Origin: Antedon mediterranea | Lineage: Eukaryota; Animalia; Echinodermata | NCBI RefSeq assembly: GCF_964355755.1 | Contig: NC_092673.1 | Coordinates: 20,767,648-20,831,647 of the forward strand | DNA length: 64,000 bases | Direction: 5' to 3' | Shown: piece after piece, positions 1 through 64,000 of the stretch | Layout: each line of letters opens with the position of its first letter | Position numbering within the stretch: position 1 is the first letter of the stretch | Made by a program: the position numbers and the translations under genes | Notes under the pieces: generated by a model | Seen by the model: only the letters and a program-made list of their open reading frames with translations | Databases searched by the model: none | What the model was told of the DNA's origin: nothing

Positions 1-2792
1 GCGTACAAATGATGATGGGTATTTCGGCATTCCGTACGCGCGCGTCTAGTTGGTGTTTAAAAAAAAACTCCTTTTGAAAAAAAGTAACAAACGTATAAAC
101 ATATCGTAATGGAAATCTTTATCTGGATTACGTACGACATGCTCGAACAAATTGGAGCGCGTGCTTTTTATGACATTTCCATTTCCTTTATTTATCTAAC
201 CGATTATAGGTTACATCAAGAAAAACTGTTCCAAATGTAACCGTATAACTGTATATTTTTTGGTATCAATTGAAGGCCTAGTTATACATATATTTATCAT
301 AAAGTAATCAAACGTTAATTACAGATTTTGAAAGCAATTCTTATTAACCGCACCATTGTAAAAACACCTACATTTCGAAAATTGTTCTTTTCTGTGGATT
401 AGGTGAATAATGAGTAGGCCTATATATCCATGATTCACGTATTGGCGTGGTCCATTTGGTTTATTTAATTACCCGGAAAAAAATTACTTCTTTTTGTTCA
501 AAGAGCTCAAATAAACAGAGAAACAAGTTTAAATTGAGTAACTGGGCTACGAATAAAACGCTTTGAATATAAGACTATATTCTGTAATTTAAGGTAAAAA
601 CTATTCCATATACGGATATGGAAATTGAGTCAGAACCAACAAAAGTGTAATACGTGTTCAAATCTCAAGAGATCACGTGACTTATTGAAACACTATTTCG
701 TGTAAAGTTTGTATTTGAAAATACTGCAGTAATACTTGAAATGGCGGTAATGTAATAACAAAAATGTTATCAATATAAATAAGTAAAACTGGTTTTGATT
801 GAAAGATATACGCGCGCGTGCGTACGTATCCAACAAAACTAAACAAATTTGCTTTTACTTAAGTTTAAAAACGCATACTAAACAGTTGATTTGTTACTCC
901 TAATCGGACAGAAGGATATATTGCTAACCTTAGTGAACAAAGCAATTAATTATATATGAGTTTAGCTGTCAAAAGAACAAAGTGGCAAGGTCTATTTACG
1001 TTTGTTCAAATGGTACATACCAATCCTTGCATTTTAACTATTGTATATGAAGGATCAATTCCTCTATTTGCAGCATTCGTCACTAAAATTGATCGAACAC
1101 CGCAGCTGACAACAAACCGGTTTAGTGCACTCCTACAACAGCTAACAAGCGACCTTAAATTGGCAAATGCCGACATTGTGGAGGCATTCAAGACCCGCTT
1201 AGCTCGTCATTTAATTAATGGTTCCGATCAATTAATGCCCCTTAATTTAATGCTTATAAAACTATTAACCGTCTAAATCTACAACGATATTTGTTTGTAC
1301 ATACTGCTGCCTATTCTTATTAACGTTTCATTTCATCATTTTTATGTGTTTATTGAATTATTCAAATTTGGTAATATGACCTGATTAGGCCATTTCTGTA
1401 TAATTATGACCTCTATTTTGGCATCCTACTTTGTATACCATCGTATATCGACATCCGGGATACAAACTAAATGATCAATTTAAGAGTACTTTATTTTAGA
1501 ATGACAAATATTTGGGAAATATAGAAACTATTACCTTATTACAGAATATACGTATTGGGAAATCCTTTTAGATGTTTATTGTGATTGGTAAATAAGAATA
1601 TTTAACGGTAAATACGTATTGCCGGAAATAATTGATGGTAAAACGTTACGAATTAGTTGAGTAGGCCTAATATTATGCCTGATCTATTATATTGAAATTT
1701 GTAGTAGTAGTAGTAGTAGTAGTGTTTATCAATGAGAAGAAAAAAGGAAATTATGTTACAACTTTTTTTCAACAGGTTGCAGAAAATACATCCGTAACTT
1801 TAAGGAAAAAAAAAACAAATGAAAGCATTTGTCATTTATTTTTATATAATCTACTGGATTTAAATCTGTGACAATAGCTTAAGTAAAATTAGGTTAAGAG
1901 GTTTCGAGTTAAGTGGACAAGAAAGAAATACGAAGGAGGTTTCATAGGCCTAAAAATAATCGTGAGAAACCGCATTTAAAGAAGTTATTTCTAACTACTG
2001 AACTTCTATGACCCCTGACCAATAGCAATGACCAACGTTATATTTGTATAATCAGTATATATGTACTGGTTAAGGCATTAATTATGGTAAAATCCAAGCC
2101 AAACTAAGTGAATGAGCTAAGCATTATACATAGCGGAGGAAAAACTCGTTGGTATATGCCTATACCAAAATATACTAAATAATTACATTTACTTGACTCT
2201 GAAATAAACATATTTAATTAGGGCCTATAGGCCTACTTTAATACATGAATAAAAATGTCATAAATGTCTTTCATTCTACATTTTTTCTCATACAAAATCT
2301 TTCAGTTTACAATCAAGTAAAATCATGAACGCCTTAAAATGAAGAAAAAACGTTGGTTGGTAAGTTAGGTTGACGTAGTAAGAACTACGCTATCCTTTCT
2401 GGGAATATTCCAAATGTTGAATCACAATTTCACACGATGTCGTCGAATGAATGCAGGCAGCAGAATACTTGCCTCTCATTCCTACCTCATATAAAGCTTA
2501 ATCGATGTGCCGGAAATCATAGTTATGAACAAAAACAGGGGCCTAATCAACAAGGTTATGGATAATATCAAAATAGTCAGCAGCAGTGAAGTTTCCATAA
2601 ACTTTGCATTACGTTCATGCGAATACGGTAAATAAAAACCAGATGTTTTCACTTACAGTCACTATACATTCACTAAATGCCCCGATATCCGAAGAGGTAT
2701 TTGGGGACACGTCGTGTTCACGATATTCAAAATTTAGTCTTCTATAAGGTTGTTTATTGTCGGTTTATTTTAATTCCCAGCATTTATCCCAT

Positions 2793-3115
2793 TTATGAGT
2801 TGAAACGTTGTTCGATGATTAAATAAACCACCAATAAAAACGTATATTAAACTTGTTAAATAAGCATGTTGCATACAAACATAATTTATAATTGAAACTC
2901 GACGAAAACTAAAAAGTTGCGTCCAATTTCCAGTTTGGTCTATTTTACACTACGATATTTTATTATGAATTGAAACTTTATTCGATGATTAAATAAATCA
3001 CCAATAAACGTATATTAAACTTGTTAAATAAGTATGTTGCATGCAAAACATAATTTATAACCGAAACTCGACGAAAACTAAAAAGTTGCGTCCAATTTAT
3101 AGTTTGGTCTATTTT
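2793..3115. repeat. Two-copy tandem duplication, ~170-bp unit
   Basis: ttatga(g/a)ttgaaac...gaaactcgacgaaaactaaaaagttgcgtccaattt...gtttggtctatttta occurs at ~2793 and again at ~2963. Confidence 0.85.
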
Positions 3116-6100
3116 AAACTATTTTATTAAACTTTTTTTTAAATTTTGTATTCGCCGTAGTTTTTTATATTCGAGTTGAGGGTTTTTGGTGAAATATTAT
3201 TATTCTAAACACCTTACAAGTTTACTCATCGGAGTTAGGTATTGTGAATGATGGGTTAATTTCCCGTCTATATTGCATATAATTACAGCTCTTTACTTGG
3301 ACTATATTTTTCATCTTTTAACAACCTAAACTTGACAGCTGATTGGTCACGCGATCAATCCAAAGACTTCAAAACAATCGCTCTCGACAAAGTCAAATAT
3401 ATGTCAGTTTATGTCTTTTAACGTTTACTGATTTTAATACGATTGTAGAAACTAATATCAGTTTGCTTCAAAGTTCACTAACTTGTATGTAAAACAAAAT
3501 ATATTTGTATAACGAGCATACACATTTAGTATTAATAGCTCGCATAACAAGTTATGAAATTATAAGTAAAGAGAAACAATAATACAAAGTTGTATCATGT
3601 AATAATACTATAATACTATAAGGTTTCATTTCCTTCTTTCCATGCAATTTGTAAAAATAATTTACAATATTTTTCAAAGATTATAGTTGTATAGTTCATC
3701 ATAAAATTGGTTATTTTTTTGAATTGGGTATTAACAAACAAGACCGTCTTCTGTCTGCCTATGTATAGAAAATATATCTTGAGAATACAGTATAAAAACG
3801 ATAAGTTATATATATATTTGAAAAAAATGTATAAAGATGTTTGTGTTTATGACTAACGAAAAGTCAAATGATTACCAGTACATTGTACCGTATGTGTTAA
3901 TTATTTTTTTTTAAGGACAGGGTTTTCATATGATATAACTGCAAAAATGAAATACTATAATTCGTATTCGTACTAATAGTAACAGTGAAGAATTTTAGGT
4001 GTATACATTTGGTACCAACCATCGAAATGTGTTAGTTAAATAAAAATAGAAAAAAACATAACCTTAAATGACTCACGTGACATTACAGAACATTAATGCC
4101 TTATTAGATGTAAACAAACGAGTTAGAAGAATGTTCTGTTAACCTGCACATGTAGTGAGTCTATAAATCATGAAAAGATTAATGGAGTGTAGATAAATAT
4201 AGTTAATGTAGCAGTCATCGGTTTCTTTATCGCCATCAGTATTCAAAGTGTCTTTATTTACTTTGAGAAACGATGTTCGCTTTCTCGTCTGCGAATACAC
4301 CAATCCGATCGTAAATTTTCTATTTTTTTTTTACTTTTAAGTAAACAACAAGATAGAGTTGTATGTGTGTTTGATTAAAAATTTGCAAAGATAATTATTT
4401 GAAATTACAGAGCAAGTACAATTTAGTTCGAAGTTAAAAGGACAGATTAACAAAAACCCACATACGAGCACCCGCCCTACTTCTTATTTATGACGTCTTA
4501 GGTCTTTAAATTTAATTAGAAATAGGCCTACCGTTTTGCCTTCTTTAATATATTTAGGTATACTACCCCTTGCTGAAAACTTGGAAAATTTAATTTAGGT
4601 AAGCATGTTTCGACGAAACAGTGCCGATGTTTCTTCGGTGTTATTTCTTGGTATCAATTATGGTTGTTATCCTACTTTCTTGCTTACACGATTACAAAAA
4701 CAAGAGTTCGAGAAACTTTTTCAATCATCAATCACAAACAATCAAAATTATAATCAATTTTAAAATTAGTTTAGATATTATGATACAGTACACGTGTGTG
4801 TATACGACATATGAAAGTAAAATTGAGTAGTTGATTGGCTTAACGGTTGAATGACGGAGGGCTGTGAAGTAATTTAACGATTTGTTGGCTTTTAATACTC
4901 CAGAGAATCGAAACGAATTCGTTGATTGAATTAAATTAAGACAATCGTTTTTTAGTTGGAAATAGCCCGACAAAAACACCGTTTGTCAATCAAATGTATA
5001 ACTTGATATAGTAGTTTAAGGGTTTGATTATGCCTCAGTGACTTCCAGACTCACTCGTGGGATTCGTTAGAATTCAAAATCAATCAATGTTTTTGTCAAC
5101 AAACCAATATATTAATGAAGAACCTATCACACTTTCACGTCACTCAATCAATCAATCAGGTAATTTGGACTTTTATAAACGAATTACCTGTATATTTCCT
5201 CTATCATGGGTTCATGTACTTTTGCTGATAACTACGCCACGTCTGTGGCCTAGGAAATTATGTTGTGGTTGGTCACCTACTATTCAGTGCGATTTAACCG
5301 CTAATTATAGATTTCATTTTCCTCCAGAGCGGTCACATTGTCATTTTGTCTAATGTTTCCATTATCTAACGGACAATAACGCAATCATTATTAATTACCA
5401 ATCATAATTGGTCCCAGAACACCAAGGTTACGACGAACATCAAGTATATGATTAAATTACATTACATTATTTAATTCAAGCTAACGAAGTTATATTAAAG
5501 CGACATTTTACAAGACGGTTATTACAACAAATAAAACTACATACGGGTATTACTATAAAGTGCGTGCGCGTATACAGATTATGTTGCGCGTCCGATGAAT
5601 ACAATGAACATTAAATATTTCAAGATATTTACATTAACAAAAACGATATAGAAATAGGGCCTATATGATGTTAAAGTAAGATGCCCTACTTTAAATCCAA
5701 TACACCAGTAGTGTGTCGGAGTCTGCTGTAGACATAAAGATTGATTTCAAGGAAACAAGTCGATGATTGTAAAGCAAATAGTCGCATTATGATTCAATTT
5801 AATTTTTGAAATATGATATTCATTTTGCCATTGTTTCTCGAGTAACGTTTCACATTTTGATGGTTGTTAAAGTGTTGGTATTCTCTCATTTGTAGGCCTA
5901 ATCATTACATTATTGTTAACGTTGTGGGCGACGACGACGCTGACTTTTAATTGACATTAACGTAATTTGAATCGAGTCGAACACGCGGTAGGTACGGTAA
6001 TTTGTGATTGCGGTAAATTTTAGTCACTTTACTTGTTTTTAGTTTGTAGTGTTCACAAGGAAGGTGAAACATGTAGGAATCCAAAATTACTATTTTTAGA

Positions 6101-9100
6101 AGATGTTAACTACAGTAATTCATTTATGATGCATGCCTACGCAGACATCATTTGTAAATATAACAAAAATTATATTATAAAAATATTTACAATTTTAAAC
6201 AAATAATCTGAATCGGAAATAACAAAAGAAGACAAAATTAGGAACAGTCGAAAGTACATTAGGCTTAAACATTTTAATATAGGATATAAATAGAAGTCTC
6301 TTCCATAATGTAATTATTATTGTTAACAAAGTTTGTAAAATGACTCAAATATTTAAATTTTAAAATAGCAAGTCATAATCTAATCATAATATTACAAGAC
6401 ATAATAATAAACGTGTTTATCTAGAACAATTATATAACTCGGAAAACCCCCGCAAAATAATTTACTTAAAGGATTAAACGCTAACGTGCAATCCTGGAAA
6501 CACTAAACCAAACTACGTAAAAGATATACATATAGGGCCTACTTTCTTGAATTTTCTTGCTGATTAATTGGATTCAATGGTTTAATGGTTTTAAATCAAC
6601 ACTTATCCTAATCAATATTAACAATATCCCAATTTATCTCCTGTAAAAAGTACTTCACATAAACAGGCAAACACAACTGCATTCAAATATCACCTTTTAA
6701 GGATTGTATATGTATTATAAGTGGGTCACTTTCGGGGCTATCCTACATCCTACAAATACCCTGATTACGAGCCTATATACCTTAAATCCAACTCGTCATT
6801 TATTTGTCTAAATAGATAATGTAGGCCTATATCCTTTATTAATCCATTGATATTTAAATGAACCGCAATAACGTAGTAGTTAGTATCCATTCTAACAAGG
6901 TAATTTTGAGTTTTTATTTAATTTTCTTTCTTGTATGATTTACGAAACGTTAATCTAAAGTCTATTTGTTTCTATTTATTTTTGGCACCTTATGTTGAAA
7001 TAAAATGGTGCTTCGGATTTTTTTCGTTTCTTTATGACAAATTTTAATATATAATCAAATTTATCATCATGATATTTTTACTTTATCTTTTTTATGTCAG
7101 GAAAGTCCTCACTCAGTTTTAGTTTTCCCTGTTTTTGTATTTTGTACTGCGACGCATAAACTACACCTATAATAATGTAACCATTTATATTATTAACTAT
7201 TATGGGCCTACTAAAACACGAGTTGGTAACGATTATGTATGTCCCAGTGTAGGAGGTCTTTGAAACTTAAAAGCTGCTTTGTTTGCGGATGAGACCGATT
7301 AGAAAAGTGGTCTCGAGGGCACAAAATTGAGTCTCATATTTAGTTTTGGCCTAAAGCGATCTCAATGGAATGTTTATGTTTATGTGTCTCCATGCTGGAG
7401 TTGAAAAATAACGGCGTTCATAAAACGATCAGAACTTTGTAAGTTTATGATATCCAACAACACACACAAACAGAGGAGATTTTGCATTTAATATCTCGGC
7501 GTTTATCAGCACATGATTAGTAAGGGATGCGTGAAGTGCTACCTAATTGTCAGGTCCATTACTTCGCAAAGTGACACTTTCTTTCGCCAGTTCGTTTGTT
7601 TAGGTGCTTGGAATAAACCTACAGTAACAGTTGGGGTTTGATTATTCAGACCACTGTATCCTACTACTATACCTCTAGGCCGCTACTCAACAGTTCGTTG
7701 TGGCGGCTACGGATGCATCTACTTTATTGCCGTAGGGACAACTCGATAAACACAAAACAAAAACGGAGTCAATTCAAAACATATATCTGATTCCTAATTC
7801 TTATGAAATATTTCAATTAATGTAATTGTATTAATGTATAGGTCACATCTGAATGTTATAATAATGTTGTTACAGCTACACCTCACCACTGAATTAACAT
7901 GCCAGAGTTACTTGTTATAGGCCTAAGTTTAGCTTACATTATATCGCGTTTACTACAATAGTACAAGTAGTACTACATCGTTATTCTTAGGCCTATACTT
8001 ATACATACCGATGGACATTGTATCGGCCTAGACCTATTTACGCAAAAACGAGTCCACTGAAATATTAATAATAATAGGACAGGAATTTTCGTTGAAAGGC
8101 AACAAAATCGGTGATAAACGTTTTATTGGAAAGCCTAAGATTGATTACGTCATACGCGATTCACAATAATTCCAGAGAGAATGGCTTGGTTAAGCGTCAT
8201 TCCCACAATTAATGCTTTATTAACGGATTACTGTTGGTATTTAATATTGACTAATGCTATAAAAATGTCATATATCATAATATAATGTACATAGGTATTT
8301 TTCATATCTTACGACCGCAAAATAACAATTTGGATTAGTTTATTTATCAAGGCCTATTTATTGCACCGGTCAACTCTTCACTAAACAAATTCGTTTCACA
8401 ACATTCCTATACATTAAACACTTAGGCCCCTATTATTTTCTTAATTCAATGTACGAGATTCCTTTTTTGTTGGTAAGTTTTAAGAAAGTTGTTTTACCTA
8501 TAAGGCCTTGTATTCGGGGAAAAATGAATTGTGGGATGCGAAGAACAACTTGAAAATGAAATACCTCACGGACAATACCGAAGATACTTGACTTACTGTG
8601 ACAATAATCTGTTAAACTGCAGATTGAGTTACTTCAATACAAAAAAAGTCAACGAATCAACTCCAGAGATTTAGTTAAATCGGTTTGAAGTACTTTTAAA
8701 AGGAATCATTATAGTCCACATTCAATTAGATAAACATTTCACACATTAAAACTTGGTATGGTTCATTGTAAGGAGTTCCTACCAACAACCGGGTCAATGT
8801 ATTTAAAGCACCATAAAATGATCACACCGTCCGGGAGTTACTATATACTGTACCAACCGGTCAATATCTAGTATAAGGAAGATGTATAATGATTGATTGT
8901 TCTGTCATAAGACATGTACACATCAATAAATAATCTTCTCAAGATCTGGCAAAAGCTTTTACCAATTGATTACAAAGAACCGATATGTTTTGACTTGTTA
9001 CTATAAACTTACTAAAAAGTGTAAAGTACGAAACCTCGTAAAGAGGTTTTTTTCCCGACAACTACAACACTTCAAAAACACGCGCGCGTTTAAAGATTGA

Positions 9101-9689
9101 TAAATCTACACAGACGCGCGCGTTTAAACATTTATGTAAATGGACGTGCGCGTTTAAATTGATAATTGCAGACGAGCCTGCCAGTCAGCGTTTGCTCACT
9201 AATGTCTACTACGATGCCATTGTTAAAAAGACGGATAAGCCTAGGCTTACGTAAATCATGTGCAACTGGCTTAAGGAAAGTATTGGTGTAGCGATACATT
9301 CTTTGCAATGTACTATGACTTTTAGAAATAGGATTATATGTAAGCTGTTCATATTAAGTCATTGAAACATGACTGTAGAGTCATCAAAATAGTTCAATGT
9401 ACCGATTTTTTATCCTGTTTAAATGACAGTTGATACTACTTATTAGCTCAGTCTATATAATAGCAATGAGAACATAGATAACAGATGCAAATATGAACAT
9501 TCCAACCAACTGAAAGGCGGTTTAAAAATTCAGAAACAATTTTTAAGATTTCTTTTCTTAAAAATCATGACAGTGAATTTGTTATACTATATTCACTAAA
9601 AAGTCTTAAATACAGCCCGAGTTAGTAGTAACTAACTAAGATTATTATTTAAAAAAAAAACAAAAAAATGTTTGCATGCATTGACTTAC

Positions 9690-10056
9690 CGTCTTCGAGG
9701 AAACTTCGAACTGTATTAGCTCCATCTTTAAAATTTGGGGCATATCCATTTGACACCCCTTCAAGTTGTTGGTAAAGTTTCTCCATAAAAGGAGGAGTCT
9801 TCATTCGTTTTTTAGGAGGTTTTGGTATCGTCCTTAAGCCAAAAACTTCTAGCAAACGTCTCGTTTCTGCTTCAGCCGATTCGTCCAGTATCTTATCCTT
9901 TTGACGATTTCGCAGATGCCTTTGCAACTTTCTCGTAGATTCCGGATCTTTTGGAACCCTTGTGGTCTCAAAGGGTATGCTTAGAGACGTTGAAAATAAA
10001 CAGAAACATAATAAAGTGCATACAATCCTGCCTTGTAATTTGCTTTTAATCTGCAT
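9690..10056 (-). CDS. First coding exon of a TGF-beta/BMP-family ligand (signal peptide + prodomain; ADMP/BMP2-4-like). Remaining exons not found in window
   Basis: ATG 10056; hydrophobic signal IVCTLLCFCLFSTSLS; prodomain motifs RLLEVFGL..P..PPFM..LY and ANTVRSF; phase-1 donor GACG|gtaagt at 9690/9689. Confidence 0.85.
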
Positions 10057-10273
10057 GTTCCTGTTTTTTACTGTACAAATCAGTTTAATTGTCAAGTGTT
10101 GAGCTAACAACGAACGTTAAATAGAGCGTATTACCGAATAACTACCGGGGTTAAACACATTATTTTAGAAGACATTTTCAAGAAAATAAACTTTATACAC
10201 AAAATTTGAACATTTTGTTTTTTCTCCCATAGCGATGCTGCTTAATGATTGTATTTGGAATGACCGACAAGTC

Positions 10274-10281
10274 TATATATA
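10274..10281 (-). promoter_or_regulatory. Candidate TATA box of the BMP-like gene
   Basis: TATATATA ~220 bp upstream of the ATG, with CAGAC motifs further upstream. Confidence 0.4.
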
Positions 10282-11512
10282 CCAGTTAAGATACTGGTGG
10301 CGCTCTTTAATTCACCGCTGTCTTTACACGTATTCATAAGTAGTGAGAGAATTTAAAGTCAATACAAAAATATTGTCAGACCATGAGCAGACGATCGGCA
10401 GAGTTCTTAAATGGTGGCGACGACGTTAGTCGATTGCGGAGCGCGACCGGTATTTGTCTCACAACTTCCTCGCATTATCACAATAGATTTAAGCATTGTT
10501 TTGAAAATAGACAACAAAAGATTCTAATGATCTTTAAACGACTCATCTAATTATCGCCGTCAACGCTTTCATCAGTTTAAGCTAATACGGCCAATTTGGA
10601 GGTTCTTTTTGTGTTAATTTGCGGTAGTCTTTTAAGTATAGACGTTAGGTAACTGGTATGTTAGTTTTCCGTCTACGTTGGATACTGTTATGGGCGAGTG
10701 TATGTCTGCCAGCAGTCAAAACTCAAAAGGATTTAATCGGTAAGGCGAGTGAATTTGGTTCACTTTTAACACGATAATAGAAAAGAATTAATACTTAAAT
10801 AAAGTAATTATAACAAATCCGTCTATCATACCATTCCTAGCCGATTAGAAACCTATTATTTTATTCTTATTACAGTACATGATTACAAGGTTCTTTCGAG
10901 TTTATTAAATACACATATCGCATTGCTATTCCCTGCACTGGGTTGAATTTAGTTTGAAATAAAAGCAAACAAGTAATGCAAACAAATTAACTAAATAAAT
11001 AAATACATTCGTATTTATTAATTTTTTCTTTCAAAAACCAAAAGCGATGAACACAACTAGAATTTGATAAGCATAAAAATATGTGGTTAATTGACCAACA
11101 ACCTTGTATTGCGAAAGATTCATTCAGACGAGAAGTTAGCGAGCCGTGGGTTTGCTTTATATATCGGCCTCTTAATACATTTGTATTAGTTTAGTATCAT
11201 TAATAGATAATTCGATGAAGACTGTGAATTTAGACGAATGTGTCAAAATCGAGTAGCATTCCACGGTTGATTGAAAATATAGCGCCAGATAATTTTAGGC
11301 ACGTCTGTTATCTACGCCCAAAAATTAAATACACACAGACAAATCGATCTTTATTGTTGTAACGAAGTGCAAGTACAATTCGTATACTGGATCTTCAGGA
11401 TCCTCTTTTAAAAACACATTTTGATACAGTACTTATATCGTCAGTATCACGAGACCATAAAACTTCATGTTTCGTAAGATTGTACCGCGCATCTTTAAAA
11501 CGGTGCATCATT

Positions 11513-11815
11513 AAGGCGTGTGGCGCAGTGTGTTGGACGTTGGATTACCGATGGTGAGATTGTGGTTCGGATCCAACGCATTGCTTGTATCCTTAGGCAA
11601 GACACTTTACTTACATTTGCCTCTCTCCACTCAGGTGTACAAAATGGGTAGGCCTACCAATTAGATCAAGACACAACTTCGAGCTGATTACTAGCTGCAT
11701 TATGGGAGTATGTTTCCATACGTGTTTGATCCAAAAAATGACTGGGGTAATAATGTGCAGCGCATTGAGAGTTTGCGTATATGCGCTATAAGAATAAGAA
11801 TGAACTATTACTATT
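11513..11815 (+). mobile_element. tRNA-derived CORE-type SINE with LINE-like 3' tail
   Basis: A box tggcgcagtg, B box ggttcggatcc; CORE-like ccttaggcaagacacttta...cctctctccactcaggtgtacaaaatggg; tail agcgc...tgcgctataag followed by (tat/tac)n. Confidence 0.75.
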
Positions 11816-12484
11816 ATCATTCGCATACTGTACAACAAGTAGATAAAGTATATACACAATCAGTGTACTTTAAAAAAATAATATATAATAATATTTCTCA
11901 ATTAAATTTCAACTTTACTATGATAGGTCTCAGTCTTTGTTAGTTGTGTGTAACTTTAAATCGAGATGACTCGACATCCGTTGGACTCTGCGTCTACCGT
12001 AGTTTTTCTCCGGTAGTCTGTCACTCACTCTCGTTCGACAGACTCCATCCGTATAAAATGGTTGTCGATTTTTTAGTAACTGTGAAGTACTTAAATCCTC
12101 AACATTTTTTCTAGTTAACCCGACGAAAAAAAAAATCGAAAAGTTTAATATCGAATTATATAATAACCGTTTTCTACTATTGGCTGATTTTTGGCTGTTT
12201 TAATCGTTCAAAATTTGTAGGCTTAAATAATATACACTTTTGTAATCGTTACAAGCTTTACATTTAAATATGTTTAACTTTAATTTTACTTTAGGCATAT
12301 CCGATTTCATAACATTTTTTCATTTAATTTTTTTTCCTTTTTTAAACAGAATCTCTGTATATCGATTATGTAAGCATGACGGGATAGGCCTACGTCAATA
12401 TAGCTTTCCAAACGGAATTTTCTAAATTGGCAAGATACGCATTTTTAATAAGTACAGCTCACTCTTGTACTTAATAACAATTAA

Positions 12485-12806
12485 AGATGTATTGTCCCCC
12501 AAAAAAAGAAAATAAAGATTAATTAAATCAGACTTTGAATAGATTATTTTGTAGTTGCATTAATGTTAATCACTTCAGTAGACAAAAACACCGGAAACAA
12601 TTAGAGTGTTCACCAATAAAAGGACAAAATAAATGGTTAAATACAACCAAGAACCAGCCAATTTGACTATATTTTTTCTTTGAATTACAGTTTTTTAGGT
12701 AAAAGGCCTACTTTTTTATTCGATCCAATTTTTGGTCAAAGTAAATAACTATTATGTGACATTAAAATGATATATTAAAAAATATATTCAGGGGGACAAT
12801 ACATCT
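12485..12806. mobile_element. MITE with TTAA target site (piggyBac/Kolobok-type); related copies 53236-53546 and partial ~35320-35580
   Basis: TTAA-agatgtattgtccccc ... gggggacaatacatct-TTAA; shared internal cgatccaatttttggtcaaagt motif. Confidence 0.8.
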
Positions 12807-15800
12807 TTAAGTTCTAACAGTTAATTAATTAACACATGACGTCTCCGTAGTTTTGGTCATTTACACCATGAGTAAATGGAACAATCCTTCAATAATTGGT
12901 GCAATCATGAGATGATGTGACCTTAATTATTTATCATAATCACCAGTGAAAACGATCCAATTGATCTAGCCAATTAAAGTCATGTTTACCAGCTTTCATC
13001 AAAGTGCCAAAATGTACCAAGGGATGAGTCAATTTTAACTTTATTTAGAAGAAACAATGCACCGAGTCCTTTCTGATGAAAAGACAGTGTCAGTGGAATT
13101 TAGAGTGGCGTCAGATTTGTGAAAGGAATACGAGACTATAGTAGAGTACTGGCACCTTACTGAATAGGCTCAGACACACACCAGGATTATTCACCGACTA
13201 GCAGATTACACACATTCGCTGATATGTAGCTTAGGATCAATATAATCGCTAGGCTATCAATTGATTAGGCAAACAGTAACTTCCCCAAAACCATTTAATC
13301 TATTTATTCTTCTTTATTAATTTCTCATCAATGATCTCACCCAATGTCAAATTAAAACAACTTTTGTTGATTATCACAGACACTGAAGGAGCGAATATCA
13401 TGTTTAATAATTTGATTTGATTGAAGTATTTTTGGGGGCTCCGTGAAAATATAATTGTAATTCTTTCGAAATGTTTTAATTCAATTGCTGTATAAATTAA
13501 CAATTAGTTAACTTGTGATAACAGCCAATCAGACTAGCGATGTACGTTATATCATAGTTGTTTTTGTTTTCACACCTTATTAACCTTTGACTTACGTGTA
13601 GAATATAGGAGGCAAGCGAGAGAAGCGAGCACACCCCTCTATTTATTTATTATAGGAATCACCTTTATATCGATGGCACACATTAAATGGTGCATTCATT
13701 TTACAAACAAATAGCATAGCAAGTCACAAAGTTAATACTAATACATAACATCAAAGCAAAAATGTAATTTATTTATTTCTAATTTATTAGAAATAAATAT
13801 AAAGACATAATACTTAAACTGTACACTATGTTTAACCACAAAAACAAAACCCAAAGTTAAAGTTAAGACTAAATTATAAAAAAAAAAAGAATAAAAGTAC
13901 AGGATCATTAAAAAGATAATAATAAAACATTACAGATTACAGATAGGCATACATCCTCATAATCAACGTATCTTGTTTTCTAATAACCAATTACGTGTTG
14001 AGAGAGGTAATGGTAATAATATTGTAGATCTAAGTAACCTATGCTTTCATTAAATATTTGTTACAATAAAAATAAAAAATGTCTCAATGTTTCATTTTCA
14101 GTGAATAAATTGTCTAGCAAAAAGTGGTGACTATACAAGTTGAATTGTTATTAAGTTTTAACAATTATTAATCATTTAGATGAAGAATCATTAGCCTTAG
14201 GCTTACATCTTTATTCTCGGGAAAACCGGGGTTTCTATAAAAAAAAATTGTAATAACCGTACATTATCATACATTTTTTTAATTTTGAGAATATCCTTTA
14301 AACGGTAAAAATAAGGGAAGAAAGGGGGAATTTGACGCTATTTGAGTAGAATTGGGAGCAAGTATCTCACGCCCTACCGGATGTGTTTGATAGATTTTGA
14401 AACGAATGACGGAAGAAACACCTCTCTCCGAGACACGCCTCACTTTGCTAAAACCACACTTGATACAAATTAAATACTGCGTGGTTGGAACAAAAGTTAT
14501 TAAGCTCTACTTAGGAATAATTCTTTTATTAGCCCCAAAAATAGAAAGAAATAAAATAGTTATTATTGTGGTGGTGATGATTATTATTATCAGGCCTACT
14601 GCAAAGAAAACTAGAAATTAGTCTCAGTAAACTATTGCGTCATCGGACCGCGTAAAATACACAGAATATCGCGAACTTTCCGCCTTTTATGCCTACACAA
14701 TTGCCACAGAGGACTAAATTATCAACCGGATTTTAAAAACTTTTTTGACTATAATTAAATGCGTATTTGTAAGATATGCCTTTGTTGCAAATGTCATCCA
14801 TATTAATTCACATCAACATCGATAAAATACTGTATTAGGCCTACAAGATACAAGAAACTTTATTTGTCTTATCAAAAAACAAGAAATATCGGTTGTCAGC
14901 AAATCCAAATAAAAAATACATATATATATATTGTTCTATTGTTATTAAGAATATGTAAATGAAAATTTTTAAACAACTTTTTAAGTGTTTTACGCATTTT
15001 ATTCTATTTTCGTATTTTAAGTTTTAACTTCCAAATTATAGCCGCTTTTTAAACATAAGTTTTTATGCAATAATGTGTGTGTTTCTGTAGCCTATTTTAT
15101 TTTTTATATATATAATATATTTATATACTGTATACATATCTGGTTTTTATCGTACTAATATTTGCCAATCTTTTAAGAAGAATTTCTATTGTTATTTTAT
15201 TATGATAATTAACAAATACAGTTTTTCAGTATCCAGTATTTCATCATTTGAACATTCAAATTGTAGGCTAAAATGTGTTGACGGGTTTTTTTTTTAGAAA
15301 GTTAAACTATAATAGTTGAAGTTCACAACAGATTAATTCTACAACACAAAAGTGGGTATCTCTTTGATGTATTTCGTCACAACTCCACATGTTATCATCA
15401 CCACCCACCAAATTTCCCCTTCCATCAATGTCAAAATTATAACTTCAACCTCCCACCCATTTTCATCTTCATCATCAAAAGTTACGTCAAAGACTAGGCA
15501 ATGAACCAGGCATAATAAAAGTTAACATCAGTACCGTATATCATAAAAACGGTCGCGTGATAACTTACGAAGACAATTGCTTATGAGATCACGCTAACCT
15601 TCTTTCTAAATATCCCCAATCGAAGACTTGTCATTCTTTTGTAACGTTTCATGTTTATTTTGTAGTTATTTTATTGCGATTTGTGACCGATTTGATCTAG
15701 TTATTACCTCTTAGGCTTTAAGCATACATCTATCAATGTGACAGGGTTGCGAAAGATATACTCCGTTCCAAATATGCTGCATTGTATTTATTTGATTTGG

Positions 15801-18190
15801 TATTTTGTCTTGTCTAGGATTCTTTTCTTTATGTATTATCGCGCAGAATATTTGACATTTGGCACAGTGCTACACGGTGTCGATATACTGAATGGCTAAT
15901 TGATTATCGGGTCTTGTCAAATGGCACCCTAATAGGCTTTGTAAATGGATGTAATGCAGTGGTATTTACAACATGGATATTAATGTTCAAATGTTCCTAT
16001 ATATAAAGAAGTTTTTAAAAAAGAACATCGAATCATTGTTTTGTAAAAGAGGCCACACTACAATTTATATTGATCTTGGAACAACATTATAAACGCTGTG
16101 CAGGGTAGACTTGCACCAAGTATTCATTCTTTTTATTTCGATTTTTTTAAGCTCAAGTAGTATACGTATGAAACGCCATATGTGCAAAAATATTTATTTT
16201 TTAAACTAATATTAAGGTAAAATTCCGTCTGGAACCCAGATTAGGCTATAGGTTACTGCCGTGTATTTTACGAGTTTAAAAGGCCTCTATAGGCCCGTAT
16301 CACTACATAATTACACGGGTAACTCCAAAAAAATTAAATATGGATGTCCGTCTCATTATTTTGGGTTAAACTTGTTGTATTTTAATGAAGTATAAAGATC
16401 TCCCTTTTCTTTAACCTCCAAGGACATGTGTCTAGTAAACGACACTGATGATTCCAAAGAAATTACAATAAAGACATAAATAGAGACGACTGTGTAGGCA
16501 TTTGTGCCAAAATGTTCGGTAGACGGATATAGACAAGCTTTTGTTTCTTGGACGCCTGTTGGACCCGTGGAAGAATAGACGGCTATTGATGTCTTTTGAA
16601 CGGGATCACTGGCCAGCACTTGGGGTAGAGACGTAATTATCAAACAAATACACATCTTTGTCGAAACAATGCGACATAATATATATAAAGACGGCACAAA
16701 TAAAGGAAATTAGTTGTTTTATTTGTAGCTATAAACACTTTTATTTTGGGTACTAAACGATTTTACTTTATCCAGAAATGTCTGGCGTTAGACAATATTA
16801 ATTAAATCATATTAAGTTAATGGTTAATGGTTCTATTGTTTCATGGTAGAAATGTCCTAACACCACAGACTCAATATATAACTCGGAAATCCTATAACGA
16901 CTACTGGACGGCAGCAGGTATTTGTAGGCTAAAACTGTCGATATAATTACTATCACAACTTAATTCACTAATTACAAAACGCACGGAGGTATTACATTAC
17001 TTCCTGTGTAAAACAATGCTAAACTGGGCCTTCTATACGAATCGGTAAGTATCAAGAAGAACAACATCAACATATAATATAAAACATGACTAAACGAATG
17101 AAATTAATTAAATTAAAGGTGCTTGATTCAATTGTTGAAAAACCCGGTTCCAATATCTACCATTGGAATTTGATTAACGTGATAAATAAAACGGTTACGG
17201 TCAACAATGTAATTAAAAGTACGCCGGGTTAATTGTGAGGACATAAACCTCGTAAATAGGAACCGTTCTACTTTTACTTGCGCGACCGTGGGTAACTTTT
17301 GAGGGAAATAATATGTCTGATCATTCAGAATGCGTGAATACTCAAAAAGAATGCTGCGACAGCGTTTTTAAACCGACGATAATTCAACGGCTAGGAAAAC
17401 ACTTTGCGCTGGCAACGTTTACTTACAGATGACAAATGAGTTTGTTCAGCCAACTGCGGAGCAGTATATCTTAGCTTTGGTTATAGCCACGACGGCCCGA
17501 CACGATTGATTAGCGGACATAAACCGCAACAAAATGCAATAAACACGATAACGAAACATAATACCATACTGCGACTGTCACGTAGGTAATAAATAAAATT
17601 GCTATTATTTTTAAATAAAATACTCACAGATTTTATAAAAATATTTATATATTTTATTGAAGTTCACTTTACAAAGCAAAATTAAAATACTAATGGAATA
17701 TTCGAATTAATTCTGAGATATTCTCTTCTAAAATAATTTATTCAAAAATATTATAACTGATAAAACTCTTTCTAGTCCTGCTACATGCGTTGTCAATTTT
17801 AGTCTTTTGCGCTTACACTTTCATGTTTAAACGCGAATCATTACAAGCAAGTGCAAATAGCGTAGGCTTGTTGACGCAAAGTTCTCCTGCGAGTAGTGTG
17901 AACCAACTCTTACCCAACTATGGGCTTTTCTTACGTTTCTTGTACGGTACTACATAAACACCATACTGCATATCCCATTGGTTTTGCATTCTGCTAAGTT
18001 CGTTAAACATGTCTTTAAAAAAACGCGTTATAATACTCTCGGAATACAGGTCATTCCATGTTCGTATATAATAGATGTATTGTTAACGTTTCGTTTTATT
18101 TTATTGATGTTCGATGACGCAGGAATCGTGTGTATTGTAAATGTTGGTAATTTTCACTGGGCGAATGCAAAGTAAACAGATTTAAACCAA

Positions 18191-18555
18191 TACAATCAAA
18201 CGTCATTCTTCATTTTTATCAAAATAGTGTTTCAAAAAAAGAATTGGCTACCTCTGCAAAAAGTCACTCGCGTCTGTTGTTGAGGGCGCTATATTAAATG
18301 TACTGGAAATCAAAATGTTCTCGTAAAATGTTTGTTAAATATCGAAAATAAATCAGCAATTAAGATCAGCTAGGCACACTTAATCGAATTACAATCAAAC
18401 GGTGTTCTTTATTTATCAAATTAATGTTTAAAAAAAGAATTGGCTTGTGTTGCAAAAAGTCACTCACGTCTGTTGTTGAGGGCGCTATATTAAATGTACT
18501 GGAAATCAAAATGTTCTCGCAAAACATTTGTTAAATATCGAAAATAAATCAGTAA
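18191..18555. repeat. Two-copy tandem duplication, ~200-bp unit
   Basis: acaatcaaac...gcaaaaagtcactc(g/a)cgtctgttgttgagggcgctatattaaatgtactggaaatcaaaatgttctcg...aaataaatcag repeated at ~18191 and ~18391. Confidence 0.85.
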
Positions 18556-18706
18556 AATCAGTATTAAACTTTAAAAAACGTTAAAATACGTAAGTTCACT
18601 TAGCACCAGATATCGATCCCTTAACCTGAGATAAAATACATGTGAGCTTTGAGCTCACAACTAAACATTTTTTCCCATAATACAAGCATCCTTTTACTAG
18701 TTTCAA

Positions 18707-18846
18707 AGCTCTGTCTACACTATTAAACTAATTTGACGAAATAAGTGCGATATGCCAAAAATATGGTAGTAATATGACATCATTGTGTCCATGTATGGGC
18801 ACATCACATTTTTGTCACATACAATTTGATAGTGTAAAACAGAGCT
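18707..18846. mobile_element. MITE family A (PIF/Harbinger-like) copy
   Basis: TIR agctctgtctacactat...atagtgta(g/a)acagagct, internal atatggtagt(g/a)atat. Confidence 0.8.
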
Positions 18847-18985
18847 TTAAATTCTAATTTAAGAAGCCTATACTGGCCTCTTTTTCAAATAAATTTACTT
18901 TTGTCATTTTATAGCATCTGGTTCAGTATACAATTCATATAACACTACATCATTCATAAAGTTCAATTGATTGTACATGCTAATC

Positions 18986-21900
18986 CTATTTGAAATCAAT
19001 TTCTCTTTTCCAACTACCACGTCCCATTTTGTCATCTTCTTTGCGTAAATTCTGATACCTGAACAATGGAGCTAAATTGTCATAATCCCTCTGATCCCGA
19101 TCTTTCCAGCTTTGTGTATATGAATGGCTGTTGTGATAGCGGTCATCTCCTTGATTATAATTTAGTGAATAGCGTTTGTTGCCGTCTCTAAAATGCCTAG
19201 CCGGTTTTTGATGATGTCCATACGAATGATAGTGAGCTGGATGACAGTAAGCTTGACGATATTGATAGTCAACTTGACGACCATTATCATGATAGTCATC
19301 TCGACGATGATGATCATCTCGACGACGATGGTCATCTCGATGATGATGGTCATCTCGATGATGAAGGTCATCTCGATGATCATCATTACGATGATCATCA
19401 TGACGATAGTCATCTCGACAGTGATAGTCATCTTGATGATGGTAATCAACTTGACGATCCTTATAATGATTTCTTGAAAAACTATCCTGACTTTGATCAT
19501 TCTGATAACCATCGTTTTGAGCGAGATAATAATTGTTTGAATGACCATTTTGTTCTCTAAAATGCATTAACTCATAGCTGGGATAAAAACGATCTTCGCA
19601 AGGGTTAGTTTTATCTTCAATCGGCGACAACATCCTACGTTTTTTTCTTACATTGGAAGGATTAAAATCTGATGACGCTTCACTTGTTTGTTTACTATTA
19701 ATTAAACACATTTTAAAAGTACATTTAAAATATTTAAAATAAGATTTTTACAAGGCCATAGTGAGAGGTTAAAAAAAGGCGAGGCAAATATGCTTTAAAT
19801 ATTTATTAATATAAAATATGACGATCTGTGCTGGATAATTTAGGTGGGTGGTGAAAATTTAAAAAAATTAAAAAATTTCGCCTTGTCTGCCTCATGCTGG
19901 CTACGGCCCTGTTTTATTAAATTAATCATGAGAAGCCAATGTCTTCCTGGTATCAAAATAATCACATTTCAAATTACAGTGTAAAAAAAAACTGTTTGAA
20001 GACTTACCAATTGAATTGTTGAAGGTCTTCGATATAAGCTTCCCTTTCAATCCCATGTCCCCTGGCCTTCTCAAATCCTGCAAAAAACAATGGGCAATAA
20101 ACTGTAAACCTACCTGGATTTTATATTATGCCTTAAAAATTGCCCAAGCACAACGGAAAAACAGGGTTGAGAGACATAAATAATGATCTAGTCTTGCTAA
20201 AAAAAACTACTACTGGGCTAAAATCTTTTTTAAATAGATAGAGGGCGCTATACAAAAATAAGTAAGATTTGATTGAATTTTGGTTCAGTTAGGCTTGGGC
20301 AATATGACACTTTATTTACAACTTAATAATCAAACAGGTTGGGGAGGGGTATATTAGTAAATCTAAGAGGGGTGTTATCCAGAAATTACAACACACACAA
20401 AAAAAACAACATTTAGAAGAAGAAGAATTTTAAGGCTATTGTAGACTGCTCAATACTGTTACCTTCAATAGCTTTTTTGGCACTACTTGAATGATTTTCC
20501 ATCATATACCTATAAATTGAAACAAATTAAATAATTAGAAATGGAATGTTTGAAAATAGATAGTTGCTACTTTTCAAAAGTATTTTCCATACTACCAGTA
20601 AACAATCTGAAATCTGAAAGGGTTTTAAAAAGTTCCTAAAAAACGGCACAGTATTTTAAAATTTATATAATTGTTAATACCACATACTAAAAACTGTTTT
20701 AATCATACTGTCATTAAATTGTATGCATTAGTGACACTGGGTCATAAAATACCCAACATTCATAATATCGTGTCATCTTCACCCATACGGGTCCAGATTC
20801 ACATGCCTGCATCAAATTCTGTGTATATTTTACCACCATTCAACCACCCATCATTTCAAGGATGTATAAAGGCAAATTTGATTGGACCAACAATTTATAG
20901 TTTTTATTTGAGAAGGCTTATGCTACCACAAGGCCACAAACACAAGCTAATGAGTATAACCGCTTGACTACTCACTAAAGAGTACAACACTTACCTGCAT
21001 ATGAGATAGCCTGTACGGTTGACTCCATGTGTACAATGAACACCTATTACATTATCTGTTGAAATAAAACATTTAAACACCTCATGACAATACACAGAAT
21101 AATAATATTTTCAATTCTGTATTTTCTGTCCACTTTTGATGCAGAATCTGTAGCACATATTAAATATGTTCAGATTACAACTTTTAATTATTATAAATGT
21201 TGGCGTTGAGGATCAAATGCATCAATTTACCGATGCGAGCTAACTGTTTAATTATACTTACCATTGTCTGTGTTACTCCCTTCAAAATTCTTGACGACAT
21301 TTGAAAACCTAAAGGTATTAATGTTTGATAAATTATCTATTTTTTATGTATCTTTCTTTCTCATTTCATGTTTGAAGGTTGGCCACCATGACTTCCTAAT
21401 TATGAAAGTGCTAATGGGTACAGTAGGCCACACAACTGTTGCAACAAGTGGCTGAATTTAATTAGAACCAGTGGCGAATCCATGAATTTGATTTAGGGGG
21501 CCTATGGTCAAAGAATTGGAGAGCTGAACAGGACCTAATATCCTATCATTTGCATGTATAATTTTGAATAGAGGGCCCATGCCGGGTGTGCTATATGCTA
21601 TACAGTACTGGTAGTGTTCTCCCGAAACAGGTTTCGCCAGTAAGATTATCATGTTTAAACTAAATCCAACCGGTAAAAAAATGGTGTAAGAAAAGTATAC
21701 ATAACATAAACACTTTATTAGTGGTAGGCTAAGCATAGCTATTAATTACATAGACCAAGAGCAATCAAAGGCTACAGTATATCTTTCCAATTGGATAATA
21801 TATATAGGAAAATTACAATATTATTTGACTTGTTTGTATTTAGTATATTAGATACTGTATCTTATATGGTATATAATAATTTGATATTTTGCTAAATTTG

Positions 21901-24900
21901 CAAGACTTGATTTATATATTGGGAGTACTGTATGTGTACACTGGACCTGTTTTTAATACAATAATATGTCGTATTTATTCGAATAAACACCATAAACTGT
22001 ATTGTATCACTGTTGTATTTTTTCATTTTTAGGGAGAATTTATTTGATTTTACAAGTTACCATATTACACCCAAAAAAATAAATTCTTCCACCCAAAAAA
22101 AAAGACCTCCCTCGAATTAAAACTTAAAACCCTCCTGTACAATTAAACACCCCAGGGCGTTTAGTCAAATAAATACAGTTGTATATAAAAATGTATCTCT
22201 ATGCTTGAGATAAACTAAAGGCACAATCGTTAAGGATTTCATTAATTAATTTACTTTACTCACTCTTCAATAACATCACTACTGGGAACTGCATGACCTT
22301 TGGTAAAAATCTTCTTATATTTTATTCCTTGATCTTCAAATACCTATAATGTAAAAAATGTTTGTTTATATTGATTTCCACACATAATTAATAAGATAAT
22401 TAAGTTACAATAAACATCATACAGTATATATGTGTGGCTGGTGGGAAAATAAGTTCACCTTCACTTTAAGGCTTACCCACCAGAAAAGATACATAATATT
22501 TATATATATTGTGACTTTGACGAATTTTATTTGAACTTTGTGATTGAAGTTAATTTTTTCCGACAATATGTTACTTACTTTTGAATTGTAATACCTAGTT
22601 GTATTAGTGAGGTCAATAATCAAACCAAGGGTCAACTTCTTGTCCTCTAAATTATATAAAAAATCATCTGGTGTAAATCTGAAATAAAATTAATCTCATT
22701 ATTAATCTATTCTTTCAACAGCATTTGTTAACCCTGTCCTACATAACAAATAGTACATTATATAAGTATGTACTTCCCTGAAACTTAGAAATACTGTGAT
22801 GTTGTCCGGCAGGTTTAGTTTTTTACAAACCCCTGAAACCAGTTCATGTAGTTTAAGTTCTATTTATTTGTTGTTAGCCAAAACCATTCAATTCATTTCA
22901 AGGTAAATGTTTTTTATATGTATTTACAAATGTCAATAATTTTACTTACTTACTTATACCTTATTAAATATTATAGCCTTGCATTAGTGATGATATTGCT
23001 ATTATTGAATTGATACTGTACTTTTACTAATATTAATAATTTTATTAATAATTTTATGACATGTTTTTCAGAACTGTTCTGCTTTTAAGGTAACTAATTT
23101 TTTAATTGAATTTATTAAAATACTAATTCTTGACATATACTGTAATCTATATAGAAGATACAAGCAGTTACCTCTCCTCCTCATTTAAATTGCATGAAAT
23201 TCCCTGAATAAAAAAAAATAGCATTAATGTATTAATTAGTGTACAAGTACTTTATAAAACATACTCTCAGAGCACCACATAGCTTTATTTAATTATTATT
23301 AGCCTGTGACCGCTGTTCATCAGCATCTCACAACATTTACACCAGCATCTCAAGATGAGATCCGCAACATTCTAATGAAATCACCAACAAAATCATGCAG
23401 GTTAGATCCAGTTCCTACTTCTAAACTGAAGAAGTGTATAGACGCAGTCGTTCCAATAATAACGGAAATCATTAACCATTCTCTTAATACCGGCATAGTG
23501 CCAGATGAACTGAAAATTGCTCACGTTCGTCCTTTAATAAAAAAGCAAAACTTGGATCATAACACGCTGAAAAATTACCGCCCGGTGTCGAATCTTTCTT
23601 TTCTTGGAAAGACTCTGGAGCGTGTAGTGACATCACGCATTACTCCATATCTTCAAAAGCATAATTTAAATGAGAATTACCAGTCGGCATATCGTGCATG
23701 TCATAGCACGGAGAGTTCCCTTTTAAAGGTACAGAATGATTTGTTACAAGGAATGAATGATGGGAAAATAACGCTATTGGTGTTGTTGGATTTGTCAGCA
23801 GCGTTTGATACAGTTGATCACCAAAGACTGATAACCCGTCTGAGAAATCGCATTGGCATAAATGGTGTTGCTCTTAACTGGTTCCAGTCATATCTTACAG
23901 GAAGACGTCAGCTAGTCTGTATCAATGATGCATTCTCAGATGAAGCTTGCCTGGAATATGGTGTACCACAGGGGTCAGTAATTGGGCCTGGCCAGTTTTC
24001 CATTTATACGCTTCCCCTTGGTGACATTATTCGCAAACACAGTCTACATTTCCATTTCTATGCAGATGATACACAGATTTATGTGTCAGTAAATCCAGTG
24101 CAAAGGGATGTTGCTGCAGAAATCAGTAAGATGGAAGCCTGTATAGAAGATGTTCGCAATTGGATGACAACAAATTACCTAAAGTTGAATGATGGAAAGA
24201 CAGAGTTTATTATCGTCGGGTCTAAATGTAACATCTCCAAAATCAACATCACACATATCAGAATCGGAAACTCTAACATCGCTCCCTCATCGGTGGTCCG
24301 GAATCTGGGAATCATGCTGGATAGTAATCTCACTATGGAAGCACAAATAACAACTGTATCCAAAGCAGCATGCATATCGATTAGGAACCTTGGTCGTATT
24401 CGCGGTAATCTTAACAAGAAAACAGCTGAATTGATTGTACACTCATTTGTCACTTCTAAAATTGACATTGGTAATGCCTTGTTGTTTGGCATACCAAAAT
24501 CTCAAATACAACGTTTGCAGCGCTTGCAAAATATGGCAGCTAGAATTGTAACTTATACAAAATCAAACGCTCACATAACTCCTGTCCTGATGGATTTGCA
24601 TTGGTTGCCTGTTCAACAACGTATTAAGTACAAACTTGCGTTGTTTGTATTCAAGATCCTAAATGACAGTGCTCCTGCTTATTTATCTGACCTTGTGGAT
24701 CGTTACGAATCATCCCGCAGAGGCCTACGATCATTGTCACAAAACCTTCTTCAAGAGCGTAGAGCGAAAAATCAGTGGGGTCAGAGATCTTTTTACGTTG
24801 CGGCCGCAAGTGTATGGAACAGCTTACCAGCAACAGTTAAATGCTCAACTAGTCTAAACAGTTTCAAGACCAACCTAAAGACGTCGCTATTCGCTGATGT

Positions 24901-26044
24901 TCTCGCACGTTGTTAATGCACAAAGCGCCATGAGCGCCACATGGGTGGAGGATACCGGCGCTATATAAGTTTTCATTTATTATTATTATTTATTATTATT
25001 ATTATTTAAAGTTATACTTCATAATTCATTACAGATAATATACTGCATGAAATGCGTGACTGACTACACTATTTTTGTGGGGGGAGTAGGGGAGTGAGTT
25101 TGGAAACAACAAAGTAATTCAGTCACAGACCATGATGGGGCCTGTGGCGAAGCAAATTCATTTTAGTTAACTGGCACCCCTAGATGGCTGGAAATGGTAC
25201 TCTCGCACATACAATTCATGATAAATGGCACCTCTCGTTCGCCGGAAATGACACTCCCTTAGCACGCTAAGAATCAGCAAAACAAACGTCAAAGGGAATT
25301 ACCTCTCTTAAAGGAACTTTTAAAGGCAAAAACCTTGTTCCCAAAATACAAGCATTCATTGGGGTGTACTTGAGCCACCTGCAAAAAAATGTTTAAAAAA
25401 TAACTATTAAAAATAAAATCATTCCTTGTTGGATGTGATGATGCTATGAGCAAATTTAACAATTTGAAATTGAGCAAAAAAATGCTTGGGCAATTTGAAT
25501 GAAATTCCGCTGGGCAATTGGTTAAACACAAAATAATATTATAATAACATGAAACGTAGTAGGCCTAGACACAAAAGGGAAAGCCCTGTATTCACTCATA
25601 CAGTAGCAGTGCAAGGAAATACTTGCTTGAAGTTGCGCAATTTCAAATTAGGCAAAAAAATGATAATATAATTATTAATTAAAATTTCAAAAAATTACAA
25701 TAAAAATAGACCTCTTGTTTGGAGTTATAATCCTGATAGCATTAAAGATATATAAATCTAGATATATTTTAATAGTATAATGAAATAATCGACATTTAGA
25801 TTACTTTAGGCCTGTTGATCACTTCCTCCAAACTGGACAGTCACATGCTCGCAACTAAGAGCTGACATATCGCCAGTCTGCTTGCTCCGCAGACTTTAAT
25901 TTACTATAGATGATAGGCCTAGCTAGGGCCTTAATTTTCAGCTCTGAGTGTACCATAAACAGTATACAATATCAGTCATCTAACTGTTTAAAATGATATA
26001 AGGTTAACTTACCTATCTGGAACTGAGTTTTTTCCTCTTGCCAT
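18986..26044 (-). CDS. DUSP11: RNA/RNP complex-1-interacting phosphatase (DUSP11/PIR1-like RNA 5'-triphosphatase), 10 exons
   Basis: Exons 26044-26013, 25378-25303, 23203-23172, 22678-22579, 22343-22264, 21308-21262, 21055-20995, 20509-20463, 20077-20008, 19694-18986, all GT-AG and phase-consistent. Translation MARGKNSVPDRWLKY...GTRFLPLKVPL...LGLIIDLTNTTRYY...IGVHCTHGVNRTGYLICRY...ARGHGIERE.YIEDL; intact HCTHGxNRTG active site. Confidence 0.93.
21968..22178. mobile_element. MITE family E (Tc1/mariner-pogo type) degenerate copy
   Basis: cgtatttattcgaataaac ... gggcgtttagtcaaataaatacag; same family as 36063-36532. Confidence 0.6.
23306..25005 (+). mobile_element. 5'-truncated L2/CR1-group LINE with uninterrupted RT ORF (23306-24916), in DUSP11 intron 2, antisense to host
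   Basis: NYRPVSNL, LLDLSAAFDTVDH, GVPQGSVIGP, YADD, LHWLP; 3'UTR aagcgc...ggcgctatataag then (tta)n tail. Confidence 0.95.
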
Positions 26045-28065
26045 TGTCTTAACGAAAAAAGATTACGATTTACAAAAACGTGTACAAAAAATCTTCACTA
26101 GCTACTCGTAATCGTACGTACAGTGCGCCCTCAATAAATAAGTATCTCTAACTAAACTTTCATTATTACAAGAAATATTTCTTACAAAAAACGCCGACAT
26201 TTTTTGTTGACGTAACACTCTTAATTATTGTCCTTTCTTCATTAAATGTTGTATTTGACAATTTAAGAAATAAGTTTTGTGTAGCGCAAATACACTTTAA
26301 ATGAACAAAGTCCTAAACTAAACTATCGTACCAGTAACCCACATACCCCAACATTCCAGTAATCTATGTTATATATATATTTATATCTGTATTTTATTGT
26401 TAACCGTTTTTGATTGTATTGTATTGTTTTATGTTTCAAACCTGTCAGTGGCGGTATTTATCGCTGTTGGTTTTGATTGAATAAAAAAAAAACACACAAA
26501 TGATAATTTCAAATGTACTTACTTACTTATTTATTTTTATTTATTTTATGTCTTTAGGCAATGTGGCCAATGATTACTGCATTTATACACACCATTCGCA
26601 AACAAATATTTACCATAGAGGAAGGAATGTCTTGGCAATGATATTAGTTGACATCCAAAACGAAAACATTGTTTACTTACAGAACTGTCTGCATATATCA
26701 CATAGACTCTCGCATGCCCAGTCTGAGTTTCCAAATACCTATTTTTCAGCTGTAGTCTAGAAGTTTCTGCGTGATACAGTTTCCCAATGCTTATGTCCTA
26801 GGCCTCTTGAATAACTGCCTAAAGGCGCGGCGCAAAAATCAGTAGGCCTATGTCCCACTTTCAAATAATCTAAACCATTGAGTAAAGACTAAAGTACCAT
26901 CTTTAATCAAGATCAGTTTTTATGTACCCTGTTTTTCTTCAGCTCTCCAAGTTTCAATTGTATCGTATTTCTTTTTACACATCTTTTTTTCACCCGCAGC
27001 ACCCAATCCTAGTATAGCTTATCGTTTACGAGTTGCAGTTAAGGGATCAAAGCACCAAAAGTACCATTTTTAAATTAAGCCTCTATTACGCGAAATTAGT
27101 ACTGACATTTATTACACATCAATTCATTATTTATTCTAATTTCAATGGACTAGGTCTATACACAAGGATACGTTGGTTGCTGATCGTATGAACTGTCTGG
27201 AGCATTTTCACCTCAAACCATGGATATTTATACCTTAAACACTTCTCTCTGGGAACAGCCTAGGGATAATATCGGGTGAGAATATACACTTGATAGGCCT
27301 ACTGAAATTTAATATGGTCGATTTCACAATCATTGTCACTGACTAAGTAAAACACCCTTTCAACTTAAAACAGGTATCCAGTAGTCGTGAACAGGTTCTT
27401 AGTCAACAACGCCACTATTGTGTTTCCTCAATAGAAACTATAAAGTAAATAATGGTTTTTCTCACGCTCTCGCTGTGAAGGTGAGTAAACACACCGGTGG
27501 TAAACAATACAACAGCTTAATATCTTAAGCAAACCCAAGAATGACAGGACTAAATAATTATACTAATGGTACTCTCTGATGATGGTCATCATCACCCCTT
27601 CCCATCTTTTTTGGTCGATGTAAGACATTTTTTCACAAAATAATTAAGATGGCAAATCAAACTGCATGTCATTTTGTAATATTTGCCAAAAACAAATTAA
27701 CACTTCAATTAAATATCAGTAGGCATAGGTAGGAAATAAAATAAATCAAAACAACACGTAAAGGCAGACCTATTATTAATCAATCAATCAAAATAACATT
27801 TAATTCCTTCATTCATAAACAAACAAATATAATTTATTGCAATATACAAACATGAAGGACCGGGCACAGATTTTAAAGACTACTGTTTTATCTCATATCT
27901 AAACATAGTTAAACTAGGGGCACAAGTTGGCGAAGCTCGCAAGACAATCGGTCGCAGCGTTTAAAACCCCTAAAAAATAAGGTCTAGCTTTAAAAAATAT
28001 AGAACCCGGTCAGTAGGGGCTAACTAGGTAATAAGTAATCTTTTAAATTGGAAACAAAAATGTGC

Positions 28066-28068
<3 letters not shown>

Positions 28069-28103
<35 letters not shown>

Positions 28104-31100
28104 GTAACATTTATTTCTCTTCTTGTCTTTCATAGAAAATAAAAATTAACAGTAAATATGATTAAAATAAGAGGGGCAACATTCCTAAAAAGCGAAGCTT
28201 GTATAAGGCAGCCCATAGAAACTGGAAAAAAACACAGGACAACACGGGAACCGGAAACAGGACAAAAACAGTAATGAAGACTTTTAGTTTTAGGGTACCA
28301 AAAAGACTAAATATCAAAACTACAATGAGTGAAAGGATAATTAAACATAACTAGATAAGAGGTGCCGTTTCAATTTAAAAGAAAAACTCTTCTTAGACAA
28401 AGCACTTTTTATATTACTGGTACGTTATCCCAGAGTTTAGGACCAGTGAAGTTAATGCTATGTTTAAAAGAAGTAGTTTAAAAAAAAGCAATACGTATTT
28501 GATTTGCGCTCCGAGTTTTTGTGGTTATGAAAATTAAGATTGAAACTAAATAAATCATCAAAGTGTGATGGCAGGATCGAGTTTAGCCATGAATAGAGGA
28601 AAACACTTTGTTGAAGATGGTTAATATCCTGAATTTTAAGAAGACCAAATGAAGAAAATAAAGGATTGGAATGGGATAAAGGAGGAGCATTTGCTATGTA
28701 TCTTACGGTTTTCTTTTGGGTTAATAACAGTTTGTTTAAGTAGGACGGACGGGTATGTATTACCCCAATTACAGTAAGTGAGGTAAGGGAGGATTAGTGA
28801 ACAGTAAAGAATCCGGCGTATGTTTTAAAGGATGAAAGATGATAATCTATATATGATACCAGAACTTTTGGATATTTTGTTTTCGACTTGAGTAATCTGA
28901 TGTTTCCAATTTAGCTTACTGTCCAGATAAACACCAAGAAATTTAGTTTTCTCAACAATAGGTATTAATTGATCTTTAATTTTTAGTTTGAAAGTACTAG
29001 TATTTAGTGGTATTTGTGAATTTTTGAATACCATACAACAGCACTTCTTTAGATTAACAGAAAGTTTGTTTGCAGAAAAGTATGTTAAAATTTTGGGTAG
29101 ATTTTCGGTTGATATTTTAAAAAGGAAATCTATATTTTTATCAGTGTAAATTAGGGTTGTGTCATCAGCATACAACAGAAAAGAAAACATATTTGAGGCA
29201 TTATGGATATCATTTATGTATAATAAAAATAATAGAGGCCCAAGCAGGGAACCTTGAGGAACTCCACAAATAATAGGAAGAAAATCAGAAAGGGTGTGTT
29301 TAAATTTAGTGCATTGCTTGCGGTTTGAAAGGTAGCTTTTGAATAAATTATATACAGGGCTACGGATTCCATAATTATGTAACTTATATAATAAAATATC
29401 GTGATAAATTGTATCAAAGGCCTTCGAGAGGTCAATGAAAATACCAATGGCAAATTCACCCCTCTCGAAAGCCCCAACAATTTCATTTGTTAATTGAAGA
29501 AGTGCGGTGGATGTATTATAGTTCTTACGAAAGCCAAATTGTTTATTGTAAAGTATATTATTTTTTTGAAGATAATTGTATGTTCGATCATAAATAAGGC
29601 GTTCAAGTATTTAGGAAAAGATCGGTAGCACAGATATAGGACGGTAATTACTGGAATCAGATTTGTCACCAGTTTTAAAAATAGGAGTTACTTTAGCTAG
29701 TTTAAGGGTGTCAGGAAAGGTGCCATTTACAAAACAAAGATTGAAAATGTAGCAGAGGGGTTCAGAAATAAAAGGGATAAGTTTTTTAATAATATACGGG
29801 TTAATATCATCAATACCAGGTGCTTTACTATTTTTGAGGCGCGTAACAATATCCATAATCTCAAAAACAGTCACAGGATTGAGAAATAAAGAATTTGTGG
29901 ATGGCGGAGGGAGGTAATCCTTAAAATTTGCATTAGATGTGTCTATATTTTTGGCGAGGGTAGGTCCAATATTAACAAAAAAATTATTAAAATGATTTGA
30001 AATTATGTTGGGATCATCCGTTAAGTTTCCTTTGCAATTTATAGTGGACTCTTGGAAATGCTTACTTTCATTCGTTTTTATTAGACTATTTATAATTGTC
30101 CATGTTCCTTTGATATTATCTTTCTGCTGCTTAAACTTTTTTTCATAATAATCACGTTTTGTTAATTTTATTAAAGAGTTAAGGGAGTTACGGAATTGCT
30201 TATATTCATTTATGTTTTTGTCATTCGGATAGCGGAGGGATTTAGAATACAGTTTTTGTTTATGCTTTATTAAATTTAAGAGTTCATCCGTCATCCAGGT
30301 CTTTATTTCTTTTTATTTGCAGACTGGTCTTGAATTGGAAAATGTTTATCATACAGTCGTTTAAATTCAGTTTCAAATGAAAGTAAAGCAATATTAGGAT
30401 CATCCGTACCATAAACACCAGTCCAATTCATGTTTGACAAATCGTTTTTTATGTTTGAAATATTTGTTTCGTTAAATTTTCAGTAGATATGATTCGGGCT
30501 TACATAGTTTTTGGGATGGTTTGGTATATTTGATAAGGGTGTAATGTTAAAAATGGGCAAATGATCACTAATGAAATGAAATCACTATAGAAAAGTCCAG
30601 ATAGACTTGATGATTCAATTTGATTAGATAATATGTTGTCAATTAATGTTGCTGACGTTCGGGTAATACGAGTTGGTCTATTGATTAAGGGTAAAAGGAA
30701 ATTACTAAAGACAGAATTAACAAAATTGTTGGATTGATTATCGGACTGATGTTTAAGTAGGTCAATGTTAAAATCACCTAATAAGTAAATTTTTTTGTTT
30801 GTTTTTGCTAAATTATTTAACAGGAGATTAAAAGCGTCAATAAAACCATTCGTATCAAGAGATGGTGCCCTATAGATTACACCAACAATAATGTTTTGAT
30901 TGGATTCAATTTCAAGTTCAATAAAAAGGGAGTCGCATAGGGAGGGGTCTAGGAAAAGATCAGTTCTCTCTTTGAACACATTGTTATTTCGAACATACAG
31001 CCCTACACCTCCACCAGCCCGCCCGAGTCTGCATGTTTTTTGAAATGAAAGAATAACTGGAGATATTGGTTAATGGATTATCATCTTTCAACCAGGTTTC

Positions 31101-31710
31101 CGAAACTGCAATTATATCGAAATCATAATTTACATTGGTTACAAATAATTTGAAAGAATCAATGTTATGAAGTAAACTTCTAGAATTAATATGCAAGGAA
31201 GAAAAGTGAATTAGGAAATTCAGGAAAAGAAATTACAGTATGAATAAACAAGTTGAGGAAACACAAGGTAAATAAATTAATAATAATTTCAAAAATTAAA
31301 AGTTTATGCAAACAAAATATGTTTTTGAAAAAATTAAATGGATCTAGGCCTAAACAGTTCCATGTATGTGAAAAATAAGAGTTAAATGTTTTCAAGATCA
31401 GCAAAAGAACGAATTGGCTTCACAACATCACGGCCTTTAACTTGGATCAATGCAAACACTCTTCCATCTACCACCGACCATGCAGACCATACCCTACTAT
31501 GCTCACTTGTTTTGCGTAACAGACCGATGCGTTTACGGGTTAAGTCTTCCTGTATGGATAGGCCAGATCCCTTTAGCTTCCTCCGAGCCGTAATCACCAT
31601 CCTACGATATCGATAGGAGACGAACTTAACAATGATCGGCCTAGGCTTGTTTTGATTTTCTTTTCTTTTACCAACCCTGTGTGAACGATCAATGTTATCA
31701 GGAACCAACT
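28069..31710 (-). mobile_element. Degenerate CR1/L2-group (Crack/Daphne-like) LINE: ORF1 C-terminal part + frameshifted APE-endonuclease/RT ORF2
   Basis: ORF1 IDRSHRVG..PRPIIVKF..IQEDLT (31382-31708); APE HINSRSL..DIIAVSETWL, GVIYRAP, LGDFNID, PTRIT..TLIDNI; RT NYRPISVLP, GVPQGSLLGPLLF, YADD, KFLGVYLD; several stops/frameshifts; (TTGA)n tail at 28069-28101. Confidence 0.92.
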
Positions 31711-33178
31711 TAAGCCAGTGGCGTATCCAGGATTTTGAAGTTGGGTGGGGGGGGGGGGGGGAATTGCCAATTTGCCGACAAAATTGGTGTCATTATCTGT
31801 ATATACACCTGATCAATATATGTTCTAGGATTGCATAGTCATATTGTCTTATATGGGATAACGATGCAAAATTAAAACCAAACCAACATTATCTGTTAGT
31901 AGGCCTATGTTGTATTCATATTAAAATAAAGAAAGAATTAGGAAAATCTGACTTGTAGTTTAAGAAATATAGGGTCTAAAACATCGCCGAAAATGATCGT
32001 TTTTAGCCACGAAAGAAGTAAAACAATTTATATATATTACGGCCTCAGTCGACAATTCTATTAACTACGCCATTTTTGGTTAAAATAATTACATATAATT
32101 ACGTTTTTTAGTAATTTATTTTATATATCACCATTGGAAATATCAATAAAACATGTTATTAAATGCTTATAAAATATATAAAGTTGTTTACTTAACGGAA
32201 TTCGGGAAAATTCATTGCTCTAACTTTGTGTAGTTAACAACGATCAGAGAGATTCATGCACGAGAGAAAACATTCCGCTGCGGGTGATTCGCATCCACCA
32301 ATTAAATCAGCCAGTTGCCGACGGACACGAAATCAGTGGTTTGTTCGAGATCGTCAGCTTGCTGATTTAAATTCTCTACCGGAATGTTGCTCACGGTGAT
32401 CAGCATACACCGATTTAAAGTCCTTGTTTACTTTACGATCAAGTTCGTTTACCGTTTCTTCAAGGCTGTTAACTTTAATGTTTATCGTATTAGTTTGATT
32501 AACAACCTGACTAAGTTTGTCATCTATGATAGTCGTAAGAATCTTGTATTTTAGTAGAATTAAGAGAAGCAATTTTCAACTATGCTAGTGTATCACTCTC
32601 AAATAACTCGATCAGTATTTCCTCAGTGTAGAGGTCACAAACCTATTGGTCATTGGTTGATACGGAACTGGAAGTACCATGATTAATTCACATTTATCGT
32701 ATCCTGATTCACTTCAGAAATGTTTTAATGTCATATCGCATATTCATTTGTTTATACAAGTAAAATGAGGGGAAAAGAGAAAAAATACGCTATGTTTACA
32801 CAAACTATATAGTTTATACTACTTTATTATATAAATACATTTGTTCACGTCATCTTATGATAACGATCGCTATACAGCAATATGGCGATCATTGATCGAA
32901 CAAGGAAGTTATATGTTTACGTAATGTTACCTCTCCTTATTTGGAATAAAGGTCACAACCAGCCATACAATTGCACTGCATTGTATTTTGTACAGGTAGC
33001 AGATATATACAATAAACCTTGCGTTAAGGAAATTTGACTGGTTATAGATAGGCGTATTGACATTTTAGTCACCTGATAACATTGGAACCTGATGATATAT
33101 ATTTATATTAACACTCAAGAACGGACCCATTTGGACTGCTGGTAGATAGACGTAGGTTGAATAAAAACTAAAGCAAAC

Positions 33179-36100
33179 ATGAAATTTACAATACTATTCT
33201 TTATAGCGTTTTATCTTATTGAGACTGTACGTTGCAGTTTGGATCCATCATTGCAAGTGTCATTTGCGCGCGTGTTTCCGAATTATCGTCGTTTAAAACG
33301 AGATGTCGTTACGCTTTCGCCGTCGGCTTATACTGAAGAGGATAAGAAGGAAATGTTGGAGTCTCATAATGAATTCAGAAGAAATGTACAACCACTTGCT
33401 GCTGATATGAATTTACTAGTAAGTAACATTTATTTTATTGCAGCACTTTGGGACAAGGAATACATTATATTAATGATTATTATAATGACTAGGCCTATAT
33501 TACCAAAAATTAGCCTAATGATTAATTATTAAATAAAAAAGAGCCGGTATGATTGACCTAGACTCCATGGTACCGGTAGTACAGTCAACTCTACCAATAC
33601 TGGGCACTGTTGGGCTGGCCTATGTGTCTGGTTTTCTGTAAAGTCTGATATTCAGAATGTGTTTTAAATGTTGAAAATGAATTTGGGACCTTTTGAACCT
33701 CATGAATTAAACACCTGGGTTTGGAAGAGCTGGGTTTTAGAGAATCCGTTAGGGAAATGTGACTGTACTCATTTTCTAATGTTGATATTGGTTAGGGCCT
33801 GTGTTATGAAACGGTAACGAAACGGAAACAACAATAGGTATGAAGCAGTCTAATGCAAATACAGTTCTTTTTCAAGGAAGAGAACATACCGACATATATT
33901 GTATTATTTAATACACAGTGTAGGCTTACATCATTATTGGGTTAATATATAATCCACATGACAAATATGTGAGTACACGGTTTAAATCTATGCTAATATT
34001 AAATAAGAATATTACCATGGAGGCAATATGCTATAACCAACAAACGTGGATAAACCAACCAACAATAATTGATGTTTCTAGCATTATTACTGTCGTATTT
34101 ATTTGAATAAACACCTCCTTCGAATAAACTCCCCCTCCCTCCAAGAGAATATTATTTGGAATAGACGCCCCTAACCCTCAACCCCCAATAAACGCCCGGG
34201 CCGGGTGTTTATTTATTTCCTTGAATTTTCGCCACATGCATTATACACAAGTATTACAACACAATTCTATTAACATTTATTATTTGACATGATTTACAAT
34301 TTACCAAATACTTGTATACAATTTTTACTATATTTTATCACTTCTTGATATTATATATTGTGTATTTTTTTATATCTAGGTGTATTTGTTTTAATACTAT
34401 ATTACTTCCAAAAAAATAAACGCTTCCACAATTTGTATACAATTTTTACTGTATTTTATCACTTCCTAATATTATATGTTGTGTATTTTTTTATATCTAA
34501 GGTGATATTTATTTTAATACTATATTACATCAAGAGTTGGATAGCCGAGTGGTTAGGACACTTGACTGTCATACAGATAGACCCGTGTTCAATTCCCGAC
34601 AACTCCCAGCCCACTCAGCTGTAAATGAGTACCTGGTTGAAAATACTAGGGAGAAAAAAGGCGGCGTGGAGAGGAACTGGCCACCCTACCACATAATGCC
34701 GAGGCTTAGTACAATGAGCTCCTAACAGCTCATTCCCCTACGTTCAGAGAACACGGGACTCACCTTTATTACATCAAAAAAATAAAGGTTTCCCCCGAAT
34801 AAACCCTCCCTCAAATAAACGCCCCATCCAAAAAACCCTGGTAAACAAATACGAATAAATACGGTATTAAAATGTTTATATATCATAAAATATATGTAAA
34901 CATTACTTATTCAGGCATTAAATGGAACAATTAAGTGTATTTTAGCATCATCATCATTCTACTAATATTATGATAGTAACTCGAATTCTTGTTTGCTTTC
35001 TTGGGCAACGTTGTAATGTATTGATTACCTGTTATCCTTTCTTTTTCTTACATTCCATCTTTTGTGTAAACGTAGTACGGTGTTATTAAAACAATATTAT
35101 AGTAGCCTAGTAATGCTGTAATTGATACCGTGCTATTATTTGAAACATCAATATTTGATTTATTATTAATATTCATTACGAAAACGTATACTAGTTTTAA
35201 GACCTATCCACTACCAATACTGGTGTGTCAAGATTATTTATTTTAGAATAGTTCAAACCATGATTCACTGATAGCCTCAATTCTGTGCTTTTCCATTTTT
35301 GGTTGACATTTCAATGTCACATATTAGTTATTCACTTTGACCAAAAATTGGATCGGGAAAAAAATTGCTTACCTGAAAAAACTGTCAAAACTGTTTAAAT
35401 AAAAAAATAATTAAATTGGCTGCCAGCCAATGGGGTTTTGGTTGAAATTAACTGTTTATTTTGTCATTTTTTATAAATGAAAACAATATTTGTTCGGTTT
35501 TTTTTTATTAACTTATTTAATGGCCTATTGAAAGTCTGATTTTATTATAATTTTTCATATTTTTTGGGGACAATATATCTTTATTGCTATATAAAATAAT
35601 ATATATTTTAACATTTTTAGAGGTAACGCCGCGTATTGGACGCGCGTGTTGAAGACATGGACGCGCGCGTGCTAAAGACATTGCCAGTTCATGTGTACGC
35701 GCGCGTCAACTTTATGTTGTTATTTGTGGTTGACAAGACACGAATATTTCGTCATTTAAAAACCCTGAGTTATTTTAAAAACTGGAAGGTCCCTAGTCTG
35801 TAGAGGTCATAAATAACAATACATTGGATTAATAATTAAGTATCTGGAAGAAGGTTACCTTGTTAAGTATTGTTCAAAGTTTGGAAGTTGTCAATGTTAT
35901 CCCATTCTAATTACAGATACAAAACACAGATTAGTAAGCTTTAAACAAAACTGTCCTTTATATTTGATTTAAGATATTAGTAAGGTATTTTCTAGCGGTA
36001 TTAGTACTGTACCATTGCGACATTGAGCTATTTTAGGCTATTTTTTTTTAAATTATGGCGTACCGTATTTATTCGAATTAAGGATTACTGACGTATTTAT

Positions 36101-39100
36101 TCGAATAAACACCCCGCTTACAATAAAAGGGTTCCTCCAAGAGAACATCGTTTGGAATAAATGTCCCCTCAAATAAACGCCCCGGGGTCCTATCTTTTCC
36201 TCAAATAAACGCCCCGGGGTCCTATCTTTTCCTCAAGTAAACGTCCCGCCACTTTGCATATCACATAACCAATTTATATTTGTAGTATAATTCATTGACT
36301 TCCATGATCCACAATTGACGAAGTATTTTGATATATTTTATCACTTCCTAATATTAATTGTGTTGTATTTTTTTCATATTTAGGGAGAATTTATTTGATT
36401 GTACATGTTACCCTGATATTACACCAACAAAAATTAAACGCCTCCCTGAATAAACGCCTCCATCGAATAAACGCCCTCTAAAAACACTCATGAACAATAA
36501 ACACCCAGGGACGTTTATTCGAATAGATACGGTACTTTTTTATTATTATAAAAGACAATACTGTTTTTAGTACAGATACTTAAAAACAAAGACTAACTAT
36601 TTATTGGTACTTCGTAAAAATAAAATAGGATCTAACAATAATGTTAATTTACTCAAGGTAAATAATGTAAGGAGCAGTACAAGGTAATTCCGATTCAAGA
36701 ACAAATAATACATCGAGTACTGTAATATATGGTCTGATTATTTTCTTTTATTTGCTTTCATTTCAAATGATTAAATAAACAAAAATGTGTTAATATTGAG
36801 TATATGACTACTTGAATAATTACACATGATCGTGTTTGCCGCTCTGGGCCGTGATTTAAGTTTGAACCCCGCAGGTATCTTGTTTGTGGTTGTGACGTTG
36901 TAAAACTTTATATTTAGCTCTGTCTACACTATCAAACATTATGAGACAACAAAATGTGATGTTCCCATATATGGACATGGTGATGTCATATCACTACTAC
37001 CATATTTGGTCATATCACTACCATACTTGGGCACATCACACTTTTTTTTTATAGTGTAGAAAGAGCTTGAGGTTTATGTTATGTGGCGAAAAGTGTAACA
37101 TCACATAGTATAAAATAAAGTGTAAAAATATGTTCATAATTAATTTGATTTTAGACATGGAATGACCAGTTGGCTGATTCGGCTCAGTCGTGGGCGGAGC
37201 AGTGCATATGGGATCACGGCCAAGTGGAATTTGAAAACCAACAGTACAGCCCCATGGGCCAAAATCTATGGAGGGGCGGCAGAAAAGTGTAAGCCATACA
37301 TAGAGGAAGCAAATCCATTAGTGAAATGAAAAATATCAACTTTTAAACATTTAAATGCGCGACTACAGTGCAGTTCATGTATCAACAATTGTACGCGCAC
37401 GTTTACTGTACGCATGCGCAAATAGTTTCAATCACGACACTCACAGAATTAGGATTGTTGAGATGATGTGTATGTGTAAACTTATCCCAATACAAGTCTG
37501 TATTTATTTCTAGGCTTTTCGATGTTTTTCTGAAAGCTCAAGTAGTACACGTATGAAACGCCATATGTCAAAACTTATGTAGCGCTCACACACTATTTCT
37601 TTGTTGTAATATCTATCTATCAGTTTATAAGTGTTTGATGATGACGTCATGATTAATGTTGATTTTATCATTCAGTTCTGTAAGCGCAGTGAATGCTTGG
37701 CACAATGAGTATAAATATTATCATTATAACAATGATACTTGTGATCACGTGTGCGGCCACTACACTCAGGTAAGTGTTTATCAACCATCGTATCACGTAT
37801 TGACAATAAATAATGTGATACAATAGAGGAAATCTGTTATGGGCTACACTATCAAACTTTATGTGAAAAAAAATGTGATTTGCCCATAGACACGATGATG
37901 TCATATCACTACCATTATTTGGGCATATCACTACCATATTTGGGTATATCACTACCATATTTGGGCACATTACACTTTTTTGTCAAACTAGTTTGATAGT
38001 GTAGACAGAGCTTCATGCCTGGTTTCCACTAGAGAAGAACGCAAGGACGTAGTAAACGCAACACGTGGTTTGACCAATCACAAACTGTGGGTTTGCCATT
38101 GGCGTTGCGCTTACCGTCTTGCGTTGCGTCATAGTGACGCATGTACGCTTGAGAGACCTCTCCCAATTGAATGTCCGATTAGGTCAGGTTTGGTTTAGGA
38201 GCTAGGCACTGCAATAATAACGGGATTAACTCTTAAAATAGGTTGTTTGGGGCGACACTAAAGAAGTTGGCTGTGGATATTTTTCTTGTCCGGACGGAAA
38301 TACTATTGTTGCTTGTAACTATGGACCAGCGTAAGTTTATGGAGTTGTTTTTTTTACACTGATAATAACGCGTGCCGAATATTGCTATTGACACGTTATA
38401 TACACGTATAGTCACGATGTGACCAACTACCGATCAGAATTCATTTTTTTATCATCATCATTATACTGCACTGTCCTTTTAATACCCACACGATACATTT
38501 TTATTGGTAGTGGCAATTATAATCGAAAACCGTACATTGAAGGGCCTAGCTGTTCAGCATGTGATAAACCTGGTTACTGCTACGACGACAAACTTTGCTG
38601 TAAGTCACAATTATATTATATTAGCAGGAGTATGAGGACGTAAAAAGCGCGCCGTTTTCGAATGAGCGACATTAAACGTGTTTATGTTCGATGCGTAACT
38701 ATTTGTTTAATCTATATTTCAGCTACAACGTGTCATGACCAAAGCGTTGTGTCCGGATCATGTAGTAAGTTCATTGATGTATTGTGTTAGATAAAGCTTT
38801 TCCCACTAGAAAAACGGTCGACGCGGGTGACGTGACGTCGCAAGAAAATTTGTGATTCAAGCTTGGTTTCCACTAAGACACAACGCAAGGACGTAAGATG
38901 CAACGCAGGTGAATTTACCAATCAAAAGCAATGGATTATTCGAAATATCGCTTGTGATTGGTCAATTCCTTGTGTTGCGACTTACGTCTTTGCGTTGTGT
39001 CCTAGTGGGAACCAAGCTTTACGCATAATACATTCGTGCGTTACGTCACAAGACGCGATGTGTGAGATATAACTGAAAGAGTGAACCCGTATGCGTTTTA

Positions 39101-41880
39101 GAGTGTTTATCAATTAATATTCGCAGAATGTTCATATGCATGTCAGAACTGCGGAGTTTTAAATGAAGAAGAATGTACCTGCTCTTGTCAGGCTGGTTGG
39201 ACTGGCGCCCAGTGTGGAGGTAAAATACTATAATTCTTCGGACTAGTGAACAAGTATAGGTAAAGTCAGCATTAATTTGAATAAGGGAATCCTAAATGAT
39301 TGATTTTTGGCGTAGGTATGTGGGCAGGGGATGGGGTAGGCCTAGGCGACCACAAACTATTGTAATAATGTTCCATGCTACACCATGTTCTTTGATAGAC
39401 TTGGTTACTGACAACTGTTTTTTTATAGATGTATGTGCAGACACCAGTACACGTTGTAATAACGGCTGGTATAGGGCTCAGTGTGAAGGATATTCGTACG
39501 TCAGAACTGGCTGCCCTGCTATGTGCGGTATATGTGGTAAGATCAGTCATATTTGGTACTTTTAAGTTAAAAAGTAATGTACTTTATTTGCTATATTTAC
39601 CACCCGATTGTCAGTGCTGTGTCTCCTCATATGACAATATTTGTCCATAAGCAAATTCGGTGATGCAGCATCTCATCAGTGGTGCCGGTATCATCAGGGC
39701 ATTAAGAGACTCTTCCCTGGTATAATGATGGAGGTAAGGATTGGGCTAGGTCTATAATACAAACATGAGCTTCTATATCAAGGAATTGCCAGACACACAG
39801 TCCAGATATTCATGGGCTAAAATGTCTTATTAGTATTTATTTCTTTACTGTAGAAATACAGACAGCCGAAAACGCTTTTGACTGCCCATGTAATGGTAAA
39901 ACGTGTAGAAATGGAGGGCAATTAAATACAGATTCTTGTATTTGCACTTGTACTGAAGGATATACCGGAGATGTTTGTGGTGAGTTCAGTGGAATTTTAA
40001 TTTTTTGTAATAACCATTATTTATCTGCGAAAAATTAGTCTAATGAATTAGACCTATTAATAATTTGCTATTTAGGCCTACAATCTCATTGGGTAAAATA
40101 AATATTCATTTTATCCATGCTTGGACGTAACGCAAGGGCGAACGCGCAACGCAAGAAGACCAATTATGTTTGGTTTCCACTAGGACGCAACGCAAGGACG
40201 TAAACGCAACGCAAGCTTGTTGACCAATCACAGGCGACTGTTCGAATAATCCATCGCTTGAGATTGGTCAAATCACTTTGCGTTGCATTACGTCCTTGCG
40301 TTGCGTCCTACTGGAAAATAAGTTTCACAAGCAACAACTGAGATGATCCATTGTGTCATGATTGGTCAAAGTACTTGCTTTGCGGTTACGTCTTTGCGTT
40401 GCGTCCAAATGGAAACCAAGCTTGCAATACCAATTTTGAATGTAAACAATTTATATAAAAATCATGCATATTATTTTACATATTAAAATGGCATCACCGC
40501 TCTGCATTGCACGCTTTTATCAATATCATAGAATCACCGGTGCCAAGCCTATGTGATGGTGTTGTATGCGAGAACAACGGAGTGTTAGTTAACTCGACCT
40601 GTATCTGCCAGTGCCCTGATGGGTTTGAGGGGGCTACATGCGGTAAGTTCAATCAAATTTGGAGTCAAAATACTAGAGTGTACACGATGAGAATGATTGT
40701 TATGAGAACATTGCCATTGGTGACTCGGGTAATGCTTTTAAAATTCAGCATTAGCTTTTGATTTATAATTTCATTTTTACATTTTCCTTTTCATTAATCT
40801 AATTTGTTTTCGTTTTTAAAAAACTGATGCATGAAAGCAATTACTGCAGGCCTACATTAAAAGCACGTTTTTTAAATAATGCGCATTGTATTATAATGGT
40901 TCAGTCAACTCTCACAATACGGTACCAAACACCATTGGACTAGCCTATGTCTGTTTTTTTCCTTGAAATTTCAAGAAATTCTTGTATTATGATTGTTTTT
41001 TTAATGTTAAATGGGATTTGGGATCTTTTCAATCCAGTGCCTTTGAGTGAGTTTCCGGTTTTCAGAGAGTCTGGTATTGGGAGAGTCGACTGTAAAATTT
41101 TGTAAAACTGATTCTGTTTATTTTTAAATACATTGTGCTTGCTAAAGTATTTTGCTTATGTTATTTTGCTTGTTGCTTTGCTTACATAATACAATAGAAA
41201 ATGTCATCTTAACATCCACTACTCATGACGTCACGGAAGAAAGTAAAACAACGACAACAACTCCAATAAAAACCACACAGACAATTACAGAAAAGACAAC
41301 TGAAGTTAACGACGTAACGGAAAACCCCCACACGACATCTCCTCCTCCACCACCACCGATTTGCGAGCTTAAATGCCCCTTCGGATATGTTTTGGATACC
41401 AATGTCTGTGACTGTATTGAAAATATCTATGGTAAGTGTGATGAGAATAATAGAAAAGAGTCGCGACACCATAAGTATTGCAGAATGATTGTAACATTCC
41501 TTGAATTACGCATCGGAATCGACGAGACGATGATGTCGCATCTTCGTAATGAGCAGACGTCATCTGAACGTCGACATCATCGCAAGGAAAATACGCGTGT
41601 ACGTCATCATCATGGTCGAAAATCGGCCAATATCGTTCAGGTTACTACTACTATCGCTACTACTACTAAGCCTGATGCGGGCAGGCCAGACTTTAGTAAC
41701 CCGAAGAGAAATGGGAACATGGGAAATACTAACAAGGGAAACAGCAAGCGGGGAACTACTATCGCTACTACTACTAAGCCTGATGCGGGCAGGCCAGACT
41801 TTAGTAACCCGAAGAGAAATGGGAACATGGGAAATACTAACACGGGAAACAGCAAGCGGGGAAATAGTAAACGGTCTTAA
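33179..41880 (+). CDS. Secreted CAP/SCP (CRISP/PI16-like) protein with EGF-like and ShKT modules and Thr-rich/repetitive C-terminus, 11 exons
   Basis: Exons 33179-33418, 37155-37288, 37676-37769, 38242-38330, 38511-38599, 38723-38764, 39127-39219, 39429-39536, 39854-39979, 40532-40642, 41198-41880, phase-consistent. Signal peptide, HNEFRR..P.AADM..WN, GQNL, CGHYTQVVW, VGCG, VACNYGPAGNY; ShKT CADTSTRC..C..CPAMCGIC; EGF C.N.G.L...C.C.C..GYTG..C. Confidence 0.9.
33582..33765. mobile_element. MITE family C (TA target, Tc1/mariner-type); second copy 40902-41092, partial ~47370-47525
   Basis: TA-cagtcaactct(a/c)ccaatac ... gactg-TA, shared internal aatttgggaccttttgaacctca. Confidence 0.7.
34095..34864. 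mobile_element. MITE family E copy with internal ~120-bp duplication and a nested SINE
   Basis: cgtatttatttgaataaac ... cgaataaatacgg-TA; aataaacgccc subterminal repeats. Confidence 0.7.
34534..34766 (+). mobile_element. tRNA-derived SINE (Nin/Meta-domain-like) with 11-bp TSD
   Basis: A box tagccgagtgg, B box gttcaattcc, central cccactcagctgtaaatgagtacctgg; direct repeat tattacatcaa at 34523-34533 and 34767-34777. Confidence 0.85.
36063..36532. mobile_element. MITE family E (TA-CCGTATTT termini; pogo/Tc2-like)
   Basis: TA-ccgtatttattcgaat ... attcgaatagatacgg-TA with multiple aataaacgccc repeats. Confidence 0.8.
36916..37067. mobile_element. MITE family A copy
   Basis: agctctgtctacactat ... 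atagtgtagaaagagct. Confidence 0.8.
37843..38012. mobile_element. MITE family A copy
   Basis: ctacactatcaaact ... agtttgatagtgtagacagagct. Confidence 0.75.
38860..39018. mobile_element. MITE family B (Harbinger-like); related copies ~38017-38150, ~40119-40422 (nested), 59468-59646
   Basis: TIR agcttggtttccacta ... tagtgggaaccaagct with internal acgcaacgcaagg / ccaatca / tgattgg palindromic layout. Confidence 0.8.
41647..41862 (+). repeat. 108-bp (36-aa) coding tandem duplication in the CAP-protein last exon
   Basis: Two copies of TTIATTTKPDAGRPDFSNPKRNGNMGNTN(K/T)GNSKRG differing by one base. Confidence 0.95.
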
Positions 41881-42390
41881 AATGAATGTGCACATAATGT
41901 AGCACGAAGGTGGTGGGATTAAAATTTGTCCTGATTGATAACATTTACATGACGTATACTACGGGGTGTGCTTGCGTTTACTACAAAGCACTGTCGAAAT
42001 AGAATAGTTGGTTGGTGGTTCAAAAATTAACGTACTGCCTATAATATTGATATAATAACTTTTAACCTAATACCTTTGGTTTCCACTAATACGAAACACA
42101 AGTAATTTTAAAAGATGTTCATCATTCCGGGATATCCGTATATAATTCAAGACCGCAATACTATTTCCATCATATAAATTGGCTTCACGTTTCCATTGGT
42201 ATAAAGCACATTCATTGTTGTTAAATGCACAGACATAATACTTTTTTCCTTTTTTTTTTTTTTTGAGCTGTGAAGTTTTTATTATGTAAGAGAATTAATA
42301 CAAAATCTTTCATTTTTAGGAGTTGGATCTGCTAACATACCAACAAGTTCTTTAATGTGCATCGTCCTACCACTTATTCTAACCTGTATA

Positions 42391-42665
42391 CTAAGTCACT
42401 TACCAGGTAACTAAGTCACTTACCAGGTAACCAAGTCACTTACCAGGTAACCAAGTCACTTACCAGGTAACCAAGTCACTTACCCGGTAACGTCACTTAC
42501 CCGGTAACTAAGTCACTTACCAGGTAACTAAGTCACTTACCAGGTAACTAAGTCACTTACCAGGTAACCATGTCAGTTACCAGGTAACCAAGTCACTTAC
42601 CCGGTAACCATGTCAGTTACCAGGTAACCAAGTCACTTACCCGGTAATCAAGTCACTTACCAGGT
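42391..42665. repeat. 20-bp minisatellite, ~13-14 copies
   Basis: Unit c(t/c)aagtcacttacc(a/c)ggtaa. Confidence 0.95.
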
Positions 42666-43080
42666 ATAACTTAACTTGGGTACACTTGTTGGAATTGATA
42701 ATACTATTATTTCAACGGAATCGTTGTTTACATTTGGAACCAGCGAGAACCAAAGAGATACTAGTGCAATAAACGTACTAAAATCAATAAAATTTAAAAA
42801 TATTATTTGCCATAAAGGTTATATATTTTATCATTACTGTATTAAAAGCATATTTTTGTAAAAATAGGTTTCTTTATATCGCGGAGAGGTACTAAATGTG
42901 TTTATATATATATGACCGGTTATAGTATGTTAAGTTTAATGACTTTATTAACAGGGTGTATTATGCTTTAAACGTTGATCTTGCTTTAAACGTTGATCTT
43001 GCTTTAGCGATATTATGAGGTAGTCAAACTGTTTCCTATTTGTCTTTCGCCTTTACTTGTGGCCATTGTCTTTCAATAAC

Positions 43081-43379
43081 GTCGTGAGGTGGTTTCCCGA
43101 TTAATCGTATGATCAAACGGTACTGGGTATGATCAACTAGCGTTCGTGTTCCCACCTAATCATCCATTCATAGAAGTACTGATGAAGATATCAATCTTTG
43201 GCGACAATAGAATGGACCCGAGACCTGGCTATCTTCGACTTTTAAATAATAAAAAGTTTTGAAAAATTTGTCTCGGGTCCATTCTATTGTCGCCACGTGA
43301 TTAGGTGGGAACACGAACGCTAGTTGATCATACCCAGTACCGTTTGATCATACGATTAATCGGGAAACCACCTCACGAC
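43081..43379. repeat. Long near-perfect inverted repeat (foldback/MITE-like)
   Basis: ~82-bp arm 43081-43162 is the reverse complement of 43298-43379; inner 26-bp arm ~43199-43224 pairs with ~43270-43295. Confidence 0.92.
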
Positions 43380-44561
43380 ATAATTAGGAAATAGGGAATA
43401 ATTCCACCAGTTTAGCATTGCATAAAGCTATACAAAACAATCTTTTTGCTACAAATTTCTAAAATTGTGTAGCAAAAAATACAATACAATAACTATGTTT
43501 CTCGACTCAAAAATTAGTTTGATTAGCAAATTGCTAAACAAATTTCCCCTGATGGCAGTGATATGTAGAGATAAAACAAACGAGGAACATATACACAGCT
43601 TAATAATAAGATCCATAATCAAGTTTTTATTATACAATAGAAATGACGAATTGTGTTATAGGTAGTCGATAAATACTGATGTTTTCTTACTACAAGAAAC
43701 GTCAATGCCGATCAATATGAAATTAGTTATGCATAAATAATCCAAAGAAGTAATATGTTTACATTATTTATTTATTATTTTTATATTAAAATATACTACG
43801 TTAAATGTAATGATATTTTATTGTAATTTTTTGTGGTATTGTTTCACGATACGATAGTAGTTATTGTCATTTTCACAACAAGTTACAAATAAAATTTGTT
43901 TGGTTGATTTACATTTGATATACATACAATACACAAATAGGCCTATATAAAGAAAAAAAAAATACAGAGATCTAAATTGCTTTAAAATACATGAATAGAA
44001 TTATAAACAAATGATTGTCAGCAACGTTTACTGTTTTGATTCAGGATGATCAGTCTACCAGTTTGGCTTAAAGAGTATCAACAAGTATCAATAATTTTAT
44101 TGATGCAATGTGGTTCGATTGAAAGAATCACAAATTATAAAAATTGACATTGTTCTACAGATTATACAACATAAGTTTATCAATACTGGGACTAATTTGT
44201 TTTCCTATTATACTTTTTTTTGTTCTTTTGTGACGTTTAAAGCAGTGACGAACATAGACAAACTGGAGTTTATAAGTATTGCACTGTGGATATACTATTT
44301 GCACTTTTCCCCCAATTCGAATAAACTCCCCGGGGCCTTTATTCGAGGGAGGCGTTTATTCAAATACGGTGTATAAATATTAATTTTTTGGTCCATTTAG
44401 AATAAAAACGATGTAGTTATACTTTGTTTTGTCCTATTTATAATACAGTTTATAATGCTTATAATTCAAAATAGAAATAAACAATCCTATATTGCACAAA
44501 CAGCTAAAATAAATGAAGATATGTTAATAATGTAAGCAACTGGTATTAAGAAAGAACTTAA

Positions 44562-45713
44562 TTACCAACTTAACTCATATAACTTACTCCCTAAGCCAAC
44601 AAGACAGTCATGATATTCCAACTTTTCATAGTTGTTTTTTGGAACTTGACTAAGGCCATATATGGCACCCCACCAGGCCCCAGCAAGGCTACCGGTTGCA
44701 TTTCCCGCACCACCGTGAAACACGGCATTCTTGCAGATCTCATCCCAGCTACTTTCAGATGACAGAATTGCATCATACCTACAAAATGATGACATTTTCA
44801 AATAATATTTTATTAACAAAAGCATATTGAATTAATATTAAAATATTTTATGAAAAAAAGATACCTGGAACAATACCAATACTTACGCTATGATTGTTGC
44901 GTCGTAACCATGGGCACCAATAATCCTTGATCCTGAAAACTTCTGAAACAGGTTAATTCTTTCTCGAACTCCATATTTTGTTGGGAATTTTGGTTTGCTT
45001 TCACCATCTGCTATTTGTCTTACTTTAAGGTACTCTTTCCATTTTCCTTCAAACTCTGACCACGCTTCTAGGTTCTCATCAACAGAATGTCCAGTTCCCA
45101 CTACGTACTCCAGTGCTCTTGGAAGTACCGCCACTAATCTTGCTCCCCACTCACGCGGCTCAATGCCACGAACTGCATATGACGTAAACAACGCTGCAGT
45201 TAGGGCGCCAAGATACGCAGATGGGTGATGATGAGTAATTCGGCCACTTTCAATCGCCACACCTATCAACTTTGATAGATAATTCGGTTTGCAGTATACT
45301 AGCCCAATACACATAGCACGAATGGCTGCAGAGTTGTCCTTTGCGAGATTATCGTATGGTATCCTATAGCTGTAAATTTCACGTGGTCTTATCTTTCCCG
45401 TCCAATCCAGGAGCATTGTTCCTGGAATTCTGTCGTCCATGGCATCCATCCCAGCTAAATATTGCACAGCGAACTCATTTAAGAGAGTATCCCCAGTTTT
45501 TGTAGTACTTAGAGCTAAAGCGGATGCAATGTGAAGAACTGTGCCCTCACTTGCCTTCCATTTTGGAGGCTCAATAGTAATGGTACTTAAGCCACCCAGA
45601 GATTCAACATCACCTAGTATTTTAGCTGAGGAGTTTTCCTTCTGGTAGTGAAATCCAAGAGTATCCGCAGAGCTAGCAAGAAGAAAAGAAGCTTGGAAGG
45701 CTTCCAGTGACAT
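44562..45713 (-). CDS. ADP-ribosylarginine hydrolase family protein (ARH1/ADPRHL1-like), predicted catalytically inactive; 2 exons, 347 aa
   Basis: Exons 45713-44887 and 44778-44562 (GC|gtaagt...tag|G); motifs AAIRAMCIGL, ESGRITHHHPSAYLG, AYDAIL, AVFHGG, WWG..YG...VP..NYEKLEY. Confidence 0.9.
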
Positions 45714-46385
45714 TATTATTACTCACCTCATCCAAAAACACGATCTGGTCTTAATATAATATTCGTACATATTAAATTATATTATTAATATAGCAGAAAT
45801 TGATCATCTTAAGCACAATCTTAGACGTCGTGTGCTTTGCTGTTATGGAAACAAAGGTCAGAAGTTAATCGTCATGCTTCACTAAATATGATTAGAAACA
45901 TGTTACGTTCTTCCACGTCACATTTCTAGAGTCCATGGCGAAGATGGTAAGAAAAACTACTTTAAATTTATAAATTTCACAATTATTATTGTCTATTATT
46001 ATAATAAATAACTCGCAATAATTACAGGTATTATAGCATGCGTCTGTATTATTGATAACGCTTTCTTTTATATTAATATTTGACAATAGAATCTAGGCCA
46101 GCTGAAACTCACCGATTTACAAGGCACACAACCCGGTTGGTGGCCTAGATTGTGGTAGAAAGCGTAAGGAAGTTTGGGCCTACTAGGCCTAGGGGTAATG
46201 TTAATTGAAATGTATAGAATAGTGATTTTTCCAACCCTAATTGTATTAATAATATTTGTTGTGTTTATTATTTGACTTGCAGTTCATGCTAAAAAAAATG
46301 AAAATTCAGAAAAAATGATAATTAAAAGAGTGTGGTTGTAAATTAATTTTGATCATCACTACTTTACCAAGTTACCACCAAAACC

Positions 46386-49300
46386 ATGCCTTGTAGATAC
46401 AAGGTAAATCATGGTGCTGTCTCTGTGGTAGTCGAGGTATTCATCAGGATTGCTTTAGTCGCCATATTTTTGTAAGTAACTACAGTATGTGGTAATAAGT
46501 AATGCACTTGTCAATTGTATGACATACTATACGACTCCCGGGAGAGGTGCGTCATTTACAAATAATTAAGGACACAGGAGTGCGTCAAAAACCCTAAATG
46601 GTACGTCACCTCAATGAACAATGGTGCGTCAATGTCCGTCACTTTACCACAAAAGGGCAGTCATGGTGCATCATTGTTCTCTAAAAGGTTCGTCACTAAT
46701 TTTTAAATGGGTGCATCATTGCGGTGTAAATGTAAGTTACTTTTTAACTTAAGTGGTGCGTCATGGTAAGGTATGATGCAAATCGGAAAATTGACGCACG
46801 TCTTGAGGGTTATATACTGTAGTGCGTCATACAGTTGAACCAACATTAACCAACATTGAAAATAGATCAAGAAAAGAGAGTAAAAATGTTGTCTATTGCA
46901 AAACAACACTGTTGTATACAGTTGTAAATTTTGACTTTACTCACTTTATATCTAAAGCTATGTCTGCACTATCAGGTATGGTAGTGATATGCCCAAATAT
47001 GGTAGTTATATGACATCATCATGTATATATATGGGAACATCACAGAGCTAAAGTATCTAATTCCATATATTTGTTTTTTAAATAAACAGAATAACAGAGG
47101 AATTGAAGCCTTTTATTCGAATTATCCAACCTGAAGAAATGTGGTTGTATAAGAATCCTGTAACTCCAAGTTATGTAACAACGCCTGTCATGTTTGTATG
47201 ATCTTCTTCTTTCAATATGTAAAATAATTTAAATCATAATTTATAATGTAGCGAAGTAGCTTTGAGCCTGGGAATTACCATTTTATTACAATTAATATGC
47301 CAAGGAATATATTCCGTTAATATTCCTTTTCTTTCGAGGCAGGACCATAGCCACCAGTTAGTAAGGACCTTACCAACTCTCCCAATATCAGACTTTTCTT
47401 GAGGTTCAAAAGGTCCCAAATTCATTTTTACCATTAAAAATACATTTCGAATACCAGACTTTCCGGGAAAACATATTAGGCCAACCAAAGTGTGAGAGAT
47501 TAAACACGTCTGGAAACATACTCCCATAATGAAATAATCATTACAATTAACAGAAAATAAATATAAATATTTCTCTTCTTTTTTTTCAGTGTATTGCTGT
47601 GTTTACACCTATAGTAGTAATATTTATTTTCTTTTCATTGAGAGGTGAAAGAACAGATTTAATTCAAGCCTTGTTAGGTATGCTGATTCTAAATGTGTGT
47701 TGTTACAGTAATTGCATTACATTCTAACCATACCATTACATTATACATTGTTTATGCCAGATTGAGTAAAAATTACTCAATACATTCATAGAATTAGTAT
47801 CACCATCATGTTAGTTGTTCTGTATAATTACAAATTGGCAGATCCAGGATTTTGATATAGGGAGATGGCCCAGGGCCTAGCAATAGTGAAATGAAGGCCT
47901 GAGTTAAATTTGATGTCCTATATTTTGCATTACAATTTCCACCAATTTGCTGGATCTGCCCCTGATTTTAGCACCAAACAGTATGTAGGTTTGAAATAAA
48001 TATAATATGATTCATTACAGCTGTTGGCTTGGCTCTCCCTCTTTGTGGCATTATAACAAATAGCATCAAGAATATATATGGAAGGTAAGTTTATTCATAT
48101 TGACTGGTTCAATTACACTATAGTAAAGAATAATAATTTGTCTGTGTGTTGATGAAGTGGAGATGTAGCTTGGTGGCTATGATGCTTGGCTACCAACGGG
48201 TCCTGGGTTCAAGTCGTGTCAGAACTTTTTCTTACGACATACTACAGACTTTGTTTATGTATAGCATCTTCTGTATGTTTGTCTTATGAACAGGATTGCC
48301 ACCTTTAAGAAGCATATAGTGAGAATTCGCTTATGGCTATTCTTGACAATTTGCCTAAATATATATAAAAAAAAAACCAAACAAAACAAGTACATTGTGC
48401 AAACAAAATTTAGAATATAAGTGGTTTAGTAGCGGGACATTGTTGAAACTATAATATATGCAATTAACCTATGCGAATTGAAACATATAAAATTTGTAAT
48501 GAATATGTGTATTGATAAAGTATATTTAGAATACAAGTGGTAAGTACAGTAGATGTTTGTTGAAACTATGCAATTAAACGGTGCGAATTGAAACATAATT
48601 AGTAATGAGCATTTTAATTAGTAATAAGAAGCATGAATAATACCACCAAACTTACGAGTTAAGATGACTATAGCAAAGCATTTAATAAAAAGACAAACGG
48701 CCTTAAAGTGTGACAACTTACTTACAGTTTTCCAAATGCGCACAACAAAGAATCGACAAAATTACATGTAAATATTGCAAAGGTGTTAAAGGCCAGGTGC
48801 GGGGAAAAAATTTATATTGATCATACATTCCAATAATTATCGATCTATAGTTTCCCCTATGTTTCATATTTTTTGGGATTTTATTTGTGTTACATGAGCT
48901 TGTTGAAAATAAGCACTTTCTTATCAGTGGGGGGATAGTTCAAATTACACAGTAAAATCTCTATTCTTTTGTACACAAATTTTGTAAATAGAGAGGCATT
49001 TTAAAAAGCTATGAAAAATAAACGGTCGTGGTAAAAAATGTCATCAGATGACTAAATATAGGTAATATAACTTGAATATTACATTTCTGATATTTTTATT
49101 CAACTTCAGATTTTTATTTTCATGCTATAGCAAAAATTATCCACTGTATATCCACCATCTTTTTTCACCATCTAGGGAGTCACCAGACATGTTATTACAT
49201 TAGGTTAACTACCTAACTACTGAAAAAAAGTCTTCCTGGTTTTTATGGAAGAATTTTGCCAAATTTTGTATTTGACCATATTAAGGGAAATTCATGTTTT

Positions 49301-51504
49301 TTTGTCTCGATTACTGTTACAAATATTTGATTTATGTACAATTAACCAAATATTATATTTAAAATTCATGCCTGTATCTGAGCTTTAATATTAAATTAGC
49401 TTTAAAATCATTTAAAATTTCAAACTTATTTAGTCTTAAGGACCCTGTCCCTGATGTGTTCCGCTCTCGTGTTGTATATAAATTTAAATGTATGGGATGT
49501 AATTCCATGTATATTGGTGAAACCAATAGATGGTTATATATGTGGGTGCGTGAACGTTTCTGGGACAAGGCTTCTCACATTTTTCAACATCTGCAGGATT
49601 CAGAACGGTGTAAGGCCAGCGCTAAGGCAGAATGCTTCACCGTTCTGGATCCTGCAGATTCCGCTTTCAAACTTAAGGTCAAGGAAGCCCTCCACATCTC
49701 GTGGAGTAAACCTTCCTTGAACAAACAAATCTATAACTTAGGCATCACACTTGCCATATGATTGTTTGGTGTCTACATTCCTTGTTGTTTTATTATGCTA
49801 ATTACTTACTTATTTACATACAACATGTCCTATTGGTATATAAGCACTCTAGGCGTTGTTTACTGTTCTGATGATGAGAATAGTTTCTCGAAACATGTCA
49901 CATTTACATTTTAAGGCAGTTTGCCTTTTTATTAAATGCCTCGCTATAGTCATCTTAACTAATAAGAAGCAATTGTGAATTTTATTTATTGATGATTAAA
50001 AGTAGAAATTAGATTGAATATGATAGTATTGTCATGTCATTTTATTAGACCAAGACCAGACTATTTTTGGCGATGTTTTCCTGACGGCAAAATGACCTCT
50101 GACCTGCATTGTACCGGAGATTTAGATACTGTAATGGAAGGAAGGAAAAGTTTTCCCAGTGGACATTCATCTTGTAAGTTTTATATCACAAATTAATTCT
50201 GATGATGAGAATAGTTTTCTCGAAACATGTCACAGTATTTTAAGGCAGTTTGCCTATTTATCAAATGACTCACAATTTTGATTTTGACTCAAAAGTTTGG
50301 TGGTATCATACATAATTTATCTCACCAATTTATAATAATTAGCATATTCGTTTGTTGAAGTATACATTTAATTTATTCCTATAGAAGTAAAAAATTAATG
50401 TATTTTTTACCAACAATGAAATTGAAAGTTAAATTTGAATATTATTTGAATTACTTTCTATTTTGTTTTTCAGTTTCCTTTTGCGGTTTAACATTTTGTG
50501 CTTTATACATGATGGGTAAATTTCACATATTTGAGAGTCAAGGTCGTGGGTCAGCGCTTAAATTATGCATCAGTGGAAGTCCGTTATTTGCCTCTTTGAT
50601 GATAGCACTCTCCAGGACGGCAGACTACCATCATCATTGGCAAGGTAATAATTCATTTTTTTTGGTTCTCTTGAATCTGTTTTTTTTATCGGATATTATA
50701 GATACTTGAGCTCCTGTGAATTCTGTTCCAACAAACTCTCTTTGGGAGCTTCAGAGTGCCGGAGAACAGAGCGCTGAAAATGGTTCCTCTGCATCATCTT
50801 TTTTTTTTTGTGGTTATCTAAAGGCCAACTCAGACAGCATCGTACGACGAGGCCCAATGAAACGTCTGGACTCGTCAGTGTTGTCTAAGTTGAATCCCGA
50901 TGATAAGATAGCGTTTTAGGTTGTCGGGAAAACATTAACTGTTTCCCGACGAGATGACTTGCTGGCCTCGTTGTACGGCCATGTCTGAATTGGCCTTTAG
51001 AATTTTTTATGGGATTTTTCGTATAACACATTTGTGTTAGGCACTATAAAAGACACCCCTTATTATTAATTGCCTTATTTGTAATAGTAGAAATAGAACC
51101 ACTCATTTCAGACCACTCCACTTTTCTTTGAAATGAGTTAGGATGCCATTATAAGTGTTTTAAAGCTTTTTTAGTTTCTAATGTACCATCACAAAACTAT
51201 ATTTTTAACCATGCCCCTCTCGGCCCAGTAAATATTTGTATACTGTACCATAAAAAAACTAATATTTATATATATAATAACTCATTTTGTGTGTTTACTT
51301 TCAGATGTTCTTGTTGGGTCGTTGCTGGGTTTAAGTATTGCGTTCATGTGCTATCGTCAATATTACCCGTTCCTCACCCATGTGTCATGTGACAAGCCGT
51401 ATGCGATGCTTACGCCATATTCGGAATTACCACGCACTGATTCTCGAGTTAGTTTGAACTATAGTGAAAGAAAAGATATTGAGGCTGCTATTCACATGAT
51501 ATAG
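46386..51504 (+). CDS. PLPP5: Phospholipid phosphatase 4/5 (PPAPDC1-type PAP2 family), 7 exons, 279 aa
   Basis: Exons 46386-46471, 47090-47195, 47590-47677, 48021-48084, 50049-50173, 50474-50644, 51305-51504; [18 protein letters not shown]1 KNIYGRPRP, C2 SFPSGHSS, C3 [13 protein letters not shown]. Confidence 0.9.
46956..47049. mobile_element. MITE family A, internally deleted copy
   Basis: agctatgtctgcactatca..atatggtagt..acagagct. Confidence 0.6.
48157..48230 (+). mobile_element. tRNA-derived SINE head (degenerate)
   Basis: A box tagcttggtgg and B box ggttcaagtc with tRNA-like spacing. Confidence 0.45.
48634..49959 (+). mobile_element. Penelope-like element fragment (GIY-YIG endonuclease end + pLTR/3'UTR) with inverted tail copy at its 5' end
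   Basis: VVYKFKC.GC...YIGETNR...EALHI...KPSLNKQ (49456-49761); 48657-48717 is reverse-complementary to 49897-49961; direct repeat taataagaagca at 48622-48633 and 49960-49971. Confidence 0.8.
49861..49905 (+). ncRNA. Minimal type-I hammerhead ribozyme motif (PLE-derived), copy 1
   Basis: CTGATGA(49868)-t-gagaa/tagt/ttctc-GAAA-catg-TC; palindromic stem III acatgt; predicted cleavage after 49899. Confidence 0.7.
50199..50237 (+). ncRNA. Minimal type-I hammerhead ribozyme motif (PLE-derived), copy 2; PLE tail continues to ~50310
   Basis: CTGATGA-t-gagaa/tagtt/ttctc-GAAA-catg-TC-acagta; predicted cleavage after 50231. Confidence 0.65.
50822..50996. mobile_element. Palindromic MITE (Harbinger-like, TAA/TTA flanks)
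   Basis: aggccaactcagaca..cgtacgacgaggcc ... ggcctcgttgtacg..tgtctgaattggcct. Confidence 0.7.
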
Positions 51505-52304
51505 AATTTATTTTTTTAAATTAAAGCTTTTTAAAATAGGTCGAGGAAGAAATCTCATTTTGTTATCTACTTATGGTATTAAAGTGTATTAATACTTATT
51601 TACTTAATAATACATATTTTGTTTCTTTTTAAGCCTATGTTTTAAAAAATAAACAAAACTTTTACAAAGAATTTTAGTGAATGTCTTTAGTATGACTCCT
51701 GTATACATCTACACACTACTGTAGAAACACCAAAAATGAAAGCCTGATTAAAACAGTTAAGATGACCAAGAGAGAAAACTTTAATAAAACTATTCATAAA
51801 ATATTTTATAGTTCTTTTATTGAGAGTTTTCTGACCTTTTCTTTCATCTGCTGGTTCTATAATCTCGGGGTCAAGAAAAAATTACTTACAACAAATTGTT
51901 AACTTAAGTTCGAAATTAACAGGTTGTAACCTTTTGTAATCTATCAAATTTTCGGAAAAAGTAAGGCAATTTTAACACATTCAAACCACGTTCTTTATAA
52001 GGAATTTGAAGTGTTGCCTCATGGTCTCTGTTTAGGTGTAAAACTAAGTGTAAAAAAAAATGTGCCATCAGACTCCTAAATAAATATTTTATAAATGTTA
52101 ACTATTTATTATCTTTTATAATGATAAAGAATTCTGTATTTATATTTGATGTTGACATTTTATTTTAATTTGATGTAATCAATCTCCTCTTTTAATTGCC
52201 CTATGAATGAATAAAGATGAATAAAGATATATATGTAATGATACTGGGTTGACCAAAAATAAATGCTAGGACAGTATGCAAAAGTATTTATATTACCAAT
52301 CTTT

Positions 52305-52432
52305 AGCTCTGTCTACACTATCAAAAAAAGGTGTGATTTGCCCAAATATGGTAATGATATGACATTGTGTCCATATATATAGGCACATCACATTTTTTTG
52401 CCACACACAAGTTTGATAGTGTAGACAGAGCT
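52305..52432. mobile_element. MITE family A copy
   Basis: agctctgtctacactatcaaa ... tttgatagtgtagacagagct. Confidence 0.85.
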
Positions 52433-52874
52433 TTATTTATGGTGTTTTTTTAACGTGATTGATTCCAGCTCAAGTATAGGTATGACGTGTGTGCAAAAAT
52501 GTTTTTATTTTGACAAATATTTTGTTACCATCTAGAACCTAGACTAAATTTCTATGTGAACACAACCATAAACACACACAAAAGAAGAAAACAGCGACAC
52601 AGTAGCTATATATGAAAGGGTTTGATTTATTTACAATCATTAATAATCTTTATAGTACACTACTATTAATGTAATTTACAATCCCAAAAAATCACAAGTA
52701 CTAAAATATTCTTTTTGCATCATTGCACCTTATGAATCAACTAAACTCTATACCTATATATATATATATATACTGTTTAATATTTATTGTTTTCGTCTTC
52801 TATGCCATGTGGGCTGCATATGTTTCTATGGTTTGTGTGGTATGATGTAATACACCATATAGGCTGCATATATA

Positions 52875-53021
52875 CAGTGGTGTAACGGCTATGAGCGCTC
52901 ACTGGCTAAACTCAGGGCCCCAGGGCTTACAGGGCCCCTGAGCTTACAGGGCCCCTGAGCTTTCAGGAGTAAGAAACAAGACCCTCAACCAGGGGCCACA
53001 GGTCTCTGTGTTACATCACTG
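52875..53021. mobile_element. hAT-like MITE; related CAGTGGCG-type ends at ~21469, ~31716 and ~47837-47965
   Basis: TIR cagtggtgtaac/gttacatcactg, internal cagggcccc repeats, partial TSD catat. Confidence 0.6.
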
Positions 53022-54824
53022 CATATCTTTGCATGATGTAACACATGTTCCTATGTCAGGGATACATATACTGTAGTATGGAATTATTACATATGTATAT
53101 CGCTACTTCATCAGATCAATACACCATAAATATTGATGTCCTAACTTTACTTAGCTTATACTAAATATATGTCCTGTCAATCAACAGAGGTCAACTCTCC
53201 TACCATATATGATTTGTGGCCAAAAGGTTTCTTAAAGATGTATTGTCCCTCAAAAACATGAAAAATAAAGATTAATGAAACCAGATTTTGAATAGGCCAT
53301 TTTGCAGTTTTAATAAACTTATTCAATTCTGTAAAAAAAAAATCAACAAAAATAATTATTTCACAAAAAGACAAAAACCATTGTCTGACAGACAATTTAG
53401 GTATTTTTGCTTTAAATTACAATTTTTTCAGGAAAATATTTTTGTTTTCGATCCAGTTTTTTGGTCAAGTGAATAACTTCTACCTATGTGACACTAAAAG
53501 GGCATATTCAACAACAACATTTTCATTTTAGGGGAACAATATATCTTCGAATTGTGGTATTGGGATTGAGTTGGGTGTGTCACATTTTTTTACAATATCA
53601 CAGCATGTTGTATATGTACACAGTACTTCAATCCATTACTTATACCATGTCATCATCACACACTATATGTGTTTTACATAAACGTCAGGAACCAACCTAG
53701 TTCCAACATGAACTAATTCATCACTTAAATAAATTTTAAAATAAGAAGTTTCAAAAAGAAAAAAATATCTGTTTAAATTTCTTTATTAAAATAACTATAA
53801 GAGTCTGACTATTACTACATGATGCAATATCGTATTTGAAAACAAAATCATTATATATTTTAATTTCTGGCAACATAACACAAAAATAATTAAGGCATTA
53901 AGTAGCTATATATAATATTTTAAGAGTCTAACATATATAAACAATTTATTATATTGTATAATATTTGCTATATACATATATCATGCTTATATCATCGATA
54001 CGTACAATCAAGGTGTATAAGTAATCTATTTTTTATGATAATTTCATTACAGTTATGGTGGTTTATGAAAAAATTTGTCCACAGTTTGTAGTTTCAATAT
54101 CCATACGTTAACAGAAAATAGTTTAAAAAGTTAATAATAAAGTACTAAAAAATAAACATATATTTATTCTGAAAATTATAATAACACTAGGCTGACAGAA
54201 TACTTCTAAGTAAACCATATATACATATAATTCCAATATAAAAGATGGAGATAAACAGACTATTGTATATGTTACATTACAGAATTATCTTACACGTATC
54301 ATTATAGTACTGATTAGATACAAGAAATTAAAATCAAGAAATAGAAGGGAAAAAACATTTAAAAATAAAAATAGATTTTTAAATCACAGATTATTAATCA
54401 ATGATTGTAGATAAGCAGAAACATGCTATGGTGGTTTTAAATAAGTCACATTGTTATTGTGAAGTAAAATGTAATCATTTGTAGCAATATAAACTAAATA
54501 TTATCTAGAAATAATGTTAAATGTTTGGCAGCAAGTATATTAGGTACAAAAGTTGTCAATAAGTTTGGTCTAAAATGTCACATTTCTAAAGCTATTTTTC
54601 AATCCTATAGGCAACGGAAATGAAAATAATTTTAACCATGATTCTACAAACATTGAAAAACAATTATCAGAAATATAATTATGAAATAAACCATTAAATG
54701 GCAAACAAATTAATAAATAAACAAAGTCTATTTAAACACAATTTATTATAAAATTTACTATTTTTTTAGATTACTGTATTTGTTACTAAATTTTAAAAAT
54801 AATTCTATAAAATTTCTCACAGGG

Positions 54825-57800
54825 CTATACAACATCTTGAGCGCAATTAGACCCTTCCCCCACTGTTACTCGATGCGTCTGTTTTCGTTGTCTTGCGCCT
54901 CCCATGTCACGCGTGTCAATTTTTTTATGTTTCATTTGTATTAATGCACTTGCAAGGACTAAACGTGTCTGACCATACGGTACTTCGCAATTATCCGGAA
55001 GAGGAATTTGCATAAATAACGATGCCACTGCAGCTTTCTGTTCCGAACATGGTTCGTAAGCTATTACATTTGGGTACGACTGTTGACAAAAACAAAATAA
55101 ACATTATACGTGTAGGAACATTTCTTAATATTCACTATTCTAGGTCAGATATTTTATTCAAATTGTATATTATTTTTAGGAGGGCATTTATTCAAGGCAT
55201 GCGTTTATACAGTGAAGGCATTCCAAATGATGTTCTATGGGGGAAGGGGGAGGGTTTTGTTTATTCAAAGCAGGTTTTAAGGTTTTAATTCGAATAAATA
55301 TTTATTTATTTAGATAAATTTTGAGTTTGAATAGTCAATGGTCACAGGACGTTAGTGGTTCCAGATTGGTCTGAAACTAAAGTCACTTAGATAAATAATA
55401 AAAGATAAAAGATAAATCACATTACCTTTTTGCCGGACGGAAGAAGATCTGGTGGCCTATTACGTTCAAGTTCAACATTTATTGACGCAACCGGCCTGCT
55501 GGCCATCATGCGGAGTTCCACTACACGACGCTGATAAGAAACAATACAGGACTTCAGTAATGATTTCATTAATACATTCAATATATAATTATATAAACAT
55601 AATACTTTGGTTTTGGGAACTGCTGAAAAATATATTATTTGCCAATAACTTGTTTTTGTTTAAGTTTATCATTATTTTATTCATACAAATATTTTTTCTC
55701 TTTTTGTTTTGTTTGTTTATGGATGTACTATCCAAAATATTGAAAATTAATAAATAAATACCAATACTTTATGTTACTATTCATCTGACTAAATTGTTAA
55801 ATTTTCATAAATATTTTATAATATACTATGGTAACGGTTATTAATTAATAATATAATATTATTAAATATAATGTTCATACACAAACTATGGTTCGTGGAA
55901 TTTAAACTTAAAATTTGATAATTATTAATTCATAAAACACTGTAATATAAATTGCAAATAAAAAGTAGGAAAGTTTCACAATGCATATTGGCTTCATGCA
56001 TACAGTATTTAAATTTATATATTTGCTTTGTATTGTCAAATAGCAAATGACTCGCCATATACAGAATAAGAGAATAAATTTAAGTTGCTAAACTTCTCAT
56101 TAGAATTACTGCAGTAGCAATTTTTGGAAAAATCTTGGTATCAACCGATAACCAGGGCTTGAACCAGGACTATAATTTCACCAAGGCAAGGCAACCAAGC
56201 TAGTGTGCAACCAGGGTCATTACAGGTCACTACATACCAGGGCAGCTCCCAGTACTTGATAGGGTCTGTTTTATTATTTTCAGTTTTTTAACTATCTGAA
56301 TAGGATATTTAGTATAAATATTATCAAGCCATACTCATGCATGTAAACTGTTATAGTAGTAATTAAAAATAGTGTATTGTGTAATTATTAATATGTAAAG
56401 TAATACAACAATAGTATATTAGTTGTGGTGCAGTGAAGATTAACAAATGAAATCAAACAAATCTGTGTGACGTCTATGAAGAAGAAGCCCCATCACCTCT
56501 ATTGTCATTTAAAAACAAGAAAAAAATAGCGTAAATTAAAAGCAAGAAAAAGATAACAAGAAGAAAATGTCCATCACCTCTAGTGTAATTTTAAAAAAGA
56601 ATAAGATATAATATATATACTGTATGACTGTTAAAGCCGATGTTTGTATTTTTTGGTTATTTTTAGGTTGCCACTCCTAAACTGTAAAACAATCTTCCTA
56701 ATTTAATTCAATCGAAGATGTCAACACCCTTTTAAAATCTCATCTTTTCAATCTGTTTTCTCTCCCATCTCAATTTTTATTTCAAGCGCTTTTGGAAAAT
56801 CTGCTGATAGGTAAAAGCGCTATATAAATTTGACATAATTAACACAAATATGTGTACATACATTTAAACTATAACATAAATACTATCCACACATAATTTT
56901 CAATTTCATTTGGAACCAATTGCAGGCTGTCTTCAAAACATATTTGCATGCTCACAAACGTGATACAGACATAGGTATTTAATTTTGATTGTTCAACTGA
57001 CCAAAGTCTTCAAATAATTAAATACATGTTGCCCTGGTTGTTTAATGGCCAGGAATCATAAATTACATTTTAATTGATTTTATTAATAATTAGGGTTTGT
57101 GTATTTTATCGATTTAATAGAATTCAAGATATGATTTAGTTTAATTTCTAATACTGTATCAATAAATTTTATATATGAATATTTATTATTTAATTTCAAA
57201 ATGTGGAAGTGGAGAGAGGCACATTATGTCAACAAATAATTGTTGGTCCTCTCCGGGGTCCTCTCTCCCTCACAGTTGTCATATAATGCTTTGTATTTCT
57301 TTTCTTTTTTATTGTGTGTTCTGTATATGTTTTATATGGACAGTTTGTCCGAAATAAAGTTGAATTGAATTGAATAGTTAATGTTGTAACTTTGTATTTA
57401 AGCCATTTTCCAAATAGATTCGATCCAAGATTTTGGTCAGATTTCTTGGTTATTCCTCTTTACTTACCCGTCTCTGTTTTATCGAGTCAATCTTCTCTTT
57501 GATTTTGAAGGTGACCACAAAGATGAGTAGAAAGAGGAAAAAGCAAGAGATGAACGCGACGAAGAACTCTAAAATGTTCAGATGGACAAACTGATAGACA
57601 GTCACCTAAAAAAAGCGAAGCAGAAAAGAGTGCTATATGTTAGTTCATGCAAAAATAAAACATGCTAGGTCGGGCACGCATTCTAGGAGTGGAAAGGGCC
57701 AGCTTGCGTTAGACTGGGCTAGCCTTGTTTACTTACCTGCACCCAAATTCGGCTATAGATTAGACATTTGATTTTCCAACCGCCCAAAAACATGATGAAG

Positions 57801-60800
57801 GTAATAAGAAAGGTGATAAGGAACTGCAAAATGATATTCCACATCCCGTATGGCCGTAACACAACCTGTGAGAAGACAGTGTTCAGTCGGCGGCATTCTT
57901 TTGTTTTTTGCAGGGAGGAGGGACCGACCACTTTCCACCCCGTGTTAGAGTTAGTGAGGGTAGTGAAGAATAGGGTTAAGTGCTGAGAACCTAAGAAAAG
58001 CTTAAAATGCATCTGAAATAGAGAAGAAACTGTTAACAAATTCTTAAGGTTAATTTAGCATTGTGAAAAGACAAACCAAGTCACTCGGTCAACATTCCAA
58101 GGTCTTCCGTGACCTCTGACCTTACCTGTCTAAGCTGCCGCGCCTCCCATAAGTCCCTGATTTTAAGGACAGAGAGGAAAAAGAGTAGCGATATCACAAA
58201 ACAACAAAACGAAGCGCTTAAGAACACCATGATATTAAGGTCAGTGCCCTGGATTGTAGTGACCTGATTTTGAGAAAAAAATACAACATAATCGTGCCTT
58301 GCATTAGTGTGTGCTTGGGTAAGCAGGTATCAGCCGACCTTACCTGTCGAAGTCTATACCTATAGACAAACTGACGTACTCGCCAACCGACAGTCATCAT
58401 GAACAGCATTAGAATCAGACTGCTCACAAATATAAGCACAATTTCAAGAATGATACGCAAAAAATCGTTGTGGTGTTTCAGTGTAACCTGCATGCAGAAA
58501 ACAAGCATGTGACAACAGGAATTAACAGAAGCAGAAACACCGAGAAATTTGTCACAGCCAACGGATACTATGTGAGAGTAGTTCAGTGCAATTCTCTATC
58601 CATTGATCTACATTTTTTTACCTGTGACGCTATATGTAATTTCAATAGGGTACATAATCCAAGCAAACCAGTAAAGAAAAGTATAAGAGCGAACACTGCA
58701 CTCATAAAGTACATAATATAGGCTGGAAGTGAAGAACTGGGAATGTACTCATCTGTAAATTGCATCTGAAATCATGAAAACTAAATAAATGAGTCTCCCT
58801 TTATGAGATTTTTCTCTTAAACTTTAACCTACAGTATTCGATATCTGTTCAGTATTTAAAACTGTGTAAAAAGTAATGATTAATGGATAGTGAATGTTCA
58901 CTATTAACTTATAGAATGTTTCCAGGTGTCACTCTGAAAAGGAATATTTAACATTATAGCACACTGTCTACACTATCAAACTTAAGTTTGACAAAAGAAG
59001 TGTAAGGTGCCCAAATATGGTAGTGATATGATGTCATCATTTCTATTTATTGGCACATCACATAAAGTTTGATAATGCAGACAGAGCTTTAGTTAGCTCG
59101 GTTTACTACACTGTATAGGGGATAAAATGTCATTTTCACTACAAGAAAAAACATAATGGCAGTGTTGGCTTAACAGCGTTAAAAAGTATTTTTGTAGTTG
59201 GTTTTATTGTAGACATTCAGGACATTTTGTTTGCACTATGTGTCCCAGAATCAATGGTGCCCCTAACTGTGCCAAATCCAGAAACTGGCATGGTTGCATG
59301 AGGTTTCACAAAGTTTGTGAGGATACCCACATTTTATACTCTACTAATTCTTATTGAAACAGACAAAAATTCCCTATAATTGGAGGAATTAAACAACATA
59401 TCGTGACATTAAAACATAAAAATAATTAAACTATTTCTGTCCTAGATAGTACTTTGCTCTAATCTAATGCTTGGTTCCCACTAGCGACACAACATAACGC
59501 AACCTACGCAACTTAAGAAAATGCCCTTTCCATAATCGTGTTTGCCTCGCCTCTGTGAAATCGAACCTTTTTTCCCACTTGTGATTATGTAACATAGCAC
59601 TTTGCATTGATATGTTGTTGTGTTGTGTCCTAGTGGGAACCAAGCTTTAGTGCCAACATGAACAATTCAATTATCCCAATACATAGAAAAAGATACATAA
59701 AAAAAATATATACAATACATACCTCAAATGAGTAAGGTGTCGTGAAGTTATATAGATATATATAAAATGTAGTATTGGCATCTTCAGTAAAGTCAAATTC
59801 ATTGTGAGAGAACTTAGTACTGTACTTTGACCGGACATGCATGTCCGTTACTAGCGCTGTCTCTGACATTAAAAAATCTTAAAGAAAAAGATGAAGACTT
59901 GTAAATTCACATGAAAATAATTTTAAAATGCTTTGTTGTGGCAACTAAATGTAAACGTTTCCCAACATGCAACCTGCAAGCTCCGCTAACTTTGTAAACT
60001 TTGTGTGCAAGAATTACAAAAAATTATGTTTTTAATTAAGCCAAACAATAAGAATTGTTCATCGCAATATGCTATTTATCACCCAATATGTAAGTTTACA
60101 CATGCCTAGCTAGGCCTAGTCTCTATGCCCACTTGCATTCCATCCATACGGTAATTTGTTTTTATGTGAGCGGTGTATGTTGCGTGTGCGACACATGCGT
60201 TTTGTGTTCTACACTTTCCATCGAATCGAAATCAAAACAAACAAATACGTTAATACTGTTTGCTGAACTACGCTGAGTAAAATGTTGACGTCATTCGTTA
60301 AAGTCAACGTTTACGTGCGAAAGCTCTTTAATTACAGGCAGACAGTATAAAACTGTACTCTACCCTGTAGCAATGATTTGAATACACAGAATAGCTTACT
60401 TGTTGAATAAGTGATGTTCATATAAACTGAAGTGGGTACTTCCAGGATAAAGTCAATATCTCTATTATTTTTACTTGGTTCCACTAACATGTTTATTTTT
60501 GTATAGTAGCTATCCTCTGCTTTTGATAGATTGAAATTATACCGAAAATTCATCTCGAGTTCATCTAGTCAAAAAAAAATTACATTTAACATTATATATA
60601 ATATTGGTGACATACTTAAGTGTACTTTATACAGTGCTAAATAATTCAGGTACAGCCAGAAGAAACATCTGACCAATTAACTTAGCTCCATGACGCAATG
60701 CTACAAAAATATTTGTATAAACATTTTAGGCTACATTCATAACGTAATATTAAATTACACGAAACAAAGTGGTGTTGTTAGGCAGGTTCATGGAATGTAC

Positions 60801-63800
60801 CATTATCTGACAGGGGTGTTTCATAAATTTTTATATATTCGAGTTGTAGCTCTCTTCTCACAGAGAATATGCCAATGTCAGTTTATCCAGGTAAGCTAGG
60901 CACGAAATAGACTAGAGAAGCTAGGAAGTGTGTGCCAGTTTGTTGGAACAAGGAACAAGTTTACTTACAGTAACAGGTTCCACCGTCAGATGGGTCACCT
61001 CTATATTTTGCTTTAGTATCACATCTGAGTGTAAATAAGATAATACAACAATAACTCACAATTGTTTTAATTTAGACACCTGTACTAAAGGGACACCTGT
61101 ACTAAGGGGACACTTGTACTAAGGGGACACCTGTACTAAAGGGACACCTGTACTAAGGGGACACCAGTACTAAGGGGACACCTATACTAAGGGGACACCT
61201 GTACTAAGGGGACACCAGTACTAAGGGGACACCTAAAGCAAGGTGACACCTGTACTAAGGGGACACCAGTACTAAGGGGACACCTGTACTAAGGGGACAC
61301 CTGTACTAAGGGGACACCTAAAGCAAGGTGACACCAAGGTGACACCTGTACTAAGGGGACACCAGTACTAAGGGGACACCAGTACTAAGGGGACACCTAT
61401 AGCAAGGGGACACCTGTACTAAGGGGATACCAGTACTAAGGGGACACCTGTACTAAGGGGACACCAGTACTAAGGGGACACCTAAAGCAAGGTGACACCT
61501 GTACTAAGGGGACACCAGTACTAAGGGGACATCTATAGCAAAGGGACACCAGTACTAAGGGGACACCTATAGCAAGGGGACACCTGTACTAAGGGGACAC
61601 CTATAGCAAGGGGACACCTGTACTAAGGGGACACCTGTACTAAGGGGACACCTATAGCAAGGGGACACCTGTACTAAGGGGACACCTGTACTAAGGGGAC
61701 ACCTATAGCAAGGGGACACCTGTACTAAGGGGACACCTATAGCAAGGTGACACCTGTACTAAGGGGACACCAGTACTAAGGGGACACCTATAGCAAGGGG
61801 ACACCAGTACTAAGGGGACACCTATAGCAAGGGGACACCTGTACTAAGGGGACACCTGTACTAAGGGGACAGCTGTACTAAGGGGACACCTGTACTAAGG
61901 GGACACCTATAGAAAGGGGACACCTGTACTAAGGGGACACCTGTACTAATGGGACAGCTGTACAAATGGGACACCTGTACTAAAGGGGCTCTTGTGAAAC
62001 AAATGAAAAGAAATAAATGTGTCAACACTATGGCCAATACTTAAAGAGGATACCCGTAGGTGTTACAATGATTCTTTTTTTTCATGAACACAATAAAGGC
62101 GAGCATGAAATTTGGTTTCCTGATGCTTAAATACACAATGTTGTATATTTACAGCCAGACAAAGGTTAACATATTTACGGGAAAAAAACGTGTAAAACTG
62201 CCAAAATTTATTTATTTTCTATTCAAATATATAAGACTATTTAAAATGTACTTACATGTCACACATATCTCCAATAATCCCTTTTGTTGTACAATAGCAA
62301 GCACCGGAGTAAATGTCACAGACTTCAGCATTCTCATTGCATACACATGGTTCACATTGGCCACCATTCTCTGGATTGCCAAAGAACCCACTAGTGCACA
62401 TTTCACAATGTTCACCTGCAACATTTTGAAAATGTTTTGTAATAAAAAATAAATACAAAGAATGTATATAAAGCTCTGTCTACACTATCAAACTAGTTTG
62501 ACAAAAGAAAGTGCGAATTGCCTAAATATGGTAGTGATATGTTTAAATATGGTAGTAATATGACATCATTGTGTCGTGGGCACATCTCATTTTTGTCACA
62601 TAAAGTTTGATAGTGTAGACTCAGCTTAAGGAATTAAGGGTAAAACTACCAAGTGTAAGAATTGGTATATTCACAGTAATACCAAAGATCCAATTATCAA
62701 ATTATTCTTAAGATCATTATCTATTTTCAGTTTAAAAAAAAAAATTAGTTTCTATTCCCCCTGTAAACAACCCCTCTCCCCACCCCCCCCCCCCACCCCA
62801 TTACTATCTAACTAACTAAATTTGATTTGGTGGATTGGACAACATGTTTATACTATACCTGTTGTATTATCTGTACAGTTAAGACATACACTCTTGTTTA
62901 CACACTCACTGTGCCCATTACACTGACAAGCTACAAGAAAATAAAACATTTGTTTTAAATGCCAGAGACTTTTAATTTGAAGTAACTTTGCATCAGGTAT
63001 ATAATTGCGTCAGAGTCGGGCAAACAGCTGACCATTTATGACAAAGACTTGTTATCAAGTGATTCAATAAGTATTCATTATTCCAAAGAACAAATAATAA
63101 ATTTAGAGACTTTTAATTTGAAGTAACGTGCATCAGGGAGCTATTATATAATTGGGCAAACATTATTTCAAAGAACAAATAATAGATTTATAACAACTTA
63201 CCAGGACAACCAACAAAGTTCCATGAATTTGAAGTACACATTGAGGTGTTGAGAAGCATACTTGTACCAGAGAAATCAAGTGGTCCTGTAAAGCCTCCCT
63301 CCATGCACATACCGGTACCGGTACCAGAACCATCATCACACCAACCGCATGATGGACTCATCTGACAATCGGTACATGATTGGTATCCTGAACAAGTTGG
63401 AGCTGTAATAAGATTTTTCTATGGTGATTTTTTTTCTTTTTGGCAATAACACATTGACAACAAACCTTTTTACGATTTAAGCCTATAAAAGAACAATACT
63501 AGAGATGGAAGAGATGGGATGGAAGAGAATGGGATGGAAGTGATTGGGATGGCAGAGAATGGGATGGCAGAGAATGGGATGGAAGCGATTGTGATGGAAG
63601 AGATTGGATGGAAGAATTTGGATGGAAGAGATGGGATAGATGAGATAGGATGGAAGAATTGATAAAACAAAATACCATGTCTTAGCAAGTACTTACGTGG
63701 ACATGCTCCTTTGATGTTATGCCATTCCATACATAAACCGTATGGGAATGATGTAACATAGGTGTTGGATTCCACACATTGCATTTGATTATTACACCAC

Positions 63801-63876
63801 ATGCAATCTTCATCCTCAGAACAGCTCTCACAGGACTGGTAATCCTGACATGTTGCTGGGCACTGGGTTGGAGGTG
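54825..63876 (-). CDS. ATRN: Attractin / attractin-like protein, 3' part (PSI, laminin-EGF, juxtamembrane, TM, cytoplasmic tail); 5' exons outside window
   Basis: Exons 63876-63697, 63402-63202, 62930-62859, 62415-62256, 61024-60969, 60564-60400, 59877-59723, [alternative TM exon], 55530-55426, 55079-54825. Motifs SFPYGLCMEW, CGWC, CPACQCNGHS, CYCTTKG, GTCYY, MASRP, IAYEPC..KAAV.SLF, GQ..LVLASAL. Confidence 0.92.
57468..57605 (-). CDS. ATRN: Attractin alternative TM exon F (46 aa; most canonical)
   Basis: tttttag|VTVYQFVHLNILEFFVAFISCFFLFLLIFVVTFKIKEKIDSIKQRR|gtaagt; 138 nt, phase 0/0. Confidence 0.9.
57737..57865 (-). CDS. ATRN: Attractin alternative TM exon E (43 aa)
   Basis: tcttctcacag|VVLRPYGMWNIILQFLITFLITFIMFLGGWKIKCLIYSRIWVQ|gtaagt; 129 nt, phase 0/0. 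Confidence 0.8.
57866..58012 (-). other. Degenerate attractin TM-exon copy D / in-frame 5' extension of exon E
   Basis: ctatttcag|MHFKLFLGSQHLTLFFTTLTNSNTGWKVV...; keeps acceptor and GWKV motif but has a short hydrophobic core and no donor; open in frame into exon E. Confidence 0.45.
58126..58263 (-). CDS. ATRN: Attractin alternative TM exon C (46 aa)
   Basis: aaatcag|VTTIQGTDLNIMVFLSASFCCFVISLLFFLSVLKIRDLWEARQLRQ|gtaagg; 138 nt, phase 0/0. Confidence 0.85.
58344..58487 (-). CDS. ATRN: Attractin alternative TM exon B (48 aa)
   Basis: catgcag|VTLKHHNDFLRIILEIVLIFVSSLILMLFMMTVGWRVRQFVYRYRLRQ|gtaagg; 144 nt, phase 0/0. Confidence 0.85.
58622..58765 (-). CDS. ATRN: Attractin alternative TM exon A (48 aa; most diverged)
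   Basis: atttcag|MQFTDEYIPSSSLPAYIMYFMSAVFALILFFTGLLGLCTLLKLHIASQ|gtaaaa; 144 nt, phase 0/0. Confidence 0.7.
58958..59088. mobile_element. MITE family A copy
   Basis: ctgtctacactatcaaact ... agtttgataatgcagacagagct. Confidence 0.75.
61075..61988. repeat. 17-bp minisatellite, ~50+ copies, in attractin intron
   Basis: Unit aaggggacacctgtact with variants ccagtact, cctatagc, cctaaagcaaggtg. Confidence 0.95.
62472..62626. mobile_element. MITE family A copy with TAA target-site duplication
   Basis: TAA-agctctgtctacactatcaaact ... agtttgatagtgtagactcagct-TAA. Confidence 0.85.
63503..63662. repeat. Purine-rich 14-15-bp degenerate repeat in attractin intron
   Basis: gatggaagagaatgg / gatggcagagaatgg units. 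Confidence 0.8.
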
Positions 63877-64000
63877 CTGAAATAACACACAAAGTAGGTA
63901 TTACATTTCAATAACGCTTTCTTCTATTCATATACAATACATACAAATATTGAGTCCTGCATGCTTCACCGGAGTTCATTGTCTATACTGTACAACATAC

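Follow-up and report, generated by a model that had tools for sequence, protein, structure and literature searches.

Tandem transmembrane exons of echinoderm attractin are spliced in one at a time

The attractin locus of Antedon and its five transmembrane exons

The gene at this locus encodes the attractin of Antedon mediterranea, a feather star (crinoid), and its closest matches are named attractin-like. It occupies the minus strand of the window, which here denotes the whole 64,000-nucleotide stretch that was analyzed; its 5′ half, where N-terminal CUB and Kelch domains would be expected, extends past that stretch (Kelch families were precomputed for the protein, P0001). Pfam searches of the window exons place PSI, laminin-EGF and GBD/stem domains ahead of the membrane, as in ATRN and ATRNL1. 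The motif that reads MASRPF elsewhere is MASRPV in Antedon, with MASRP kept and F replaced by V, and its equivalent is MASRPC in Anneissia and MARRPF in starfish; a sequence search of the MASRP exon against the PDB returned no match. In the feature lines below, joints and their depths come from the sequencing run X1, and residue counts are identities to RefSeq isoforms.

60392..63877, minus strand: upstream constitutive exons (PSI, PSI, laminin-EGF, start of the stem); tblastn of P0001 on the window, 95–100% per exon; Pfam PSI and EGF_LMN_ATRN
59723..59877, minus strand: constitutive juxtamembrane (stem/GBD) exon, whose phase-0 donor feeds the cassette; Pfam GBD_ATRN, E=1e-9; joints from 59723 to B, C and F
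58622..58765, minus strand: exon A, linker and transmembrane (TM) helix; 29/48 identical to Anneissia, whose isoform X6 reads through the donor; no joint
58583..58621, minus strand: read-through of the exon A donor, a basic cluster and then a stop; layout repeated in Anneissia (P0009)
58344..58487, minus strand: exon B, alternative TM exon; joints from 59723 (depth 21.5) and into 55530 (16.3); Antedon isoform X1 48/48, Anneissia isoform X2 40/48
58126..58263, minus strand: exon C, alternative TM exon; joints from 59723 (depth 9.5) and into 55530 (9.7); Antedon isoform X3 46/46, Anneissia isoform X5 45/46
57737..57865, minus strand: exon E, alternative TM exon; Anneissia isoform X3 30/47; no joint
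57468..57605, minus strand: exon F, alternative TM exon; joint from 59723 to 57605 (depth 22.3); Antedon isoform X2 46/46, Anneissia isoform X4 40/46
55426..55530, minus strand: constitutive MASRP exon; joints from B and C into 55530; joint from 55426 to 55079, depth 47.7
54825..55079, minus strand: last coding exon, cytoplasmic tail; tblastn; joint from 55426

A preliminary description of this DNA had proposed five interchangeable exons in the slot between the juxtamembrane exon, which ends ...NFTTPYSFE at 59723, and the MASRP exon starting at 55530, and this anatomy holds throughout. Exons A, B, C, E and F lie where it had placed them, are stop-free and of phase 0-0 with AG/GT ends, measure 144, 144, 138, 129 and 138 nt, are packed with introns of 134, 80, 260 and 131 nt, and are strongly diverged from one another (pairwise identity of 4–16 residues of 43–48). 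Exon A had been described as lacking the basic stretch that follows the helix in the others; this is correct within the exon, with the refinement that VKKCR lies beyond its donor in the read-through frame, ahead of a stop at 58585-58583. Its donor, GTAAAA, is the weakest of the five, and exon F is, by similarity scores, the closest of the five to the single TM of other animals.

Scanning 59722-55531 without prior coordinates, for in-frame hydrophobic segments running from acceptor to donor, returned the same five exons, two 5′-extended versions of E and nothing else. The identical scan of the rest of the window (117 kb, both strands) gave two clusters, so that about 0.02 would be expected in 1.3 kb. 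Contigs of DNA runs X2-X4, three runs of one sample that may be the source of the window itself, cover 57329-58993 unbroken with 1–3 differences, and run X1, from a separate study, has most of the array in separate fragments. Five of the 10 pairs of exon DNA beat at least 199 of 200 shuffles (splice-site flanks included) and a register is shared, with A the least certain member. The exons share phase, similar length and adjacency in one slot, as tandem exon clusters do. There is no support for a decayed sixth exon, “D”, at 58012-57866 (18/300 shuffles at best over five comparisons).

Exon choice and its possible control

Little doubt attaches to the central observation, that the tandem TM exons of echinoderm attractin are spliced in one at a time. 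The RNA evidence is a single public run, X1, which is not recorded as RNA yet carries spliced joints, was read as contigs and may have contributed to the RefSeq models. The expected path from 59723 through each exon to 55530 was recovered on both sides for B and C and on the upstream side for F, while A and E had no joints in the X1 contigs and stood at intron-level depth, which does not prove them silent. The joint from F to 55530 is not listed in run X1; we infer it because approximately 22 units of outflow from the MASRP exon are not explained by B and C. One X1 contig passes the F donor, as it would if F were a last exon, but a depth of 21 is compatible with spliced F on top of the intron background. 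No exon-to-exon joint within the array occurs in run X1. Accordingly, neither of the outcomes named beforehand as fatal to a choice among exons, splicing of F only or inclusion of all five together as a multi-pass segment, is what the run contains.

The RefSeq isoforms of Antedon and Anneissia agree: each carries one of B, C, E or F, with a single model holding B and F, and they are identical outside the slot. The Antedon models lack A and E, and the sole use of exon A in crinoid models is as a last exon without the tail (Anneissia isoform X6, a protein that ends after the helix, without the MASRP tail). Across 44 echinoderm isoform models, 35 have a single exon between the anchors, three have two, three skip all and three are terminal; none has more than two TM exons, and the double-inclusion and skip-all models represent leak or model noise. 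The preliminary proposal of one exon per transcript therefore stands for B, C and F on joints and for B, C, E and F on RefSeq isoforms; the interchangeability of A is not borne out, and exclusion is leaky in the models. Exon A is probably a last exon that yields a tail-less anchored attractin, or else a rarely used internal exon.

All five exons are multiples of 3, so double inclusion keeps the frame and would not trigger frameshift and decay. That route is one known mechanism of mutual exclusion among several and is not obligatory. Other elements that could bear on exon choice are the following.

59539..59562, minus strand: upstream intron element, predicted partner of site beta; helix score reached by 2/150 shuffles, -31.9 kcal/mol
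58303..58309, minus strand: candidate branch point CACTAAT, 40 nt past the B donor; motif scan
58245..58266, minus strand: acceptor and first 19 nt of exon C, 20/22 complementary to site alpha, 2 kb downstream
56223..56244, minus strand: site alpha, a GC-rich single-copy intron element and candidate downstream docking site; -39.8 kcal/mol, 0/77 dock shuffles, 0/300 region-wide shuffles
56174..56197, minus strand: site beta, predicted partner of 59562-59539 or, alternatively, of the region around the B-C branch point; the latter pairing by itself lacks significance

Site alpha stands at single-copy depth in runs X2-X4, and a 22-nt RNA helix with it may mask exon C. By a weak prediction, this docking element would hide the C acceptor, loop out C to F and favor B, to which a branch point too near the B donor might add. 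Steric hindrance by a donor-proximal branch point is known from other cases, and CACTAAT, so close to the B donor, would be expected to hinder a B-to-C joint. As for docking of the Dscam type, one strong helix was obtained, for the element downstream of B; a docking site common to at least three exon selectors was not found (39/60 and 48/60 nulls were as good), and local folds of the four array introns did not beat shuffles (z -0.94 to 1.37). In Dscam1, several clusters are known to have docking sites downstream, according to passages of PMC6071210.

The cassette in other echinoderms

Each of the eight multi-member echinoderm clusters examined exchanges whole TM exons at this slot, 2–6 per species, as against 0/14 of other clusters, and most echinoderms have 3–6. 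The slot is variable in gene models of four classes, namely crinoids together with starfish, sea urchins and sea cucumbers; on these models, the cassette is phylum-wide and extends beyond the local finding in Antedon. No brittle-star protein was recognised among the matches, no new whole-TM variants appeared among the 150 matches listed in a 50%-representative search, and 588 pattern matches to echinoderm TM exons in metagenomes yielded 0 confirmed. The representative search had one multi-TM match, P0354, whose segments are identical repeats that suggest an artefact of assembly. In scallops and Lingula, half of the helix at this slot is variable.

Against 76% identity between Antedon and Anneissia over the whole protein, exon C is the most conserved of the five, its 45/46 exceeding 99% of constitutive 46-residue windows. 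In a tree of 47 columns with long branches, from which 21/55 rows were removed after a first tree had been seen, support for grouping exon B with exons of starfish and urchins is 97/93, and a clade confined to crinoids is rejected (p-AU 0.017).

The distance from the first (stop-transfer) K/R to the exon end is 13 residues in 32 of 36 distinct internal exons and 14, 14, 14 and 16 in the other four, despite exon lengths of 43–91 residues (45–48 in most); the linker and helix do vary. From that K/R to the MASRP-type motif there are 21 residues in 131/138 attractin TM regions from all animals fetched. AlphaFold models isoform B with a strand at 995-1003 and then a single helix at 1006-1056, at a helix pLDDT of only ~45-58. 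Hydrophobicity, spacing and this low-pLDDT model are consistent with a single TM helix that runs on as a cytoplasmic helix toward MASRP, as in ATRN/ATRNL1. Common descent, with indels limited to loops, could account in part for the constancy of the helix length.

The alternative exons were already present in RefSeq as automatic isoforms X1, X2 and so forth of attractin-like proteins (XP_071947685-7 of Antedon mediterranea, XP_033102819-24 of Anneissia japonica, XP_030841395-400 of S. purpuratus), unnamed predictions with no interpretation attached. The suggestion that such a cassette had not been described for attractin is upheld for the literature searched, though not for the databases. A close likeness is Dscam1 exon 17, where tandem alternative exons each encode a TM helix (in the relevant part of PMC8042237). 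Dscam1 has two such exons in an adhesion receptor, whereas echinoderm attractin, a ubiquitin-ligase adaptor, has 3–6 in most species, and its exon, unlike that of Dscam1, extends into half of a cytoplasmic helix of constrained length. The layout of stem, TM, helix and MASRP, with the 21-residue spacing, is shared with mammalian ATRN, ATRNL1 and MEGF8 and with Drosophila Distracted. In vertebrates, by contrast, the adaptors are paralogues from separate genes, and one nearly invariant TM is common to the fetched ATRN and ATRNL1 proteins, while in echinoderms a single gene varies its TM by splicing. Tang and colleagues are said to have described, in 2000, secreted and membrane human attractin made by alternative splicing near the anchor; judged by its title, the anchor is kept or removed there, whereas here the helix is exchanged.

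Retargeting of MGRN1 and its alternatives

Attractin-family adaptors are known in mouse and human to recruit MGRN1 for the ubiquitination of receptors; for the fly, PMC8254101 gives a MASRPF-dependent association. Passages of one study report that exchanging the TM helix of MEGF8 for that of CD7 abolished SMO ubiquitination (10.1101/2020.05.25.113944), and sections of another that altering the helix length abolished activity and that the MEGF8 linker and TM touch MOSMO (10.1101/2025.09.11.675358). Since MEGF8 needs both its TM helix and the length of that helix, a requirement established in MEGF8 rather than in attractin, it is likely that the echinoderm exon swap changes the membrane partner of the attractin-MGRN1 ligase. 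Counting against such retargeting, overexpressed MEGF8, ATRN and ATRNL1 all target MC1R and MC4R in the part of PMC12752501 concerned, so adaptors can be interchangeable.

In the mechanism proposed, the swapped unit would comprise the linker, the membrane helix and the first half of the cytoplasmic helix, on a fixed ectodomain and tail. The exon is predicted to supply the final stem-domain strand and then to run as one helix to MASRP. By extension from MEGF8, the constant helix length would keep MGRN1 at one depth below the membrane, and the variable helix surface and linker would choose an intramembrane partner, either a receptor substrate or a MOSMO-like co-adaptor; exon A would give an anchored form without the MGRN1-binding tail. 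Taken whole, with redirection of the ligase by the TM swap and the splicing control outlined above, this mechanism has our cautious preference.

The exchange might instead alter where attractin resides (cilium, apical or basolateral surface, endosome, neurite) and leave its partner unchanged, which we consider plausible though unlikely. The helices do vary in length, cysteine content and juxtamembrane residues, that of exon E being four residues shorter than its Anneissia orthologue, and adaptor-dependent localisation is raised as a possibility in part of PMC12752501. Against this, most exons fall within the same narrow length range, their hydrophobic cores are alike, and TM-swapped MEGF8 chimeras reach the surface normally and are still inactive, by the passages of 10.1101/2020.05.25.113944. 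The two TM exons of Dscam1, which change localisation, are a parallel. The same inactivity of MEGF8 with a foreign TM would also suit an on/off dial, in which one or two exons are active, the others hold MGRN1 or ligand without degradation, and exon A and skip-all forms act as ligand decoys. Tail-less read-through models (Anneissia, S. purpuratus, L. variegatus) and skip-all models (two Asterias species and Apostichopus) are compatible with such a dial, but decoys need no set of distinct, conserved helices such as C, and nearly all exons keep the fixed helix length; we rate it as rather unlikely.

That the duplicates are equivalent, retained by splicing dosage or tissue subdivision with A and E decaying in Antedon, appears improbable. 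A and E are indeed the least conserved (60% and 64%), E bears its deletion and A is polymorphic (Ala/Thr); run X1 has no splicing of either, and the Antedon RefSeq models include neither. Yet paralogous exons share 4–16 residues as against 29–45 for orthologues, distinct exon types persist between classes, and A and E retain frame, length and splice sites in two genera. Co-inclusion of several or all exons into a multi-pass protein would keep the frame and is seen, as pairs, in 3/44 models; as the main form it is largely refuted by the run X1 joints, by the predominance of single-exon models and by the absence of any with more than two, and a second helix would be expected to place the MASRP tail at the opposite face of the membrane. 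We hold it to be highly improbable.

Retargeting of the ligase by the helix swap can be extended, as a tentative and somewhat doubtful proposal, to splicing that programs E3 specificity: one attractin gene would hold an ancient, expanding library of 3–6 helices that aim MGRN1 at different receptor classes at a fixed depth, as well as a decoy form without the tail, and a long-range RNA helix would steer the choice. The slot would then be, if this is true, a recurrent specificity switch, because it is half of the same helix that scallops and Lingula vary.

The source of MGRN1 substrate specificity among transmembrane adaptors is a named open question (PMC13161197, and part of PMC12752501). The cassette offers a natural helix-swap series, with the same ectodomain and tail and 3–6 evolved helices per species, approximately 36 distinct exons in all, by which that question becomes directly testable in sea urchin and starfish embryos and in cell lines, and it could help in designing degraders with intramembrane recognition of receptors. 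To a deuterostome phylum it contributes an unusually large TM-exon cluster common to echinoderm classes, and if retargeting is true, one gene would aim the ligase at different receptors.

The transmembrane exon array of attractin

The attractin gene, on the minus strand of the window, carries five tandem transmembrane (TM) exons upstream of the exon encoding the MASRP motif, which is itself followed by a last coding exon starting at 55079:

59723 (-): end of the constitutive juxtamembrane exon
58765-58622 (-): TM exon A
58487-58344 (-): TM exon B
58263-58126 (-): TM exon C
57865-57737 (-): TM exon E
57605-57468 (-): TM exon F
55530-55426 (-): MASRP exon

The cassette is real. The five exons claimed in the preliminary description, and their placement between 59723 and 55530, are borne out: all have AG/GT ends, are stop-free, run from phase 0 to phase 0 and measure 129-144 nt, with array introns of 134, 80, 260 and 131 nt. 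A blind scan of the whole 59723-55530 interval returned the same five exons and two 5'-extended forms of E, with nothing more, and found two clusters in the 117 kb of the rest of the window; DNA contigs cover the array unbroken. The exons flanking it match the PSI, laminin-EGF and attractin GBD/stem domains of Pfam, and the nearest proteins, found in the feather stars Antedon mediterranea and Anneissia japonica, are attractin-like. Antedon isoforms contain exact copies of exons B, C and F, and the remaining attractin exons of the window align at 95-100%, with one exception, an alignment extending into an intron. This places the window in an Antedon-like crinoid.

Attractin isoforms are already modelled automatically by RefSeq. 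The Antedon isoforms differ only in this exon, which is B in X1, F in X2 and C in X3, and Anneissia isoforms X2, X3, X4 and X5 carry B, E, F and C. Anneissia X1 holds both B and F in one model, and in Anneissia X6 the donor of exon A is read through into a lysine cluster and then a stop, a layout shared by the window after exon A. Orthologue identities are 29/48 (A), 40/48 (B), 45/46 (C), 30/47 (E) and 40/46 (F), and the protein as a whole reaches 884/1163; exon C is conserved above 99% of constitutive 46-residue segments, A above 18% and E above 26%. Two linked differences at 58688 and 58690, in public sequencing runs X1 and X3, change one exon A codon from Ala to Thr, and no differences are listed for the other four array exons. 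An acceptor resembling the start of exon A opens a stop-free, E-frame segment (57866-58012, -) that would bring E up to 92 residues, close to the 91 of one urchin exon; the similarity of this segment to exon A is not significant.

Short high-copy MITE-like elements with terminal inverted repeats occupy the intron above the cassette (58964-59084 and 59464-59650), and a GC-rich tandem repeat lies within an attractin intron at ~61200-62000. Elsewhere in the window, a 279-codon open frame for an ADP-ribosylglycohydrolase (Pfam E=9e-23) lies at 44565-45722 (-), with a probable continuation at 44831-44565, and an exon at 9652-10116 (-), which matches a TGF-beta propeptide weakly (E=8e-4, under the curated cut-off), probably belongs to a BMP-like gene. 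The long frames at 23303-24913 (+) and 28467-31069 (-) presumably derive from a LINE, having a reverse transcriptase/endonuclease look. Exon fragments at 33161-41900 (+), 50359-51501 (+) and 18989-22689 (-) resemble a secreted protein of the CAP/SCP type, a lipid phosphate phosphatase and an RNA-phosphatase-like gene, the last carrying a His/Asp-rich repeat exon; a Pfam scan of three pieces from these fragments gave no confirming match.

Splice joints and possible means of exclusion

Run X1, a presumed RNA run placed alone on the window at 98% likeness, contains six GT..AG joints; as contigs of one run, these attest presence rather than absence, and they are possibly not independent of the RefSeq models.

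Table. Splice joints in run X1
Joint; depth
59723 to B; 21.5
59723 to C; 9.5
59723 to F; 22.3
B to 55530; 16.3
C to 55530; 9.7
55426 to 55079; 47.7

The preliminary description had expected joints into and out of every array exon, with few between them. This holds for entry into B, C and F and for exit from B and C, and the contigs of run X1 contain neither an exon-to-exon joint within the array nor a skip of the whole array. It does not extend to A and E, which have no joints in these contigs and lie at the intron background depth of ~10.5, nor to the F to 55530 joint, which is absent from those listed. That joint probably exists, because the outflow at 55426 is otherwise unexplained (47.7 minus 26) and Antedon RefSeq X2 contains F.

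Every array exon keeps the reading frame, so that double inclusion cannot be policed by decay. The sequence CACTAAT, which resembles a branch point, sits 40 nt past the donor of B; a branch point so near a donor would hinder B-to-C joining and leave other pairs unaffected. An inverted-repeat scan found a 22-nt pair, 91% complementary, joining the C acceptor (58266-58245) to 56244-56223, a single-copy GC-rich island in the intron downstream of the array. The pairing reaches -39.8 kcal/mol, a value matched by 0/77 dock shuffles; in region-wide shuffles keeping local composition, one of three comparisons, 0/300 reach the observed 42, with a close maximum of 41.5. For the adjoining site, the predicted partner is an element of the upstream intron (2/150 shuffles) or, more weakly, the branch region between B and C. 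No docking site serving at least three array exons was found, and local folds of the array introns are unremarkable. The C-acceptor helix would fit a predicted downstream docking site acting for B, a type of site described in other exon clusters (PMC6071210).

Distribution and age of the exon swap

Whole TM exons are swapped at this slot in all eight multi-member echinoderm clusters listed: crinoids (Antedon 3 exons, Anneissia 5), starfish (Asterias amurensis 3, A. rubens 3, Patiria 3, Acanthaster 3), urchins (S. purpuratus 6, L. variegatus 5, L. pictus 2, in one double model) and Apostichopus (5). Among 44 echinoderm isoform models, a count that leaves out Diadema and Holothuria singletons and fragments, 35 carry one exon, three carry two, three skip all and three end in the exon.

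A whole-helix swap occurs in none of the 14 non-echinoderm clusters listed, two of which were judged from 15/42 and 15/21 members; three (two scallop, one Lingula) swap the N-terminal half of the helix. In the scallop pairs P0152/P0155, P0150/P0151 and P0065/P0349 and the Lingula pair P0246/P0322 (working handles of database proteins), only the linker and this half differ, so that two lophotrochozoan lines have a parallel half-helix switch. Those models of amphioxus, a clam and spiders that are truncated or mis-predicted fail at the same mid-helix point, and the protein models suggest a helix-splitting intron in these non-echinoderm animals. Its loss in the echinoderm line may have created a symmetric exon, able to duplicate whole.

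In a tree of 34/55 segments and 47 columns, made after long, terminal and redundant rows of a first tree were removed, exon B falls together with one exon type of starfish and one exon of L. variegatus (support 97/93), and single-class clades are rejected for crinoids (p-AU 0.017), starfish (0.0015) and urchins (0.001). Therefore, two or more exon lineages are likely older than the crinoid split, which is itself Ordovician or older. Other cross-class exon orthologies disagree between the two trees.

Fixed register and its possible meaning for MGRN1

Echinoderm internal exons range from 43 to 91 residues, and the distance from the first K/R past the helix to the exon end is 13 residues in 32 of 36 distinct ones (14, 14, 14 and 16 in the others), a count excluding exon A, where it is 7, and double, skip and terminal rows. 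From that K/R to the MASRP-type motif there are 21 residues in 131/138 distinct regions of the animal attractins compared, excluding 16 motif-less proteins and five helix-less regions. The supposedly invariant MASRPF motif itself varies, at 55426-55530 (-) and in the database proteins P0011, P0198, P0199 and P0098: crinoids have MASRPV or MASRPC, and starfish, like one Holothuria protein, have MARRPF. When isoform B is modelled with AlphaFold (62-sequence alignment; mean pLDDT 78, but about 45-58 over the exon/helix part), the exon completes the last stem strand, followed by a single helix through to MASRP.

In the paralogue MEGF8, one study describes a TM-plus-solitary helix that keeps MGRN1 hanging beneath the membrane and whose activity is abolished by longer deletions or an insertion, with MOSMO contacted by the linker and TM (10.1101/2025.09.11.675358); MEGF8 bearing the CD7 TM reaches the surface with SMO ubiquitination abolished, as seen in another (10.1101/2020.05.25.113944). 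By analogy, the cassette would vary the recognition part of attractin and keep the part that sets geometry. Because the one varies while the other stays fixed, the best explanation is that the choice of one TM exon per transcript likely retargets the attractin-MGRN1 ligase. Against retargeting, adaptors stand in for one another on melanocortin receptors when overexpressed (PMC12752501).

Full-text literature searches, mostly outside subscription journals and without supplements, listed no paper describing a choice of TM exons in attractin; the main text of an MGRN1 review contains neither "splic" nor "invertebrate" (PMC13161197), and ATRN is unmentioned in the main text of a human tandem-exon substitution survey (PMC8373072). 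The type of mechanism is that of Dscam1 exon 17, where alternative TM exons are already known (PMC8042237). What is new is the family, attractin, together with the size of the cluster, its phylum-wide age and its fixed-register design.
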